Assembly: GCA_964586485.1 (NCBI GenBank)
Contig: CAZPII010000001.1
Location: forward strand, 68,334-109,699
Direction of reading: 5' to 3'
DNA from: an uncultured Atribacterota bacterium
GTDB taxonomy: Bacteria > Atribacterota > Phoenicimicrobiia > Phoenicimicrobiales > Stramentimicrobiaceae
Length of the DNA: 41,366 bases
This document shows positions 1 to 41,366 of this stretch, in pieces. Made by a program: the position numbers and the translations under genes. The notes beneath the pieces are model-generated. The model was given only the letters and a program-made list of their open reading frames with translations. It had not been told where the DNA came from and did not search any database. Position 1 is the stretch's first letter, and every line of letters starts with the position of its first letter.

Positions 1-1
1 G

Positions 2-1615
2 GTTAAGAAGGATATTTCTAAATTAGGTATGTTAAAAATAGATATACTTGGCCTCACAACACTAAGCATTATCCGGGATACCATTGAGCTAATAAAAGAA
101 ACAAAAAATATTGATCTTGGCGATATGCTAGATGTTGATCTTAATGATCAGAATATTTATAAGAAAATAAGATCTGGTAAAACTAAAGGAACTTTTCAGT
201 TTGAAAGTGACGGAATAATCTCTCTAATTAAACAAGTTAAGCCTAAGAGCTTTAATGAATTGGTTGCTATAAACGCTTTATTTAGGCCGGCAACATTAAA
301 TTCAGGTCAACATTTATCTTATATTCATAATAAAAATAATCCAACTGAAATTGAGGGTATATCAAATTATCATTCTGATATAAAGAATATTTTAAAAGAT
401 ACTCACTATATTCTTTGTTATCAAGAGCAAGTTATGAACATTTTGCATGTTATTGGTGGATTTTCATTACCAGATGCTAATAGTGCAAGGAAATTATTAG
501 TTAAGAAATTAGCAAAAGATGACGACCTTGAGGTTATGAGGAAGAAGTTTTTAAAAGGCGCTAAAAAGAAAGGCTTAAGTGCATTAGAGATAAATGATAT
601 CTGGATGGTTTTGAAAGAATTTTCAAAATATAGTTTTAATTTAAGTCATAGCACATCATATTGTTTTATTTTTTATATCACTATGTATTTGAAGACTTAT
701 TATTATGATGAATATATGTCTATTGTTTTATCATATAATAAGAATTTAAAATCAAAATCTTCTGATATTGATACTAAATTTTCTAAATATGTCAAGATTT
801 TAAGAAAAGAAAATTCATATAGGGTTTTATCTCCTGATATAAATTTAAGTGGAAAATTATGCAGACCTGAAGGTAATAAATGTATACGATCAGATTTTAG
901 CATAATAAAAGGTATTGGTTCAAAGGCTATTGAAGAATTAGTTTCAAAACAACCGTTTTATAATATGACAAATTTATTAGATGGTACTATTAGCGGAAGA
1001 GCATGTAATAAAAGAATTATTTGTATATTAGCTGAGGCTGGTGTTTTCGATTCATTATATCCTAATAGGCGTGGTTTAGTAGAGTTTTTGAAGAAATTTT
1101 ATCTTTTAAAACAAACCCAGAGGAAAAAATATATAGAAGATATGTATAAAAATTCATATGTTAATATGCGCCCATATAATAAAGAAGAATTACAAGAACT
1201 TGAATTAAAACATTTTGGCTTTTATCTTACTGAGCATCCGTTTGAAAAACATAAAAATAGAATTCAAAAGATAAATAAAAAATATGGTAGTAAAATTATT
1301 TTTCCATCATATAGTAAAAAATTTCCACTGAATGGCATTATAGCCGGTATTGTTTCTGAGATATCTAATACTAGAAAAACTAAAAACATGAAATCAATGA
1401 GGTTTGTTACTATTTCAGATGATGTCGCTTCAATAAAATTAGTTATGTTTGATAGGCATATTTCTGAATATATGAAATTTTTTAAAATTGGCAAAGTGGT
1501 TCTTTTTAGATTTGAATATAATGAATTTTATAATTCTTTTATGATTAGTGAATCTAGATCTACTTATTTGCCCGAAGTTCTCGGTGGTAAAAATAATGTA
1601 ATTAATTTTACTTAA
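2..1615 (+). CDS. dnaE: DNA polymerase III alpha subunit (DnaE family), C-terminal ~530 aa; 5' end lies outside the window
   Basis: The frame is open from nt 2 (VKKDISKLGMLKIDILGL), so the ATG at 29 is internal. Pol III alpha motifs seen: LKIDILGL, GTFQFES, LVAINALFRPA, YQEQVM, then a long C-terminal tail of OB-fold size. Confidence 0.85.
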   Translation, partial: VKKDISKLGMLKIDILGLTTLSIIRDTIELIKETKNIDLGDMLDVDLNDQNIYKKIRSGKTKGTFQFESDGIISLIKQVKPKSFNELVAINALFRPATLNSGQHLSYIHNKNNPTEIEGISNYHSDIKNILKDTHYILCYQEQVMNILHVIGGFSLPDANSARKLLVKKLAKDDDLEVMRKKFLKGAKKKGLSALEINDIWMVLKEFSKYSFNLSHSTSYCFIFYITMYLKTYYYDEYMSIVLSYNKNLKSKSSDIDTKFSKYVKILRKENSYRVLSPDINLSGKLCRPEGNKCIRSDFSIIKGIGSKAIEELVSKQPFYNMTNLLDGTISGRACNKRIICILAEAGVFDSLYPNRRGLVEFLKKFYLLKQTQRKKYIEDMYKNSYVNMRPYNKEELQELELKHFGFYLTEHPFEKHKNRIQKINKKYGSKIIFPSYSKKFPLNGIIAGIVSEISNTRKTKNMKSMRFVTISDDVASIKLVMFDRHISEYMKFFKIGKVVLFRFEYNEFYNSFMISESRSTYLPEVLGGKNNVINFT

Positions 1616-1669
1616 TATACTATATAATAATTCTTATGATGTTAATAAAATTATATAAAGGAGTATATA

Positions 1670-2143
1670 ATGGCAAAAATAAAAGAGTTTCTTAATAACA
1701 TTCTTGATTTACCATTTGAAAAAATTTATAAACGAATACAAGCAGATTTAAATGTAAAAGATTTACATACACAAGGTAAAATCGTTTTTGAATTATCAAA
1801 AGCCCCTGCCAATTTAGAATTGGCTACAAAATTATATATTATGGCTAAAAAAGAATATGAAGATTTAGAAAAAGAATATAAGATTTTGTATAATAAGAAA
1901 ATTAAAATTATTTCTGCTAAATTAGAAGAGCAAAAAAGGAATAAATTATTAACAAGGCAAATATCTGAATCTCTTTTAGAGACGACATTGATAAATAGTT
2001 ATCCTGTTTTTTTTAAAAAATGGGATATTAAATTAAGAAATTCAAAATATATTGTTAAACTTACAGAAGGATTATTAGAAGCTTGTAGGGCTAGGATATC
2101 AACCCTGCAATCAATTAATAAAAGGTTGCCAGACAGTTATTAG
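1670..2143 (+). CDS. hypothetical protein, K/E-rich helical
   Basis: 157-aa ORF with AAGGAG 7 nt upstream of the ATG. Same-strand packing in the replication module. No motif recognised. Confidence 0.55.
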   Translation: MAKIKEFLNNILDLPFEKIYKRIQADLNVKDLHTQGKIVFELSKAPANLELATKLYIMAKKEYEDLEKEYKILYNKKIKIISAKLEEQKRNKLLTRQISESLLETTLINSYPVFFKKWDIKLRNSKYIVKLTEGLLEACRARISTLQSINKRLPDSY

Positions 2144-2156
2144 AAAGGAGCAATTA

Positions 2157-3512
2157 ATGGCAAAATTTGGTTCACAGACAAGAAAAAGTATTAAGGAAAA
2201 TAAATCAACTGATGGTGATGGTGTACCATTTTTAAAAGAAATATGTCCTAGAAAAATTCATCCTTTAAAACAAGAAGGCGCTATATATAATATGGGCGCG
2301 CACTATGTTTCGATTGTTAAAAAGTCTGAAGTTAATAATCGAACAGTGAAAGAAATAGGAAAAATAAGTCATATTTGTTTAGAGGAAACAAATAAAGGCT
2401 GTCCACTTTGTGATTTATTGAGGTATTTAAATAGGTCTGGTGAGTATGATGGTGATGATGTTGTCTTAGAAGTTGGGGAAGGACGGCTTAAAACTGGTTT
2501 TACTGTTGATCAGCTTCTCGGCAAGACAAATGATTTTAGATCAAGTATTAAAGCCGCAACTAACACAATGATTACTTATGTTGACCATGATGCTCCTGAG
2601 GATGGTCATAAAAGATTTATTGGTCCCAAATCAATTGTGGATAAGATAGATGATGAAATCATAACAATAACAGAAGAATATTATCCAGATGATCCTGATA
2701 AGGGTGATGTTTTATTTGGGTCTGGTAATTATGCATTAAAATTAACATATGATGCCAATGCTAAGAATAAAAGTGACATATATAAAGTTAAAGCCCTTAA
2801 AGATCGTAAGGCAACTTCAGCTATTAAAAAACAGATGAAAAAATCTATTGATGATCCTGCTGAATTTACAAAAAAACCTGATCGAAAAGCTATGTTAGAA
2901 TATATGTGGGAGCATTTTGATAAAGATTTATTAATAGCTGCTGGCATTGAAGAACTTTCGGATAATGAAAATGAGACAAAAAAATCAAAGAAGAAAAATA
3001 GAAGAAATAAATCAAAAATAAAACGTTCTAAGAGATCAGAAGATATTGATGAAATAGATGATATCGATGACGTCATGGATGAAGACGATGATGAAGAAGA
3101 TGATGAAAAAGATGAAAAAACAAATCGTAGAACTAGAAGGATAAAAGGTAAACTAAGAAAAAAATATTATGATGACGATGAAGAAGAAGATGAAGAAGAT
3201 GAAGAAGAAGATGATGAGGACGATGATGAGGATGATATAAAATCATCAAGGAAAAAATCATCGCGCAAGAAACAAACTAAAAGAAATAAGACTAGAAGAA
3301 GAACAAATGATGAAGAAGATGAGGACGATGAAGAAGATGAGGATGATGATATTAAATCATCAAAGAAATCATCTAAAAAGAAATCAGTAAGTAAAAGGCG
3401 TGACGGAGATATTGTCGAGTGTCCACATTGTTTTGTTGACCTAGATGAAGATGAAATAGAGCTCGACGAATGTCCAGCGTGTGGTGGTGATCTTATGGGG
3501 CTAGATGATTAA
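2157..3512 (+). CDS. putative T4 gp32-like ssDNA-binding protein with a long D/E-K/R low-complexity region and a C-terminal zinc ribbon
   Basis: AAGGAG RBS. It sits between the polymerase and the RecA-like gene. HIC-x7-CPLC resembles the His/Cys3 zinc site of gp32, and GNYALKLTY resembles a gp32 core strand. Residues ~270-410 are alternating K/R and D/E runs. It ends with CPHC-x13-CPAC. Assignment by eye only. Confidence 0.45.
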   Translation: MAKFGSQTRKSIKENKSTDGDGVPFLKEICPRKIHPLKQEGAIYNMGAHYVSIVKKSEVNNRTVKEIGKISHICLEETNKGCPLCDLLRYLNRSGEYDGDDVVLEVGEGRLKTGFTVDQLLGKTNDFRSSIKAATNTMITYVDHDAPEDGHKRFIGPKSIVDKIDDEIITITEEYYPDDPDKGDVLFGSGNYALKLTYDANAKNKSDIYKVKALKDRKATSAIKKQMKKSIDDPAEFTKKPDRKAMLEYMWEHFDKDLLIAAGIEELSDNENETKKSKKKNRRNKSKIKRSKRSEDIDEIDDIDDVMDEDDDEEDDEKDEKTNRRTRRIKGKLRKKYYDDDEEEDEEDEEEDDEDDDEDDIKSSRKKSSRKKQTKRNKTRRRTNDEEDEDDEEDEDDDIKSSKKSSKKKSVSKRRDGDIVECPHCFVDLDEDEIELDECPACGGDLMGLDD

Positions 3513-4687
3513 TGGTAAAGAAAAAGAACGTTAAAAAAGAACAAACTAATAATGAAAATAATATATATAATATCTTTTTTTCAGACAAAGCTGAGCACCA
3601 GCCGTTACCTGAATTAAAACTAGCTACTTCATTACCGGCATTAAACAGGGCTTTGACGATTGGCGGGTTTCCCGCCGGTTGTCTTGCCGAATTTCATGGA
3701 CCTAATGGCTATGGTAAATCAACATTATCAGCTTTAATTATGGCTGATGTAGGAAGGCAAAATCACCTTGGATTTTTTATTGACCCTGAGAGATCCATAG
3801 ATAAAAAATATTATCAAAGTATGGGTGTTGATTTTAAAAAGACACCCAGATATACTATATCTATTCTTGAGGATTTGATGAGATTTGTTTACGACAAGAT
3901 TGAAGAATTTCATGCTTTGAAAGAAGATGGTTATTCTGTGACTGAGAATGGTAAACAGGTAAAGAAAAAGCTTGATGAAAATAAAATCTTAGTTATTGTT
4001 ATTGATACTATTACTGTAACAGTAACAGCCGATGAAGAAGATGATTTTAAAAAAGGTTATCCTGCTAAAACCGGATTAATCACTAAATTTATTGAGCGTT
4101 TATTGAGTAAAATTAGTAATGATGTCCTTATAATAATGGTGAATCAAGAGCGCGATGTTTTAAACAAATTCACGCCTTATAGTGAAGACACAAGAAGCTG
4201 GGGTGGCCATTCTATAAGACATAATTGCTCTGTTAGAATTAGGGCGCAACGAAGGGCCAAGGATTATGATTCTTCTAAATCTTCATTATGCGGGTATAGA
4301 CTTGATTTAGTTGTTAAAAAATGTAAAAATGTCGGCGCATTAGATGAATGCTTCTCTGTTTTTGTTTCTAATGGAAAAGGTAAGTGCTTAATAGGTCATG
4401 ATGATGTTAAAGAATTGGTTTCAGAAGCTATTCATCAAGGTATTATTAAAAAATCAGGTAAAACAAATCATATTTTACCTGAAGAACTTGTTGATGATCA
4501 GGATAATGAAGTTTGTGTTGGTGTTTATCGTACTTATGATTGGTTTAGAAATAGACCAGATAAACTTGATATGTTGAGGGATATTTTGAATGATAATATT
4601 AAAAATATAAATCCTTATTCCAGATATTTGGAGAAAGACAATAGTGAAATTAAGGTTAAAAATTTTAAACGCAAAAAGTTAGATTAA
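3512..4687 (+). CDS. RecA/UvsX-family recombinase
   Basis: GGFPAGCLAEFHGPNGYGKSTLSALIMA...GFFIDPERSIDKKYYQSMGVDF aligns by eye with the RecA Walker A region ([22 protein letters not shown]...FIDAEHALDP..A..LGVD). Walker B-like LVIVIDTI. TAATG overlap with the upstream gene. Confidence 0.85.
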   Translation: MVKKKNVKKEQTNNENNIYNIFFSDKAEHQPLPELKLATSLPALNRALTIGGFPAGCLAEFHGPNGYGKSTLSALIMADVGRQNHLGFFIDPERSIDKKYYQSMGVDFKKTPRYTISILEDLMRFVYDKIEEFHALKEDGYSVTENGKQVKKKLDENKILVIVIDTITVTVTADEEDDFKKGYPAKTGLITKFIERLLSKISNDVLIIMVNQERDVLNKFTPYSEDTRSWGGHSIRHNCSVRIRAQRRAKDYDSSKSSLCGYRLDLVVKKCKNVGALDECFSVFVSNGKGKCLIGHDDVKELVSEAIHQGIIKKSGKTNHILPEELVDDQDNEVCVGVYRTYDWFRNRPDKLDMLRDILNDNIKNINPYSRYLEKDNSEIKVKNFKRKKLD

Positions 4688-4744
4688 TATTGTTATGCTT
4701 TTATTCTTGTTATAATAAAATATACAATATATAAGGAGCAAAAA

Positions 4745-5803
4745 ATGAATAAAATCGCTGTCATTGGCGATATACATTATGGTATCAATTTTGGCCCATA
4801 TTCGCGTGAGACTGAAATTGATAAAAGTTTAGAATATATAACTCAAAAAATAAAAGATGACGGGGCCGATTGCTGTATCTTTTTAGGCGACGTGTTTCAT
4901 TCAGATCGTCCATATCCTTATTTGTTGACTAAATTCAGGAATGTGATTAAAAAATTAAATCACATTCCTGTTTATATTTTGGTTGGCAATCATGATTGGT
5001 CTAAACAGAGTGAAAAACATGCATTGCTCGGTCTTGAATCAGGTGATAATCTTTTTATTATTGATAAAGAAATTATTGTTTCAAATAATGGTTATAAATT
5101 CATGCTTTTGCCATACAGATATGATCCTGATTTTTTGAAAAATAATTCTGATTCTAAAACTATTATTTTTTCTCATAGAGATATCGCCTATGTTAAAAAG
5201 GATCATTTTAAAGATGTTGATTTTTACTTAAATTTGAACGGTCATGAACATACGCCGCTTGATTCTGGTAAAACATATAATGTTGGTTCTATTTTAAGAT
5301 TTACTATGGCTGAAAAATCGGATAAGAAACGATTTATGTATCTTGAATTTAATAAAGATAAGAAATATAAATTATCAAGTATATCTAAGCCATGTAGAAA
5401 ATTATATAATGTAGATATAGATTTCGAGAAAAAACTAATTAAAGTTAATAATAAATTAGTTTTTAAAATTAAGAATTATAATATAATTCCGAGTAAAAAT
5501 AATAAAGCTTATAAGAATTTTTTAAACTCTAAAAATGCATATTTAGATTTAAATATTAAGTTTAAATCTAATAAAGATGTATCTGATAAACGACTTGATT
5601 CTGTTATTGAAGAAATAATTCAAAAGGGTCTTGTTAGAAAGAAAATAATTTTATTTGAAGATACTCATCGTGAGCCAAGGAATGTATTGGTTTCAAATAC
5701 TCCAAAAAGTATGATTGAAGAATATATTAATATCAACTATACAAATGAAAAAAAGAAACAGCAATTAATTGACTTAGCCTATGAGGTAGTTGATGATGAT
5801 TAA
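4745..5803 (+). CDS. Mre11/SbcD-family nuclease (calcineurin-like metallophosphoesterase)
   Basis: Phosphoesterase motifs in order: IAVIGDIHYG, FLGDVFH, VGNHD, NGHEH. It directly precedes and overlaps the Rad50-like gene. Confidence 0.8.
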   Translation: MNKIAVIGDIHYGINFGPYSRETEIDKSLEYITQKIKDDGADCCIFLGDVFHSDRPYPYLLTKFRNVIKKLNHIPVYILVGNHDWSKQSEKHALLGLESGDNLFIIDKEIIVSNNGYKFMLLPYRYDPDFLKNNSDSKTIIFSHRDIAYVKKDHFKDVDFYLNLNGHEHTPLDSGKTYNVGSILRFTMAEKSDKKRFMYLEFNKDKKYKLSSISKPCRKLYNVDIDFEKKLIKVNNKLVFKIKNYNIIPSKNNKAYKNFLNSKNAYLDLNIKFKSNKDVSDKRLDSVIEEIIQKGLVRKKIILFEDTHREPRNVLVSNTPKSMIEEYININYTNEKKKQQLIDLAYEVVDDD

Positions 5804-7919
5804 AAAAATAACTATAAATAATTTTATGCCTTTTTATGGACATAATGAAATCGAACTAGAAAAAGGCATAATTAATGTTATAGGGCAATGGTCCGAGAGC
5901 AAAAATAGATCAAATAGGGCCGGCAAATCGTCGTTTATTGAAGCCATTGTATATTGTTTGTATGGCGAATGTCGTGCCAAAAAAGAAATAGAAGCAATTA
6001 ATGATCTTGCAGAGGATTCAATGTATGTAAAACTTGAATTAGAAACTGATTTAGGTGAAATTGAGATTATTAGGGGTAGAAGTTTAAAAAATACTAAATT
6101 GTTAGAGATATCAGGTGTAGATATAACGCAATATAATTCACCACAAGATTGTATTAACGAAATAATAGGACTAGATTATAACAGTTTTGTTTTATCGAGT
6201 TATTTTGCTCAGGGCGATATTAATTCCTTTATGGAATTAAGCCTAGCAGATAAAAAGAGAAAATTAAGCAATTGGATTCAAGTTGCTAATTGGGCTAATT
6301 ACGAAAAGAAAGCAAAAGATAAATTGGTTGAATTGAATGTTTCAATTGATAGAATAATTGGCTCAATTGAGTCATTTGAAAAACAATTAGATGGTTTAAA
6401 AAATATTAAATCTAAAAAAGAAATAAGAAATCTTTTAAAACTAGAAGAGAATGAGATTGCTAATTATAGAAAAAGATTAGATAAATTAACTTATTCCTTG
6501 GGCCAACTAGATCAAGATTTGGAATCTAAAATTGATCGTTTAAATAATGATTTAGAGGATTTGAAAGATGAAATAGAGCATTTGTCTTCAGAATTTAAAA
6601 AGAGCTTTAATAAAGAAAAAGTATTAAAAAAGTTAACTATTGAGCGTAAAAAAATTATTAGTGAATTAAAAGATTTTAAAACTAAAAATACCAAAGAAGA
6701 ATTATCTAAAAAATTAGATATGTTGGAAAAATTTTATAATAAATATAATGCAGAAATTATTTCTCTTAATAAACAAATTCAAAAATATTCTAATATTGTT
6801 AAATCTGATTCAAAAATTTGTCCTATATTGAATGAAGAATGTGATAGAATTTCATCTAAAGCTTTAAAACCTATTATAATTGATCTTAAAAATAAGAAGG
6901 ACTTATTGTCTCAAAAATTTAATAATGTTGATAAAAATATTAATAATGTCTCTAGCAAGAAATTGGTTCTTGAAAATTTAAGAAAAGATATTGAACAGAT
7001 TAATTTTCAAATTAATAATTTGAAAGATCTTGATATTGACAGTGAGCATTTAAAGAATAAAATAAAGTTAAAATTTAAAAAATCAGATGAATTACGTAAT
7101 GAATTAGAAACCATTAAGAAAAAGAATGAAAAACTTGAGGACGAAATTGAATTTAAAGAGAAAATAATATCAGAAGCTAAAACAAGTATTTCAGCTTGTG
7201 AAAAAAATATAAGACATTATAACCAGATTTTAAATGAAATAGATGCTCAAATTGAAACAAAAAAAGGACTTAAGGTTTCACTTAAAACGAGTATTAAAAA
7301 GAAAGATGAATTATTAGATTTATCTATGCAATATAAATTTATTCAAGCTATGTTTTCAAAAGATGGTATACCAATGATGGAAATAAATAATAGTATGGAT
7401 GAGTTGGAAAATTATATTAATATGATTTTATCTAAACTAAATACAAATTTAAGTATACAAGTTACTACAGAAAAGAAATTAACAACTTATGAAGAATTTT
7501 GTAGTTGTGGTTATATGTTTATTAATTCTTCTCAACGTATATGTGATGAATGTCAATGTAGGAGGATGAAAAAAACAAGGTCTGATTTTGATATTATTTT
7601 ATATAGTGGTGGAAAAATTTTACCATTTGAACTTGATTCTGGTGGCGGCAAATCGTTAATTTCAATAGCTATTAGGTTAGCCGTTATCAAGATGCTTAAA
7701 AACAGAAGTAAAATTAATTTTAATATTTTGATTTTAGATGAAATATTTGGTATGCTAGATGAAGTTAATAGATCAAGCGTCGCTTCTTTATTAGTTGATA
7801 TTATTAGAGAAGATTTTGATCAAATATTTGGAATAACACATATTGATATACCGATAACTGGAGATCAAGATATATATATTATTAAAGAAGAAAATTACTC
7901 AAGATTAGAGGTAAGATGA
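5790..7919 (+). CDS. Rad50/SbcC-family ATPase
   Basis: N-terminal P-loop (NRAGKSSF). About 450 aa of heptad-rich coiled coil with a central CPILNEEC cysteine pair. ABC signature LDSGGGKSLISIAIRLA, Walker B ILILDE, H-loop GITH. Paired with the Mre11-like gene. Confidence 0.85.
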   Translation: MMMIKKITINNFMPFYGHNEIELEKGIINVIGQWSESKNRSNRAGKSSFIEAIVYCLYGECRAKKEIEAINDLAEDSMYVKLELETDLGEIEIIRGRSLKNTKLLEISGVDITQYNSPQDCINEIIGLDYNSFVLSSYFAQGDINSFMELSLADKKRKLSNWIQVANWANYEKKAKDKLVELNVSIDRIIGSIESFEKQLDGLKNIKSKKEIRNLLKLEENEIANYRKRLDKLTYSLGQLDQDLESKIDRLNNDLEDLKDEIEHLSSEFKKSFNKEKVLKKLTIERKKIISELKDFKTKNTKEELSKKLDMLEKFYNKYNAEIISLNKQIQKYSNIVKSDSKICPILNEECDRISSKALKPIIIDLKNKKDLLSQKFNNVDKNINNVSSKKLVLENLRKDIEQINFQINNLKDLDIDSEHLKNKIKLKFKKSDELRNELETIKKKNEKLEDEIEFKEKIISEAKTSISACEKNIRHYNQILNEIDAQIETKKGLKVSLKTSIKKKDELLDLSMQYKFIQAMFSKDGIPMMEINNSMDELENYINMILSKLNTNLSIQVTTEKKLTTYEEFCSCGYMFINSSQRICDECQCRRMKKTRSDFDIILYSGGKILPFELDSGGGKSLISIAIRLAVIKMLKNRSKINFNILILDEIFGMLDEVNRSSVASLLVDIIREDFDQIFGITHIDIPITGDQDIYIIKEENYSRLEVR

Positions 7920-8596
7920 TGGATAATAATCCCGGTAAATGGACACAAGAAGAAGACAACATACTCATTACTAGGTATAATATTGTTAAAAAGTCTCTAA
8001 TAATGAAATTATTACCAAAACGATCTTGGAAATCTATTAAACGCAGGGCTATTTATCTTAGAATAACTGGGCAATCAGTTTCAAATAAATATTATAAAGT
8101 TGATAAAAACACTGTTAAACTTAAGATAAGAACTCGTGGAACCGGAACTCATTCATTTATTTTTGATAAAAGTGATTATAAAAGGGTTAAGAATTTTACT
8201 TGGTATGTTAATACTGCACATGAGGGCAGGCCACACGCTGTTGCTAAATCAGCAGAGACTAATTTTAAAACACTAAGATTAAGTCGTTTTATTATGGAGA
8301 TCCCCGAAGGGTCTGGATCTATAATTAGTTTTAAAGATGGTAATACTCTTAATTGTAAGAAAAATAATTTATTAATAGGTGACAGGTCGCTTGTTAGATA
8401 TGTTAATGAAAAGCCGAATAAAAATAATTCTTTGGGTATTAAGGGTGTTTATTATGATAAAAAGAAAGATAAATATCGGGTAGAATTTAGAATAAATGGT
8501 AAACTAAGATATTTTGGCATTTTTAAAGAACTTAGAGAGGCGAAAAGTGTGGCAAAAAATGTAAGGGCTAAAATTATAAGCGGGGATATTAGATGA
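7916..8596 (+). CDS. Myb/SANT-like + HNH_3-like + AP2 DNA-binding domain protein (homing-endonuclease-like)
   Basis: KWTQEEDNIL...SWKSIKRRAIYL (Myb/SANT pattern). FKDGNTLNCKKNNL (HNH_3-like, but Phe where the His is expected). GIKGVYYDKKKDKYRVEFRINGKLRYFGIFKELREA (AP2 pattern). ATGA overlap with the Rad50-like gene. Confidence 0.55.
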   Translation: MMDNNPGKWTQEEDNILITRYNIVKKSLIMKLLPKRSWKSIKRRAIYLRITGQSVSNKYYKVDKNTVKLKIRTRGTGTHSFIFDKSDYKRVKNFTWYVNTAHEGRPHAVAKSAETNFKTLRLSRFIMEIPEGSGSIISFKDGNTLNCKKNNLLIGDRSLVRYVNEKPNKNNSLGIKGVYYDKKKDKYRVEFRINGKLRYFGIFKELREAKSVAKNVRAKIISGDIR

Positions 8597-9237
8597 AGGA
8601 AATGAAACCAGAAGATATAACAGTTGGAATTGATTTGTCCTTGTGGCAAACAGCTTATGTTTTTGTTAAAGATCAAGAATTTAAAGATTTTCTTATATCA
8701 GTTAATTCAAATAAAGATTTAATATCTGACAATTGCTATCTTATTGATAAGAATTATTATAAAGATAAGCCTTTTTATTTAATTGAGGTAATAAAGAGAC
8801 ATGTAAATGTTTTAGATGATTTAATATCGAGTGGTTTTAGAAATTTTTCTATTGAAGGCCAGAGTTTTCTTAGTAATAATAAGAATTTATGGGTCGATAT
8901 ATATCCGATATTTAGGTATGTCTTAGCTACTAATAATTGTAATTATGTTTTTACTTCCCCTCTTTCAGTTAAGAAATTTCTTTTGGGCAAATGCGAAAAG
9001 GGCAAAGGAAATATTTCTTTAGCTTGTTATAAAAAGTATGATCTTGATTTTAGCATATTTGGAGAATATTCTAATAATATATATGATGCCCTTGGTGTCG
9101 CTATGTTAGGTGATCTTTTTTTTAAAAAAATGTATAATAGAAGATTACCAGATTTACTTAAATACGAAAATGAATGCTTAGAATCAATGTTTAAAAAGGG
9201 GAACAAGACAATTTTTTATGTTTCAAAGAGCAGCTAA
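8593..9237 (+). CDS. RuvC-like Holliday junction resolvase (RNase H fold), putative
   Basis: N-terminal VGIDLSL and C-terminal YDALGVAMLG resemble the first and last acidic motifs of RuvC-type resolvases. Located in the recombination module. Confidence 0.5.
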   Translation: MKEMKPEDITVGIDLSLWQTAYVFVKDQEFKDFLISVNSNKDLISDNCYLIDKNYYKDKPFYLIEVIKRHVNVLDDLISSGFRNFSIEGQSFLSNNKNLWVDIYPIFRYVLATNNCNYVFTSPLSVKKFLLGKCEKGKGNISLACYKKYDLDFSIFGEYSNNIYDALGVAMLGDLFFKKMYNRRLPDLLKYENECLESMFKKGNKTIFYVSKSS

Positions 9238-9688
9238 AAAGCATAAAACATTTTATGTTTTGTATTGCCATAAATGCACAGATAGTATTATATCCAGACT
9301 ATCAGACAATAGTATAAATTATTATTTTATTGAAGATTTTAAAAGTCCTATTAGATCTTATATTTTTATCCCAACTTCTCAAGTTTTTGATTTAAAACAA
9401 ATTAGTAAAATTGATGGTGTTTATTTTTTAACTAGAATAGGAGATGATATTCCGGCTACAATATCGGGTAATGATCTTTTATCTATAGTGAATAAAGACA
9501 AGAGAGCAAAAGATTTTATTGGTAAACTTGTTAAAATAAAAACCGGCAGATTAAAGGGTATGTCAGGAAAATGTACTTATTCTAATAAAAATAAGCTTCA
9601 TGTTTGTATGTATTTGTTTAATGGCAGGATGACTACTGTTAAAAATGTTCCTATTTCAAGTGTGGTAGAATTAAAAGAATGTTATTAG
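9218..9688 (+). CDS. NusG/Spt5-like protein (NGN-like N-terminus + KOW motif), putative
   Basis: GKLVKIKTGRLKGMSGKCTY fits the KOW pattern G-x-V-x-I-x2-G-x2-G-x2-G. N-terminal FYVLYC resembles the NGN first strand. Confidence 0.4.
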   Translation: MFQRAAKKHKTFYVLYCHKCTDSIISRLSDNSINYYFIEDFKSPIRSYIFIPTSQVFDLKQISKIDGVYFLTRIGDDIPATISGNDLLSIVNKDKRAKDFIGKLVKIKTGRLKGMSGKCTYSNKNKLHVCMYLFNGRMTTVKNVPISSVVELKECY

Positions 9689-10446
9689 ATAATTGTGATA
9701 AGGATAAAGTTTTTTATATTATACAAACATTTCTTACTGATAAGGAAAGAAGTCTTATTATTGATTATTATTATGATAATTATACTTCTCTTAGGAAAAT
9801 AGCTTTTATTTATAATATGAACCATACTACGGTAAAATATAATATTGATAAGATAATTAATAGAATTCAAGATTATCTTGATATTTATGACGAGCTAGAG
9901 GATATTTCAAATGATAATTTGTTTTTAATAAATTTAGATTGTTATGATGTTCAGATTTTGTTTTATATGATATTGCTGTATAATAATAAAACTATTAAAA
10001 AATTAATGAGAATAGGCTCTGATCATTTAGCTAAAAGAATTAAAAGAATTAAGAATCTTTTAGAGTTGGATTATCCAGTTATATATAATAAACTATTTTG
10101 TATGAGGAAGAAATTTATTAAGATGGGAGTTGCTTATATGTCTTTAACAGATTATGATTTTCCACTTTATACAATCAGAGATAAGAGCGGTAAGCTTTAT
10201 TCTTTAGAAAAAGAAAAAATATTATTATATAGTGATAAAAGAAAAGTCCTTGAGATCATTAGTGCTTCTAATAAAACATTAAAAAAACAAATTTATGATA
10301 TTTATATGATAGATAGTTTGGCTCATTTTATATCTGTTTTTAATAGGGGTAATGATTCATTTGAAATAGTGAAAGAAAGAGGTGAAAGAATTGTCATTGA
10401 TAATAAAAATATTGGTGAGCTTTCTCGATTTGATACCTCAAGATAA
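9679..10446 (+). CDS. HTH regulator with sigma-70 region-4-like motif(s)
   Basis: LTDKERSLIIDYYYDNYTSLRKIAFIYNMNHTTVKYNIDKIINRIQDYL fits the region 4.2 pattern. A second weaker copy is KTIKKLMRIGSDHLAKRIKRIKNLL. Confidence 0.4.
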   Translation: MLLDNCDKDKVFYIIQTFLTDKERSLIIDYYYDNYTSLRKIAFIYNMNHTTVKYNIDKIINRIQDYLDIYDELEDISNDNLFLINLDCYDVQILFYMILLYNNKTIKKLMRIGSDHLAKRIKRIKNLLELDYPVIYNKLFCMRKKFIKMGVAYMSLTDYDFPLYTIRDKSGKLYSLEKEKILLYSDKRKVLEIISASNKTLKKQIYDIYMIDSLAHFISVFNRGNDSFEIVKERGERIVIDNKNIGELSRFDTSR

Positions 10447-10684
10447 ATTAGAGCATTTTGGATATTATCGATTACAAAAAGATGATATTTTTGTTACTGA
10501 TTCAAAATATTGTTGTCTTTTCAGGAAGAGCGGCAGTAATAATAACATGATTGAAGAAGTAATTATTAGTGACGATTACGGTGGCGTTGTTTCGTTAACT
10601 GTATTCGAAGCACAAAATTTGTTTACTAGATTTTTTAAAGAGATAGAAAGGAAAAGATATAATGTTAGAAAGGTCAATAACTAA
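10382..10684 (+). CDS. hypothetical protein; start codon uncertain
   Basis: Open frame bridging the regulator gene and queD. It overlaps the upstream gene by 65 nt from its GTG start. The first in-frame ATG is only at about 10546. Confidence 0.3.
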   Translation: MKELSLIIKILVSFLDLIPQDKLEHFGYYRLQKDDIFVTDSKYCCLFRKSGSNNNMIEEVIISDDYGGVVSLTVFEAQNLFTRFFKEIERKRYNVRKVNN

Positions 10685-11066
10685 AATATTTAAATTTGAT
10701 TCAGCTCATTATTTGCCTTCCCATGATGGTAAATGCGCTAATTTACACGGCCACACTTATGAACTACATATTACTGTTTGTGGTAAATTATCTGAACATG
10801 GTCCAGAAAAAGGTATGATTATGGATTTTGGGCATTTAAAAAATGTGGTTAATAATGAAATTATTTCAAAACTTGACCATAAAAATTTAAATGAACTTTT
10901 TGAAAATCCAACCGCAGAAGTTATGTGTGATTGGATATATTGTCAGTTAAATTCTTCTTTTGGACTTAATGATTCTTCGCCTTTTGGTCTTAATTTTTAT
11001 TTAAAAAAAATAAGACTTTATGAGACACCTACTTCTTATTGCGAGATTGAGTTTAAACCATGTTAA
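10662..11066 (+). CDS. queD: 6-carboxy-5,6,7,8-tetrahydropterin synthase
   Basis: FKFDSAHYLP...DGKCANLHGHTYEL...LDHKNLNE are QueD/PTPS signature segments. Size is 134 aa. AAGGAA RBS. Confidence 0.85.
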   Translation: MLERSITKIFKFDSAHYLPSHDGKCANLHGHTYELHITVCGKLSEHGPEKGMIMDFGHLKNVVNNEIISKLDHKNLNELFENPTAEVMCDWIYCQLNSSFGLNDSSPFGLNFYLKKIRLYETPTSYCEIEFKPC

Positions 11067-11148
11067 ATCGTTAATTTATATAACATTTTATTTTATAATT
11101 CTAAAATTTGTTATAAAATATATTTGTTAATAAATTGAGGTAATAATT

Positions 11149-11391
11149 ATGTTTAATTTGCAAAGATTAAAAAATGATTTAAATCATTTAGATTTAAAAG
11201 ATACAATTAATTGGTCTAAAAGATTTATTGAAAGACGGGATCTTTATAAATCTTGCGAATTATGTAAAAGAGAAGCGTCTTATATTTTCTCCAGAACATC
11301 GAAAATATCAAATAATACATATGAACATGTTTTTTGTTTTTCCTGTTTAATGTATTATTTTAAAAATGAAGAATTTAAATTAGTTGGGTGA
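11149..11391 (+). CDS. small zinc-ribbon-like protein
   Basis: 80-aa ORF with a GAGG RBS. CELC...CFSC cysteine pairs. Confidence 0.5.
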   Translation: MFNLQRLKNDLNHLDLKDTINWSKRFIERRDLYKSCELCKREASYIFSRTSKISNNTYEHVFCFSCLMYYFKNEEFKLVG

Positions 11392-11393
11392 TT

Positions 11394-12035
11394 ATGAGAA
11401 AAAGTGGTTATATTCAAACTTACACAGGTGATGGAAAAGGTAAGACAACTGCTGCTTTTGGTATGTTATTAAGAGGTGTTTCTGAAAATTGGAAAATATA
11501 TGTAGTTCAATTTATGAAGGGGGATCCATTATTTGATTACGGTGAGATTAGGGCTTGTGAGAAGTTTAAAGATGTAAAAATTTATCAATGCAGGATGGAT
11601 GCAGCTCTTATTATAAAAATGCTTCAAGGTGATGCCGACGCAAAAAAAGAATGTTCTCAAAAAGCTCGTTATGCTTGGTCAAGATGTGTTAATGAAATTT
11701 TAAATAATGAATATGACTTAGTTTTAATGGATGAGATTTTGCCGGTTGTTGATAATAATTTGCTTGAAATTTCTGAATTAATTCATTTTTTAAAAAACAA
11801 ACCGGATTTATTAGAAGTTGTTTTGACTGGAAGAATGAAAAACCCTGAATTAATTAGTAATATCAGGCTTGTTTCGGATTATTGTACAAAAATGGATTGT
11901 TTAGAGCATCCATTTCATAAAAAATGTCCAAATTGTGGTCATATTTTTATAGGCGAAAAGGCAAGTTACATAGGGTGCCCTTATTGTCTTATTGAATTAG
12001 AGCAGGTTTTTGCTAGAAAAGGAATAGAGTTTTGA
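11394..12035 (+). CDS. CobA/CobO/BtuR-family P-loop protein (ATP:cob(I)alamin adenosyltransferase-like) with a zinc-ribbon insertion
   Basis: YTGDGKGKTTAAFG, VVQFMKG, LVLMDEI, EVVLTGR and the terminal ARKGIEF track E. coli BtuR (FTGNGKGKTTAAFG, VVQFIKG, VVLDEL, VIITGR, GIDY) along the whole length. CPNCGHIF...CPYC is inserted before the C-terminal motif. The ORF could also start at GTG 11388. Confidence 0.8.
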   Translation: MRKSGYIQTYTGDGKGKTTAAFGMLLRGVSENWKIYVVQFMKGDPLFDYGEIRACEKFKDVKIYQCRMDAALIIKMLQGDADAKKECSQKARYAWSRCVNEILNNEYDLVLMDEILPVVDNNLLEISELIHFLKNKPDLLEVVLTGRMKNPELISNIRLVSDYCTKMDCLEHPFHKKCPNCGHIFIGEKASYIGCPYCLIELEQVFARKGIEF

Positions 12036-12322
12036 TTTGTATTTTTAAGAAATCAGATAAAACAAATAGAATAGATGTTGATTTTGGTCTTGGTACTGTT
12101 GCTATTAGTTTATTTGATGATGATAAAACTTCTTTGGTACTTCACGTTTGTAAGCGTGTTTCCAAGAACGAAACTGGCAAAACTATAACATCTTTTTATA
12201 AAGATTTTCCAGCTTCACATGAAATTTTTTTAAATTTTATGTCCGTTGAATCAATAGATTATTTAATTAAAATGTTAAATATGTTAAAAGAAAGGAAATT
12301 AAATGATATCCAAAATAAATGA
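12032..12322 (+). CDS. hypothetical protein
   Basis: 96-aa ORF with a TTG start overlapping the upstream stop. No motif recognised. Confidence 0.4.
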   Translation: MICIFKKSDKTNRIDVDFGLGTVAISLFDDDKTSLVLHVCKRVSKNETGKTITSFYKDFPASHEIFLNFMSVESIDYLIKMLNMLKERKLNDIQNK

Positions 12323-12551
12323 ACATACAGATTTTTTACCAAGAGATTTAAGATTATGTATTGGTAAAGAAAAATTAAGATTTAATAATAAAATTATCGA
12401 TACGATAGGACCAGATGTTATTAATAATGAGGTTTTGAAGTTATTAATTTCAGAAATTTATGATGATGGTTTAAATATGGGATTTTATATTAAAGATAAA
12501 TTCAATGAGCTTAAAGGCGAGGGCTTTCAAGAAATGAGAAAAAATGGCTAA
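12303..12551 (+). CDS. hypothetical protein
   Basis: 82-aa ORF with an ATG after AAAGGAAA. Overlaps its neighbours. Confidence 0.45.
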   Translation: MISKINEHTDFLPRDLRLCIGKEKLRFNNKIIDTIGPDVINNEVLKLLISEIYDDGLNMGFYIKDKFNELKGEGFQEMRKNG

Positions 12552-13119
12552 GACAACAAATAATATAGATCTTTATAAGTCTAATCGTGATAATTGGCAA
12601 ACTCCACCATTTATTATTGAATGTTTGTTGAAACATTTTAAAATAAAGCGATTTGATTATGATTTGTGTTGTGATCAATTCAATATCCCTGCAAAACGTT
12701 ACATAACGAAAAACGGAATATATAGGTTAAAATTGAAGCAAAACAGTGTGATTAAGGTTTCTAATAATGATTATTTTAAATCTAATTTCAGTGGTTTGTG
12801 TTATATGAATCCTGTTTTTAAAATTACAGATAAATTTTTAAAAAAGCTGGTAGAAAATAAAAAAGACTGTAATGTTGTAGCTTTATTACCGGTTAGAACC
12901 AACTGTGTTTATTGGCATGATCTTGTTTTTAATAAAGCATCGGCTATATTTTTCTTTAAGAGGAAAATTAATTTTTATATAGATAATCATTCTGTTTGTG
13001 GTGACGGGAATCCTTCGCCTATATGTTTAGCATTTTATAATTTTAAATATGATAAAATAAAAGATATTTATTTTGAGAAACATGAGCTTGACGGAACTAT
13101 GATAAAATTGGAGAATTAA
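12544..13119 (+). CDS. phage Dam-family (N6-adenine DNA methyltransferase-like) protein with an atypical NPVF motif
   Basis: DNWQTPPFII, DYDLCCD, CYMNPVF, ALLPVRTNCVYWH and KINF follow the order of the phage N6A-methyltransferase family (W-x-TP ... D-x-D/A ... NPPY ... LLP-x-RT ... W). The catalytic tetrapeptide reads NPVF. Confidence 0.65.
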   Translation: MAKTTNNIDLYKSNRDNWQTPPFIIECLLKHFKIKRFDYDLCCDQFNIPAKRYITKNGIYRLKLKQNSVIKVSNNDYFKSNFSGLCYMNPVFKITDKFLKKLVENKKDCNVVALLPVRTNCVYWHDLVFNKASAIFFFKRKINFYIDNHSVCGDGNPSPICLAFYNFKYDKIKDIYFEKHELDGTMIKLEN

Positions 13120-13120
13120 T

Positions 13121-13768
13121 GTGTATAAAATTAATGAAATTTTTCAGTCAATACAAGGTGAAGGAAAAAATACCGGGCGTCCTTGTAATTTTATAAGATT
13201 TAGTGGATGTAATCTAAACTGTTCTTTTTGCGACACTGATCATTCTGAAAAATTATTGCTTAGTCCTGAAGCAATAAAAAATCATATTGATTTTTTTAAA
13301 CCAATTGTTTTTACAGGTGGTGAGCCGATTATAGTTGAGAGGCTGGATAAACTTATATCTTATTTAAAAGATTATGGTGGGAAATTATGGCTCGAAACTA
13401 ATGGTGTATTGGAATTTGATTATCAATTATTTAGATATGTCGCTTTGAGCCCTAAGTTTGTTAATGGTGATTTTTTAGTTAGTGAGTCTGCGTTAAAAAA
13501 TTGTGACGAAATTAAAATTGTTATCACTGAAGACTTTTTAACAGATGATAATCTTTTTATAAAAACCAGTATAAAACAAAAAATACTGGATCTTTGTACT
13601 GGGGCTTATAAATCAGGTTATAAAAATAAAGATATATTTTTACAACCTGATTATAGGAATTTAAGTGTTACAATGAACGCTATTAAAAGTCTCATTATGA
13701 CTGAAGGTAATGAATTTTGTTTAATGAGACTTGGAACACAATTGCATAAATATATAGGAGTTAGATAA
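13121..13768 (+). CDS. queE: 7-carboxy-7-deazaguanine synthase (radical SAM)
   Basis: INEIFQSIQGEGKNTGRPCNFIRFSGCNLNCSFCDT is the QueE N-terminal signature with the Cys cluster. GTG start 7 nt after GGAG. Confidence 0.85.
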   Translation: MYKINEIFQSIQGEGKNTGRPCNFIRFSGCNLNCSFCDTDHSEKLLLSPEAIKNHIDFFKPIVFTGGEPIIVERLDKLISYLKDYGGKLWLETNGVLEFDYQLFRYVALSPKFVNGDFLVSESALKNCDEIKIVITEDFLTDDNLFIKTSIKQKILDLCTGAYKSGYKNKDIFLQPDYRNLSVTMNAIKSLIMTEGNEFCLMRLGTQLHKYIGVR

Positions 13769-14343
13769 TGAATATTAATGATATCTCTAAAATAAAAGAC
13801 ATTATTCATAATGATGTATTTAAATGCTTTGGAGAAAAATATTGCTTTAACGAGGAAGAGATAACTAATACTCCTCTAAGGATTGTTAAAATGTTTATTA
13901 ATGAATATTTTAGCGGCCTTAAAGACGACCCGGAAGAAATTTTATCTAAAACATTTAAATCTGATTCAAATGATATAGTGATGCAAAGGGATATACCATT
14001 TTGTTCAGTCTGCGCTCATCATATGGTTCCGTTTCGTGGCTATGCTCATATAGGTTATATTCCTGATAATAATATTGTTGGTCTTTCAAAACTTGGTCGT
14101 CTCGTTGATTGTTTCGCCAGAAGGCCGCAATTGCAGGAAAAGATGACTTATGAAATTGCTGAATCACTTATGCAACATTTAAAACCGTTAGGTTGTATGG
14201 TTATAATTAAAGCAGAGCATCTTTGTGTTACAACTAGAGGCGTAAGGAAGCCCGGCAGTGAAACAGTGACATCTGCTGTTCGTGGCATATTTAAAGATAG
14301 TAGTGGTGTTAGACAAGAATTTTTGGAGTTACTTAAGCTTTGA
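13768..14343 (+). CDS. folE: GTP cyclohydrolase I
   Basis: CSVCAHHMVPFRGYAHIGYIP, VGLSKLGRLVDCFARRPQLQEKMT and EHLCVTTRGVRKPGS are FolE signatures. TAATG coupling to queE. Confidence 0.9.
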   Translation: MNINDISKIKDIIHNDVFKCFGEKYCFNEEEITNTPLRIVKMFINEYFSGLKDDPEEILSKTFKSDSNDIVMQRDIPFCSVCAHHMVPFRGYAHIGYIPDNNIVGLSKLGRLVDCFARRPQLQEKMTYEIAESLMQHLKPLGCMVIIKAEHLCVTTRGVRKPGSETVTSAVRGIFKDSSGVRQEFLELLKL

Positions 14344-14516
14344 TTAAATCGTTAGAAACTTTATTTCATTTTCAATGTCAAAAATGCTCTAAATGGTGGA
14401 GTATTGGTGATTTCCATATTATATATCAATCTAATATTTATTGCCCATTTTGTAAAGAGGGTTTTTATATCAGTTCTGATTATTTAAAGGAGAATAAGAA
14501 TGAATCAAGAGATTAA
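14340..14516 (+). CDS. candidate unannotated small zinc-ribbon ORF (TTG start)
   Basis: Hand translation gives LIKSLETLFHFQCQKCSKWWSIGDFHIIYQSNIYCPFCKEGFYISSDYLKENKNESRD*. GGAG lies about 12 nt upstream of the TTG. It fills the otherwise empty 156-nt gap after folE. No in-frame ATG, so it is absent from the ORF track. Confidence 0.3.
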   Translation: MIKSLETLFHFQCQKCSKWWSIGDFHIIYQSNIYCPFCKEGFYISSDYLKENKNESRD

Positions 14517-14748
14517 TTCGGTTGAGGTTTTTGAAATCGGTGGTGAACCTGAATTTCTTGTGCCTGAACCCGCTAGCGAAACCTCTGTTTCAAAAGAGAA
14601 ACAGTTCGCTAATCAACTAATTGATAGGAAAACTAAGCTGAATTTAAATGATGAGGCGTATTTGACACCAAAACAAAGACGTGTTCTTAAAAAATCTCTT
14701 AAATTGAAAAAATCTAAGAAACTTGGAGATAAGAAAATAAGGATTTAA
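14500..14748 (+). CDS. hypothetical small protein with an acidic N-terminus and a lysine-rich C-terminus
   Basis: 82-aa ORF with an AAGGAG RBS. C-terminal KQRRVLKKSLKLKKSKKLGDKKIRI. Confidence 0.5.
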   Translation: MNQEINSVEVFEIGGEPEFLVPEPASETSVSKEKQFANQLIDRKTKLNLNDEAYLTPKQRRVLKKSLKLKKSKKLGDKKIRI

Positions 14749-14751
14749 TAT

Positions 14752-16173
14752 ATGTGTAATATTTGTGGAGCTTTTAATTTTTCATCTAAAATAACAAAAT
14801 TTAAATTTGATTTAGTTAGAAATATTTTAAATCAAATAGCTTTAGATGGAAATATTAGGGGTTCTGATTCATTTGGCATTTTTGCCGATATTGATAATGA
14901 AAATAAAAATAGTGTTTATAAGGGCGTAGGTCTTTATGATAATGAAATATATAATGAACAGTTTAACAGTGTTGATTTTAGATGTATATTAATTCATAAC
15001 AGGGCTATACCCACAACTGAAATGGTTTTAGGTCAATATTTTAAAACCCAGCCATTTTTTAGCAATGATAAACAGTGTGTTTGTATTCATAATGGTATTG
15101 TTTCTAATGATAAGGATTTGATACAATCATATAATTTAAACCCAGAATGCTCTATAGATTCTGCTGTTATACCAGAGTTTTATTCAAAGTTTTCTAATTT
15201 ATTTTTTAGTTCTAGTTTGGATGGTAGTTTTGCGCTAGCTATTTATGATTATAAGAAATTAGTTTTATTGAGAAATTATAAACCATTAAGGCTATTACGA
15301 AGTGATAAACTTGGTGTTTATATTTTTTCAAGTTATTTTTCTCAATTAACACTTGAAGATCTTATTGATAATTTTGATTTTAAAGAAATAGAATTTCCAC
15401 CATATACGGGTTATATTATTTCAAAAAATGATAAATATTTAGTCCAAAAAAATATTGAACCTATTAAATCTAATCAAGCTGTTGTTTTGTGTTCTGGCGG
15501 TCTTGATTCGGCTGTAACAACTCATATTGCTTGTGAAAAACATGGCGCGCATAATGTTACACTTTTATATTTTGTTTATGATTGTAACTCACAGATACCA
15601 GAGATTAGTGCAGTAAAAAATTTGGCAAACTTTTATGGATGTAAATATAAAAAAATCGATATCAATTTAAAACAATATGATTCTTCATCAAATTTATTTG
15701 TTAAAAATTCAGTTGAACAAGGTCTGTCCGGCGCCGAGACGCCTCATGAATGGGTAGTTGCTAGAAATACTGTTTTTATCAGTAATGCGGCTGCTTATTG
15801 TGATGCAAACAATATAAGTTCTATATATTTAGGATTGAATTTAGAAGAGGCTGGTGTTTATAAAGATAACACCGTAGAGTTTGTAGAACTTTTTAATAAA
15901 TTATTAAAATTTGGCAGTCAAAGGATGCCGGAAATCTATTGCCCGCTTCAATATTCAGTTAAACATGAAATTGTTTCAGTTGGAATAAAATTAGATGTGC
16001 CTTTGCATTTATCTTTTAGTTGTTATGATCCTATTATAACTGAAATGTCTAATACAATATTATGTGAGCCATGCAATAAATGTGGCTCTTGTTATTTAAG
16101 AGAAAAAGCATTTGAAATGAATAATATAACCGATCCTTATATTGTTAAAAGCGCTATTGTAGAAAGGAAATAG
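14752..16173 (+). CDS. queC: class-II (Ntn, Cys2) glutamine amidotransferase fused to 7-cyano-7-deazaguanine synthase (Gat-QueC)
   Basis: N-terminus MCNICGAF plus IHNGIVSND (Ntn amidotransferase). C-terminal half has the PP-loop VVLCSGGLDSAV (nt ~15494-15511) and the QueC zinc cluster SFSCYDP...CEPCNKCGSCYLREKAF. Confidence 0.85.
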   Translation: MCNICGAFNFSSKITKFKFDLVRNILNQIALDGNIRGSDSFGIFADIDNENKNSVYKGVGLYDNEIYNEQFNSVDFRCILIHNRAIPTTEMVLGQYFKTQPFFSNDKQCVCIHNGIVSNDKDLIQSYNLNPECSIDSAVIPEFYSKFSNLFFSSSLDGSFALAIYDYKKLVLLRNYKPLRLLRSDKLGVYIFSSYFSQLTLEDLIDNFDFKEIEFPPYTGYIISKNDKYLVQKNIEPIKSNQAVVLCSGGLDSAVTTHIACEKHGAHNVTLLYFVYDCNSQIPEISAVKNLANFYGCKYKKIDINLKQYDSSSNLFVKNSVEQGLSGAETPHEWVVARNTVFISNAAAYCDANNISSIYLGLNLEEAGVYKDNTVEFVELFNKLLKFGSQRMPEIYCPLQYSVKHEIVSVGIKLDVPLHLSFSCYDPIITEMSNTILCEPCNKCGSCYLREKAFEMNNITDPYIVKSAIVERK

Positions 16174-16178
16174 GTATT

Positions 16179-17219
16179 ATGAAAAGAAAAGAAAAATTAT
16201 ATATAGTAGGTAATTTTTATCATCATAATGATACTATTTTAAAACCTATTTTAAATCAGGCTATTGATAGCGATTATTTTAAAGAAATAGAATGGGTTGA
16301 TCCAAAAAACTATGGATATATTGACGATGATAGGTCTTACTCTTATTGGTCTGATCCTATATTGACATATAATTTTTGGAACGCTCAAATAAAAGGATTG
16401 CTTGGCGTTAATGGAGAGAAACTTGTTGATAATTCTTCTATTTTATTATTAGAGTTTTGGAATCCTTTAATTGAAATAGTCAGATATTTTATTGACGCTA
16501 AAGGTTTGAAGGATATTATATTCTCTGCAATTATGCATAGTAGTTGTAATATACCACTTGATCATGGTCAATACCTCCAAAATTGGGGTTATTTTAGTGA
16601 AGCTAGTTGGCAAAAATGTTTAGATAAAATATTTGTTACCGATTCGCAATCTTATAAATATTGTGAGTTCAATAATGCTATTGTTTCTTATTTACCATAT
16701 GATAGCGACTGGACCCCTTGTGATAAAAAAAATCAGGTTGTTGCTTGTATTTCTAATGACAAGAGAAGTAGTTATATGTTTTTTAGATTTAAAGAATTTG
16801 TTGAAAGAACAGATCCTGATTTAAAATTTATTATTGCTTCTCCAAAAACTCATAATAATTATTTCATTGAATTGCCAGATGGTGTTGAGAGATTATATTT
16901 AGACAGGAAAGAATATAATAAATTATTAGCTGAATCTAAATATTATTTTTGCTGGACTCATTTTGATAATTTTTGTCATGCAACGCTTGAGGCGTTTTTT
17001 AATAGGTGCTCTATGATTTTAAATCCTTATCCTTATCATAATGAAATATATCCTTATAGATATATTTATTCTAATATAGAAGAGGATTGGTGTAATGCTA
17101 TTGGCTCATCTGGTCCGCTTCCTGAAGAAATTGAATCTGTCAAACGTTTATTAGGAAAACCAGAAAAACTTATAGTTGATAATTTATATTACTCAGATTT
17201 AATCAGGAATTATTCGTAA
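16179..17219 (+). CDS. GT-B-fold glycosyltransferase-like protein, paralog 1
   Basis: 346 aa, the same length as the next gene. It shares FWNPLIE, H-S-S, YLPYD and LEAFF motifs with that gene. DNFCHATLEAFFNRCSMIL resembles a degenerate E-x7-E GT4 motif. Confidence 0.5.
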   Translation: MKRKEKLYIVGNFYHHNDTILKPILNQAIDSDYFKEIEWVDPKNYGYIDDDRSYSYWSDPILTYNFWNAQIKGLLGVNGEKLVDNSSILLLEFWNPLIEIVRYFIDAKGLKDIIFSAIMHSSCNIPLDHGQYLQNWGYFSEASWQKCLDKIFVTDSQSYKYCEFNNAIVSYLPYDSDWTPCDKKNQVVACISNDKRSSYMFFRFKEFVERTDPDLKFIIASPKTHNNYFIELPDGVERLYLDRKEYNKLLAESKYYFCWTHFDNFCHATLEAFFNRCSMILNPYPYHNEIYPYRYIYSNIEEDWCNAIGSSGPLPEEIESVKRLLGKPEKLIVDNLYYSDLIRNYS

Positions 17220-17247
17220 TTAAGTACTTAGATTAAAAGGAGGCTTT

Positions 17248-18288
17248 ATGAGGAAAGTGTATGTTTTGGGTAATCTTGGACTACATGGATCAACAATAGT
17301 TGATAAAATTACTTCTTATTTATCAACTGCCGTTCAGACTGAGGTGAGGTATAGTTGTGAATTTACTGGTGATACTAAACCTTGGAAGCTTCAATCTTTA
17401 GATCCAAATATTATTCTAAATTTTCAACATGTTTTAGAGCTTGATTTTTTTAATTCGCCAAGCACTATATTTTTTCCTGAGTTTTGGAATCCTTTAATTG
17501 AAACAGCAAGGATTTATGTTAATAATTACAAAAAAGATGTAAAATTAGTTGCTTTACACCATGGCTCAAGTCATGTTAATGGTGATCTTATGGCGACTAG
17601 TGTTGGAGAAGATTTATCAAGACATATGGAGTATTCTTGGTTAGCTTGTTTAGATTATTTATTAGTTGGCTCTCGATATGCAAAAGATTGTATTGTTAAA
17701 ATTCATCCTGAGTTTGAAAGTAAAATTATAGTTACTTATTTACCCTTTGATCCGCCAAAATTTATTGAGCGCAAAGAATATGCAGAAATAATTAAACCCA
17801 GTGGAAAAATATTGTTTCCTCACAGATTGTCGCAAGATAAGAATTGGGAAAGTGTTTATAATTTTATAAAATATGTTTTGAAACGTAAGGATCTTTATTT
17901 TACCACTGATGATTTTATTGTTTGTACTCCGATTGAGCCGCGCTATGCAATAAGGGAGATGTTTTCAAAACTTGGTGTTAGTATTAAGGCTTATAGCAGG
18001 AAACAATTTCATAATCAAATGTATTCTTGTCGTTATGTTTATAGTGATGCGTTGCAAGAAACATTTGGTTATTCTGTTTTAGAAGCATTTTTTAGCGGAT
18101 GTATACCGGTTTTAAGTCAACACCCGTTGTATCAAGAATTTTTCGGTTATGATATGTTATTTGAACCTGATAATCATTGTGATATTATTGAAAAAATGAA
18201 AAATTTAACTTATCCTTATATTATTAGAGATAGGTTGTTTAAACTTTTTGATTCAGCAGAGGAAAACATTGCTAAAATTTTGGTGTGA
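17248..18288 (+). CDS. GT-B-fold (GT4-like) glycosyltransferase, paralog 2
   Basis: ETFGYSVLEAFFSGCIPVLSQHPLYQEFF matches the C-terminal E-x7-E nucleotide-sugar-binding motif of GT1/GT4 enzymes. AAGGAGG RBS. Confidence 0.6.
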   Translation: MRKVYVLGNLGLHGSTIVDKITSYLSTAVQTEVRYSCEFTGDTKPWKLQSLDPNIILNFQHVLELDFFNSPSTIFFPEFWNPLIETARIYVNNYKKDVKLVALHHGSSHVNGDLMATSVGEDLSRHMEYSWLACLDYLLVGSRYAKDCIVKIHPEFESKIIVTYLPFDPPKFIERKEYAEIIKPSGKILFPHRLSQDKNWESVYNFIKYVLKRKDLYFTTDDFIVCTPIEPRYAIREMFSKLGVSIKAYSRKQFHNQMYSCRYVYSDALQETFGYSVLEAFFSGCIPVLSQHPLYQEFFGYDMLFEPDNHCDIIEKMKNLTYPYIIRDRLFKLFDSAEENIAKILV

Positions 18289-18291
18289 TTT

Positions 18292-19155
18292 ATGAGAATT
18301 TATTTTAGTAGCGGGGTTATAGAGCGCCACACTTATGCTTTAAAAAAATGCAAAGTTAAAAATGGTCTTTTTAGTTATTTATTTATATTAAAAAGACCAG
18401 AATGCTTTAGTGAAACTGATTTTAAAAGCGTTATGGTTGATTCGGGCGCATATACATTTCTTGCTAATCCTAAAGAGATGGAGAAAAAATTTAAAACTAG
18501 GAATTCAAAAAGAGCATTATATAAATTTGTTGAAGAATATGTTCAATGGCTCTATGATAATACAGATAAATATGAATATGCTGTTGAGGTTGATTTATAT
18601 GATGCTTTTGGTGAAGATTTTATTTTTAGACTACATGAGGAATTTTTTAAACCATTTCAGAGGGATACAGGTAAAGAAGTTATTTTCGTTATGCAGGAAA
18701 GGGGTTTATCAGATTGGAATAAGCTCATTAAAGACCCTGAGATCAAATTTCTTGGTATTGGTAGTACCAATTCTTTATCGGTAAAAAATTATGTTTATTG
18801 GGTTTCAAAATGTATAAAATATAATAAAAAAGTTCATGGGTTTGCTATTACTAATTTAAAATATTTGTTAAGAATTCCTTTTTATAGTGTTGATTCTACA
18901 ACTTGGATGTCAAGTGATAAATATGGTGAACATTTCTTTTTTGATAAAAAAAACATGAAAATAAGAAGAATTTATTCTAGGAAGCCTGAATTACTTATTA
19001 AATATTACCCTCAAATGGCTGAAGATTATTCATTGCAGGAGTTAAAAGTAAAATATAAAAATGATGCCAGACTTTGTTTTGCTATTAAACAATTTCAAGA
19101 GGTTGAAGACTTTTGTACTGATATGTGGAAAAGAAAAGGTATTGATTATGACTGA
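18292..19155 (+). CDS. dpdA: DpdA-family (TGT-like) DNA 7-deazaguanine transglycosylase
   Basis: VMVDSGAYTF (TGT/DpdA DSG motif), KVHGFAIT and FYSVDSTTWMSSDKYG (DS-x-x-W motif). Located in the queD/E/C-folE cluster. Confidence 0.75.
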   Translation: MRIYFSSGVIERHTYALKKCKVKNGLFSYLFILKRPECFSETDFKSVMVDSGAYTFLANPKEMEKKFKTRNSKRALYKFVEEYVQWLYDNTDKYEYAVEVDLYDAFGEDFIFRLHEEFFKPFQRDTGKEVIFVMQERGLSDWNKLIKDPEIKFLGIGSTNSLSVKNYVYWVSKCIKYNKKVHGFAITNLKYLLRIPFYSVDSTTWMSSDKYGEHFFFDKKNMKIRRIYSRKPELLIKYYPQMAEDYSLQELKVKYKNDARLCFAIKQFQEVEDFCTDMWKRKGIDYD

Positions 19156-19432
19156 TGCTATTTTAAACATTATAAAAGAAAAGGTGACAGTTAAAATATA
19201 TGAATTTATTAAATTTAAAAAATTAGATAAGAAACAACATAAATTTTATGAAGCAACTAGTGAATTTATTAGTTCATTATCTGATCTTAATAACGAGTAT
19301 AAATATAATATTTATTTAGATTTGACATTTCAAAAAGTTGAAAAATTAAAAAATGGCATCCTTTTAGTTCATATTGATACCGATGATCCATATTTAATAA
19401 AATATTTAGAAGGCTTTGAGATAAATATTTAG
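19148..19432 (+). CDS. hypothetical protein
   Basis: ATG at 19148 (MTDAILNIIKEK...) overlaps the dpdA stop by 8 nt. The longer 19061 start would lie deep inside dpdA. Confidence 0.5.
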   Translation: MTDAILNIIKEKVTVKIYEFIKFKKLDKKQHKFYEATSEFISSLSDLNNEYKYNIYLDLTFQKVEKLKNGILLVHIDTDDPYLIKYLEGFEINI

Positions 19433-19434
19433 TA

Positions 19435-19464
19435 TTGACTATTATATTATTAATAAGTTAAAAT
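19435..19464 (+). promoter_or_regulatory. sigma-70-like promoter TTGACT-N18-TAAAAT
   Basis: TTGACT at 19435-19440 and TAAAAT at 19459-19464, followed by GGAGG at 19472-19476 and the TTG start at 19486. Confidence 0.5.
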
Positions 19465-19485
19465 CTTTTTTGGAGGTAATTTTTT

Positions 19486-20232
19486 TTGGAAAAACCTATT
19501 AAGCTTTCGGATCGATTATTTATGGGCGTTATTGCGGTTAGTAATATACGGCCAAATAATTGGAATATAAATGTTCAAACCGAAAATACTTTTAATAAAT
19601 TAAAGCTTAGTGTTGATAAGCATGAAATGAATCAGACTTTAACCTTATTAAAAGATTATGATGAGGAAACTGATACTGAATATATTATCTTAAATGGTGA
19701 ACACAGATGGAAGGCAGCTAAGGATTTAGGTCTTGAACGTGTTCCTGCTGTTTTTTATGTCGACATGACGCCTGAAGAGGCTATTCAAATAACTTTAAAA
19801 TCTAATGAACTTAATGGTGATCCTGATATATATAAGTTACCTGAACGTTTGGAGCAAACAGGTTTAACTACGCAACAAATATTAGAAGAGTTTGAATGGA
19901 CTAAATCAGAGTTAGAAAATATATTTAGTATTTCTGATACTATAAATGATGAAGAATTTGTTATGCCTGAAACTGAAATGTCAGATGAGGAAGAAGAGCT
20001 TTTAGATGCTGAAAACAGATCAAAAGTAAGATTATCTTTTATGCTTGATCAGAAACAGTTTAATGAATTTTATGATTTAAAAAGAAAACTTGAATGCCTG
20101 ACTGATGATGATGCTTTTATTAGAATTTGTATGATATGCAAGCAAACTTTGAATAAAAATAAGAACAAAGTTAAAATAAAAGATGATATCGAATCCAATA
20201 ATGAATCTCGCAGGAGAAAAATAATTGAATAA
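19486..20232 (+). CDS. ParB/Srx-fold (ParB N-terminal nuclease-like domain) protein 1
   Basis: IILNGEHRWKAAKDLGLERVPAVF is the ParB GxxR box. Acidic linker (ETEMSDEEEELLD). TTG start after GGAGG. Confidence 0.7.
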   Translation: MEKPIKLSDRLFMGVIAVSNIRPNNWNINVQTENTFNKLKLSVDKHEMNQTLTLLKDYDEETDTEYIILNGEHRWKAAKDLGLERVPAVFYVDMTPEEAIQITLKSNELNGDPDIYKLPERLEQTGLTTQQILEEFEWTKSELENIFSISDTINDEEFVMPETEMSDEEEELLDAENRSKVRLSFMLDQKQFNEFYDLKRKLECLTDDDAFIRICMICKQTLNKNKNKVKIKDDIESNNESRRRKIIE

Positions 20233-20881
20233 AAAAATAGAATCTATTTCTATAAAGAATATTAAACCTAATAATTGGAATCCTAATGGTTTTAGTGAAT
20301 CTAGATTTAAAAAATTAATTAAAAGTATTGAAAAAGATGGCTTAATTAATCCGATTGTTGTTTATGATAATGATAAACAATTTGTTATTGTTGACGGAGA
20401 ACATCGTTTTAAAGCTTTTAAAGCTTTAAATAAGAAAAAGATTGATTGTTATGCCTTGGGCAAATTAGAGACACATGAAGCCCAAAGGCTTAATTATGTT
20501 TTGAATAAATTAAAAGGTGATACAGAAAATGAAGAAAAAGATTTTGAAATTATAACTAATCTTTTAGATAATTATGAATTAGAAGAGTTACTTAAAACCC
20601 TTCCTTATTCTGAGATTGAATTACAACAATATTTAGATGAGAAATTTGAAGATTTTGATGAAGAATCTGTTGCTAATGAATTAGATTCTGAGCCAGATGA
20701 ACCAAATATAAATATGGATAAAGTTGAAGATAAAAAGAATATTGTTAAGTTTTCAATTTCAGATGATGATTATACTGACTTTTGGCTTCAAATAGTTACA
20801 TTGTTTGATTCTGATGTTTCTAAAGATTCTATTTTTGTTGAAATATGTCGATCATATTTAGAGGTTATTGACGAAGGTTAA
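20225..20881 (+). CDS. ParB/Srx-fold protein 2 (paralog)
   Basis: IKNIKPNNWNPN and IVDGEHRFKAFKALNKKKIDCY parallel protein 1 (IRPNNWNIN, LNGEHRWKAAKDLG). Acidic linker. TTG start overlaps the upstream stop. Confidence 0.65.
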   Translation: MNKKIESISIKNIKPNNWNPNGFSESRFKKLIKSIEKDGLINPIVVYDNDKQFVIVDGEHRFKAFKALNKKKIDCYALGKLETHEAQRLNYVLNKLKGDTENEEKDFEIITNLLDNYELEELLKTLPYSEIELQQYLDEKFEDFDEESVANELDSEPDEPNINMDKVEDKKNIVKFSISDDDYTDFWLQIVTLFDSDVSKDSIFVEICRSYLEVIDEG

Positions 20882-20911
20882 TAAGCTTCCTTGAATATCT
20901 TTTACTCTGCA

Positions 20912-20944
20912 ATACACTTGAAAAATATCAAGTGTATTTTTTTT
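20912..20944 (+). terminator. Rho-independent terminator
   Basis: 10-bp perfect stem ATACACTTGA (20912-20921) / TCAAGTGTAT (20928-20937), 6-nt loop, then a run of 8 T. Confidence 0.8.
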
Positions 20945-21001
20945 AATAATACTGAGATTTATAATATAATTAATATATGTATTACGAAATAGGAGTGATT
21001 T

Positions 21002-22036
21002 ATGAGTAAAGGTAAGCAAATACAAACTTTAGAACTGGTTGAAAAAGAATCATATTGTAAAAAAAATGTAAGGCTTAATCAGCTTGCTGATGCCTTGTAT
21101 GAAGATAAGAAAAGAAAAGTTGATTTCATATCAACTATAAACAAAAATAACCTTGTTGTAAAACAAGATCATTTAGGTGTTTGGAATGATGATAAAGGCC
21201 ATTTTGAAGATTTAAAAATGACCCAGACTGGTTTGCGTGGGTTATGTCAAAATTTAGATATACCTTATAGATTTTTAGAGGATGTTCCGCCTGATTTAGC
21301 TAGTGATATTATTAAATTCAGAGCCGACCAATATGAGGGTAAACGCCTGCTTTTTAGAACTGATGAAGTCGTAGTTTTAAATTCAGTTCATTCTAGGAAC
21401 TACGTTGTTTACGATAATCATGATTTAATAGATGATAGTTTTGATAAACTCAAGAAAATAAATAAAAAGATCCATAATATAAATGTTACCCCTGAGAGAC
21501 TTTATTTAAAAATGTTACTTGGTTCAGAAGATGATAATGAAGAACTAAGATCAGGCTTGGTTTTGAGTAACAGTGAAATAGGGATGGGAAGCATACAGGT
21601 TTTACCTTTTATATTTAGGCTTCCTTGCACAAATGATGCTACGTTTCATCAGAATATTTTTAAGAAGAAACATTTTGGATCCAATAGTAGGTCAGATATA
21701 TTAGATAATATAAGTAATGTTATTGATAGTGCTTTAGAAAAATCAGAAAAAGAGAAACAATTTCTTTATGAATTAAGAAGGAAACAAATAAAATTCCCTA
21801 TTAATTTTATTGATAATTTAAATGCGTCTTTATTAAACATACCAAAACATCAATCAATTGATATCAAAGATGCATTCAGAATTGAGCCTGAGAATAATTT
21901 ATTTGGTGTTTTTAATGCGTATACTCGCTACGCTCAACAATTACCAGTTGATAAAAGAATTAAAATGGAGCAAATAGCGACAAAAATATCAAAACTAAGA
22001 AATACAAAGGTATTTGATTATGAAGAAATTTATTGA
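21002..22036 (+). CDS. DUF932-like phage/plasmid protein, putative
   Basis: LVLSNSEIGMGSIQVLPFIFRLPCTNDA resembles the DUF932 core (NS-x-x-G-x-x-S ... R-x-x-C-x-N). GGAG RBS. First gene after the terminator. Confidence 0.4.
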   Translation: MSKGKQIQTLELVEKESYCKKNVRLNQLADALYEDKKRKVDFISTINKNNLVVKQDHLGVWNDDKGHFEDLKMTQTGLRGLCQNLDIPYRFLEDVPPDLASDIIKFRADQYEGKRLLFRTDEVVVLNSVHSRNYVVYDNHDLIDDSFDKLKKINKKIHNINVTPERLYLKMLLGSEDDNEELRSGLVLSNSEIGMGSIQVLPFIFRLPCTNDATFHQNIFKKKHFGSNSRSDILDNISNVIDSALEKSEKEKQFLYELRRKQIKFPINFIDNLNASLLNIPKHQSIDIKDAFRIEPENNLFGVFNAYTRYAQQLPVDKRIKMEQIATKISKLRNTKVFDYEEIY

Positions 22037-23024
22037 TTTAAAGGAGCAATTTTATAAGAAAACATTCGCTGATAATAAAATGATGGTGGCGTATAATAAT
22101 AAAGCCACCATCATTACTGATAATTTTGAATATGAAAAGATAAAAGACGTTACTCATGACAAATATTCGACTGATTTAGTTTGCTATACGCCTATTACTT
22201 GCATGATTAACAAAGATAAGTTTGTTTCAGCTTTAGAGTTTTTGTCTAATATTGTAAGAAAATATAGAAATACAGACGATAAAATTTTTTCTAACATTTA
22301 TTTTTTAACAGATAGAGATGGATTAACTATACTTTGTTTTACAGAGGATAAAATTTATCATTATTATTTCAGATGCAAGATATATAATAATAAAAGTTAT
22401 TGTATATCTTTTAAAGATTCTAGGCTACTAATTAAATATATTAATAAATATTTAAAATCTTGTAAAACTTTAAATTTATGGTGTTCTAGTGAATATGTTA
22501 GTATATCTAATAATAATTTTGGTAAATGTTTACAAGATGCCGATATTATGTTTCATTTTAAGAAAAATAGTTATTCTTATATTATTGATAATAATTTAAA
22601 GTATTTTAAAAGATATAATAATATAGAATTTTATACCAATAGATATAATTTAATTAATATTTTAGAATCTTTTAATTGTAAGCCTTCGGTTTTATTTGTT
22701 AATCCTTATTCTAAAAAAATAGTATTTTATAAGATAAATGCCTCCCTTGAACTTTTAGGTTATTCTGATATTAAAATTTTTAGAAGATTACCTATAGATA
22801 ATAATTATAAAATATTATATGTTTATAATTTATCATATCTTTTAGAATCGTTATATACATTTGAAAATAAAGATATTATGATATCGTATAATTTTAATTC
22901 TTCTTTTACCCCTATAAACTTGATTGATAATCATATATGTTCTATAATGCCTATGAAGCTTGGACTAGATCAGTTGGATAAATTTTCTAGTAAGTTTTTT
23001 AGTAGATATTATAAAACAGGGTAA
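22020..23024 (+). CDS. divergent DNA polymerase sliding clamp (beta-clamp-like), putative
   Basis: About 335 aa, which is three-domain clamp size. The C-terminal ICSIMPMKLG resembles the conserved DnaN C-terminal MPMR(L) motif. Weak overall. Confidence 0.35.
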   Translation: MKKFIDLKEQFYKKTFADNKMMVAYNNKATIITDNFEYEKIKDVTHDKYSTDLVCYTPITCMINKDKFVSALEFLSNIVRKYRNTDDKIFSNIYFLTDRDGLTILCFTEDKIYHYYFRCKIYNNKSYCISFKDSRLLIKYINKYLKSCKTLNLWCSSEYVSISNNNFGKCLQDADIMFHFKKNSYSYIIDNNLKYFKRYNNIEFYTNRYNLINILESFNCKPSVLFVNPYSKKIVFYKINASLELLGYSDIKIFRRLPIDNNYKILYVYNLSYLLESLYTFENKDIMISYNFNSSFTPINLIDNHICSIMPMKLGLDQLDKFSSKFFSRYYKTG

Positions 23025-23028
23025 TTTA

Positions 23029-23814
23029 ATGACTTCAGGTAAAAGAAAACTTCATGAAACTGAGAAGATTAAAAATCTAGTATTTAGAGAATATGCGACT
23101 ACAAGTAAAACTATAACTCAGATAGCTAGAGAATTTAAGGTTCCCAAGCATTTATTGTATTCTTGGAAAAGAAAGAATCAACCTGATGACTGGGAAGCCT
23201 CTAGGCTCGCGAAAAAGGGCAAATTACCTTCCCTTGATGATGTTCAGCTTTCTGATAGCGAAATGCTTCGTGTACGCAATGTCGATAGGCTTTTGAGACT
23301 TAGTGATAGAAATTATTCTAATTTTGTTCTTATTTTTAATCATTTAAATGAAAAATTAACTAATTATTATAAAAATGACAAGTTTAAAAATTTTACAATT
23401 AAAGATTATGATAACTTTTTTAAACTTGTTAATCTCATTAATAATATATTAGATAAACTTTATGCTGTTTCAATGCCAGATCCAAAAGGCTATATGCTTG
23501 TTAACGATGTAGAGTTTATGATTGGTATGTTTTTTAAGCATGTTTTAAATCTTATAACTAATCATCCAGAATTACCTCCTGATATTAAAGTTGATTTGGT
23601 CAAATCTATTACTAATTATGCTGATTCTCAGAAAGATAATCTTAATAGAAGAAAAGATCTTAATATACTGACAATTGAGCAGGGGCGAGAGTTGATTCTA
23701 AAACAAGCTCAGGAACATAAGATGAAAAAAGATCAGGAAAGAAAATTAATTGAAGATAAAATAAAGAAGCATTTTGAAGAAAAAGAAACCGGCCGGAGAC
23801 ATAAAGTTGACTAA
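23029..23814 (+). CDS. terminase small subunit, putative (N-terminal HTH)
   Basis: ITQIAREFKVPKHLLYSWKRK HTH, followed by a helical region. It sits immediately upstream of, and overlaps, the large terminase. Confidence 0.45.
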   Translation: MTSGKRKLHETEKIKNLVFREYATTSKTITQIAREFKVPKHLLYSWKRKNQPDDWEASRLAKKGKLPSLDDVQLSDSEMLRVRNVDRLLRLSDRNYSNFVLIFNHLNEKLTNYYKNDKFKNFTIKDYDNFFKLVNLINNILDKLYAVSMPDPKGYMLVNDVEFMIGMFFKHVLNLITNHPELPPDIKVDLVKSITNYADSQKDNLNRRKDLNILTIEQGRELILKQAQEHKMKKDQERKLIEDKIKKHFEEKETGRRHKVD

Positions 23815-25633
23815 TAAGCTTTTTGAATATGATAAATATTATGAAAAAGATCCTAATAATTATGACGGTATTAATTTTAGCAGCATGTTGGGTGGTGAAT
23901 CACTTGATGTTGACGAGTATTCAAAGATTTGTTTAAATGAAATTAGGAAGCAAAAGGATAAAATTAAAAAACCAAAAAAAGCTACAGAATTTGAATATCA
24001 ACCAGTTGACATTCAACAATTTATAGAAGATAAAAACTATTTAAATTTAAATAAAGAGATCAGGCCTTGTATAAAAAAAGATTTATTAACCTTATTCGAT
24101 GGAAAACCATTTGATTGGCCATATGATGAGGCTATATTTTACGAAGCCATTGGAACGGGTAAATCTTGGCGTGCTGCTATAACCAGTATATTTTATGCTT
24201 ATAATTTATTATGTCTATATTCCCCCTGTGCTCGCTTTGGCTTATCAGAAGGCACTAATATACTAATAATTAATAGCTCTATTAATGCTGATAACGCTAA
24301 AAGGGTTATTTTTAATGAAATAGTCGAGAAGATAAAAAGATGTAAATGGTTTAGGGATCATTATTTACCTGATGAGGCCAGTAGGGGTGTAATTAAATTT
24401 GATTCAACACCTCACATGAAGCGATATGATATGGGTAGGATATATAAAAACCTGCTTATATTTTCAGGAACTTCACTATCAACAACTATTGCTGGATATG
24501 CTTTAATTTGTGGTACCATTGATGAAGCAACATTATATCCTGTTAATCAATATAAAGATCCGGCTGAAGATTTAAGGCGACACATGCGTACTCGTATCAA
24601 ATCTCGCTTTGGGCCTCATGGTCTTTTGGTTATGTGTGGGTCACCTCAATATACTGATGATTTCCTTGATCGTAAAATTAAAGAATTAAAAAATAGAAAG
24701 AAAGTCCTAATAATTAAAGACAGGTCCATATGGGAAGCAGTTCCGCCAAAACATGATAATGTTTTTTGGTTTGATACTGAAACATATGCTATATATGAAG
24801 ATAAAAATTTAATTAAATTAACACCTGATAATATCTTGCCAAAAAAAATAATTGAAATACCAACTGATTATTATGATGATTTTAAAGATTCACCAACTAC
24901 AGCCAAAAAAGATTTAGCCGGCATAGGGTTGTCTTCTAGTGAGCCTATTTTTGGGCTTAATACATATAAAATACTTGAAAACTGTAATAGAGATAGAACT
25001 AATCCTGTTAACGAAGATAATACAAACGCTGATGCTAGTTGTATCTTCCATCCAGATTTAACTTGGCTTAATAGTGAAGGCGAATGTATTGATGAGTTTT
25101 CTTATTTTACAATTCACTGTGATCTTGGTATAGTTGGTGACGCAGCGTCAATGGCTATGTCGCATTTGCTTGGACTTGATATTAATGGGAATCCAATTGC
25201 CAAAATTGATTTTATTTATAGATTTGAGCCTTCTATTAGAAATAAATTTACAATATCTTTATTTAGGAAAATGATATATTATTTGTCTTCCAGAGGGTTT
25301 CCTATAGTTTTAGTTACTTATGATGGGTTCCAATCGGAAGATAGTATTCAAATTTTAAAACAAAAAGGCTTTAATGCACAAAGGCATTCGGTTGATAAAG
25401 ATATTACAGGTTATTCTTTATTAGTTGACTATATACTGGAAAATAGATTAGACTATCCTTATCATTATCATTTTATTACCGAATGTGAAAGATTAGAGTT
25501 AAATGCTAAAACCAGAAAAGTTGATCATCCGGAAAAGGGCTCTAAAGATTGCGCCGATGCTGTTGCTGGCTCTTTGAGGAATTTAAAGGTTATTTTAGAT
25601 GATGTAGGCGAGGATTATTTTTATGACGATTAA
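23774..25633 (+). CDS. terL: terminase large subunit
   Basis: Walker A AIGTGKSW and Walker B LICGTIDEA. Nuclease acidic motifs HCDLGIVGDAAS, VTYDGFQSED and KDCADAVAG. The start is uncertain: TTG at 23774 overlaps terS, and the first in-frame ATG is near 23885. Confidence 0.9.
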   Translation: MKKKKPAGDIKLTNKLFEYDKYYEKDPNNYDGINFSSMLGGESLDVDEYSKICLNEIRKQKDKIKKPKKATEFEYQPVDIQQFIEDKNYLNLNKEIRPCIKKDLLTLFDGKPFDWPYDEAIFYEAIGTGKSWRAAITSIFYAYNLLCLYSPCARFGLSEGTNILIINSSINADNAKRVIFNEIVEKIKRCKWFRDHYLPDEASRGVIKFDSTPHMKRYDMGRIYKNLLIFSGTSLSTTIAGYALICGTIDEATLYPVNQYKDPAEDLRRHMRTRIKSRFGPHGLLVMCGSPQYTDDFLDRKIKELKNRKKVLIIKDRSIWEAVPPKHDNVFWFDTETYAIYEDKNLIKLTPDNILPKKIIEIPTDYYDDFKDSPTTAKKDLAGIGLSSSEPIFGLNTYKILENCNRDRTNPVNEDNTNADASCIFHPDLTWLNSEGECIDEFSYFTIHCDLGIVGDAASMAMSHLLGLDINGNPIAKIDFIYRFEPSIRNKFTISLFRKMIYYLSSRGFPIVLVTYDGFQSEDSIQILKQKGFNAQRHSVDKDITGYSLLVDYILENRLDYPYHYHFITECERLELNAKTRKVDHPEKGSKDCADAVAGSLRNLKVILDDVGEDYFYDD

Positions 25634-27416
25634 TCAAGAATTAGATTATGATAATGTATCTGAACTAGAAATTGTTACTATTGAGCCTGTTAGTGCTTTT
25701 AATAGCTTATTTGATGAATGCGTTAAGCAAATTGATGAAGTCTCAACTAATAAAGCTTTGGAAAAATCTAAACAAATAAAAGATGAATTTTGTGGCTTAA
25801 TGCATGACATTATTGAACCTTTTTACGATATGAGCCATTTAATCACTATGGCTACTAAAAATACTCGCTTAATGAGATTGATTAAAGTTAAATCACGTAA
25901 TATTGCTGGCCTTGGTTATAATATCGTTTCTAAAAAAACAAAAGATCAGTTAAAATTAGCTGAAGAACGTGGTGAGATTAATTTAGAAAAAGAATTAATT
26001 AAAATTGAAGAAGAGAAGAAAATTGCAGAAGAATTTTTTGATAATTGTAATGATGAGCTCCCAATCACTAGTATTCTTTATAGAACTAGAATCTCAAGAG
26101 AGCAGTGTGGTAATGCATTTTTAGAGATAACAAGAGATTTAGAAGGTAATTTAGCTTCGCTTTATTTTGTTAACCCAAGTACAATTAGAATAAGAGTAGA
26201 TCCTGAAACCGGTGAACAAATTGGTTTTATTCAAAAGAAAAATGGCAAAATTAGATATTTTAAAAAGTTTGGCGACACTGATATCTGGGACGCTGTTAAT
26301 GGAAAGAATATTAGTGAAGAAAAAAGAGAAAAAGAAAAAAGCAGGCAGCCTAATGAAGATTTAATAGATGATGCCGATAACTATCCCTTTTTTAACGACA
26401 ATACAAAAGATCAATACAGAGAAGAAGATTTAGATCAAGGCGAATTTGATATTGGATTTGATAGGCGCGCTAGTGAAATGATTCATTTTGCTGAATTTAG
26501 TTTGGAAGATGATTTTTATGGTGTCCCTGTATGGGTGTCATCTGTTAAAGCTGTGTTAGGTAATTGGAATGCATCTACAAGGAATTTAGCGTTTTTTGAA
26601 AACGATGGGACGCCAAGAAATTTAATTGTGATTTCTGGTGGTCGTGTTTCTGATTCAACAAAAACTGAATTACAAGAATTTATTAATTCTAAAGGTAAAA
26701 ATCCCAGAAATGCTCATAGAAGTTGTATTATTCAATTAAAGAAAATTTATGACGCCGGGTCAGTACCTGAAGTTAAATTTATCCCTATAACAGTTGGTAA
26801 AGATGAAGATTATACACATTCTAAATATATTTATAACAATAATGAAGAAATAAGGGAATCTTTTGGTTTTGCTAAGGTTTTTCTTGGGACCTCAGATGAT
26901 GTTAACAGAGCTACAGCCTTAATAACGCGTCAAGTTACAAATCAGCAGGAAATTGAACCAGAGGCAAAAGAAGATGAGTTTGTTATAAATAAAAAACTTA
27001 TAGAAAAAGGGCTTGGTTTAACAAGAGTTAAATTTCAACTTAAAAGACCTGATGTCTCTGATGACCTTGATACCGCTTTGACTTATGGGAATCTTTCTAA
27101 TATTGGTGCGGTAACACCTAATGAGATAAGACAAGAATTTGGTTATGAAGAGTATCCAGAATCAGAATCTTGGGCCAATGTTCCGTTCCCTATAACGTTA
27201 AAATCTATTGTTTCAGGTAATAGAACCAGTGGCAAAACTAATGTCAGTAGCGGAACTAATACTGGCGAAAGAGAGCAGGATATAGAGAACGATTCTGTAG
27301 ATGAAAAACCTGAAGGTAGGTCGACTAATTCTTTGTCAGATCAAATTTTTATTAATAAAGTAGATGCTGAATTACAAAGGCGGCAAGAGAAAAAAATATA
27401 TAAAGAGTTCTTTTAA
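25623..27416 (+). CDS. portal protein
   Basis: 597-aa ORF overlapping the terL stop. It has the size, position and acidic/low-complexity C-terminal tail typical of portals. Segments such as GNAFLEITRD and FFENDGTPR resemble portal families by eye. Confidence 0.7.
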   Translation: MTINQELDYDNVSELEIVTIEPVSAFNSLFDECVKQIDEVSTNKALEKSKQIKDEFCGLMHDIIEPFYDMSHLITMATKNTRLMRLIKVKSRNIAGLGYNIVSKKTKDQLKLAEERGEINLEKELIKIEEEKKIAEEFFDNCNDELPITSILYRTRISREQCGNAFLEITRDLEGNLASLYFVNPSTIRIRVDPETGEQIGFIQKKNGKIRYFKKFGDTDIWDAVNGKNISEEKREKEKSRQPNEDLIDDADNYPFFNDNTKDQYREEDLDQGEFDIGFDRRASEMIHFAEFSLEDDFYGVPVWVSSVKAVLGNWNASTRNLAFFENDGTPRNLIVISGGRVSDSTKTELQEFINSKGKNPRNAHRSCIIQLKKIYDAGSVPEVKFIPITVGKDEDYTHSKYIYNNNEEIRESFGFAKVFLGTSDDVNRATALITRQVTNQQEIEPEAKEDEFVINKKLIEKGLGLTRVKFQLKRPDVSDDLDTALTYGNLSNIGAVTPNEIRQEFGYEEYPESESWANVPFPITLKSIVSGNRTSGKTNVSSGTNTGEREQDIENDSVDEKPEGRSTNSLSDQIFINKVDAELQRRQEKKIYKEFF

Positions 27417-27444
27417 TCTGTTATTGTTTAATTTAATTTATGTT

Positions 27445-27476
27445 AAAAACCTTATTATTAATAAGGTTTTTGTTTT
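27445..27476 (+). terminator. Rho-independent terminator
   Basis: AAAAACCTTATTA / TAATAAGGTTTTT inverted repeat (27445-27471) followed by a T-rich tract. Confidence 0.7.
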
Positions 27477-27534
27477 ATAACACTGATTAATGTTATATAA
27501 TTAATGTACGATTATACAAATAGTTTGAGGTTAT

Positions 27535-29439
27535 ATGGAAATAAAATGTATTAAAGATCAATTAGATTTTTATTCTGATTCTTATTATAATAAGTCAATC
27601 AGTGTTGTGTCTGACGCTGATTTCGACATGATCAAAAGTTTATATGAAGAATTATCAGGAGAACCTTATAATCAAGTTGGTTATAGGCCAATTAGTAATG
27701 AATTAAAAAAGGTTTCCAGAGATATTCCAATGCTGTCATTGGACAAGATAAAATCAGAGATAGAAGTAAAGAAATGGTTTAAGAATAAATTTAAAAATGA
27801 AATTTATTTAATGCCAAAATTAGATGGTGTCTCACTTGAACTAAAATATTTATATGGTGTCTTGGTGCAGGGCGTTACGCGCGGCAACGGTTTGGTTGGC
27901 GAAGATGTCACGCATAACGCTTTAAGAATTAAAAGTATTCCTAATTTTTGTAAACGTTTTAGTAAATATTCAACTATTTTTATAAGAGGCGAAGTTTTAA
28001 TAAATAAAGAAAATTTTGCTAAAATAAAATCTAAATCTGATGAATTTGTTTCAGCTAGAAATCTTGCATCTGGGACCTTAAGATTAAAAGATAGTTCAAA
28101 AATTGATGAAAGGTATCCAGAATTTATTGCTTATGAAGTTTTTCAAACTAATAGATATAATTATAATTTTGAAAAACAATTGCTTCTGTTACAAAGAGCC
28201 GGATTTAATGTTATTGATAATAATATGGTGTTTATTAGTGATGACAGGGATTGCGAGAATTTAATTAATAATCTTTTATCTTTTAAAGATTTATCAAATA
28301 AATATGAGATTGATGGTGCTGTTATAAGACTGAATAATAAAAAGGTTTGCAGGAATTTAGGAGAAAATGATTATTCTCCAAAATGGTCTTTTGCTTATAA
28401 ATTTGCAAATCAAAAAGCAAAAACATGTATTAAAGATATAAAATGGCAGGTTTCACATACAGGAAGAATTAATCCTGTAGCTATTTTGAAACCAGTTGAA
28501 GTTTCTGGTGTTTTAATCAAACAAGCTTCATTGCATAATCTTGATTATATAAAGAATTTAAATTTAAAGAAAAACTGCACTGTTATTATAGAAAGAGCAA
28601 ATGATGTTATACCTTATATATGTAAGGCTTTAAAAAATGGTGAAGGCGAATTTGAAATACCCAAAAAATGTCCTTCATGTAATTCTTTTTTAGAAATTGG
28701 TGAAAATAAGCAATTTTTATATTGTAAAAATAAAAAATGTATTTCAATCTTAGAGCAAAAAATATTATTATTTTTTAATATACTTGATGTTAAAGGTGTT
28801 GGCGCTATAGCTGCTAAAAATATTGCAGAAGATTTATCTTTTAATGATTTAAATGAATTATCACTTTTATCTAAAGATGTTGATTATTTTATTAATATAG
28901 TGAAATCAAAAAAGAATGGTGTAAAAATATATAATAATTTACAAAATGTGTTAGAATCATTAAATGATTATCAAGCATTAGCTTTATTAGGTATACCGGG
29001 GATATCAGTAGTTTTAGCAAAAATAATTTTAAAACATTTTGAATTCAATAAACTGATAGAATGCAGTGTTGATGATTTTAATAGTATTAATGGTATTGGT
29101 GATAAACTAAGTTCAGATTTATTTAATAGTTTAAAGGATGAATATATCTTAGAAAGATTTAGTGTTCTTTCATTATATATAAGAAATAATATTTCTAAAA
29201 AGAAAGTTTTAGGAACTAATTTTAATGGTAAGAAATTTTGTATCACAGGCACATTACCGGTTAAAAGGAAAGATTTAATAAAAACAATAGAAGATCACAA
29301 TGGTCAATATACAAATACAGTTTCTGGTCAAACGGATTTTTTAATTACAGCTCGTTTGATTGGTAATAAAATTGAATCAGCTCAAAGACTTGGTGTAAAA
29401 TGTATAACTTATGAAGAATTTTTAGAACTTATTAGTTAA
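27535..29439 (+). CDS. ligA: NAD-dependent DNA ligase
   Basis: Adenylation motif MPKLDGVSLELKY, GVTRGNGLVGEDVT, zinc finger CPSCNSFL...CKNKKC, HhH-rich region, and C-terminal BRCT (GKKFCITGTL). Confidence 0.9.
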   Translation: MEIKCIKDQLDFYSDSYYNKSISVVSDADFDMIKSLYEELSGEPYNQVGYRPISNELKKVSRDIPMLSLDKIKSEIEVKKWFKNKFKNEIYLMPKLDGVSLELKYLYGVLVQGVTRGNGLVGEDVTHNALRIKSIPNFCKRFSKYSTIFIRGEVLINKENFAKIKSKSDEFVSARNLASGTLRLKDSSKIDERYPEFIAYEVFQTNRYNYNFEKQLLLLQRAGFNVIDNNMVFISDDRDCENLINNLLSFKDLSNKYEIDGAVIRLNNKKVCRNLGENDYSPKWSFAYKFANQKAKTCIKDIKWQVSHTGRINPVAILKPVEVSGVLIKQASLHNLDYIKNLNLKKNCTVIIERANDVIPYICKALKNGEGEFEIPKKCPSCNSFLEIGENKQFLYCKNKKCISILEQKILLFFNILDVKGVGAIAAKNIAEDLSFNDLNELSLLSKDVDYFINIVKSKKNGVKIYNNLQNVLESLNDYQALALLGIPGISVVLAKIILKHFEFNKLIECSVDDFNSINGIGDKLSSDLFNSLKDEYILERFSVLSLYIRNNISKKKVLGTNFNGKKFCITGTLPVKRKDLIKTIEDHNGQYTNTVSGQTDFLITARLIGNKIESAQRLGVKCITYEEFLELIS

Positions 29440-29451
29440 GAGGAAATATTT

Positions 29452-30081
29452 ATGACTACTAATTTTAAAGAAAAATTTTGTATTTTTTTGTCAAATAATA
29501 AAGACATTATTAAGGAAATGTGTGAATATAAACTGTTTTGCGAAGGTAGTATTATTTTGACTTTATTAGATGAAATAAAAATTGAATACTATAATGATAA
29601 TGTATTCATTACCTTAGTTAAAAACGCTTCTAATCCAGTGTATATTGATAAAAATTTGGTTCCTTTTGTTTTAGAGCTTTTTAGTGGTTATTTTGTTCAC
29701 GAAATAATATTATCCACGAACCTGACAGATTTTTGTAAAGTTGTTGAATTTTTAGAAAATCAGTATAATTTTTCTGATGATTTGCAAAAATCTATAATTT
29801 TACTTGATATGATATGTAAAATGTTTAATATTATGCCAGAGGATTTTACCAAATTTTCAAAATATATGGAAACCTCTAATTCTTTAGGAGAAAAAATTAA
29901 TCCAAATGAAGAATTGATTCATAAAACTTTATACGGAACTAAAGATAAAATTTTAGTTCATAAAATTCAGTGTAAAGATAAAGATGAGTTTTCAGAAAAA
30001 TTATTTAGTTTTATGTCAAAAATTTGTCATGATATTATAAAACAGACAGATGGATTAAATAGTGAAGAAAATGAAGAATAA
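29452..30081 (+). CDS. hypothetical protein
   Basis: 209-aa ORF with a GAGG RBS. No motif recognised. Confidence 0.55.
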   Translation: MTTNFKEKFCIFLSNNKDIIKEMCEYKLFCEGSIILTLLDEIKIEYYNDNVFITLVKNASNPVYIDKNLVPFVLELFSGYFVHEIILSTNLTDFCKVVEFLENQYNFSDDLQKSIILLDMICKMFNIMPEDFTKFSKYMETSNSLGEKINPNEELIHKTLYGTKDKILVHKIQCKDKDEFSEKLFSFMSKICHDIIKQTDGLNSEENEE

Positions 30082-30361
30082 TATTAGTCCTGAGAGAATT
30101 AAAATAATTAAGAATTTACTTAAAACATTGCTTAAAGAATGTAAAACCAGAAAAGGTAATGTTAGAGCTATTGCTGAAAAAAATAACGGAATGATTCATT
30201 ACGAGACTTGTAAAGAATTGCTTATTTGGGACGAAAAGAAATTAACTTTTATTTTAGATTTAATTGAAAATAAAAAGATTAGCCCCAAAGATAGCGCAGA
30301 ACAAATGACACTTGAAGAAAAAATTGAAATTCTTAAAAAAGAAAGAAGAGAAAAATGCTAG
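30062..30361 (+). CDS. hypothetical protein
   Basis: 99-aa ORF. Start is GTG 30062 or ATG 30071. Helical and K/E-rich. Confidence 0.45.
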   Translation: MKKMKNNISPERIKIIKNLLKTLLKECKTRKGNVRAIAEKNNGMIHYETCKELLIWDEKKLTFILDLIENKKISPKDSAEQMTLEEKIEILKKERREKC

Positions 30362-30594
30362 CTGTTGTTAAAATGAAAAATTCTAGTCAATTAAATAATA
30401 TTCATATTCTCAGTGGCAATTATGAGGATGAAGAAGATTATTATTTAAAGACTAAAAATACAAGTGTTTTTGAATTATTAGGACTTTTTGATCCTATTAG
30501 AAATAAATATTTTCCTATTTTTAATTATTCTAGTACTAAGATTTCTGTCAGATCACTAAGCACTATCCAAAGTCAGCGTGAGGACATATATTAA
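30355..30594 (+). CDS. hypothetical protein
   Basis: 79-aa ORF overlapping the upstream stop. Weak RBS. Confidence 0.4.
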   Translation: MLAVVKMKNSSQLNNIHILSGNYEDEEDYYLKTKNTSVFELLGLFDPIRNKYFPIFNYSSTKISVRSLSTIQSQREDIY

Positions 30595-30654
30595 GGTTTT
30601 GCTTAGTATTTTAAAGAATCATAAAGTATTAAAACAAACTTATTTCATTATACC

Positions 30655-30678
30655 TGTATAATATGTATAATGTATAAT
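30655..30678 (+). promoter_or_regulatory. three tandem/overlapping TGTATAAT (extended -10-like) elements
   Basis: TGTATAAT at 30655-30662, 30664-30671 and 30671-30678, 26-49 nt upstream of the XRE gene ATG. Confidence 0.45.
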
Positions 30679-30703
30679 ACATATTTGTTTAAGGAGAAAA
30701 GTT

Positions 30704-30916
30704 ATGATTAGCATAAAATTAAAAGAAACAGCAAAAAATAAAAAGGGTTGGAGTTTATATAAACTTGCTAAAAAATTAAACATGCCCAATCAAACAATCT
30801 ATGGCTGGAGTAACGGTAGGACCCAGCCGTCTTATGAAAATATAAACCTGCTTTGCTCGACTCTAAATTGTCAAGTTAACGATTTATTTGAATTTGTTGC
30901 CGAAAAAGAGGTTTGA
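30704..30916 (+). CDS. XRE/Cro-CI-family helix-turn-helix protein
   Basis: WSLYKLAKKLNMPNQTIYGWSNGRTQPSYENINLLCSTLNCQVNDLF is a classic HTH_3 pattern. AAGGAG RBS. Confidence 0.8.
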   Translation: MISIKLKETAKNKKGWSLYKLAKKLNMPNQTIYGWSNGRTQPSYENINLLCSTLNCQVNDLFEFVAEKEV

Positions 30917-30918
30917 GA

Positions 30919-31386
30919 ATGAAAACATTTACTTATAAAAAGCTGATGTCTTGGGACCCGTGCTATGACCCGGTTGAAATTGGCATGCCAGAGAATTGGC
31001 AAGGCACTATCTTTGAATGGATTGATGAATTCAGGGGTAAAGTTAAAAACCCGACAGATGTACTCTGGGTGGTTTTGCGGAATGATTTTATGACAGACCA
31101 GAAATTAAGACTATATGCTTGCTGGTGCGCCGAAGAAGCCTTGAAGTTGATAGATAATCCAGACCGCCGAAGTATCCAAACAATCGAAATGGCTAAAAAA
31201 TATGCAGTTGGCGAGGCTACAGCTAAAGAGTTAATTACTGTTAATGCCGACGCTTGGATTACGGCTCTTGATGCGGCTTGGCTTGCAGCTTGTGATCAGG
31301 CTTGGTTTGCAGCTCGTGCAGCAACTAGTGAAAAACAGATAGATAAGTTAATAGAATTTTTACAAAAAGAAAACTTGTACATGTAG
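30919..31386 (+). CDS. all-helical protein resembling the Imm5-like putative immunity family (low confidence)
   Basis: LRLYACWCAEEALKLIDNPDRRSIQTIEMAKKYAVGEATAKEL followed by the Ala/Trp-rich DAWITALDAAWLAACDQAWFAARAA. ATG 30919 follows GAGG. GC is clearly higher than in neighbouring genes. Confidence 0.35.
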   Translation: MKTFTYKKLMSWDPCYDPVEIGMPENWQGTIFEWIDEFRGKVKNPTDVLWVVLRNDFMTDQKLRLYACWCAEEALKLIDNPDRRSIQTIEMAKKYAVGEATAKELITVNADAWITALDAAWLAACDQAWFAARAATSEKQIDKLIEFLQKENLYM

Positions 31387-31473
31387 ATCTTGTTGATTGA
31401 TGTTTAGTTATACTTTTAAAAATGTCATAATAATAATGAATTGTTATGCATTTTTATTTGGAGTTAGTAGTCT

Positions 31474-31596
31474 ATGGAAATATGTTTAGGTTTAATTGTT
31501 TTGATATTTTTTATGGTAGGAATTGTAGCGGCTATTTTATTTATTATAGCTGTTATAATTGGTATTCTATCAAGAGCAGGAGCGAAGAAAAAATAA
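31474..31596 (+). CDS. 40-aa single-TM hydrophobic peptide with a lysine tail (not in the ORF track)
   Basis: Hand translation gives MEICLGLIVLIFFMVGIVAAILFIIAVIIGILSRAGAKKK*. GGAG lies 10 nt upstream. Its TAA overlaps the next ATG (TAAATG). Confidence 0.5.
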   Translation: MEICLGLIVLIFFMVGIVAAILFIIAVIIGILSRAGAKKK

Positions 31597-31800
31597 ATGG
31601 ATAAAGAAGAAGATAAAATCCCGTTCATAATTTCTAACACTATTGTATTAAGTATTACACTGTTTTTTGTTATTTTTCCAGAAAGAATTTTGGGCATCGA
31701 ATTAGCCTCTCACTGGTTTATTACTGCGCTCAGAATATATATAACAATTGGTATTGGTATGTATATTTATTCTTTAATTAAAATTTCAGAAGATACTTAA
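31597..31800 (+). CDS. 67-aa two-TM membrane protein
   Basis: Hydrophobic spans IPFIISNTIVLSITLFFVIF and WFITALRIYITIGIGMYIYSLI. Translationally coupled to the 40-aa peptide. Confidence 0.5.
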   Translation: MDKEEDKIPFIISNTIVLSITLFFVIFPERILGIELASHWFITALRIYITIGIGMYIYSLIKISEDT

Positions 31801-31817
31801 TTTTTCTTAATAAATTA

Positions 31818-31846
31818 TTGACGTAAAAATAAGTTTAAGCAATACT
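31818..31846 (+). promoter_or_regulatory. sigma-70-like promoter TTGACG-N17-AATACT
   Basis: TTGACG at 31818-31823 and AATACT at 31841-31846. A predicted start near 31854 coincides with the 5' arm of the closing helix of the ncRNA candidate. Confidence 0.4.
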
Positions 31847-31853
31847 ATATATT

Positions 31854-31996
31854 GGCTGTTAGATATGCCTCTGGGCAAATGACGATTCGGCCGATAGTTA
31901 GAAATAAAGTATTTATACTTGATCTGACTGTTGTTTAGCACTAAGTTATCGGACAGCCACCCCGAAAACCTCCATTATTAACAAATGGGGGTTTTC
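31854..31996 (+). ncRNA. candidate structured non-coding RNA, unknown class
   Basis: There is no credible ORF here. GC is well above the local background. 5' GGCUGUU (31854-31860) pairs with GACAGCC (31952-31958), and CCGAUA (31889) pairs with UAUCGG (31947). It has its own promoter and a 13-bp terminal hairpin. Confidence 0.4.
31964..31996 (+). terminator. strong hairpin / terminator
   Basis: GAAAACCTCCATT (31964-31976) pairs with AATGGGGGTTTTC (31984-31996): 13 bp with one G-U, 7-nt loop. The A-tract/T-tract arms look like a bidirectional terminator. Confidence 0.6.
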
Positions 31997-32035
31997 TGTA
32001 TTAGTGCTTTTGTTCATTTTATGTCTCCAGATTAG

Positions 32036-32063
32036 CGTCAAAACAGTATTTTGACGTTTTATT
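32036..32063 (+). terminator. Rho-independent terminator
   Basis: CGTCAAAA (32036-32043) / TTTTGACG (32049-32056), followed by TTTTATT. Confidence 0.65.
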
Positions 32064-32115
32064 ATGCTTTGAAATTTGTTATAATCAATATATGAAACAA
32101 AAACAAGGAGCAAAA

Positions 32116-32256
32116 ATGAGTTCAACTGAAGACAATAAATGTAAAATGTGCGGAAGAACTGTTCATATCGATGAATATGAGCATAATGTATCTGAAATCC
32201 GTGAATGGATTGAAGATAAAATTTGCAAAGATTGTCTTAAAAAATATAGTAGTTAA
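32116..32256 (+). CDS. 46-aa zinc-ribbon miniprotein (not in the ORF track)
   Basis: Hand translation gives MSSTEDNKCKMCGRTVHIDEYEHNVSEIREWIEDKICKDCLKKYSS*. AAGGAG lies 6-7 nt upstream. An extended -10 TGTTATAAT lies upstream. Confidence 0.55.
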   Translation: MSSTEDNKCKMCGRTVHIDEYEHNVSEIREWIEDKICKDCLKKYSS

Positions 32257-32274
32257 ATAGGAAGGAGATTTGAT

Positions 32275-32493
32275 ATGGATAATGAAGCACTGACTTTAAA
32301 ACAAACTATTGAGATTAGAATTAGAGAACGTGAAAGAGCAAAGATTGTCTTAAAAAATAAATCATCTTTGTTTTTAAAAATAAGAAACAAAATAGACGAT
32401 TTTTTAGAGAAAAAAGACAGAGAGACAAAAGAAAAAATTAAAGAGCTAGAGGAAAGAATTAAGGAGCTAGAGGAAATAAAAGAGAAAATATGA
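32275..32493 (+). CDS. hypothetical coiled-coil miniprotein
   Basis: 72 aa with an AAGGAG RBS. Contains a 21-nt tandem duplication (32437-32457 / 32458-32478) encoding IKELEER / IKELEEI. Confidence 0.5.
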   Translation: MDNEALTLKQTIEIRIRERERAKIVLKNKSSLFLKIRNKIDDFLEKKDRETKEKIKELEERIKELEEIKEKI

Positions 32494-32870
32494 TTGAATT
32501 TCTGAAATTAAAAGATGATAATTTTATTATTTATTATCTACCGAACTTCTCTAAATTAGATGTTTTAGAGAAGTTCGATAAAGACCATATTGTTTATAGA
32601 ATAAATACCAAATTGCAAGATCAAATTTGGTATTTTAAAAAGACTATACCAATTGATATTCAAAAATATTGTTATATTATCTGGATTGAAAAAACAGCCC
32701 TTGTATACAGGGTTGTTATTTTATTTAAGAAAAATTCAAAAATGCTTATTTTAGCAAAAGGATCATTATGCAGTAATACAATAAAAAATAGTATAAAATT
32801 AAATGTTATTTATAGCAATCTAAGGGAAACAGTACATTTAGTTAAAACGGAAAGGAGCAAAAATGGTTGA
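32490..32870 (+). CDS. hypothetical protein
   Basis: 126-aa ORF with an ATGA overlap to the upstream gene. Confidence 0.5.
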   Translation: MIEFLKLKDDNFIIYYLPNFSKLDVLEKFDKDHIVYRINTKLQDQIWYFKKTIPIDIQKYCYIIWIEKTALVYRVVILFKKNSKMLILAKGSLCSNTIKNSIKLNVIYSNLRETVHLVKTERSKNG

Positions 32871-33264
32871 CGTATATTGCTGTAATTGTCAAGAGCCTTG
32901 GGAAGTCTTGGGATTATTAGACGATGATGGACTCACAGAGGCGCATAAAGATCATGATTTTAGTAAAGGTAGCGTGGTTAAATTTGGATTTGATGAAGAG
33001 TTTGTTGCCGATTTTTATATAAGCAACACTGAAATAGAGCATTTTTTACTTTTAAAATGCGCCTGTTGTAAAGTTCCGCCAAAATGCCCGGTGTGCAAAG
33101 GGTATTTAGAGCTAAGCGATTATAACGAGGCAAAAAATTGTTATAAATGTTCTAATTGTAAACATATTGTTGAATTAGATAATACTATTTATAATCCAAA
33201 ACGTTGTGAATCGTGTGGGGAAGCAATACCTTATTATAAAGATACCTGTGAGTTTTGTGGATAG
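32863..33264 (+). CDS. cysteine-rich multi-zinc-ribbon protein
   Basis: 133 aa with an AAGGAG RBS. Cysteine pairs: CCNC, CACC, CPVC, CYKCSNC, CESC, CEFC. Confidence 0.6.
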   Translation: MVDVYCCNCQEPWEVLGLLDDDGLTEAHKDHDFSKGSVVKFGFDEEFVADFYISNTEIEHFLLLKCACCKVPPKCPVCKGYLELSDYNEAKNCYKCSNCKHIVELDNTIYNPKRCESCGEAIPYYKDTCEFCG

Positions 33265-33268
33265 AAAT

Positions 33269-33520
33269 ATGCGACTTATTTATTTGGTAAAAAACATTAA
33301 AAATAAGAATTTAGAAATCAGTAAATCTGAGCAAATGAAATCTTCTGGTTATAAGTATATTTTAATTCATAAAGAAAATGCTGTTGATAATATTTACACC
33401 AGATCAATAAATGAAATTAGTGAAAGATTAATTTATTATGGTGACTTTGGTTCTTTTACTTGTGTTACAATTGACAGATATATAGAAGAATTGAAAAAAC
33501 TCTTGCATCCAGAAAATTGA
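33269..33520 (+). CDS. hypothetical protein
   Basis: ATG 33269 (MRLIYLVKNIK...) lies just after the upstream stop. The 33206 start would overlap the previous gene by 59 nt. Confidence 0.45.
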   Translation: MRLIYLVKNIKNKNLEISKSEQMKSSGYKYILIHKENAVDNIYTRSINEISERLIYYGDFGSFTCVTIDRYIEELKKLLHPEN

Positions 33521-33538
33521 AATTATTAAGGATTTAGT

Positions 33539-34009
33539 ATGAAATTAAAAAATATCTTTTGTCTTGGTATTGAATTTTTAACCCTTCCACAATATAGGCG
33601 CGAAGGCGCTGTTATATCAATTGTTAATCCTGATTCCAAAAGATGTGATTATGACAAAGATTTAAATGAAATTCCTATAGATTATTCTATTTATAATAGA
33701 AAATTATTTATTGAATTTATAGAGTTTGACTATGAGCACATAGAGATATTAAAAGAAAGAAATGAATTAGATAAATATAAAATATTCAGTGAAGAATTGG
33801 CTTTAGAAATAATTGATTTTGTAGATTCAATTAAGTTAAATACAGAAAATTTAACTGTTCATTGTGAAGCTGGTATTTGCAGGTTGCCTGCTATTGGTCA
33901 TTCTATAAGTGAATTATTTAAGATTTCAAATTGTTATTCACATGTTATGCCGGATCATAGATTTATTAAAGATACAATGGAAAAAATTTACTATAATAGA
34001 TTTAAATAA
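33539..34009 (+). CDS. CX5R protein-tyrosine/dual-specificity phosphatase-like protein
   Basis: HCEAGICR at nt 33860-33883 matches the H-C-x5-R P-loop of cysteine phosphatases. 156 aa with an AAGGA RBS. Confidence 0.5.
   Translation: MKLKNIFCLGIEFLTLPQYRREGAVISIVNPDSKRCDYDKDLNEIPIDYSIYNRKLFIEFIEFDYEHIEILKERNELDKYKIFSEELALEIIDFVDSIKLNTENLTVHCEAGICRLPAIGHSISELFKISNCYSHVMPDHRFIKDTMEKIYYNRFK
33661..33698 (+). repeat. 38-nt direct repeat, copy 1 (inside the phosphatase-like gene)
   Basis: TTTAAATGAAATTCCTATAGATTATTCTATTTATAATA. The last 24 nt are identical to 34015-34038, and 35/38 nt match overall. Confidence 0.85.
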
Positions 34010-34038
34010 AGTTTCTATAGATTATTCTATTTATAATA
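34001..34038 (+). repeat. 38-nt direct repeat, copy 2 (spans the stop codon of the phosphatase-like gene)
   Basis: TTTAAATAAAGTTTCTATAGATTATTCTATTTATAATA, 340 nt downstream of copy 1. Confidence 0.85.
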
Positions 34039-34070
34039 TTTAAGTATGTTTAAGATCAAATGAAACTTAT

Positions 34071-34107
34071 ATCATTGTACTTATATATTTGATATTATAT
34101 AAATATG
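34071..34107 (+). promoter_or_regulatory. conserved promoter-like element, copy A (ATCATTGTAC-N17-TATAAA)
   Basis: 33/37 nt are identical to 38271-38307. TTGTAC at 34075-34080 and TATAAA at 34098-34103, with 17-nt spacing. Confidence 0.5.
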
Positions 34108-34127
34108 TTAAACAAAAAGGAGGTAAA

Positions 34128-34475
34128 TTGATACTGGAATTAAATAATAAATCAAAAAGAGATGAGGAAGGCAGGGTTAAAGAATTTGATGAATTGGTTT
34201 CGTCTTATAGAGAGATGGATCTATCATGGCCTCTTTGGCCATTACCCGGAGAGGATATATATGATACTCTTTGGTTTGAATTTAAAGAAGTCAAAGAAAA
34301 GCTTATATTGAAAAAAGTCAGAGCACATTTACACACAAAAGCTTTTAGAGAGCTTTTGTGTGCTTTGGGCAAAAATGTAAAAGATATAAAATATGAAAGA
34401 AATGAGCTGGGCGGCTCATATGTTATATGTAAACTAGAATCCTTTTCAAAAGGTAACAAGATGGAGGTAATTTAA
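34128..34475 (+). CDS. hypothetical protein
   Basis: TTG at 34128 lies 5 nt after AAAGGAGGT. The annotated 34089 start lies inside the promoter-like element. Confidence 0.5.
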   Translation: MILELNNKSKRDEEGRVKEFDELVSSYREMDLSWPLWPLPGEDIYDTLWFEFKEVKEKLILKKVRAHLHTKAFRELLCALGKNVKDIKYERNELGGSYVICKLESFSKGNKMEVI

Positions 34476-34873
34476 TGCAGAGATCAATTCAAGATTTGGA
34501 AAATAATAAAATAGCTGCTGAATTAGCAGATTATATTAGTAAGTATTTTAATTATGGCTTATCTGGATATGGCGACACAGAGGCGTTAATATATCATCTA
34601 AGTAAAAAAATGCATAATTCAATTCAACCAAAACTGGTTGAATTTTGTTTTAGATGGATAAAAAACATGGGAACTTGCAAATATACGTCTATTGATGGAC
34701 GAAATGGATTTGCATTCAGAGCTTGTGCTGAAATTATGGATCGGTGCCCTGATCAAATTAATTTTAAAAACACACTTTATATTGACAGTCGAATTGATTG
34801 TCAAGATAGAGAAATGGTGTTAAATAGAATAAAAATGTTTAAGAAGGATAATGAATATATAGAGGAGAACTAG
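34475..34873 (+). CDS. hypothetical protein
   Basis: 132 aa with a GGAGG RBS and TAATG coupling. Confidence 0.55.
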   Translation: MQRSIQDLENNKIAAELADYISKYFNYGLSGYGDTEALIYHLSKKMHNSIQPKLVEFCFRWIKNMGTCKYTSIDGRNGFAFRACAEIMDRCPDQINFKNTLYIDSRIDCQDREMVLNRIKMFKKDNEYIEEN

Positions 34874-34874
34874 T

Positions 34875-35609
34875 GTGAGTGAAAAATTAGAAACAATTAA
34901 AAGAAAAATTATAAACTTGTTAAACAGGACTACGGAAAAGGGCGCTACAAAAAAAGAGGCTGAAGCTTGTTTAAAAATGGCAAATAAACTCATGCTTCAA
35001 TATAATATTGAAGAAAATGAGCTTGGTTATGAACAAACTGAAAAAGTTTTTAAGTTATTAAGTTTAAAAAGAAATTCTTTACCAGTTCTAAATATGATTA
35101 CTGAAATTTCTGCGTTTAGTGGATGTTTATTTATGGTTGGAAAAAATTATCCTTCAAGAAAGAAGGATCATTTTATTTTTGGCTCGAAACACGATATAGA
35201 AATAACTTTGTATCTAGTTGAATTTATTATGAATACAGTTGAAGAAGAAATTAAACAATTCAAAATTGTATATAAAAATAACGGAGAGCCTAGAAAACAT
35301 TTGCGCAAAGCTATAAAAAGTTTCTTGTTTGGAATGTGCGATGGTATTGGTTATAAAATTAGACTTTTAAAGGAAGAGAGAATGAAAGATATAAAAAAAT
35401 CAACTGGAACAGCTTTAATTGAATTAAAAAGAGAAAATCTTATATCAGAACTTAAAAAAGAAATCCCTAATGTTAGGGAGGATAATTCTGATAATGAAAT
35501 TACTATTATTAAGGATTATTTTGATCAAGGATTTAATAAAGGAAAGAAAATTAAGTTTCACGATGCATTATGTAATAAAAATAATAGAAAGAAAAAGGAG
35601 AAATATTAA
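34875..35609 (+). CDS. DUF2786-like protein
   Basis: The N-terminal KIINLLNRTTEKGATKKEAEACLKMANKLMLQYNI fits the DUF2786 pattern (K-I-x-K-L-L-x-x-x-x ... EAE-x-A-x-x-x-A-x-x-L-M). GTG start after GAGGAG. Confidence 0.5.
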   Translation: MSEKLETIKRKIINLLNRTTEKGATKKEAEACLKMANKLMLQYNIEENELGYEQTEKVFKLLSLKRNSLPVLNMITEISAFSGCLFMVGKNYPSRKKDHFIFGSKHDIEITLYLVEFIMNTVEEEIKQFKIVYKNNGEPRKHLRKAIKSFLFGMCDGIGYKIRLLKEERMKDIKKSTGTALIELKRENLISELKKEIPNVREDNSDNEITIIKDYFDQGFNKGKKIKFHDALCNKNNRKKKEKY

Positions 35610-35611
35610 TT

Positions 35612-35890
35612 ATGGAAATAAGATTAAATAATAACAAAAAACCTGAAATATCTTTTATTTTTAATGAAGATGAACAAGAGCAAGTAGCTTTTATCATTAA
35701 AAATTTATTAGAGGACTCTGGTAAATTAAAACCCAATGATTTGACCAGAATTCAGGTTGGTGCCTTAACGCAATTAAGGCATAATATGAATAATTGGTAT
35801 AAAAGTGGTTTAATAGTAGATTTAGAAGATCTTCTTGATCTTGCTTTAAAATGCGGTTATTTACTTAAAAACTTTGATAGAATGGAGTAA
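35612..35890 (+). CDS. hypothetical protein
   Basis: 92 aa with an AAGGAG RBS. Confidence 0.5.
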   Translation: MEIRLNNNKKPEISFIFNEDEQEQVAFIIKNLLEDSGKLKPNDLTRIQVGALTQLRHNMNNWYKSGLIVDLEDLLDLALKCGYLLKNFDRME

Positions 35891-35891
35891 T

Positions 35892-36143
35892 ATGGAATTC
35901 AATGTAAATAATGTTGATTTTAAAATAGTCTGGAATAAGGAATTTATTACCGGAATTTATATTTGTATTTATAAAAATGGTAAAGTCTTTGATCAGTTAA
36001 ACATTGCGCATTATAATGATTTGTCCAAATACTCTAAGAGAAAATTTAAAGATAAAGATAAAGATGAGTATTTTAATAAAATTCTATCTGATATTAAAAA
36101 ATCATTGATTGAATACGAAAAACAGAAAGGAGTAATTAATTAA
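35892..36143 (+). CDS. hypothetical protein
   Basis: ATG 35892 (MEFNVNNVDF...) lies 4 nt after GGAG. The 35874 start overlaps the previous gene. Confidence 0.5.
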   Translation: MEFNVNNVDFKIVWNKEFITGIYICIYKNGKVFDQLNIAHYNDLSKYSKRKFKDKDKDEYFNKILSDIKKSLIEYEKQKGVIN

Positions 36144-36145
36144 TT

Positions 36146-36508
36146 ATGGATAAGTTAGAATTAAAAGATTTAAATATGCAATTAATTAAAGATACAGTAG
36201 AAAACAGAAGCAGTTTAGTTTTAGATGTAGATGAATTTGTTTCAGTTGGATTATTTTCAGATGATTTTTATTCAGAAGATAAATTAAATAAATTAGACAT
36301 AAGGCAACGAAATAAGAAAATAGCTAATATGAACAAAATGAGAGAAGAAGGATTTTGTTTAGATTTACAGACTTTAAATGTTTTATTGACTTGTTACAAT
36401 GCTATTAAATATAAAAATCAGAAAAAGATAAAAAATGAAATCTTAAAAGACCCATTTGCGCTTTTAGCTTTTATTGATTTATGTTGGAGAAGTGTTAAAA
36501 CTGGTTAA
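36146..36508 (+). CDS. hypothetical protein
   Basis: 120 aa with an AAGGAG RBS. Confidence 0.5.
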   Translation: MDKLELKDLNMQLIKDTVENRSSLVLDVDEFVSVGLFSDDFYSEDKLNKLDIRQRNKKIANMNKMREEGFCLDLQTLNVLLTCYNAIKYKNQKKIKNEILKDPFALLAFIDLCWRSVKTG

Positions 36509-36514
36509 CAAATT

Positions 36515-36542
36515 ATCATTGTACTAATCATAATGTTATAAT
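36515..36542 (+). promoter_or_regulatory. promoter-like element sharing ATCATTGTAC, plus extended -10 TGTTATAAT
   Basis: ATCATTGTAC at 36515-36524 is identical to 34071-34080. TGTTATAAT is at 36534-36542. Confidence 0.45.
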
Positions 36543-36579
36543 AATATTATGATTTGGGAACAAAAAAGAGGTAATTACT

Positions 36580-36927
36580 ATGAACTTAACAAACCAGCAA
36601 ATAAAAACAAAGGTGGTTAATTTAATTGTTTTAATTAAATTAACTAAGAACAAAAAAATGATTGATGATTATTTAGAAAATTTATTTGAAAAATATAATT
36701 GCGCCAATATTATTAGCGCTAGGTATCAATGTATGACAGCTGCCCTAGAGGCACCGATTGATGTACCATTTGGATCAAGTGGTGAAGCATATTCAACTGA
36801 AATAGTTCACGATTTAGTTAGCGCTAAAACATTATATAATTACTATGAAGAAATTTACAACCGTTTGGAAACAAAAGGTTGGTTTCAATTATATGAGGAA
36901 ACTAATGTTATTGGTACAAATTATTAA
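36580..36927 (+). CDS. hypothetical protein
   Basis: 115 aa with a GAGG RBS. Confidence 0.5.
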   Translation: MNLTNQQIKTKVVNLIVLIKLTKNKKMIDDYLENLFEKYNCANIISARYQCMTAALEAPIDVPFGSSGEAYSTEIVHDLVSAKTLYNYYEEIYNRLETKGWFQLYEETNVIGTNY

Positions 36928-36938
36928 AAGGAGAGCTT

Positions 36939-37289
36939 ATGAATTTTAATGAATTTTTATCAGAAATCGATTTTAATAGTGGAGACTATGCACTAGAAGA
37001 TGGTATTTATGTATTACCTAAAAAGATTAAAATTATTGACATACCCTATAGCAGTCAAGAATTAGGATGTGTTGATAACGAAACCAAACAAGAGATACTA
37101 AAATTTATAAATAAATATAAAGAAACTTGGTGCTTTGCGAATGCTTATGCAACTGAGCAAACTTTTATATTAAGTGACAAACCGCCTGAATTTCAAGGTA
37201 ATATTATTGGTTGTGGCTTCAATCAAGGAAGCACAAATATTTTAGATGATTGCCCAAAAAAGATACTTATACTTTTTGAAAATGATTAG
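36939..37289 (+). CDS. hypothetical acidic protein
   Basis: 116 aa with an AAGGAG RBS. D/E-rich. Confidence 0.5.
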   Translation: MNFNEFLSEIDFNSGDYALEDGIYVLPKKIKIIDIPYSSQELGCVDNETKQEILKFINKYKETWCFANAYATEQTFILSDKPPEFQGNIIGCGFNQGSTNILDDCPKKILILFEND

Positions 37290-37298
37290 GTGGTAAAA

Positions 37299-37409
37299 AT
37301 GAAATTTTATTTAGAAATAGCACAAACACTACAGGCTTATTCAAATCTTATTCATGCTAAACTACTCTGTGATGATCTTGTTGATTTAAAGAATATTATA
37401 AATTATTAA
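37299..37409 (+). CDS. 36-aa candidate miniprotein (not in the ORF track)
   Basis: Hand translation gives MKFYLEIAQTLQAYSNLIHAKLLCDDLVDLKNIINY*. AGGTGG lies 6 nt upstream. Confidence 0.35.
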   Translation: MKFYLEIAQTLQAYSNLIHAKLLCDDLVDLKNIINY

Positions 37410-37455
37410 CAAGTGATAATCCGTATAAAAGAATACTTTAATATTTGGAGGCAAA

Positions 37456-37893
37456 ATGAAATTTGAAAGATTTTATCCCGGTTATAAAACAATGGATTGG
37501 CAAGCTATTGAAAATGAAATAAGACTTGATTCTTTATTAAATTTAAATAAAACATTAAGTGAATTATCTGAAGAGCCATATATGGTAGAAGAATGGTTTT
37601 CTGGACAAAATGGTATTCATATACCGAAATTAGTTTATCAACAAATGTTTAGATTACCTGATGAAGTTATAGAAAAAATTGAAGATCATAATCCCAGTTT
37701 TTTTATTGATTCATATTACAATTATGCCATAGATCTACATGAAGAATTGCAAGAGTTTTTTAAAGATAAAGCATATGGTGGGGTATTCGATTTTGAATTT
37801 AGTGAAATTGATGGGAGCTGGGGTTTAATGTATTATTTTAATGACCATGATGATATTTGTGATATTTATTCTAGTTTATATTATAGCAGTTAA
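37456..37893 (+). CDS. hypothetical acidic protein
   Basis: 145 aa with a GGAGG RBS. Strongly D/E- and aromatic-rich. Confidence 0.55.
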   Translation: MKFERFYPGYKTMDWQAIENEIRLDSLLNLNKTLSELSEEPYMVEEWFSGQNGIHIPKLVYQQMFRLPDEVIEKIEDHNPSFFIDSYYNYAIDLHEELQEFFKDKAYGGVFDFEFSEIDGSWGLMYYFNDHDDICDIYSSLYYSS

Positions 37894-37912
37894 TAATTTT
37901 AAGGAGATTTGA

Positions 37913-38269
37913 ATGATTAATGGCTTAGAATTAAAAAAAGAACTTGATTCTGAATTTAAAGAAAAAGTTAGGCTTAATGATTGTAAAAAATTAGTCAGTG
38001 TGGTTTTAAAGGTAGATAAAGATATAGAAGAATTGAAAAAATATAATTTCAGAATGGAACTCCTTATTAATATTCAAAAAGCCGGATGTATTCTCGATGA
38101 CAATGAGAAAGAAGAATTTAATCTATGCTTAAGCAAAATTAAATCATTAAATAAAATCTTAGATGATACTTGGGATATTGCAAGAGAAACACATATGTAC
38201 ACTTACCAATCTATACAATATTGTAGGGCTTTAGAGATTTTACAAAAATACAGGAAACAATTTATATAA
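37913..38269 (+). CDS. hypothetical protein
   Basis: 118 aa with an AAGGAG RBS. Confidence 0.5.
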   Translation: MINGLELKKELDSEFKEKVRLNDCKKLVSVVLKVDKDIEELKKYNFRMELLINIQKAGCILDDNEKEEFNLCLSKIKSLNKILDDTWDIARETHMYTYQSIQYCRALEILQKYRKQFI

Positions 38270-38270
38270 T

Positions 38271-38307
38271 ATCAATATACTTATGCATTTGATATTATAT
38301 AAATATG
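38271..38307 (+). promoter_or_regulatory. conserved promoter-like element, copy B
   Basis: ATCAATATACTTATGCATTTGATATTATATAAATATG. 33/37 nt are identical to 34071-34107. Confidence 0.5.
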
Positions 38308-38338
38308 CATATAATGTATGTAAGGAGATACTTAGTTA

Positions 38339-38575
38339 ATGAATAAATTAAACTTTCAAATGCTTAAAGATGGATTATTATCAATAACCCCCGCTATTAC
38401 AACTCCTATTTCATTTTCCGCTTTATTAGGCGGAAATTTATATAAGGCCGCTGAAGAAAACGAAAAATATTTAGAGCAAAATAGAAAGGAAAATTGTTGC
38501 GTGAATTGTGGAATTAAATTGCAAAAACATGATGAGGATGGTTTTTGTTTAGATTGTTATGATGAAATCCGGTAG
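38339..38575 (+). CDS. small zinc-ribbon protein
   Basis: 78 aa with an AAGGAG RBS. C-terminal CCVNCG...CLDC. Confidence 0.55.
   Translation: MNKLNFQMLKDGLLSITPAITTPISFSALLGGNLYKAAEENEKYLEQNRKENCCVNCGIKLQKHDEDGFCLDCYDEIR
38464..38493 (+). repeat. 30-nt direct repeat, copy 1 (inside the 38339-38575 CDS)
   Basis: AAAATATTTAGAGCAAAATAGAAAGGAAAA. 29/30 nt are identical to 40112-40141. Confidence 0.85.
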
Positions 38576-38594
38576 CGCAGCAAGAGGACAGTGA

Positions 38595-39191
38595 ATGAAA
38601 GCTAGAATAAATCAAAATAAATCTGGGCTTCATTATCATGTTTACATAAGTAATAACGAGCCCCAGATTGATATACGTCTTGTTGGAAAATTACCAAGAT
38701 GTCGTGCTGACAAAAATATTGATTTTCTTTTTAGAGGAGATCAATATAGATTATTTAAGATTCATTCTTCTGAATATATACCTATTGAAAGAGAAATTAT
38801 GATCAATATAATTTCTCAGTTAGAATTTAAAAATCTCGCTCAAACACAAATACTAGTTACAAAAGATCAAATAAAAAAATCAATTAGTTCTTTACTCGAG
38901 TCTAAGGGATTTTTGCAAAAAGATATTAATGAAATATTAGATAATCTTAAATTTAAAATCAATGAATTTGTTACTGAAATAAAACCTGATGAAAGAGTGT
39001 TGGCAAAAGATAAAGAAATTATAGAAACCATCAAACAATATTATAATATTTTTGATGGTTTTAAAGATGAGTTTCCCTTTGGTGTGTATTTGCAGTTGCG
39101 CAACTGCAAATACACTAATCAGCCTTACAATGAATTACAAGAAAGGATAGAGCATTTTACACAACAATTTTTTAGTCAAAAAAATAAATAG
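38595..39191 (+). CDS. hypothetical protein
   Basis: 198 aa with a GAGGA RBS. Confidence 0.55.
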   Translation: MKARINQNKSGLHYHVYISNNEPQIDIRLVGKLPRCRADKNIDFLFRGDQYRLFKIHSSEYIPIEREIMINIISQLEFKNLAQTQILVTKDQIKKSISSLLESKGFLQKDINEILDNLKFKINEFVTEIKPDERVLAKDKEIIETIKQYYNIFDGFKDEFPFGVYLQLRNCKYTNQPYNELQERIEHFTQQFFSQKNK

Positions 39192-39217
39192 TTAATTAAG
39201 ATGGAAAGGAGTTATTA

Positions 39218-39451
39218 ATGCTGGATAAAAATGAATTAGAATCTTGTTATCAAGAAGCATCAGATTCATTAGGGACATTAGTTGAGAATATTCAATATTT
39301 AGAGAAATTTTGTAAAGATTATGATTTTTCTAAATTAAAAAATCTACTTAATTCGCATGGTTATATTAATATGAATGTTGAGAGTGAACTTTATAAGTTA
39401 AAAGAATTCATTGATGATATAGACGATGATGAAGAGAACGAAAGCGATTAA
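39218..39451 (+). CDS. hypothetical highly acidic miniprotein
   Basis: 77 aa with an AAGGAG RBS. C-terminal DDIDDDEENESD. Confidence 0.5.
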   Translation: MLDKNELESCYQEASDSLGTLVENIQYLEKFCKDYDFSKLKNLLNSHGYINMNVESELYKLKEFIDDIDDDEENESD

Positions 39452-39571
39452 TATTAAATTAATGTTATATATAAACAATAACGTTCATTAAAATGCCGTT
39501 AATACGCTTAAGCGTGCCGGGGCAATTGTTATTAATTAATTAACTAAAAATATATAGAAAGGAATAAGACT

Positions 39572-40090
39572 ATGAGTTTGACAGGGTTAAGCAAGAATAA
39601 TATTGAAATTGTGGAAGATTTTAAAAAAGCAAGTTACAAATGGAACCATATTATTAAAATAGATCATGGTTATACTTGTTATAAAATAATAGTTCCAAAG
39701 AAATACATATGTATTTATAATAAAGATTATTTAAGGTCGACTGGTACAATTTCAGAATCCTTAATTATAATTATTGACATTGAAAGAAAAATAATTCATC
39801 TAATAGATACAAAATCAAAAGTATTAATATTAGAAATACTCGCCGCATGCCAGCGGGTATTTGAATATTTAAAATTACCTGTAAAAATCATTCCGCCTTT
39901 AACAGAGGTTACTAGAAAAAATTGTGATTATATTTCTTTCTTTTTGCAATATAAAGGTGTTAATTTTAAATGGTGCGCTGGAACTTCAATTTTATTAGAT
40001 AACAACTGGAAACTGTTAATTACTTTAGACAAATTTAGTTTAAGTAATTCTTCTGTGTTAGAGTATATAGATTATAAAATAATAAAATAG
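39572..40090 (+). CDS. hypothetical protein upstream of the JAB gene
   Basis: 172 aa with an AAGGA RBS. No motif recognised. Confidence 0.5.
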   Translation: MSLTGLSKNNIEIVEDFKKASYKWNHIIKIDHGYTCYKIIVPKKYICIYNKDYLRSTGTISESLIIIIDIERKIIHLIDTKSKVLILEILAACQRVFEYLKLPVKIIPPLTEVTRKNCDYISFFLQYKGVNFKWCAGTSILLDNNWKLLITLDKFSLSNSSVLEYIDYKIIK

Positions 40091-40111
40091 CTTGGATAAT
40101 TTTGTTGTGAT

Positions 40112-40141
40112 AAAATATTTAGAACAAAATAGAAAGGAAAA
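40112..40141 (+). repeat. 30-nt direct repeat, copy 2 (leader/RBS of the JAB gene)
   Basis: AAAATATTTAGAACAAAATAGAAAGGAAAA, directly upstream of the ATG at 40149. Confidence 0.85.
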
Positions 40142-40148
40142 CAAACAA

Positions 40149-40640
40149 ATGGACTATAAAAAACCGGTTATAGAAGATAATGTTTTCGAAAAACTTTTAT
40201 CTTACCTTCCAGATCCAGATAATTTTGAAAAAGAATCAGGTGGAATTTTACTTGGAAAAACTTATAATAACAAAGTTGTCATAACTGATATTTCAGAACC
40301 AAACAAACATGATAAAGCCAGCAAATATGAATTTATGCGAGATGGCGAAAGTGCTCAAAAAATAATCAATCACTATCATCAAATTTCTAATGGCACAATC
40401 AACTATCTTGGTGAATGGCATACACATTACGAAGCTCATCCTTCAGCATCTTCTAAAGATTTTGAACTCATTGATAATCTTCTTATCACCTGTGTTTTTC
40501 CATCAACTCTTCAATTCATTTATATGCTCATTTTAGGTTTCAGAAGTTACATCATATACACCAAAAAAATAGGAGATGTCAGTTTTCACATTGCAGGCTT
40601 TGGAGATTTAAAAACAACACATGTTAAAAAATATCAATAG
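40149..40640 (+). CDS. JAB/MPN (JAMM) metalloprotease
   Basis: Conserved Glu in ESGGILLG. Complete JAMM motif EWHTHYEAHPSASSKD (H-x-H-x7-S-x2-D, nt ~40413-40460). ATG 40149 follows AAAGGAAAA. The TTG 40092 start is rejected. Confidence 0.75.
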   Translation: MDYKKPVIEDNVFEKLLSYLPDPDNFEKESGGILLGKTYNNKVVITDISEPNKHDKASKYEFMRDGESAQKIINHYHQISNGTINYLGEWHTHYEAHPSASSKDFELIDNLLITCVFPSTLQFIYMLILGFRSYIIYTKKIGDVSFHIAGFGDLKTTHVKKYQ

Positions 40641-40693
40641 ATGATCTTATTATGGAACGCAATCAAATCTAAATTTTAAAAAGGACTACTCTA

Positions 40694-40876
40694 ATGACAC
40701 AACAAAAACTCAAAATGCTTCAAATCATATCTAAAAATAGAGAAGATATCATCAAACTCAACTTAGAAATAGAAAATCTAAAAAACGAAAATCTAAAACT
40801 ATCAAAAAACTTATCTTCTCTTATGGAATTTCAAAATAAAATTCTTCCTATTCTATCGTTTTTAAAAAAAATATAA
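40694..40876 (+). CDS. doubtful 60-aa coiled-coil ORF in G-poor, repeat-laden DNA
   Basis: AAGGA RBS is present. However, the ORF is low-complexity (NLEIENLKNENLKLSKNL) and contains AAATCTAA repeat copies. Confidence 0.3.
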   Translation: MTQQKLKMLQIISKNREDIIKLNLEIENLKNENLKLSKNLSSLMEFQNKILPILSFLKKI

Positions 40877-40979
40877 AGTTTAACTTTTAAAAATATTCAA
40901 AACTACATCAAAAAACAATTCTAATTTAAAAATAGAATTGTTCAACATACCTTTTTTCTCTTAAATCGCACATAAAACC

Positions 40980-41071
40980 AAATCTAATTCTTATTTATTT
41001 TAAATCTAATAAAATCTAATTTCTATCAAAAAAACTTCATTCTAATCAAAAATTATATCAAAAAATCTAAT
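40980..41071. repeat. iteron-like cluster of AAATCTAAT
   Basis: Perfect AAATCTAAT at 40980-40988, 41002-41010, 41012-41020 and 41063-41071. AAATCTAA also occurs at 40665, 40773 and 40788. Confidence 0.7.
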
Positions 41072-41244
41072 TTTAAACAAAATTTCAATCATTTTTCACT
41101 CTTTCTATATTCTTGTCATAAACCTTCAAATCCCCACCACACCCCCACACTAAAAAAGAATAATAAATAAACAACTAAAATATCATATATCCTAATACCT
41201 CACGGAATAAAAAAGAATAAAAATCATATATAAACTAATCTATC

Positions 41245-41366
41245 TATAATATTATATTACTAACATATTATTAATTATTTCATAAACTAGCATAGATATA
41301 ATATTATATTACTAACATATTATTAATTATTTCATAAACTAGCATAGATATAATATTATATTACTA
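41245..41366. repeat. perfect 52-bp tandem repeat, at least 2.3 copies, truncated by the window edge
   Basis: 41245-41296 is identical to 41297-41348, and 41349-41366 is identical to the first 18 nt of the unit. Each unit begins with the 12-nt palindrome TATAATATTATA. Confidence 0.95.

Follow-up and report, generated by a model that had tools for sequence, protein, structure and literature searches.

A glycosyltransferase encoded in a phage DNA-modification island belongs to a family that is confined almost entirely to phage deazaguanine clusters, and this pattern suggests a sugar-decorated 7-deazaguanine base, hitherto undescribed. The island lies within the window, the whole stretch of 41,366 nucleotides analyzed here, taken from a contig of an uncultured Atribacterota bacterium. 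We consider it highly probable that the island synthesizes a deazaguanine and inserts it into DNA, and likely that the glycosyltransferase is functionally coupled to this pathway. The full statement, namely a dG+/dPreQ0-type system plus a dedicated glycosyltransferase that carries out a sugar step, stands at about even odds, and the presence of a sugar on the deazaguanine base in virion DNA is a more tentative proposition.

All genes named in an earlier sequence-only reading were recovered in place in a single co-directional block (10662-20881, plus strand, as are all features below) that encodes QueD, a CobA-like protein, a Dam-like protein, QueE, FolE, Gat-QueC, two GT-B paralogs, a DpdA-type transglycosylase and two ParB-like proteins, which supports reading it as an island that modifies phage DNA with a 7-deazaguanine and includes additional partners. 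The block is closed by an intrinsic-terminator-like hairpin at 20911..20938 (11-bp stem, 6-nt loop and T run), which agrees with the strong terminator previously placed at 20912. A promoter-like site (20943-20970) lies directly past the hairpin, and packaging genes follow downstream (DUF1804 at 23029, TerL at 23774, portal at 25623).

Pfam and NCBIfam matches confirmed that the preQ0 route is complete. QueD (6-carboxytetrahydropterin synthase, 10662..11066; Pfam PTPS 3e-34; NCBIfam TIGR03367 105 bits, cutoff 89) carries the C..HGH motif of QueD type (CANLHGH), not the LxxxHRHxF of DpdL, which is presumably a CDG decarboxylase. QueE (radical SAM 7-carboxy-7-deazaguanine synthase, 13121..13768; Radical_SAM 3e-8) matched the NCBIfam QueE models best, at 2e-23 and below their equivalog cutoffs, and has homologs in the corresponding clusters of other loci, while FolE (GTP cyclohydrolase I, 13768..14343) matched PF01227 at 1e-62. 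By homology to characterized enzymes, these three proteins would convert GTP to 7-carboxy-7-deazaguanine. The fusion of a class-II/Ntn glutamine amidotransferase to QueC (Gat-QueC, 14752..16173; GATase_7 8e-12, QueC 9e-44) begins with MC, providing the Ntn Cys2, and can be aligned from end to end, with about 30% identity, to proteins annotated as archaeosine synthase, the Gat-QueC of 9g-like, Seuratvirus-like and NP1-like phages, and to the Gat-QueC of PhiXhv-15. It had been linked to dADG, an assignment that we did not uphold: experiments on phage Gat-QueC support dG+ as its product, in phage 9g and in E. coli expressing Gat-QueC with DpdA (PMC6884629). As in phage 9g, the window's enzyme would, by homology, convert 7-carboxy-7-deazaguanine to preQ0 and then to the amidine G+.

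The predicted DNA guanine transglycosylase (18292..19155) is a divergent, DpdA1-like protein. Its identification as a TGT-type enzyme is supported by PHROG 887 'queuine tRNA-ribosyltransferase' (1e-20), by tblastn matches to DpdA / queuine tRNA-ribosyltransferase genes of BCD7, BRock and Mycobacterium phages, and by genomic context: preQ0 genes adjoin more than 543 IMG/VR relatives of this DpdA and are neighbors in 80 DpdA-anchored IMG/VR loci. HMMER returned no match to Pfam TGT or any PDB sequence. Invariant DpdA motifs are DSG, VHG(F), of which the F is nearly invariant, and P(F)(Y)SVDS, and an intein interrupts the SVDSTTW motif in a sister lineage (L191/L192). By homology, the enzyme would exchange guanine in duplex DNA for the deazaguanine base after replication.

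Two candidate DpdB-like proteins of the ParB family, at 19486..20232 (ParB_N 2e-7; NGEHRWKAA, fitting GxxRxxA) and 20225..20881 (ParB_N 6e-11; DGEHRFKA), share 34% identity across the N-terminal domain and both retain the nucleotide-binding motif GxxRxxA/DGxxR. The first has a homolog in the sister lineage; homologs of the second were found in 41 of the 80 loci anchored on DpdA, and in 34 of the 80 they lie no more than 150 nt from dpdA. One locus (L137) encodes a DpdA-ParB fusion. The pair may act as the NTPase partner of DpdA, possibly as a heterodimer. Their position immediately upstream of the packaging genes counts against this reading, as phage ParB-like genes are commonly located there. 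Both proteins fit the bacterial partner DpdB, a ParB-fold ATPase needed for bacterial DpdA activity (PMC10164549), and a ParB-like partner for phage DpdA has been suggested before (PMC6392294). The earlier proposal that they are extra partners therefore holds as to linkage but not as to novelty, and by analogy they fit an already described kind of partner.

The two glycosyltransferases, GT_A (16179..17219) and GT_B (17248..18288), are 346 aa each and, as first proposed, are GT-B paralogs (25% identity, E 1e-16). A GT-B fold was predicted for GT_B (AF2 pLDDT 88), and Foldseek matched this model to SenB, MshA, BshA, PglA, TarM and glycogen synthase, as well as to the ACP17 glycosyltransferase. 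GT_B is a GT4-like member of the deazaguanine-cluster family, which comprises about 636 representative clusters, and family alignment indicates that it keeps all near-invariant catalytic residues, including R193, K198 and E271-x7-E279. GT_A is more divergent, retaining H105, D113, E128 and D136 in the N-domain and carrying R193C, S266C, E271D, G274C and Y295H at near-invariant family positions. Having lost several donor-site residues, GT_A may serve GT_B as a non-catalytic partner or may itself use a different donor. It has no counterpart in any related locus examined; ten loci carry a second GT4. Both window proteins are very divergent, with 20-30% identity to the family, and fall below the Pfam Glycos_transf_1 cutoff (17 bits versus 26.4), a model matched by 60 of 73 family members.

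We then assessed linkage in a sample drawn independently of DpdA, using only the glycosyltransferase motif QETFGYxxxE, in which a gene of the family was present at 68 of 89 loci. Deazaguanine genes were present in 64 of these 68, the remaining 4 being fragments of 1.3-6.5 kb. The gene directly adjoins a window-type dpdA in 44 of 68 loci having both, and it also accompanies other DpdA types in the jumbo phages BUDD, BCSR5, ACP17 and PA5oct-like phages; cultured phages with family members are ACP17, BUDD, X1, BCSR5, PA5oct-like phages and PhiXhv-15. Chance co-location is hard to accept because this linkage spans independently sampled loci, at least three DpdA types, and both jumbo phages and small phage genomes (contigs of about 20-60 kb with capsid, portal and terminase genes). 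Across roughly 180 related loci, the glycosyltransferase and the ParB-like genes are both strongly linked to dpdA, in line with the suggested co-occurrence. A search for glycosyltransferase-DpdA fusions found none. Our literature search found no paper on the link between this family and deazaguanine clusters.

Given the GT4-like GT-B character of GT_B, its intact donor site and the near-exclusive occurrence of its family in these clusters, we infer that it would transfer sugar from a nucleotide sugar to the deazaguanine, most likely once the base is in DNA. Such a sugar-bearing deazaguanine is plausible, and if real would shield DNA against restriction enzymes and against nucleases and glycosylases that recognize plain deazaguanines. 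The earlier idea of a further decorated, possibly glycosylated base is a fair inference. Because preQ0, G+, ADG and DG lack a hydroxyl group, the sugar would have to be N-, C- or ester-linked. The clusters in which the family occurs also differ in their C7 group (C7-H with DpdL, nitrile with QueC, amidine with Gat-QueC), so a single acceptor chemistry is not obvious. Both points weigh against the sugar reading.

This variety of C7 groups would also fit an enzyme that acts on the ring shared by these bases or helps to deliver the base, as expected if the glycosyltransferase acts upstream of insertion, an alternative that we regard as unlikely. The enzyme would then glycosylate or activate the free base or a precursor, or make substrates of DG or G+ type usable by DpdA, and the sugar would not be retained, leaving a known final base (dG+, dPreQ0 or dDG). 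Consistent with this, DpdL never occurred without the glycosyltransferase in the DpdA-anchored sample (19 loci with both, 0 with DpdL alone), and PA5oct-like clusters also contain a phosphoribosyltransferase-like gene. In E. coli, ACP17 dpdL and dpdA expressed without the adjacent glycosyltransferase gene produced no dDG, which led the authors to suspect that an enzyme was missing (PMC10516641); this outcome is also a hint in favor of the main reading. However, phage phiST reaches 100% dDG with DpdL and DpdA3 (PMC10516641) and encodes no member of the glycosyltransferase family, so the enzyme is not a general requirement for insertion. Genes for PIG-L/LmbE-like deacetylases adjoin the glycosyltransferase gene in BCSR5, BUDD, PhiXhv-15 and two further loci (L019 and L059), and PhiXhv-15 additionally has a GFO/IDH/MocA oxidoreductase gene beside it, implying that the sugar is kept and tailored rather than discarded. 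Moreover, we know of no DpdA or TGT that requires a glycosylated base.

It is quite improbable that the modification is simply dG+ or dPreQ0 and that the extras, glycosyltransferases included, are passengers or serve elsewhere, on a different DNA base, on glycans of the host envelope or on a small molecule, and are co-located because early and nucleotide-metabolism genes cluster. The low identity of the window glycosyltransferases to their family and the degenerate donor site of GT_A favor this view, whereas the linkage across phages, the intact catalytic residues of GT_B and the finding that no hydroxymethylase or other alternative-acceptor base-modification enzyme was seen in the window oppose it. 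Passenger status does suit several other genes. The Dam-like methyltransferase homolog (12544..13119; PF05869, Pfam Dam 2e-12; PHROG 111 8e-23) has NPVF in place of the family's NPPY and a 17-residue insertion when aligned with HP2 Dam and other phage members. It has no counterpart in any related locus, including the sister lineage, and its homologs are scattered in ordinary phages without known deazaguanine status. The small ORFs encode an 80-aa lineage-specific zinc-ribbon miniprotein (CxxC...CxxC; 11149..11391), two translationally coupled proteins of 96 and 82 aa (12032..12551), a 58-aa zinc-ribbon protein (14340-14516) beside an 82-aa protein with a basic tail (14500-14748), and a protein at 19148..19432, which probably starts at an internal ATG (19148) of a 123-aa ORF (19061-19432) that overlaps dpdA. 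None of these small ORFs has a protein-family match or a counterpart in the related loci, the sister lineage included. The Dam-like gene and miniproteins are apparently lineage-specific passengers.

The CobA/BtuR-type protein (11388..12035; PF02572 6e-44) has an intact P-loop (GDGKGKTT) and a C-terminal zinc ribbon (CxxC...CxxC), and scores below NCBIfam equivalog cutoffs. We think it very doubtful that this protein, perhaps with the Dam-like one, performs a true pathway step yielding a product beyond a glycoside, by supplying adenosylcobalamin or transferring an adenosyl or nucleotidyl group, with the NPVF homolog alkylating an exocyclic amine or amidine. In support, homologs in the sister lineage (54-56% identity) share the zinc ribbon and likewise lie between queD and queE, the NPVF motif could mean a changed acceptor, and related glycosyltransferase-type clusters have, at the corresponding places, unrelated SAM methyltransferases and P-loop proteins as well as additional radical-SAM enzymes, suggesting recurrent further tailoring. 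Against it, the CobA-like gene is absent from the approximately 180 other related loci, family searches detected no cobalamin-dependent enzyme in the window, profile comparison showed no relation to the P-loop protein of L005-type clusters (probability 4.8%), and the Dam-like homologs are orphan methylases. Stand-alone auxiliary CobA-like genes occur in cyanophage PSS2 and faecal phages, which favors the passenger view. Conservation with the module is seen in just one sister lineage, which keeps QueD, CobA, QueE, FolE, Gat-QueC, the glycosyltransferase, DpdA and two ParB genes. Rather than a pathway step, the CobA-like protein more probably has an accessory cofactor role, the supply of adenosylcobalamin. 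All extra genes first read from the sequence are thus present, but the suggestion that six or more are tied to the pathway stands only in part: conserved dpdA/queC linkage was found for the glycosyltransferase and ParB-like genes, extends to one lineage for the CobA-like gene, and is missing for the Dam-like gene, GT_A and the miniproteins. The extras do not form one machine.

Glucosylation of hmC in T4 offers a model, by analogy, for the post-insertion sugar step proposed for GT_B. Among deazaguanine systems, the window is atypical of its class, having Gat-QueC where most clusters of the glycosyltransferase family have DpdL without QueC, a feature that the earlier reading missed. As a further hint from cultured phages, PA5oct, whose relatives share the family, has DNA with a modified guanine of a structure not yet established (PMC12191111).

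The island (window 10662–20881, plus strand) consists of densely packed co-directional ORFs, several of which overlap, and it is closed by a terminator-like hairpin at 20911–20938, in agreement with the single co-directional block described in the sequence-only reading. The genes named there were all verified: QueD, QueE, FolE, a Gat-QueC fusion with the Ntn residue Cys2 (14752–16173), a CobA/BtuR-type protein with a P-loop and a C-terminal zinc ribbon (11388–12035), a Dam-like protein of PF05869 (12544–13119), a DpdA-like transglycosylase (18292–19155), two ParB_N proteins (19486–20232 and 20225–20881) and two 346-aa GT-B paralogs that share 25% identity, GT_A (16179–17219) and GT_B (17248–18288). 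That observation is therefore confirmed, and its interpretation, that the island may encode a further elaborated deazapurine base or a new insertion machinery, is partly supported. The system itself is of an already known kind, phage 7-deazaguanine DNA modification.

The window has a G+C content of about 27%, is coding almost wholly on the plus strand and comes from a contig of 109,699 bp; megablast against 50,697 phage records returned no close relative of the island. Replication and recombination genes lie upstream (a Pol III alpha fragment, a RecA-like protein and Mre11/Rad50-like SbcCD), and a DUF1804 small-terminase-like protein, TerL (23774–25633), a portal and an NAD-dependent DNA ligase lie downstream. 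The ligase (27535–29439) is full-length, with adenylation, OB, HhH and BRCT domains, and directly follows the portal amid structural and packaging genes. Directly upstream of the island are two putative DNA-binding proteins common to the sister lineage L191/L192 (7916–8596 and 9679–10446), one with weak AP2 and Myb-like matches and the other with weak HTH and sigma-70-region-4-like matches, which may regulate the island. Elsewhere in the window, a DUF2786 and DUF7168 protein (34875–35609) sits amid the many small uncharacterised ORFs between 30 and 40 kb, and a JAB/MPN-domain protein is encoded at 40092–40640 (Prok-JAB, 4e-8). The GC skew is negative in the last kilobase (about 40000–41366), suggesting a coding-strand switch at the window end, and no tRNA genes were found anywhere in the window.

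FolE, QueD, QueE and QueC form the established route from GTP to preQ0. The window's Gat-QueC begins MCNICG, carries GATase_7 at residues 99–199 and QueC at residues 242–457, and is about 30% identical, end to end, to the Gat-QueC proteins of 9g-like, Seuratvirus-like and NP1-like phages. The sequence-only reading had tied this fusion to dADG; the literature instead gives dG+ for Gat-QueC, since Gat-QueC and DpdA of phage 9g produce dG+ in E. coli DNA (PMC6884629), and attributes dADG either to QueC*, a variant form of QueC, or to the bacterial DpdC (PMC10516641, PMC10164549). For the window, our default prediction is a G+/preQ0-type base.

The hallmark of phage deazaguanine systems is the DNA transglycosylase DpdA (PMC6884629, PMC10516641). 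In the window, DpdA matches PHROG 887, 'queuine tRNA-ribosyltransferase', over residues 1–248 (1e-20), and in tblastn it matches genes with a DpdA-like annotation from BCD7 and from phages of Streptomyces and Mycobacterium. It is highly divergent, sharing only 23–33% identity with its relatives once the sister lineage is set aside. FolE, QueD, QueE or QueC lies beside the DpdA homolog in most of 80 IMG/VR loci, as in the window. These loci were retrieved with a profile-derived motif, an earlier back-translated scan of IMG/VR having returned no DpdA relatives. Across an alignment of 28–29 homologs the motifs DSG, VHG(F), its F nearly invariant, and P(F)(Y)SVDS are invariant, as are the acidic and histidine positions D50 (of D50-S-G), D101, H182 and D201. 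With HMMER, neither Pfam TGT nor PDB sequences were matched, and recognised phage DpdAs (phiST DpdA3, BUDD, ACP17) likewise show no Pfam TGT match. Assignment to DpdA3 was rejected, as the window DpdA HMM misses phiST DpdA3 and the jumbo-phage DpdAs. Because of this, and because its closest cultured relatives come from BCD7, from a Bacteroides phage and from phages of Streptomyces and Mycobacterium, we infer from sequence that the window DpdA is DpdA1-like. The sister-lineage DpdA (protein P0002, L191 18159–19547) is interrupted by an intein (PF14890, 1e-13) inserted at the invariant SVDSTTW motif, corresponding to about residues 200–205 of the window DpdA. Inteins tend to occupy catalytic sites, so its position suggests that this motif is functionally central in DpdA. 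Some homologs are longer, at 500–757 aa (Bacillus phage BCD7, L008 7899–10172, and the related loci L034, L066, L073 and L019); their C-terminal extensions gave no match to the HMMs for the GT and DpdL, and no ParB domain was detected there.

The two ParB-like proteins match ParB_N at 2e-7 (ParB1) and 6e-11 (ParB2), and their motifs NGEHRWKAA and DGEHRFKA fit GxxRxxA and DGxxR. ParB-like ORFs occur in 41 of the 80 DpdA-anchored loci, and in 34 of the 80 they lie on the same strand within 150 nt of dpdA. One related locus (L137 1518–3041) encodes a single 507-aa ORF that joins a DpdA domain (residues 1–228) to a ParB-like domain (residues 281–406), a fusion that supports a DpdA–ParB functional pair in phages. 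In bacteria, DpdA works with DpdB, a ParB-fold NTPase (PMC10164549), and a ParB partner role has already been suggested for a mycobacteriophage (PMC6392294). Bacterial DpdB is of the DGQHR/DndB type, has an SspE-like C-terminal domain and needs its ATPase activity for base exchange. At 218–248 aa, the ParB-like proteins of the window are roughly half as large as DpdB, judging from its dimer mass of 80–95 kDa (PMC10164549), and they match the DGQHR model TIGR03187 at 0.0045, far under its cutoff. Given the bacterial DpdA/DpdB precedent, we assign them by analogy a putative DpdB-like role, that of an accessory already explained.

We then assessed the linkage of the remaining extras in three locus samples. 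Among the 80 IMG/VR loci anchored on the DpdA motif (sample a), 19 encode the glycosyltransferase family that includes GT_B together with DpdL, the proposed CDG decarboxylase and QueD paralog, and have no QueC; 3 encode the GT only, 1 encodes GT and QueC, 29 have QueC and no GT, and 28, many of them short, have none of the three. DpdL occurs without the GT in no locus of this sample. The second sample (b) comprised 89 loci anchored solely on QETFGYxxxE of the GT, for which a degenerate DNA motif was composed by hand. A GT-family member is encoded in 68 of these 89, and 64 of the 68 carry at least one deazaguanine gene (E≤1e-5), the other four being fragments of 1.3–6.5 kb. DpdL was present in 45 of these loci and QueC in only 2. 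Over all samples pooled, the GT and a window-type dpdA occur together in 68 loci, and in 44 of these the two genes directly abut.

Cultured phages (sample c) show the same association. BCSR5 (Burkholderia), BUDD (Xanthomonas) and ACP17 (Acidovorax) carry the GT family beside dpdA-type genes and QueE or FolE, and PA5oct-like phages carry it beside QueE and other deazaguanine genes. The GT of X1 is 90% identical to that of BUDD, the ACP17 GT is gp124 (E 1e-73), located between the DpdA-like gp123 and the DpdL gp125, and the family member of PhiXhv-15 adjoins a Gat-QueC. Sinorhizobium phage Phosso and Synechococcus phage BUCT-ZZ01 are further cultured carriers of the family. A GT-motif scan of bacterial and archaeal genomes gave 2 family members among the 120 matches listed, both next to dpdA, and a search for GT–DpdA or GT–DpdL fusions returned none. 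Conserved linkage with dpdA/queC, the absence of which would have counted against the sequence-only reading, thus clearly held for the GT and ParB-like genes and failed for the CobA-like, Dam-like and miniprotein genes, homologs of which were found in none of the three samples. The GT4-like family looks like one new, widely conserved and dedicated accessory, and the remaining extras are lineage-specific passengers.

An exhaustive HMMER search with a GT_A/GT_B profile found about 636 representative clusters at 50% identity, mostly of 310–400 aa, whereas a word-indexed search with GT_B recovered only the query itself. Glycos_transf_1 is matched by 60 of 73 family members (E≤0.01, best 7e-14) and some match Glyco_transf_4, although the window proteins miss the Pfam gathering score (17 bits for GT_B versus 26.4 for Glycos_transf_1; GT_A has no match), and PDB sequence searches with the GT and DpdA profiles returned no match. 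An AF2 model of GT_B built on a 73-sequence alignment reached a pLDDT of 88 and a pTM of 0.88 and adopts a GT-B fold of two Rossmann domains; a 2-sequence alignment gave a pLDDT of 39. Foldseek matched this model with a probability of 1.00 to SenB, MshA, BshA, PglA, TarM and glycogen synthase (the best PDB matches), and its best viral structural matches were a 370-aa phage protein and a 'glycosyl transferase family 1' protein of ACP17.

Within the family, residues H105, D113, E128 and D136 are near-invariant in the N-terminal, acceptor-side domain, and the donor-site residues R193, K198, E271 and E279, the last two forming the GT4 EX7E motif, are conserved in 61–69 of 70 members and are all present in GT_B. 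GT_A retains the N-domain residues but carries the substitutions R193C, S266C, E271D, G274C and Y295H, and is probably either inactive as a conventional transferase or altered in its donor. A resemblance of the C-terminal GT motif to the tRNA queuosine glycosyltransferases QTMAN/GTDC1 is presumably generic to GT4 enzymes; membership of that group was rejected, the GTDC1-type domain (DUF3524) having been detected neither in the window GTs nor in the 73 family members.

Genes that accompany the GT elsewhere point to further processing of a sugar. PIG-L/LmbE-type deacetylases occur in the GT clusters of BCSR5, BUDD, PhiXhv-15, L019 and L059, a GFO/IDH/MocA oxidoreductase in that of PhiXhv-15, and a second GT4 in 10 loci; such enzymes would make sense only where a transferred sugar is subsequently modified. 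In PhiXhv-15, a cultured jumbo phage of Xanthomonas, four consecutive genes (L013 4627–8713) encode a Gat-QueC that shares 29% identity with its window counterpart, a PIG-L/LmbE-like deacetylase, the GT and a GFO/IDH/MocA NAD-dependent oxidoreductase. By its gene content this four-gene set is a predicted sugar-tailoring cassette within a deazaguanine cluster; dpdA was not found within the fetched flanks of this locus. In the PA5oct-like Pseudomonas phage PAC2 (L012 5148–10476), a 540-aa DpdA-like protein, the GT, a DpdL-like protein, epimerase-domain and phosphoribosyltransferase-domain proteins and QueE are encoded together. GT-type clusters as a whole (L003–L007 and L014–L182) hardly ever carry QueC and have instead the approximately 115-aa LxxxHRHxF protein that is DpdL. 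Radical-SAM/SPASM proteins occur in 17 of the loci and another radical-SAM family in 6, and SAM methyltransferases and a 190-aa P-loop protein also recur. GT-type islands appear to be diversification hot spots, although the window's own extras are not common to them.

Searching with the CobA-like protein recovered the sister lineage, L191 and L192, which shares 26–65% amino-acid identity with the window and keeps its gene order all the way from Pol III to the ParB genes. The sister island opens with QueD, a CobA that also has the zinc ribbon, QueE, FolE and Gat-QueC, continues with several small ORFs, an unrelated SAM methyltransferase and an uncharacterised 245-aa protein, and ends with one GT, the intein-bearing DpdA and two ParB genes. 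The set common to both lineages is QueD, CobA, QueE, FolE, Gat-QueC, GT, DpdA and two ParB genes, and of the two only the window has the Dam-like gene, GT_A and the miniproteins.

The CobA-like protein scores 150.6 bits against PF02572 (cutoff 25.7) and has the P-loop GDGKGKTT (pattern G-x-G-K-G-K-T-T). It reaches 108 against 167.75 for the NCBIfam equivalog, and the ATP:cob(I)alamin adenosyltransferase activity of CobA/BtuR/CobO is not assured because equivalog cutoffs are unreached. Cyanophage PSS2 and faecal phages carry a stand-alone cobO, and no cobalamin-dependent enzyme was detected in the window. That both lineages keep the gene between queD and queE is notable but may be no more than a product of shared ancestry, and we regard it as a putative accessory cofactor gene. 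A relationship to the P-loop protein of L005/L007-type clusters was rejected (hhalign probability 4.8%). The Dam-like protein scores 47.4 bits against PF05869 (cutoff 28.1), which covers phage N6-adenine DNA methyltransferases of the HP1/T1 Dam type, and 18 bits against TIGR01712 (cutoff 97). It departs from the catalytic motif IV, (D/N)PP(Y/F), and the altered motif noted in the sequence-only reading was borne out: it reads NPVF here versus NPPY in four aligned phage members, alongside a 17-residue insertion. Its family consists of orphan phage methylases widespread in phages that are not known to have deazaguanine genes.

A strict DpdL HMM, validated on phiST CGPG_00067 (2e-33) and ACP17 gp125 (3e-31), found no DpdL in the sister lineage, and a broader precursor profile of the approximately 115-aa family found none in the window, matching only QueD itself, weakly (E 0.044). 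ACP17 gp122 (L187 5332–5730) was rejected as DpdL, the HMM picking gp125 (8027–8407), and tblastn with gp122 gave matches in PA5oct-like phages only and is uninformative on DpdL.

Taken as a pathway, the Gat-QueC island would make a G+/preQ0-type base, DpdA would put it into DNA with the aid of the ParB-like NTPases, and GT_B would then glycosylate the inserted base. Glycosylation by GT_B is what we infer from the modelled fold, the conserved catalytic residues and the very strong gene linkage. More broadly, we tentatively propose that the approximately 636-cluster GT4-like family specifically serves 7-deazaguanine clusters and places a sugar on the deazaguanine in DNA, a sugar that some lineages would tailor by PIG-L deacetylases, sugar oxidoreductases or a second GT; in the window, the acceptor would be the Gat-QueC-made base, with GT_B the catalytic enzyme and GT_A its degenerate partner. 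Known deazaguanines have no hydroxyl groups, so the linkage would be an N-linkage (amidine, amide or N2), a C-linkage through the electron-rich pyrrole ring at C7 or C8, or an ester. The C7 group differs among the clusters that carry the family, so that either they all share one acceptor atom or specificities have diverged. Phage phiST reaches full dDG substitution without this GT, which argues that the GT is not generally required for insertion. ACP17 dpdL and dpdA alone gave no dDG in E. coli, for which the authors suspected unknown enzymes (PMC10516641), and PA5oct is reported to have an uncharacterised modified G in GA and/or GG contexts (PMC12191111); both fit a missing component.

To our knowledge, eight 7-deazaguanine derivatives are known, none of them sugar-bearing, and a glycosylated deazaguanine would be the first glycosylated purine analogue in natural DNA. 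Our literature search found no paper linking a glycosyltransferase to deazaguanine clusters or reporting a glycosylated DNA deazaguanine. Replacement by 7-deazaguanines is among the main ways in which phages hide purines from restriction enzymes. Hosts have evolved END nucleases (PMC12191111) and Dag DNA glycosylases (bioRxiv 10.1101/2025.10.29.685425) against plain deazaguanines. If the proposal is true, the cluster-locked GT family would be the next move in this arms race, as hmC glucosylation was for T4, and could account both for the modified G in PA5oct-like jumbo phages and for the enzyme presumed missing from DpdL systems of the ACP17 type. The cultured carriers ACP17, BUDD, X1, BCSR5, the PA5oct-like phages and PhiXhv-15 make the link testable, and new sugar-bearing deazapurines with their transferases could serve in DNA labelling and in restriction- or CRISPR-resistant DNA.

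Among known systems, the 9g-type dG+ system (Hutinet et al. 2019, PMC6884629) has five functions in common with the window (FolE, QueD, QueE, Gat-QueC and DpdA), including the Ntn-amidotransferase–QueC fusion. Its transglycosylase is a DpdA1 (PMC6884629), the window enzyme is related to the DpdAs of Mycobacterium, Streptomyces and BCD7 phages, and base exchange after replication is expected in both. However, 9g-type clusters have no GT-B glycosyltransferase, CobA-like or Dam-like genes, whereas the window has all three along with two ParB-like genes. The DpdA/DpdB/DpdC module of Salmonella Montevideo (PMC10164549) pairs a transglycosylase with a ParB-fold NTPase as the window does, but the window ParBs are short, generic ParB_N proteins in two paralogs, and DpdC and the restriction genes DpdD–K are absent from the window. 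Most GT-family clusters are instead of the DpdL-type dDG kind found in phiST of Cellulophaga and in ACP17 (Cui et al. 2023, PMC10516641), which comprises FolE, QueD, QueE, DpdL and DpdA without QueC, in contrast to the window with Gat-QueC and without DpdL. The published description of these clusters does not mention a glycosyltransferase (PMC10516641). The sole chemically analysed DpdL phage, phiST, has no GT, whereas ACP17 has one.

At the level of the enzyme, GT_B has the GT-B fold, the EX7E motif and the Arg/Lys phosphate clamp in common with the retaining GT4 enzymes MshA and BshA, although these are only 11–15% identical to it and act on inositol phosphate and malate rather than on a nucleobase or DNA, as proposed here. 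In mycothiol and bacillithiol synthesis, MshA/MshB and BshA/BshB transfer GlcNAc and then remove its N-acetyl group with a PIG-L enzyme, an arrangement mirrored by the GT4 and PIG-L pairs of several sister clusters, although the window itself has no PIG-L gene. The T4 alpha- and beta-glucosyltransferases are phage GT-B enzymes that place a sugar onto hmC after replication as an extra layer of counter-defence. They show no sequence match to GT_B, are not among its top 50 structural matches and use a pyrimidine hydroxyl as acceptor, but they provide the proposed functional analogy for GT_B, a post-replicative sugar on an already modified base.

Follow-up and report, generated by a model that had tools for sequence, protein, structure and literature searches.

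The gene that follows queD and a small cysteine-rich open reading frame in the 41-kb window (the whole stretch of DNA analysed here) encodes a genuine member of the CobA/BtuR family, an assignment that is far beyond chance. A four-cysteine ribbon is inserted close to the C-terminus of this protein. Judged from their sequences, the ribbon-bearing CobA-like proteins are a distinct, undescribed phage branch of CobA/BtuR, seen solely in uncultivated phages, whose members may well be working corrinoid adenosyltransferases. The features of the locus are listed in Table 1.

Table 1. Features of the CobA-like gene and its surroundings (positions in the window).
Feature	Position	Strand	Basis or remark
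QueD (6-pyruvoyl-tetrahydropterin synthase family), upstream	10662–11066	+	PF01242, E = 3e-34
80-aa Cys-rich ORF (CELC...CFSC)	11149–11391	+	no family match
Gene of the CobA-like protein with predicted zinc ribbon	11394–12035	+	ORF, PF02572 profile, AlphaFold, Foldseek
P-loop GDGKGKTT (residues 12–19)	11427–11450	+	conserved in both alignments
Walker-B-like LMDE (D113, E114)	11724–11735	+	D113/E114 invariant in the 75- and 16-sequence alignments
LTGR motif (T145, G146, R147)	11823–11834	+	invariant in the 75- and 16-sequence alignments
Inserted four-Cys ribbon C178-P-N-C181...C195-P-Y-C198	11925–11987	+	read from sequence
C-terminal CobA motif ARKGIEF	12012–12032	+	3' of the ribbon insertion
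QueE (radical SAM), downstream	13121–13768	+	PF04055; best matches are the NCBIfam QueE models
FolE (GTP cyclohydrolase I), downstream	13768–14343	+	PF01227, E = 1e-62
Gat-QueC fusion, downstream	14752–16173	+	GATase_6/7 and QueC domains
DpdA-type DNA transglycosylase	18292–19155	+	phrog_887 queuine tRNA-ribosyltransferase, E = 1e-20
Two ParB_N proteins, GxxRxxA	19486–20232, 20225–20881 (19486–20881)	+	PF02195 and GmrSD_N matches

Family assignment and overall fold

The CobA-like protein comprises 213 residues when read from the ATG at 11394 (database gene call P0001) and 215 residues from an alternative GTG at 11388. The ATG lies 2 nt past the stop codon of the preceding 80-aa ORF. A preliminary description had placed a BtuR/CobA-like protein in the ORF 11388–12035, and all motifs that it quoted are present there: GDGKGKTTAAFG, VVQFMKG, LMDEI, VVLTGR, CPNCGHIF...CPYC and GIEF at the end. 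Its family assignment is borne out by the profile search, by the sequence relatives and by Foldseek. The match to PF02572 (CobA/CobO/BtuR) has an E-value of 6.4e-44 and a score of 150.6 bits, for a Pfam gathering threshold of 25.7 bits, and covers profile positions 2–164 of 172. Apart from it the Pfam scan yielded only a weak match to PF21349. The catalytic domain is 37–42% identical to cellular CobAs, and the best solved relative by sequence is CobA from S. enterica (E ~1e-10).

The AlphaFold model of the protein has a pLDDT of 92.8. The top Foldseek matches of this model are structures of S. enterica CobA (1G64 and 4HUT, also 1G5R) with a best E-value of 1.4e-11. The TM-scores to S. enterica CobA range from 0.67 to 0.88 overall and from 0.75 to 0.88 when normalised by target. 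The fold is the same as that of S. enterica CobA and E. coli BtuR (PF02572; 1G5R, 1G64, 4HUT), with an r.m.s.d. of 2.4 Å over about 170 residues.

Scores against the NCBI models for cobA are lower than their cut-offs. The protein reaches 108.3 bits with the cobA equivalog TIGR00708 (cut-off 167.75) and 126.2 bits with NF004637 (cut-off 185), and the subfamily member P0128 likewise stays under both cut-offs. A search of PHROGs gave no family match. The GC3 of the gene (0.21) is in line with that of its neighbours, which indicates a long-resident phage gene.

Conserved CobA motifs

We analyzed residue invariance in a CobA-family alignment of 75 sequences, for which 70 canonical CobAs were counted, and in an alignment of 16 ribbon-bearing members. 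The CobA-like protein retains 15 of the 15 invariant columns of the larger alignment, including those outside the P-loop. The residues concerned are those of the P-loop GxGKGK (with G12, K15, G16 and K17 invariant in all 75 sequences), R27, F40, K42, E51, D113/E114, T145-G146-R147 and H172. Across the ribbon-bearing subfamily G12 and K17 of the P-loop are invariant in all 16 members, together with G23, R27, Q39, F40, K42, D113, E114, T145, G146, R147 and H172. The mean Kimura distance inside this subfamily is 1.29. The alignments thus indicate that CobA-specific motifs, beyond the generic P-loop, are under selection across a very divergent ribbon subfamily.

Other positions are kept in modified form. 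The C-terminal residues R208, G210, I211 and E212, each found in 89% or more of canonical CobAs, appear in the ribbon subfamily as [RK]-x-G-[IR]-[ED], and the canonical strand-N-D motif FVxxxNPxxxD persists as KIVLxxNKxxxD. Replacements at positions that canonical CobAs conserve to 89% or more are shared by the window clade and clade 2, together the five closest ribbon-bearing members: G67 to R/H, N116 to L, A149 to K/W, A161 to S, V164 to C/F/M and E166 to K/D. In some subfamily members the first-lysine and glycine positions of the P-loop are degraded (GKNK, GKYK, GSGK, GCGK).

The four-cysteine ribbon

In canonical CobAs of 170–180 residues a short loop leads from KH(P/Y) to (A)RKGIE(F/Y). 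In the CobA-like protein this loop is replaced by an insertion of about 27 residues carrying four cysteines, a ribbon that is absent from canonical CobAs. The spacer between CPNC and CPYC is x13, and 10–13 residues across the subfamily. C178, C181 and C195 are found in 16 of 16 divergent ribbon homologues and C198 in 15 of them; CxxC knuckles also occur in the IMG/VR members and in P0275, P0279, P0288 and P0293. From this conservation across divergent homologues we conclude that the ribbon is a real, albeit predicted, metal-binding motif. The zinc-ribbon insertion claimed beforehand has therefore stood up, both in the sequence and in the 16 homologues, and the AlphaFold model gives this segment a pLDDT of ~89–93.

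The match to PF21349 (rubredoxin-like, RUBY_RBDX) falls in the weak range, with an E-value of 0.004 and 17 bits, below the cut-off of 26.5. The ribbon of the wider subfamily is rich in aromatic residues with a conserved [FYW]x[FY][RH]xx[FY]C pattern. A query with the ribbon segment alone matched two fragments and no more.

Distribution of the ribbon-bearing subfamily

The ribbon-bearing subfamily comprises about 30 clusters at 90% identity, all from metagenomic or viral contigs. No ribbon-bearing member was found among the isolate phage genomes of INPHARED, and a genome scan with a 5-sequence subfamily alignment returned canonical CobAs only. A gap in score sets the subfamily apart: its members reach 207 bits or more, whereas canonical CobAs do not exceed 176 bits. 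A single bipartition unites the ribbon-bearing members in a neighbour-joining tree from which the ribbon columns had been left out. P0002, which with 56% identity is nearest to the window protein, lies on a contig of 2.2 kb.

The list obtained from a metagenome scan with the subfamily alignment was filled by canonical cellular CobAs, drawn in by the generic P-loop pattern; they were used only as the negative control when que linkage was examined. An NrdG/QueE-like radical SAM gene comes after a canonical cellular CobA in L039 and L065.

Gene neighbourhoods

As the preliminary description had stated, the gene lies in a deazapurine cluster. It is placed between queD and queE in a 9g-type dG+ cluster (FolE, QueD, QueE, Gat-QueC, DpdA), to which the window adds a Dam-like methylase, two GT-like paralogues and two ParB-like genes. 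No cluster gene, the ParB_N proteins included, matched a DpdA or DpdB model of PADLOC. The remark that none of the preQ0/G+ enzymes needs adenosylcobalamin agrees with the established biochemistry of FolE, QueD, QueE and QueC, none of which is known to depend on adenosylcobalamin. The dG+ cluster of the Enterobacteria phage 9g type has the same gene set as the surroundings in the window, where the CobA-like gene is an extra. Published phage dG+ clusters consist only of FolE, QueD, QueE, Gat-QueC and DpdA, and cobalamin and CobA go unmentioned in the paper describing them (PMC10516641). Our literature search found no paper connecting CobA/BtuR with phage 7-deazaguanine clusters.

Neighbourhoods were sampled from about 15 phage lineages carrying a ribbon-bearing CobA. 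A que or dpdA gene within 10 kb was seen only in the window and in its syntenic sister (L001–L003); about 12 other lineages had none within 6–10 kb, and the contig of P0002 contains no que gene. The recurrent association with deazapurine genes that had been looked for is thus missing, and the suggested action on the deazapurine base finds no support. The CobA-like proteins of the two que-linked phages are only ~54% identical. Synteny between these phages extends over 20 kb, so that they count as a single evolutionary event. In the sister phage the end of queD (10001) is the start of the CobA-like gene and the end of the latter (10645) is the start of the next ORF. The position between queD and queE looks like co-location in one phage lineage, not like a step of the dG+ pathway.

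The 80-aa Cys-rich ORF was considered as a conserved partner and rejected, as its sequence is not conserved and it is absent in L001. In clade 2 (L007–L010) the start of the CobA-like gene is overlapped by another 80-aa Cys-rich ORF, which is not homologous to the one in the window.

Elsewhere the neighbours include DnaB, PolA, FEN, RecA/SbcCD, ThyX, thymidylate kinase, thioredoxin, dCMP deaminase, a MazZ-like pyrophosphohydrolase (PF18909) and DNA-modification genes, and every lineage with enough DNA displays such a nucleotide or replication-gene context. The CobA-like gene comes directly after DnaB in four lineages (L097–L100 and L138) and after PolA in L101; adjacency to DnaB is not universal across lineages. 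ThyX plus Tmk, and glycosyltransferases or methylases, are also among the adjacent genes. In L138 a thioredoxin, the usual reductant of ribonucleotide reductase, is encoded two genes downstream.

We also searched for genes that could account for a B12-related role. No B12-dependent enzyme, B12-binding domain, ribonucleotide reductase or cob/cbi/btu gene was found in the 41-kb window. All of these were likewise missing from ~91% of one 40.5-kb phage contig and, in about 13 other lineages, from the 6–10 kb around the gene. A riboswitch search of the window and of related phage loci revealed neither a cobalamin nor a preQ1 riboswitch.

Proposed function

We propose that the CobA-like protein truly works as an ATP:corrinoid adenosyltransferase and thereby supports an AdoCbl enzyme of the host, probably class II ribonucleotide reductase, a proposal in which our belief and our doubt are about balanced. 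The protein would bind MgATP in the manner of CobA and pass the 5'-deoxyadenosyl group to a reduced corrinoid with release of triphosphate. During infection a host corrinoid would thus be converted to adenosylcobalamin, or an inactivated cofactor would be re-adenosylated. The client would be an AdoCbl-dependent enzyme of the host, most plausibly a class II ribonucleotide reductase, because the gene is located in a replication and nucleotide-supply block and the visible phage DNA encodes neither a ribonucleotide reductase nor a B12 enzyme. Since the DNA examined contains no B12 enzyme, ribonucleotide reductase, cob gene or riboswitch, the step at the host enzyme is one that we can only infer. 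The ribbon is inserted between the KHP and RKGIEF motifs, which we take to line the active site of CobA, in which case it would be found at the rim of the ATP/corrinoid pocket. There it could act as a lid or as a docking surface for the client or a reductant. Alternatively, it may, like a rubredoxin, let in the electrons for the reduction of Co(II) to Co(I). A precedent for a phage cobO gene exists in cyanophage P-SS2. The scores below the cobA cut-offs, the shared replacements, the degraded P-loops and the missing B12 context were counted against the adenosyltransferase reading.

If the protein is a working adenosyltransferase, diverse uncultivated low-GC phages bring their own coenzyme-B12 activation step, the likeliest purpose of which would be to keep a B12-dependent ribonucleotide reductase of the host running. 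The built-in metal module might free the enzyme from host reductants, and dNTP supply by phages would gain a new type of auxiliary metabolic gene.

A neofunctionalised enzyme, in which the ATP site of CobA is kept and the acceptor or partner is a non-corrinoid one from phage DNA or nucleotide metabolism, is the main rival, though we find it doubtful. Such an enzyme might, for example, transfer an adenosyl or nucleotidyl group to a nucleoside, a nucleotide or a DNA-modification intermediate, or phosphorylate one of these, with the zinc ribbon as an acceptor-binding lid comparable to the zinc domain of TK1-type thymidine kinases. Such a departure from corrinoid chemistry would account for the constant replication, dNTP-supply and DNA-modification context without B12-dependent neighbours (ThyX with Tmk, the MazZ-like protein, glycosyltransferases and methylases). 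It is also consistent with the distinctness of the subfamily in score and tree, with the score under the cobA equivalog cut-off, with the replacements shared by the five closest members and with the conserved aromatic-rich ribbon of the wider subfamily. Moreover, TK1-type thymidine kinases follow CobA in the Foldseek results with E-values of 2e-5 to 5e-4, but their TM-scores are only 0.4–0.5, the 10–13-residue spacer between the cysteine pairs appears too short for the TK1 lasso, and there is no Pfam TK match. The window protein furthermore keeps all canonical CobA invariant residues, non-P-loop ones included. In the Salmonella CobA structures ATP is bound in an inverted manner, which fits an attack at C5' but not the transfer of a phosphoryl group. 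The data name no alternative acceptor. Should the protein prove not to be an adenosyltransferase, phage DNA metabolism would have taken over the CobA fold for a new reaction, and a non-corrinoid activity would be the second known reaction for this fold. The automatic label 'cob(I)alamin adenosyltransferase' should not be taken as established and, with either a corrinoid or a non-corrinoid acceptor, the gene should not be assigned to the 7-deazaguanine pathway.

Two further explanations were weighed. A lineage-specific helper of the deazapurine pathway, which would assist either DpdA as an ATP-dependent, DpdB-like partner or the radical-SAM enzyme QueE, is unlikely. Bacterial DpdA does require an ATPase partner (PMC10164549, PMC10516641), two phages whose CobA-like proteins have diverged to ~54% identity both carry the gene between queD and queE, its boundaries abut its neighbours in L001–L003, and the radical SAM genes that follow the canonical CobAs of L039 and L065 might point to QueE. 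All of this is set against the single event that the two syntenic phages represent, the que-free DNA around the gene in the other lineages and in P0002, and the published phage dG+ clusters, which have no CobA-like gene (PMC10516641). DpdB itself, an NTPase of the ParB/Srx fold, has a DGQQR motif, and its C-terminal domain is helical (PMC10164549). The CobA-like protein, likewise predicted to bind nucleotides and likewise encoded near a DpdA-type transglycosylase, has instead a CobA/RecA-like fold, no PADLOC match and no recurrent dpdA linkage, so that the earlier suggestion of a DpdB-like partner is unsupported. The two ParB_N proteins that already trail dpdA are the more natural candidates for DpdB-type proteins because of the ParB fold of DpdB, their GxxRxxA NTP motif and their position directly after dpdA. 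Very improbable, finally, is a mere descendant of CobA that serves the replisome as a RecA-like ATPase in a non-enzymatic or accessory role, such as a helicase loader or recombination mediator. The genes directly after DnaB and PolA would fit such a role, the CobA fold is RecA-like with FlaH, KaiC and T7 gp4 among the Foldseek matches, and zinc ribbons are frequent in replication proteins. Against this reading stand the conserved CobA-specific catalytic motifs beyond the P-loop, the adjacency to DnaB, which is not general, and the isoelectric points, which are not consistently basic (pI 5.2 to 9.5). The isoelectric point is uninformative on DNA binding by the ribbon-bearing proteins.

Comparison with related proteins

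TK1-type (type II) thymidine kinases, which are typical of phage nucleotide-metabolism modules, resemble the window protein in size (~190–215 aa) and in the order of their parts, with a RecA-like P-loop domain at the N-terminus and a four-Cys metal site after it. They are the next structural matches after CobA and FlaH (TM-scores 0.38–0.54). The window protein shows no sequence-profile match to the TK1 family (PF00265), has apparently no lasso loop and keeps the CobA-specific motifs.

CobO of cyanophage P-SS2, annotated as a BtuR/CobO adenosyltransferase, is a phage PF02572 protein and is 31% identical to the window protein over the catalytic domain. It comprises 344 residues, of which the Foldseek match covers about half (TM-score normalised by target 0.41). 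P-SS2 CobO lacks the zinc ribbon, and its gene follows the head genes, surrounded by small hypothetical genes rather than belonging to a replication module.

With CobA and BtuR the window protein shares the P-loop GxGKGKTT, QFxKG, LDE, TGR, KH and the C-terminal xGI[ED][FY]. It differs from them in the four-Cys insertion (~27 residues), the score below TIGR00708 and the context without cob, cbi or B12 genes. The loop aligned to the GFTWE segment (F91/W93) of S. enterica CobA is remodelled. The enterobacterial N-terminal extension of about 25 residues is missing, and the alignment starts at chain residue 22–27. Short archaeal and bacterial forms of CobA likewise lack this extension.

Sequence and structural model

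The open reading frame of ribbon-CobA, the gene under study, belongs to a low-GC phage (27.6% G+C). Translation probably starts at the ATG at 11394, two nucleotides past the stop codon of an 80-residue ORF upstream, yielding a 213-residue product that corresponds to P0001 of the public collection (from a 109,699-bp contig). The Pfam profile PF02572 (CobA_CobO_BtuR) matches the protein with E=6.4e-44 and 150.6 bits (cut-off 25.7). Its best solved relatives are the Salmonella CobA structures 4HUT and 1G5R. An AlphaFold model based on a 75-sequence alignment was confident (pLDDT 92.8, pTM 0.86) and superposes on CobA with an r.m.s.d. of 2.4 Å over approximately 170 residues. All invariant columns of this alignment are kept: G12, K15, G16, K17, G23, R27, F40, K42, E51, D113, E114, T145, G146, R147 and H172.

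Canonical short CobAs end in ...KHP(Y/F)xxGxxARKGIEF, whereas ribbon-CobA ends in ...EHPFHKK-CPNC-GHIFIGEKASYIG-CPYC-LIELEQVF-ARKGIEF. The CPNC...CPYC stretch, referred to as the ribbon, has no counterpart in the canonical C-terminal end; its rubredoxin-like Pfam match is weak (E=0.004). The preliminary description of the ORF, its motifs, the CobA/BtuR family assignment and the inserted ribbon is thus borne out in every detail by profile, model and alignment. Since the GC3 of 0.21 resembles that of neighbouring genes, ribbon-CobA is a resident phage gene.

A ribbon-bearing subfamily

P0002 (56% identity) and P0003 (54%), the nearest relatives, carry the ribbon too, as do P0009 and P0010 (32–34%), which form a distant clade. 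Searching 1.84 billion cluster representatives with a profile yielded about a dozen 50%-identity clusters matching through the ribbon to the C-terminus. In the 90%-identity collection, 30 clusters score at least 207 bits, with the ribbon in every one inspected; canonical CobAs reach at most 176 bits, leaving a gap in the scores. An alignment of 16 subfamily sequences, 26–56% identical to the window protein, shows invariant C178, C181 and C195, with C198 in 15 of the 16. The P-loop lysine, R27, Q39, F40, K42, D113/E114, TGR and H172 are invariant as well. A neighbour-joining tree restricted to columns common to canonical CobAs placed the ribbon-bearing sequences in one bipartition with moderate support (109/200 bootstraps).

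Every member comes either from a metagenome or from a viral contig in IMG/VR, where the G+C content of the loci is 30–37%. No member turned up among 50,697 deposited phage records. When 185,579 species genomes were scanned with a pattern, the only matches were canonical CobAs without ribbon, and PHROGs contains no family for the window protein. The subfamily marked by the ribbon is so far known from phage and metagenomic contigs alone. The only annotated phage precedent found, CobO of cyanophage P-SS2, differs from ribbon-CobA in its length (344 residues), lacks the ribbon and lies outside the replication module. In one 115-kb viral contig (L102) the CobA-like match falls into two parts that lie in different reading frames, pointing to a frameshift, a pseudogene or a misassembly.

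Genomic neighbourhoods

Among the products encoded in the window are a C-terminal portion of Pol III alpha, RecA, SbcD/SbcC, an NAD-dependent ligase and a portal protein. FolE, QueD, QueE, Gat-QueC and the DNA transglycosylase DpdA form the gene set of phage 9g, whose DNA carries the modified guanine dG+ (PMC10516641). That paper mentions neither cobalamin nor CobA, and our literature search found no paper joining CobA to phage dG+ clusters.

Coordinates of features in the window and gene orders in other loci carrying CobA-family genes (L-numbers)
Feature	Locus	Position	Remarks
QueD	window	10662-11066	first in cluster order
80-aa Cys-rich ORF	window	11149-11391	between QueD and ribbon-CobA
ribbon-CobA ORF	window	11388-12035 (+)	then two small ORFs
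Dam-like N6-adenine methylase	window	12544-13119	PF05869 E=2e-12; PADLOC orphan MTase; between ribbon-CobA and queE
QueE	window	13121-13768	follows methylase
FolE	window	13768-14343	follows QueE; then two small ORFs
58-aa ORF	window	14340-14516	CQKC...CPFC; between folE and gat-queC
Gat-QueC	window	14752-16173	
GT-like, 346 aa	window	16179-17219	between Gat-QueC and DpdA
GT-like, 346 aa	window	17248-18288	paralogue; Glycos_transf_1 E=0.0045; phrog_2170 E=2e-4
DpdA	window	18292-19155	287 aa
ParB_N proteins	window	19486-20232, 20225-20881	directly downstream of dpdA
NAD-dependent ligase	window	27535-29439	adenylation, OB, HhH, BRCT domains
80-aa Cys-rich ORF	L007	630-872	
80-aa Cys-rich ORF	L010	9756-9998	
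DpdA with intein	L001	18159-19547	462 aa; also L002, L003
PF18909	L097	7570-8013	
PF18909	L099	8076-8399	
PF18909	L100	12253-12684	
PF18909	L101	9104-9637	
PF18909	L138	13585-14031	
Eight tRNA genes	L093	13180-14114	
IS605 OrfB/TnpB-type genes	L140	1132-2295, 17801-19120	Cas12f1-like_TNB
RAGATH-18 RNA motif	L140	18981-19055	inside second TnpB-type gene
Split CobA-like match	L102	10001-10574	
CobA + radical-SAM activase	L039	9995-11132	GCNFRCGFCHN
CobA + radical-SAM activase	L065	about 1511-2806	GCNFRCGFCHN
Gene order	L010, L093		RecA, SbcC, SbcD ... ribbon-CobA
Gene order	L097-L100		DnaB, ribbon-CobA, ~148-aa ORF, 5'-3' exonuclease, MazZ-like PF18909 pyrophosphohydrolase
Gene order	L138		SSB, DnaB, ribbon-CobA, 64-aa ORF, thioredoxin, FEN, PF18909
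Gene order	L101		PolA, ribbon-CobA, FEN, PF18909, UvrA
Gene order	L096/L134		ligase, Pol III delta + delta', ThyX, MerR, ribbon-CobA
Gene order	L136		ribbon-CobA, ThyX, thymidylate kinase, DnaB, SbcD, methylase, SbcC
Gene order	L140/L141		DNA methylases, GT2, ribbon-CobA overlapping GT8, UvrD

The loci of P0003 (L001–L003) carry QueD, the CobA-like gene, a 45-residue ORF, QueE, FolE, a 69-residue ORF and Gat-QueC, and further on a GT-like gene, an intein-split DpdA and two ParB genes. Because they mirror the window along the whole stretch from Pol III alpha to ParB, both represent a single inherited arrangement, with no independent recurrence. The 2.2-kb contig of P0002, the closest homologue of all, has no que genes, and tblastn with the window FolE, QueD, QueE, Gat-QueC and DpdA gave no match in ribbon-bearing loci besides L001–L003. 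The recurrent association with deazapurine genes considered in the preliminary description was not seen elsewhere; the link is lineage-specific. What the loci share is a block of genes for replication, nucleotide supply and DNA modification, and not the synthesis of 7-deazaguanine.

Several further features of these loci were observed. The Dam-like methylase has no counterpart at the same position in L001. The two 346-residue GT-like proteins group together by BLASTP, the second with weak glycosyltransferase matches; L001 has one 334-residue GT-like gene immediately ahead of dpdA. These genes may serve further sugar modification of the deazaguanine or the DNA. The window DpdA aligns by tblastn in two pieces around the L001 intein (PF14890). 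The 58-residue ORF with two CxxC pairs occupies the slot of the 69-residue ORF of L001. In two distant clades an 80-residue Cys-rich ORF either stops shortly ahead of the ribbon-CobA start or runs into it; the two 80-residue proteins show no evident likeness by eye, and L001 lacks the ORF. The full-length ligase gene sits outside the replication block, directly 3' of the portal gene. PF18909 (MazZ-like dATP/dGTP diphosphohydrolase domain) follows a 5'-3' exonuclease 2–4 kb 3' of ribbon-CobA in five related phage contigs. The tRNA array of L093, a 97–170-kb phage, lies approximately 3 kb downstream of the gene, and the L140 phage contig contains two TnpB-type genes.

Comparison with DpdB

According to the preliminary description, ribbon-CobA could be an ATPase helper similar to DpdB, the partner of DpdA in the bacterial Dpd system, or a transferase acting on the base. 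Neither role is borne out: the protein has a RecA-like fold, unlike the NTPase DpdB, which adopts the ParB fold and carries a DGQQR motif (PMC10164549); ribbon-CobA matched no defence-system model (PADLOC), and its deazapurine link is lineage-specific. At the level of the fold, the ParB_N pair behind dpdA would provide better candidates for a DpdB-type helper. Both carry the ParB NTP-binding motif GxxRxxA (GEHRWKA, GEHRFKA), and such a pair follows dpdA directly in L001 as well. Their PADLOC matches are limited to ParB domains of methylase models, with none to DpdB, so a role as NTPase partners of the phage DpdA, similar to DpdB, is an inference and no more than possible.

Search for a B12 client

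Pfam searches of the window ORFs (41 kb of the source contig) revealed no ribonucleotide reductase, B12-binding domain, mutase or cob/btu gene. The same families were absent from 105 neighbouring ORFs of nine lineages and from 46 further ORFs (batch scans), the latter including ~91% of the 40.5-kb L100 contig, obtained by walking, and 21 kb of the L096 contig, as well as from precomputed Pfam labels of five more lineages. For large IMG/VR contigs the search covered DNA within 10 kb of ribbon-CobA. Searches of the window and of 12 loci gave neither a cobalamin nor a preQ1 riboswitch. With no B12 client visible in the window or the sampled loci, the earlier remark that a corrinoid role is not obvious was right.

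Proposed function

What the analysis demonstrates is the CobA fold with its nucleotide site intact, together with the conserved four-Cys insertion. Because CobA-specific motifs outside the P-loop (R27, QFxKG, TGR, KH, xGIE) are retained throughout a highly divergent subfamily, conserved chemistry is the most economical reading, and the chemistry is likely to be conventional. Ribbon-CobA would use ATP to adenosylate a reduced corrinoid, releasing triphosphate, and would serve a host AdoCbl enzyme. A class II ribonucleotide reductase as client would fit the dNTP-supply context and the thioredoxin gene near ribbon-CobA in L138, and also the fact that none of the visible phage DNA encodes a ribonucleotide reductase. 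In the Salmonella CobA structures, KHP and RKGIEF presumably border the pocket where the ATP ribose lies; set between these motifs, the ribbon could form a lid, offer a docking surface or relay electrons in the manner of a rubredoxin. We give a corrinoid adenosyltransferase for a host enzyme, with its ribbon at the pocket, an even chance.

Three findings count against it. The protein scores below the NCBI cobA equivalog cut-off (108 vs 168 bits), the five closest ribbon-bearing members deviate at the near-invariant canonical positions G67, N116, A149, A161, V164 and E166, and the subfamily was never seen with a B12 gene in the loci examined. By its profile match ribbon-CobA belongs to the Pfam CobA family; its status as a functional cobA equivalog is not established. 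The main rival, a CobA scaffold with a new acceptor, is less likely. In the structural search, CobA and FlaH are followed by thymidine kinases of the TK1 type. These enzymes, common in phage nucleotide modules, join a zinc domain with four cysteines to a P-loop domain of RecA-like fold. The match to them is weak, however (TM-score 0.4–0.5), the spacer between the ribbon cysteine pairs is short and a sequence signal is absent. A lineage-specific helper of DpdA or QueE would suit the window and L001–L003, not the que-free loci, and is improbable; an accessory ATPase of the replisome would suit the shared replication setting, not the retained CobA-specific motifs, and is less probable still. Ribbon-CobA represents a previously undescribed subfamily that is so far known from uncultivated phages alone, and its proposed role can be tested.

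Among approximately 100 canonical loci, pairing of CobA with a radical-SAM activase is rare: in two cellular metagenome contigs a canonical 171-residue CobA is followed, after at most 5 nt, by a 205-residue NrdG/QueE-like activase.

Follow-up and report, generated by a model that had tools for sequence, protein, structure and literature searches.

A pair of GT-B glycosyltransferase-like proteins in a phage 7-deazaguanine operon belongs to a DpdA-linked family and may add a sugar to 7-deazaguanine

The window, by which we mean the whole 41-kb stretch of DNA that was analysed, is part of an approximately 110-kb phage genome (109.7-kb contig). The following features were identified in it.

10662..11066, + strand: QueD (6-carboxy-tetrahydropterin synthase, PTPS family); Pfam PTPS 118 bits, local QueD HMM 193 bits
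13121..13768, + strand: QueE-like radical SAM protein (7-carboxy-7-deazaguanine synthase); Pfam Radical_SAM 34.5 bits, QueE HMM 221 bits
13768..14343, + strand: FolE (GTP cyclohydrolase I); Pfam GTP_cyclohydroI 211 bits
14752..16173, + strand: Gat-QueC fusion (class-II glutamine amidotransferase plus QueC) of the dPreQ0/archaeosine-synthase type; Pfam QueC 150 bits, GATase_7 46 bits
16179..17219, + strand: P1, a GT-B-fold paralog with the N-terminal family motifs kept and a degenerate nucleotide-sugar site; model, Foldseek and residue comparison
17248..18288, + strand: P2, a GT4-like GT-B glycosyltransferase with an intact donor-site signature; model, Foldseek, BFVD and residues
16452..16476 and 17479..17503, + strand: 25-nt stretch GAGTTTTGGAATCCTTTAATTGAAA, encoding EFWNPLIE; exact identity
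18292..19155, + strand: DpdA (DNA guanine transglycosylase), small type, with a VDSGAYTF motif; phrog_887, E=1e-20
19486..20881, + strand: two tandem ParB-like genes (19486-20232 and 20225-20881); phrog_723 ParB-like, E=1e-15 and 6e-23
20911..20938, + strand: intrinsic-terminator-like hairpin (11-bp stem, then a T-run), the best in the scan by consensus match only and a possible operon end

QueD, QueE, FolE and Gat-QueC are encoded together with DpdA, so that the region qualifies as a 7-deazaguanine cluster. The earlier note had placed two 346-aa ORFs between Gat-QueC and DpdA; both are present, and Pfam, phrog_887 and tblastn agree on the identity of their neighbours. In tblastn searches the product of the QueE-like gene matched the annotated QueE of phages ACP17 and BCSR5, and DpdA matched the annotated DpdA of BCD7, BS162P1 and BRock. 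Gat-QueC is homologous along its full length to the 'dPreQ0 and archaeosine synthase' of Nonagvirus/Seuratvirus (coverage 97-98%, E ~1e-43). The start of P2 is preceded by a strong Shine-Dalgarno sequence, AAAGGAGG, and only 3 nt separate its stop from the start of DpdA. By analogy, the tandem ParB-like genes may be DpdB-like partners of DpdA. The wider setting of P1 and P2 is a replication and DNA-metabolism operon. A promoter scan was uninformative because the DNA is AT-rich; it gave 91 sites where 76 were expected. A scan of 30 ORFs lying within 29-29439 indeed turned up no thymidylate-synthase-like gene, reported as missing before, and the window contains no PIG-L, Gfo/Idh/MocA or sugar-nucleotide genes. 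No GenBank phage gave a megablast match to 14-20 kb of the window.

P1 and P2 are homologous, with 25% identity over 324 columns in BLASTP (E=1e-16), and are well diverged outside their common motifs FWNPLIE, YLP and LEAFF, as had been described. They are sister sequences in the family tree (bootstrap 76%), and an exhaustive HMM search of 1.84 billion representatives recovered no relative of P1 nearer than P2; P1 is an old duplicate restricted to the lineage of the window phage. The identical 25-nt stretch, to which the earlier note had drawn attention, is exact at 16452 and 17479 and has exactly two copies in the window, with the identity stopping at 25 nt. It carries no additional meaning. 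The peptide it encodes, EFWNPLIE, is the most conserved of the whole family, and given the codon usage of the window all codons would be shared across the eight identical residues with P about 0.016. At the other identical residues the two genes use the same codon in 49 of 79 cases (46.6 expected); codon sharing near expectation gives no signal of gene conversion, which was ruled out as the source. The identity is therefore explained by a conserved peptide together with codon bias.

Predicted structures of both proteins are confident GT-B models with two Rossmann-like domains and an inter-domain cleft (P2: pLDDT 81.8, pTM 0.83; P1: pLDDT 83.4, pTM 0.82), and Foldseek matched both to many GT-B enzymes with probability 1.00 and TM 0.5-0.7. 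The best PDB matches of P2 (MshA, SenB, glycogen synthase and BshA) are retaining GT4-type enzymes; those of P1 are Gtf3/GtfC/BshA/OtsA. The top BFVD matches of P2 are a 370-aa protein (TMq 0.82), equal in length to the BCSR5 homologue, and the ACP17 homologue. A comparison with T4 and GT4 enzymes had been proposed; the retaining GT4 type was recovered, and the T4 alpha- and beta-glucosyltransferases were absent from the top 50 PDB fold matches of either protein. In Pfam, P2 scored 17 bits against Glycos_transf_1 (cutoff 26.4) and P1 had no match. As single-protein support is sub-threshold or absent, the GT-B assignment rests on the predicted structures and on family-level profiles: six of eight aligned family members match Glycos_transf_1 (best E=6.8e-12), and the family profile finds group-1 glycosyltransferases in PDB (5i45 at 3e-7).

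The two copies differ in the donor site. P2 has the signature H192-R193, K198, E271-T272-x-G274 and E279, in which R193, K198, E271 and E279 are invariant throughout the P2-like clade. P1 lacks the H-R pair and has D263, N264 and C266 in place of E, T and G, retaining E271. The E-x7-E motif of GT4 enzymes (ETFGYSVLE) is thus found in P2 only, P1 having D263-x7-E271, exactly as first reported, and the Arg/Lys plus E-x7-E combination is complete in P2 and incomplete in P1. The description of both genes as GT-B-like glycosyltransferases holds for the fold; with several donor-site residues of P1 lost, the pair is probably not equivalent as transferases, and P2 is the conserved and probably catalytic copy. 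The same pairing occurs in a second phage lineage with two copies, in which the 'a' copy is intact and the 'b' copy is donor-dead.

Both proteins are members of a large GT4-like family that has no annotation; clustered at 50% identity it has 636 representatives, and at 90% there are over 6,000 clusters. A word-indexed protein search with P2 alone returned only P2 itself, single-protein scans of IMG/VR gave no match, and relatives were detected only by alignment-based searches and by the exhaustive HMM search. Among the cultured phages that carry the family are PA5oct, ACP17, BCSR5, BUDD, X1 and PhiXhv-15. In all six inspected tblastn-positive phage genomes (BCSR5, ACP17, BUDD, X1, PhiXhv-15 and PAC2), which come from separate groups and of which PAC2 is PA5oct-type, the homologue lies inside a Que/DpdA cluster, and the inspected metagenomic contexts are likewise 7-deazaguanine clusters. 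Well-studied Gat-QueC phages of the 9g-like type have no glycosyltransferase at all.

The linkage was counted in 66 IMG/VR loci (57 non-redundant), retrieved with the P2-clade alignment A8 through glycosyltransferase peptide patterns alone. A que or DpdA/TGT gene lies within the flank of 53 of the 57 non-redundant viral loci (93%): 46 have a que gene, 39 a DpdA/TGT gene and 32 both, and in four the available flank has neither. The median centre-to-centre distance is 1.1 kb, and in 25 of the 39 loci the glycosyltransferase stands directly upstream of DpdA/TGT. As a background, FolE occurs in 406 of 50,697 phage records (0.8%). The possibility raised in the earlier note, that the closest homologues are cell-envelope glycosyltransferases without linkage to dpdA, did not hold: nearly all of them adjoin FolE/QueD/QueE/QueC and DpdA/TGT.

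The family partners two types of DpdA/TGT, the small DpdA and an unrelated protein of about 430-540 aa, TGT-like, with an invariant DSGGFQ motif and a profile that matches TGT alone in PDB. Kinship between the window DpdA and these large TGT-like proteins of jumbo phages was considered and dropped, as neither tblastn nor jackhmmer linked them; to judge from these searches, they are separate DpdA lineages. One locus (L020) has an operon syntenic with that of the window, with a single P2-like glycosyltransferase (P0143, 35% identical to P2) and a DpdA orthologous to the window DpdA (52% identical). A cellular member, P0130 (locus L014), lies in a QueC/D/E/FolE cluster with further glycosyltransferases, an MFS exporter and no visible DpdA, which looks like a natural-product pathway.

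Several loci contain further genes of sugar tailoring. Gat-QueC, PIG-L, the glycosyltransferase and Gfo/Idh/MocA occur together in PhiXhv-15 and in three metagenomic loci (L013, L015 and L018). Two others (L017 and L019) have Gat-QueC, PIG-L and the glycosyltransferase, with FolE next in L017, and L019 ending after the glycosyltransferase. PA5oct-type clusters encode UDP-glucose dehydrogenase, GHMP kinase and epimerase domains, with a faint DegT match, as well as PRTase and HIT genes. In the sister clade, a gene of about 260-300 aa beside Gat-QueC was tried as a candidate DpdA and rejected, having neither a DSG motif nor an HMM match; it gave only sub-threshold FemAB/GNAT-like matches.

Outside the phage clade the nearest recognisable family, that of the closest cellular relatives, is of the QTMAN type (8 of 10 outgroup matches carry QTMAN_N), with which the phage family aligns in hhalign at 99.6% (E=2e-24). 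QTMAN/GTDC1 and the phage family both have the motifs HRW--DK-PE and ETFG--x-EA----P--P-RLSYPE, although of the P-x-R-L-S-Y-P-E segment after E-x7-E only Y295 and E297 are kept in P2. Aligned separately, the C-terminal halves, which comprise the GT4 domain, reach 99.8% (E=2e-28), and the N-terminal, acceptor halves 0.5% (E=0.12). QTMAN_N (PF12038) matched neither P1 nor P2 at E<=1, nor any member of alignment A1 at E<=0.1. With unalignable N-terminal halves and no QTMAN_N match, membership of the phage family in QTMAN was rejected; the likeness is confined to the donor-binding half and therefore says nothing about the acceptor. PDB contained no QTMAN structure. QTMAN is a GT4-type alpha-mannosyltransferase that acts on a 7-deazaguanine derivative, queuosine in tRNA (PMC11755703). 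It takes mannose from GDP-mannose, and its acceptor is the cyclopentenediol of queuosine-34, for which the window phage pathway has no genes, and QTMAN goes with the tRNA TGT, whereas the phage family is tied to DpdA and thus to DNA.

Known phage systems comprise DpdA1-4 with FolE/QueD/QueE/QueC, Gat-QueC and the tailoring enzymes DpdL/DpdM/DpdN (Cui et al. 2023, PMC10516641). The core pathway of the window and its logic are the same: DpdA inserts a base that was made from GTP, and an additional cluster-encoded enzyme tailors it. Both Gat-QueC and DpdA of the window are homologues of characterised or annotated ones. The eight described derivatives have a cyano, amido, amidino, aminomethyl, methyl, formyl or carboxy substituent or none; no derivative carries a sugar, and the paper does not mention a glycosyltransferase (PMC10516641). 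In the literature searched, which subscription-only papers may escape, there was no report of a sugar on deazaguanine in DNA. A precedent for the proposed chemistry is HuiG (huimycin), encoded with the preQ0 pathway, which glycosylates a preQ0-derived deazapurine from UDP-GlcNAc, and glycosyltransferases of the huimycin BGC family are listed under PF13439 (bioRxiv 10.64898/2026.04.15.718813). The cluster around P0130 is comparable to those of such HuiG/dapiramicin-type actinomycete enzymes, whose products are exported small molecules involving neither DpdA nor DNA; the two are likened by description, not by sequence.

In the mycothiol, bacillithiol and GPI pathways (MshA/BshA/PIG-A), a GT4 enzyme adds GlcNAc and a PIG-L-family deacetylase then frees the amine. 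The sister clade of the window glycosyltransferases, flanked by a PIG-L-family deacetylase, resembles these two-enzyme modules; their acceptors, however, are inositol, malate and PI, none of them a nucleobase, and the window itself has no PIG-L. T4 alpha-GT and beta-GT have the GT-B fold in common with P1 and P2, without any sequence relationship. They add a second-layer sugar to an already modified base for counter-defence, which is the theme proposed here, but on the hydroxymethyl of a pyrimidine, 5-hydroxymethylcytosine, and no hydroxymethylase is encoded by the scanned window ORFs.

Taken together, we consider it most probable, at roughly 0.6, that P2 glycosylates a 7-deazaguanine derived from Gat-QueC, with P1 as an accessory or altered partner. 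The comparative evidence, namely the predicted GT-B fold and the que/DpdA linkage, thus favours the suggestion of the earlier note that a 7-deazaguanine derivative or its precursor is decorated with a sugar, and the linkage across dozens of phages would predict an undescribed sugar-bearing guanine analogue. QueD, QueE, FolE, Gat-QueC, P1, P2, DpdA and the two ParB-like proteins would form one operon for 7-deazaguanine modification of DNA. P2 would be a GT4-like, probably retaining GT-B enzyme drawing on a host nucleotide-sugar, and its acceptor a 7-deazaguanine unit made by Gat-QueC (of preQ0, G+ or amido type), with the nitrogen of the 7-substituent as the most plausible point of attachment. 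The product would be glycosylated 7-deazaguanine in the phage DNA, a second protective layer comparable to the glucosylation of hydroxymethylcytosine in T4. P1, which keeps the acceptor-side (N-terminal) motifs and has lost key donor-binding residues, would most likely be a non-catalytic partner of P2 or one with altered specificity. Against this stand the Pfam scores of P1 and P2, the lack of PIG-L, Gfo/Idh/MocA and sugar-nucleotide genes in the window, and the 9g-like Gat-QueC phages, which do without a glycosyltransferase; the linkage could also stem from another role shared within the pathway.

As to the order of the steps, we slightly and only tentatively prefer glycosylation after insertion by DpdA. 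To our knowledge, the late steps of tRNA deazaguanine synthesis (archaeosine, queuosine, QTMAN) and the phage DNA glycosylations all act on the polymer, and DpdA would otherwise have to accept a far bulkier base. Alternatively, and with only slightly lower probability, the glycosyltransferase would act in the cytoplasm on the free base, or on a nucleoside or nucleotide precursor, which DpdA then inserts; this differs from the preferred scheme in order only. The family is acidic throughout (pI 5.2-6.4), and the best structural neighbours MshA, BshA and SenB are small-molecule glycosyltransferases, so neither the charge nor the acceptors of the closest solved structures favour direct DNA binding. 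The free deazapurine as the substrate of HuiG, the preQ0-pathway setting of P0130 with its exporter and no visible DpdA, and the PRTase, HIT and GHMP-kinase genes of PA5oct-type clusters, which hint at small-molecule steps, point the same way, and the predominant position directly upstream of DpdA would suit a hand-over of the product.

It is improbable that these GT-B proteins transfer no sugar at all and instead either assist DpdA in a structural or regulatory capacity (e.g. in DNA targeting) or catalyse some other pathway reaction. P1 and the 'b' copies of the second lineage, which adjoin TGT, have been retained despite their missing donor-binding residues, P1 and P2 fall under the Pfam thresholds, and the gene is tightly coupled to DpdA; yet the full R/K/E-x7-E signature is invariant in P2, the P2-like clade and the 'a' copies, and sugar-tailoring enzymes co-occur with the family. 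Still less probable is an acceptor unrelated to deazaguanine. It could be the envelope or LPS of the host, as in superinfection exclusion, a protein of the phage, or a hydroxymethyl-pyrimidine whose synthesis genes lie beyond the window. In favour of this reading, phage GT4 enzymes are often modifiers of O-antigen or teichoic acid, about 68 kb of the genome lies beyond the window, and in four loci the flank that was available shows neither que nor DpdA. Against it speak the linkage, which holds for 93% of loci with a median distance of 1.1 kb, compared with a background of 0.8%, and which spans both DpdA types and many lineages of phages, the replication and DNA-metabolism setting, and the lack of a thymidylate-synthase-like gene among the scanned ORFs and of T4 enzymes among the top 50 fold matches.

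Extended beyond the window, the preferred reading, glycosylation of a Gat-QueC-derived 7-deazaguanine, becomes a bolder proposal, which we hold at somewhat less than even odds: many phages (the window phage, PA5oct, ACP17, BCSR5, BUDD/X1 and PhiXhv-15) may carry glycosylated 7-deazaguanine DNA made by this dedicated, DpdA-linked GT4-like family, some lineages with an intact and a degenerate copy and others processing the sugar further through deacetylase, oxidoreductase and aminoacyl- or acyl-transferase steps. In PA5oct, G carries an uncharacterised modification, and the DNA is resistant at G-containing restriction sites (PMC12191111). The family, which is widespread and has several carriers already in culture, may offer a route to this base in a phage that is under exploration for therapy. 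Plain deazaguanine DNA is attacked by host glycosylases (bioRxiv 10.1101/2025.10.29.685425). A sugar would be a plausible counter-defence against these and against END nucleases targeting deazaguanine DNA, much as T4 went from hydroxymethylcytosine to its glucosylated form. Why an intact and a donor-dead copy are repeatedly found paired is a separate puzzle of protein evolution. Every phage DNA glycosylation known to us is on a pyrimidine; if our reading is true, a purine analogue with a sugar would be described in a genome for the first time, and glycosyl-deazaguanine would unite the themes of DNA glycosylation and deazaguanine modification and widen the known scope of DpdA systems.

The deazaguanine cluster of the window forms a single tightly packed block on the forward strand. 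The genes of two paralogous proteins, P1 and P2, lie between Gat-QueC (a glutamine amidotransferase-QueC fusion), which ends at 16173, and the DNA guanine transglycosylase DpdA, which starts at 18292. ORF calling thus agrees with the earlier note on both the placement and the size of the two genes.

Features of the deazaguanine cluster (window coordinates, strand, basis of assignment in brackets)
10662-11066, + strand, QueD (PTPS, 118 bits)
11388-12035, + strand, ATP:corrinoid adenosyltransferase, CobA/CobO/BtuR (Pfam, 150.6 bits)
12544-13119, + strand, Dam-like N6-adenine methyltransferase (Pfam Dam, 47 bits)
13121-13768, + strand, QueE (Pfam-type scan)
13768-14343, + strand, FolE (211 bits)
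14752-16173, + strand, Gat-QueC (QueC, 150 bits, and GATase_7)
16179-17219, + strand, P1, 346 aa (ORF call)
17248-18288, + strand, P2, 346 aa (ORF call)
18292-19155, + strand, DpdA (PHROG/tblastn homology)
19486-20232 and 20225-20881, + strand, two tandem, overlapping ParB-like genes (PHROG homology)
20911-20938, best terminator-like hairpin

The cluster holds the pathway genes for a Gat-QueC-type deazaguanine and for insertion of this base by DpdA. Over its full length, the Gat-QueC is homologous to the Nonagvirus 'dPreQ0 and archaeosine synthase'. P2 has a strong ribosome-binding site, AAAGGAGG, and its stop codon lies 3 nt from the DpdA start. The genes upstream (DNA polymerase III alpha, RecA-like, Mre11-like and Rad50-like) and downstream (portal protein and NAD-dependent ligase) identify the window as phage DNA. 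A megablast comparison of 14-20 kb of the window with GenBank phages gave no match, the best matches of the portal protein are only about 27% identical, and judged by these comparisons the phage is novel. Pfam and PHROG scans of 30 ORFs between 29 and 29439 found no thymidylate-synthase-like gene, so the reported lack of such a hydroxymethylase holds over that range. A local-HMM scan of all window ORFs found no PIG-L, Gfo/Idh/MocA or third glycosyltransferase copy.

The corrinoid adenosyltransferase, here between QueD and QueE and with a rubredoxin-like Cys cluster at its C-terminus, is unusual in a deazaguanine cluster, and its link to B12 is puzzling. It had no counterpart in the compared loci L001-L019. 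The Dam-like gene lies inside the cluster, and the phage may both methylate adenine and replace guanine. The ParB-like pair follows directly 3′ of DpdA and one small ORF. In the bacterial Dpd system DpdA is paired with the ParB-like DpdB, and by analogy these proteins may be DpdA partners.

P1 and P2 are homologous but distant (25% identity, E=1e-16). Residue comparison recovered the motifs they had been said to share, as well as E-x7-E in P2 against D-x7-E in P1, and the identical 25-nt string occurs exactly twice in the window, starting at 16452 and 17479. It encodes EFWNPLIE, the most conserved peptide of the GT4-like glycosyltransferase (GT) family to which both belong. Given the codon usage of the window, all eight codons would coincide by chance with P about 0.016. 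Gene conversion was rejected as the source, since outside the motif codons are shared at 49 of 79 identical residues against 46.6 expected; without such an excess, the identity follows from the conserved protein sequence and the AT-rich genome.

Taken alone, the two sequences are borderline as GTs: P2 scores 17 bits against Pfam Glycos_transf_1 (cutoff 26.4) and P1 has no match. With homologues the assignment becomes clear, as six of eight aligned family members match Glycos_transf_1 (best E=6.8e-12) and the family profile matches group-1 GTs in the PDB. Confident AlphaFold models of P2 (pLDDT 81.8, pTM 0.83) and P1 (pLDDT 83.4, pTM 0.82) are both GT-B, which bears out the fold proposed in the earlier note. 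That note had also suggested a structural comparison with T4 glucosyltransferases and GT4 enzymes. P2 best matches retaining enzymes of GT4 type (MshA, SenB, glycogen synthase, BshA and TarM), the best matches of P1 are Gtf3/GtfC, OtsA and BshA, while the T4 alpha- and beta-glucosyltransferases are absent from the best 50 matches of either protein.

The family is large, with more than 6,000 clusters in a word-indexed search and 636 representatives at 50% identity in an exhaustive one. Among cultured phages, tblastn found distant homologues in Burkholderia phage BCSR5, Acidovorax phage ACP17, PA5oct-like Pseudomonas jumbo phages, Xanthomonas phages BUDD, X1, PhiXhv-12/15/16 and Ep026, and Erwinia phage Ep032. 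In all six loci inspected (BCSR5, ACP17, BUDD, PhiXhv-15, PAC2 and X1) the GT lies among FolE, QueD, QueE or QueC-type genes and adjoins a transglycosylase or Gat-QueC. An invariant DSGGFQ motif is common to the jumbo-phage neighbours of about 430-540 aa, and all 42 PDB matches of their profile are tRNA-guanine transglycosylases (TGTs). For an unbiased sample we retrieved IMG/VR loci by GT peptide patterns only (66 loci, 57 non-redundant). A deazaguanine-pathway (que) or DpdA/TGT gene was present in the available flank of 53 of the 57 (que in 46, DpdA/TGT in 39, both in 32), at a median centre-to-centre distance of 1.1 kb; FolE as background occurs in 406 of 50,697 phage records (0.8%). Three of the four unlinked loci are short of flank on one or both sides (two 6-kb contigs and one GT near a contig end). 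In 25 of 39 loci the transglycosylase gene directly follows the GT, and the linkage is seen with both the small DpdA type of the window and the large TGT-like type, which argues for a functional tie over inherited gene order. In PA5oct-type jumbo phages and marine relatives (L005, Pseudomonas phage vB_Pa-PAC2, 6148-11476; L007, L009, L011), the large TGT-like gene, GT and FolE stand just downstream of DNA polymerase B. A QueE/radical-SAM gene is also present in L007 and PAC2, and no QueC was seen in the flanks read of these clusters.

Once the PA5oct-type member was taken out of the query alignment, the first matches outside the phage family all had Pfam QTMAN_N (175-189 bits), the N-terminal domain of tRNA-queuosine alpha-mannosyltransferase, a GT4 enzyme whose acceptor is a 7-deazaguanine derivative (PMC11755703). 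Profile-profile alignment of the two families reached 99.6% (E=2e-24), with distinctive motifs in common. The signal comes wholly from the C-terminal donor-binding halves (99.8%, E=2e-28); the N-terminal halves gave no alignment (0.5%, E=0.12). Membership in the QTMAN family was therefore rejected, and a likeness confined to the donor-binding half gives no basis for inferring the acceptor. Both are GT4 enzymes tied to deazaguanine chemistry, and the phage family appears to work in a QTMAN-like setting without being a QTMAN-family member.

P1 and P2 are sisters in the tree (76% bootstrap) on long branches, and their closest outside relatives, P0143-P0150, are 26-35% identical to P2 versus 24-27% to P1. 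P2 retains the clade-invariant donor-site residues (H192-R193, K198, E271-T272-x-G274 and E279), so that one of the GT-B proteins encoded between Gat-QueC and DpdA has its GT4 donor site intact. P1 retains the N-terminal motifs (VGNFYHHNDTILKPI, FWNPLIE and H-S-S), and its donor site lacks the H-R pair and carries D263, N264 and C266. By their residues, the two are not equivalent. The syntenic locus L020 has no P1 counterpart: besides QueD, QueE, FolE and Gat-QueC (40% identical), it holds a gene for a 256-aa protein, a single GT of the P2-like kind and an ortholog of DpdA. The 256-aa protein (9132-9902), in the slot held by P1 in the window, has a C-x6-C-x2-C motif and a sole, very weak radical-SAM match (E=0.07), and is possibly a tailoring enzyme of another kind. 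The DpdA ortholog (11125-12723, Logan SRR24236060 contig) is 52% identical to that of the window over its first ~228 aa. Past its SVDSS region it is split by an intein-like insertion bearing the LAGLIDADG-type motif LGLWIGDGH, a predicted intein within a DNA transglycosylase gene.

A second two-copy lineage was found in 12 IMG/VR loci (L053, L062, L064, L072, L075, L077-L080, L082, L083, L085), with copies about 4 kb apart. Residues were compared in ten: copy 'a' keeps the donor residues and has altered N-terminal motifs, and copy 'b' retains the N-terminal motifs, but in nearly all ten the residues equivalent to R193, K198 and E271 are gone from it. Among the loci mapped (L053, L062, L078 and L080), copy 'b' either directly precedes the TGT-like gene or lies near it. 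No BLASTP match at E<=1e-3 joins copies 'a' and 'b' of a locus. The pairing of an intact with a donor-degenerate copy has thus arisen at least twice, which suggests a heteromeric enzyme with one non-catalytic subunit; GtfA/GtfB and QTRT1/QTRT2 are precedents for such pairs.

Sugar chemistry recurs around the GT. A clade weakly grouped with the window pair (40% bootstrap) carries a block of Gat-QueC, a FemAB/GNAT-like gene (sub-threshold), a PIG-L-family deacetylase, GT and Gfo/Idh/MocA (PhiXhv-15, L013, L015, L018). L017 and L019 have Gat-QueC, PIG-L and GT, followed by FolE in place of Gfo/Idh/MocA in L017; the L019 locus is cut after the GT. A GT4 enzyme with a PIG-L deacetylase is the combination for GlcNAc transfer and subsequent deacetylation in mycothiol, bacillithiol and GPI synthesis. 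Individual PA5oct-type clusters contain Gfo/Idh/MocA, ADH_N, UDP-glucose dehydrogenase, a faint DegT match, GHMP kinase, epimerase, PRTase or HIT. In PhiXhv-15 (L004, 456-9713), L013, L015 and L017-L019 the GT is part of a larger conserved module, with Leu/Phe-tRNA-protein-transferase-like and GNAT/FemAB-like genes besides Gat-QueC, PIG-L deacetylase, GT and Gfo/Idh/MocA. The module is reminiscent of the mycothiol type of synthesis (GlcNAc is transferred and deacetylated, and the amine is then acylated or aminoacylated) and by analogy hints at an elaborate sugar-amino-acid hypermodification. The cellular member P0130 lies on a MAG contig (L014; NCBI GCA_020848905.1, JADLHG010000059.1, 1124-13230) in a cluster of epimerase, DegT, QueC, FolE, QueE, QueD, a radical-SAM/SPASM protein, two Glyco_tran_28_C GTs, the family GT, an MFS transporter (exporter) and a cupin, with no DpdA visible. 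This is apparently a glycosylated-7-deazapurine natural-product cluster, resembling huimycin- or dapiramicin-type pathways, in which a GT glycosylates a preQ0-derived deazapurine (bioRxiv 10.64898/2026.04.15.718813).

Our main reading, with a probability of about 0.6, is that P2 glycosylates Gat-QueC-derived 7-deazaguanine, with P1 as an accessory or altered partner. The sugar decoration proposed in the earlier note is favoured for P2 by its donor site and by the family-wide linkage to the deazaguanine pathway and sugar-tailoring enzymes; the degenerate donor site of P1 speaks against an equal role for both. P2 would draw on a host nucleotide-sugar as donor and link its sugar to the deazaguanine unit, with a nitrogen of the 7-substituent as the most plausible attachment point, and P1 would assist P2 or have changed specificity. 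Two orders of steps divide this reading roughly, their shares not summing to it exactly. Glycosylation on DNA after DpdA insertion is slightly preferred, with precedent in the maturation of deazaguanines in tRNA and in the glycosylation of phage DNA, whose known cases act on the polymer. Glycosylation of the free base before insertion is only a little less likely and would fit the acidic family (pI 5.2-6.4), the small-molecule GTs among the closest structures and the L014 cluster without visible DpdA. In either order, the glycosylated product may protect DNA against restriction and against defences directed at deazaguanine, among them Dag glycosylases (bioRxiv 10.1101/2025.10.29.685425) and END nucleases (PMC12191111).

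We found no report of glycosylated deazaguanine in DNA and no mention of a GT in the literature on phage DpdA clusters; our search was thin on subscription papers, so an earlier description is possible. PA5oct has been reported with a modified G of unidentified chemistry (PMC12191111). We rate as new a tailoring branch of the known 7-deazaguanine DNA-modification system, which would use a new GT4 subfamily, and the prediction is specific and checkable in phages already cultured.
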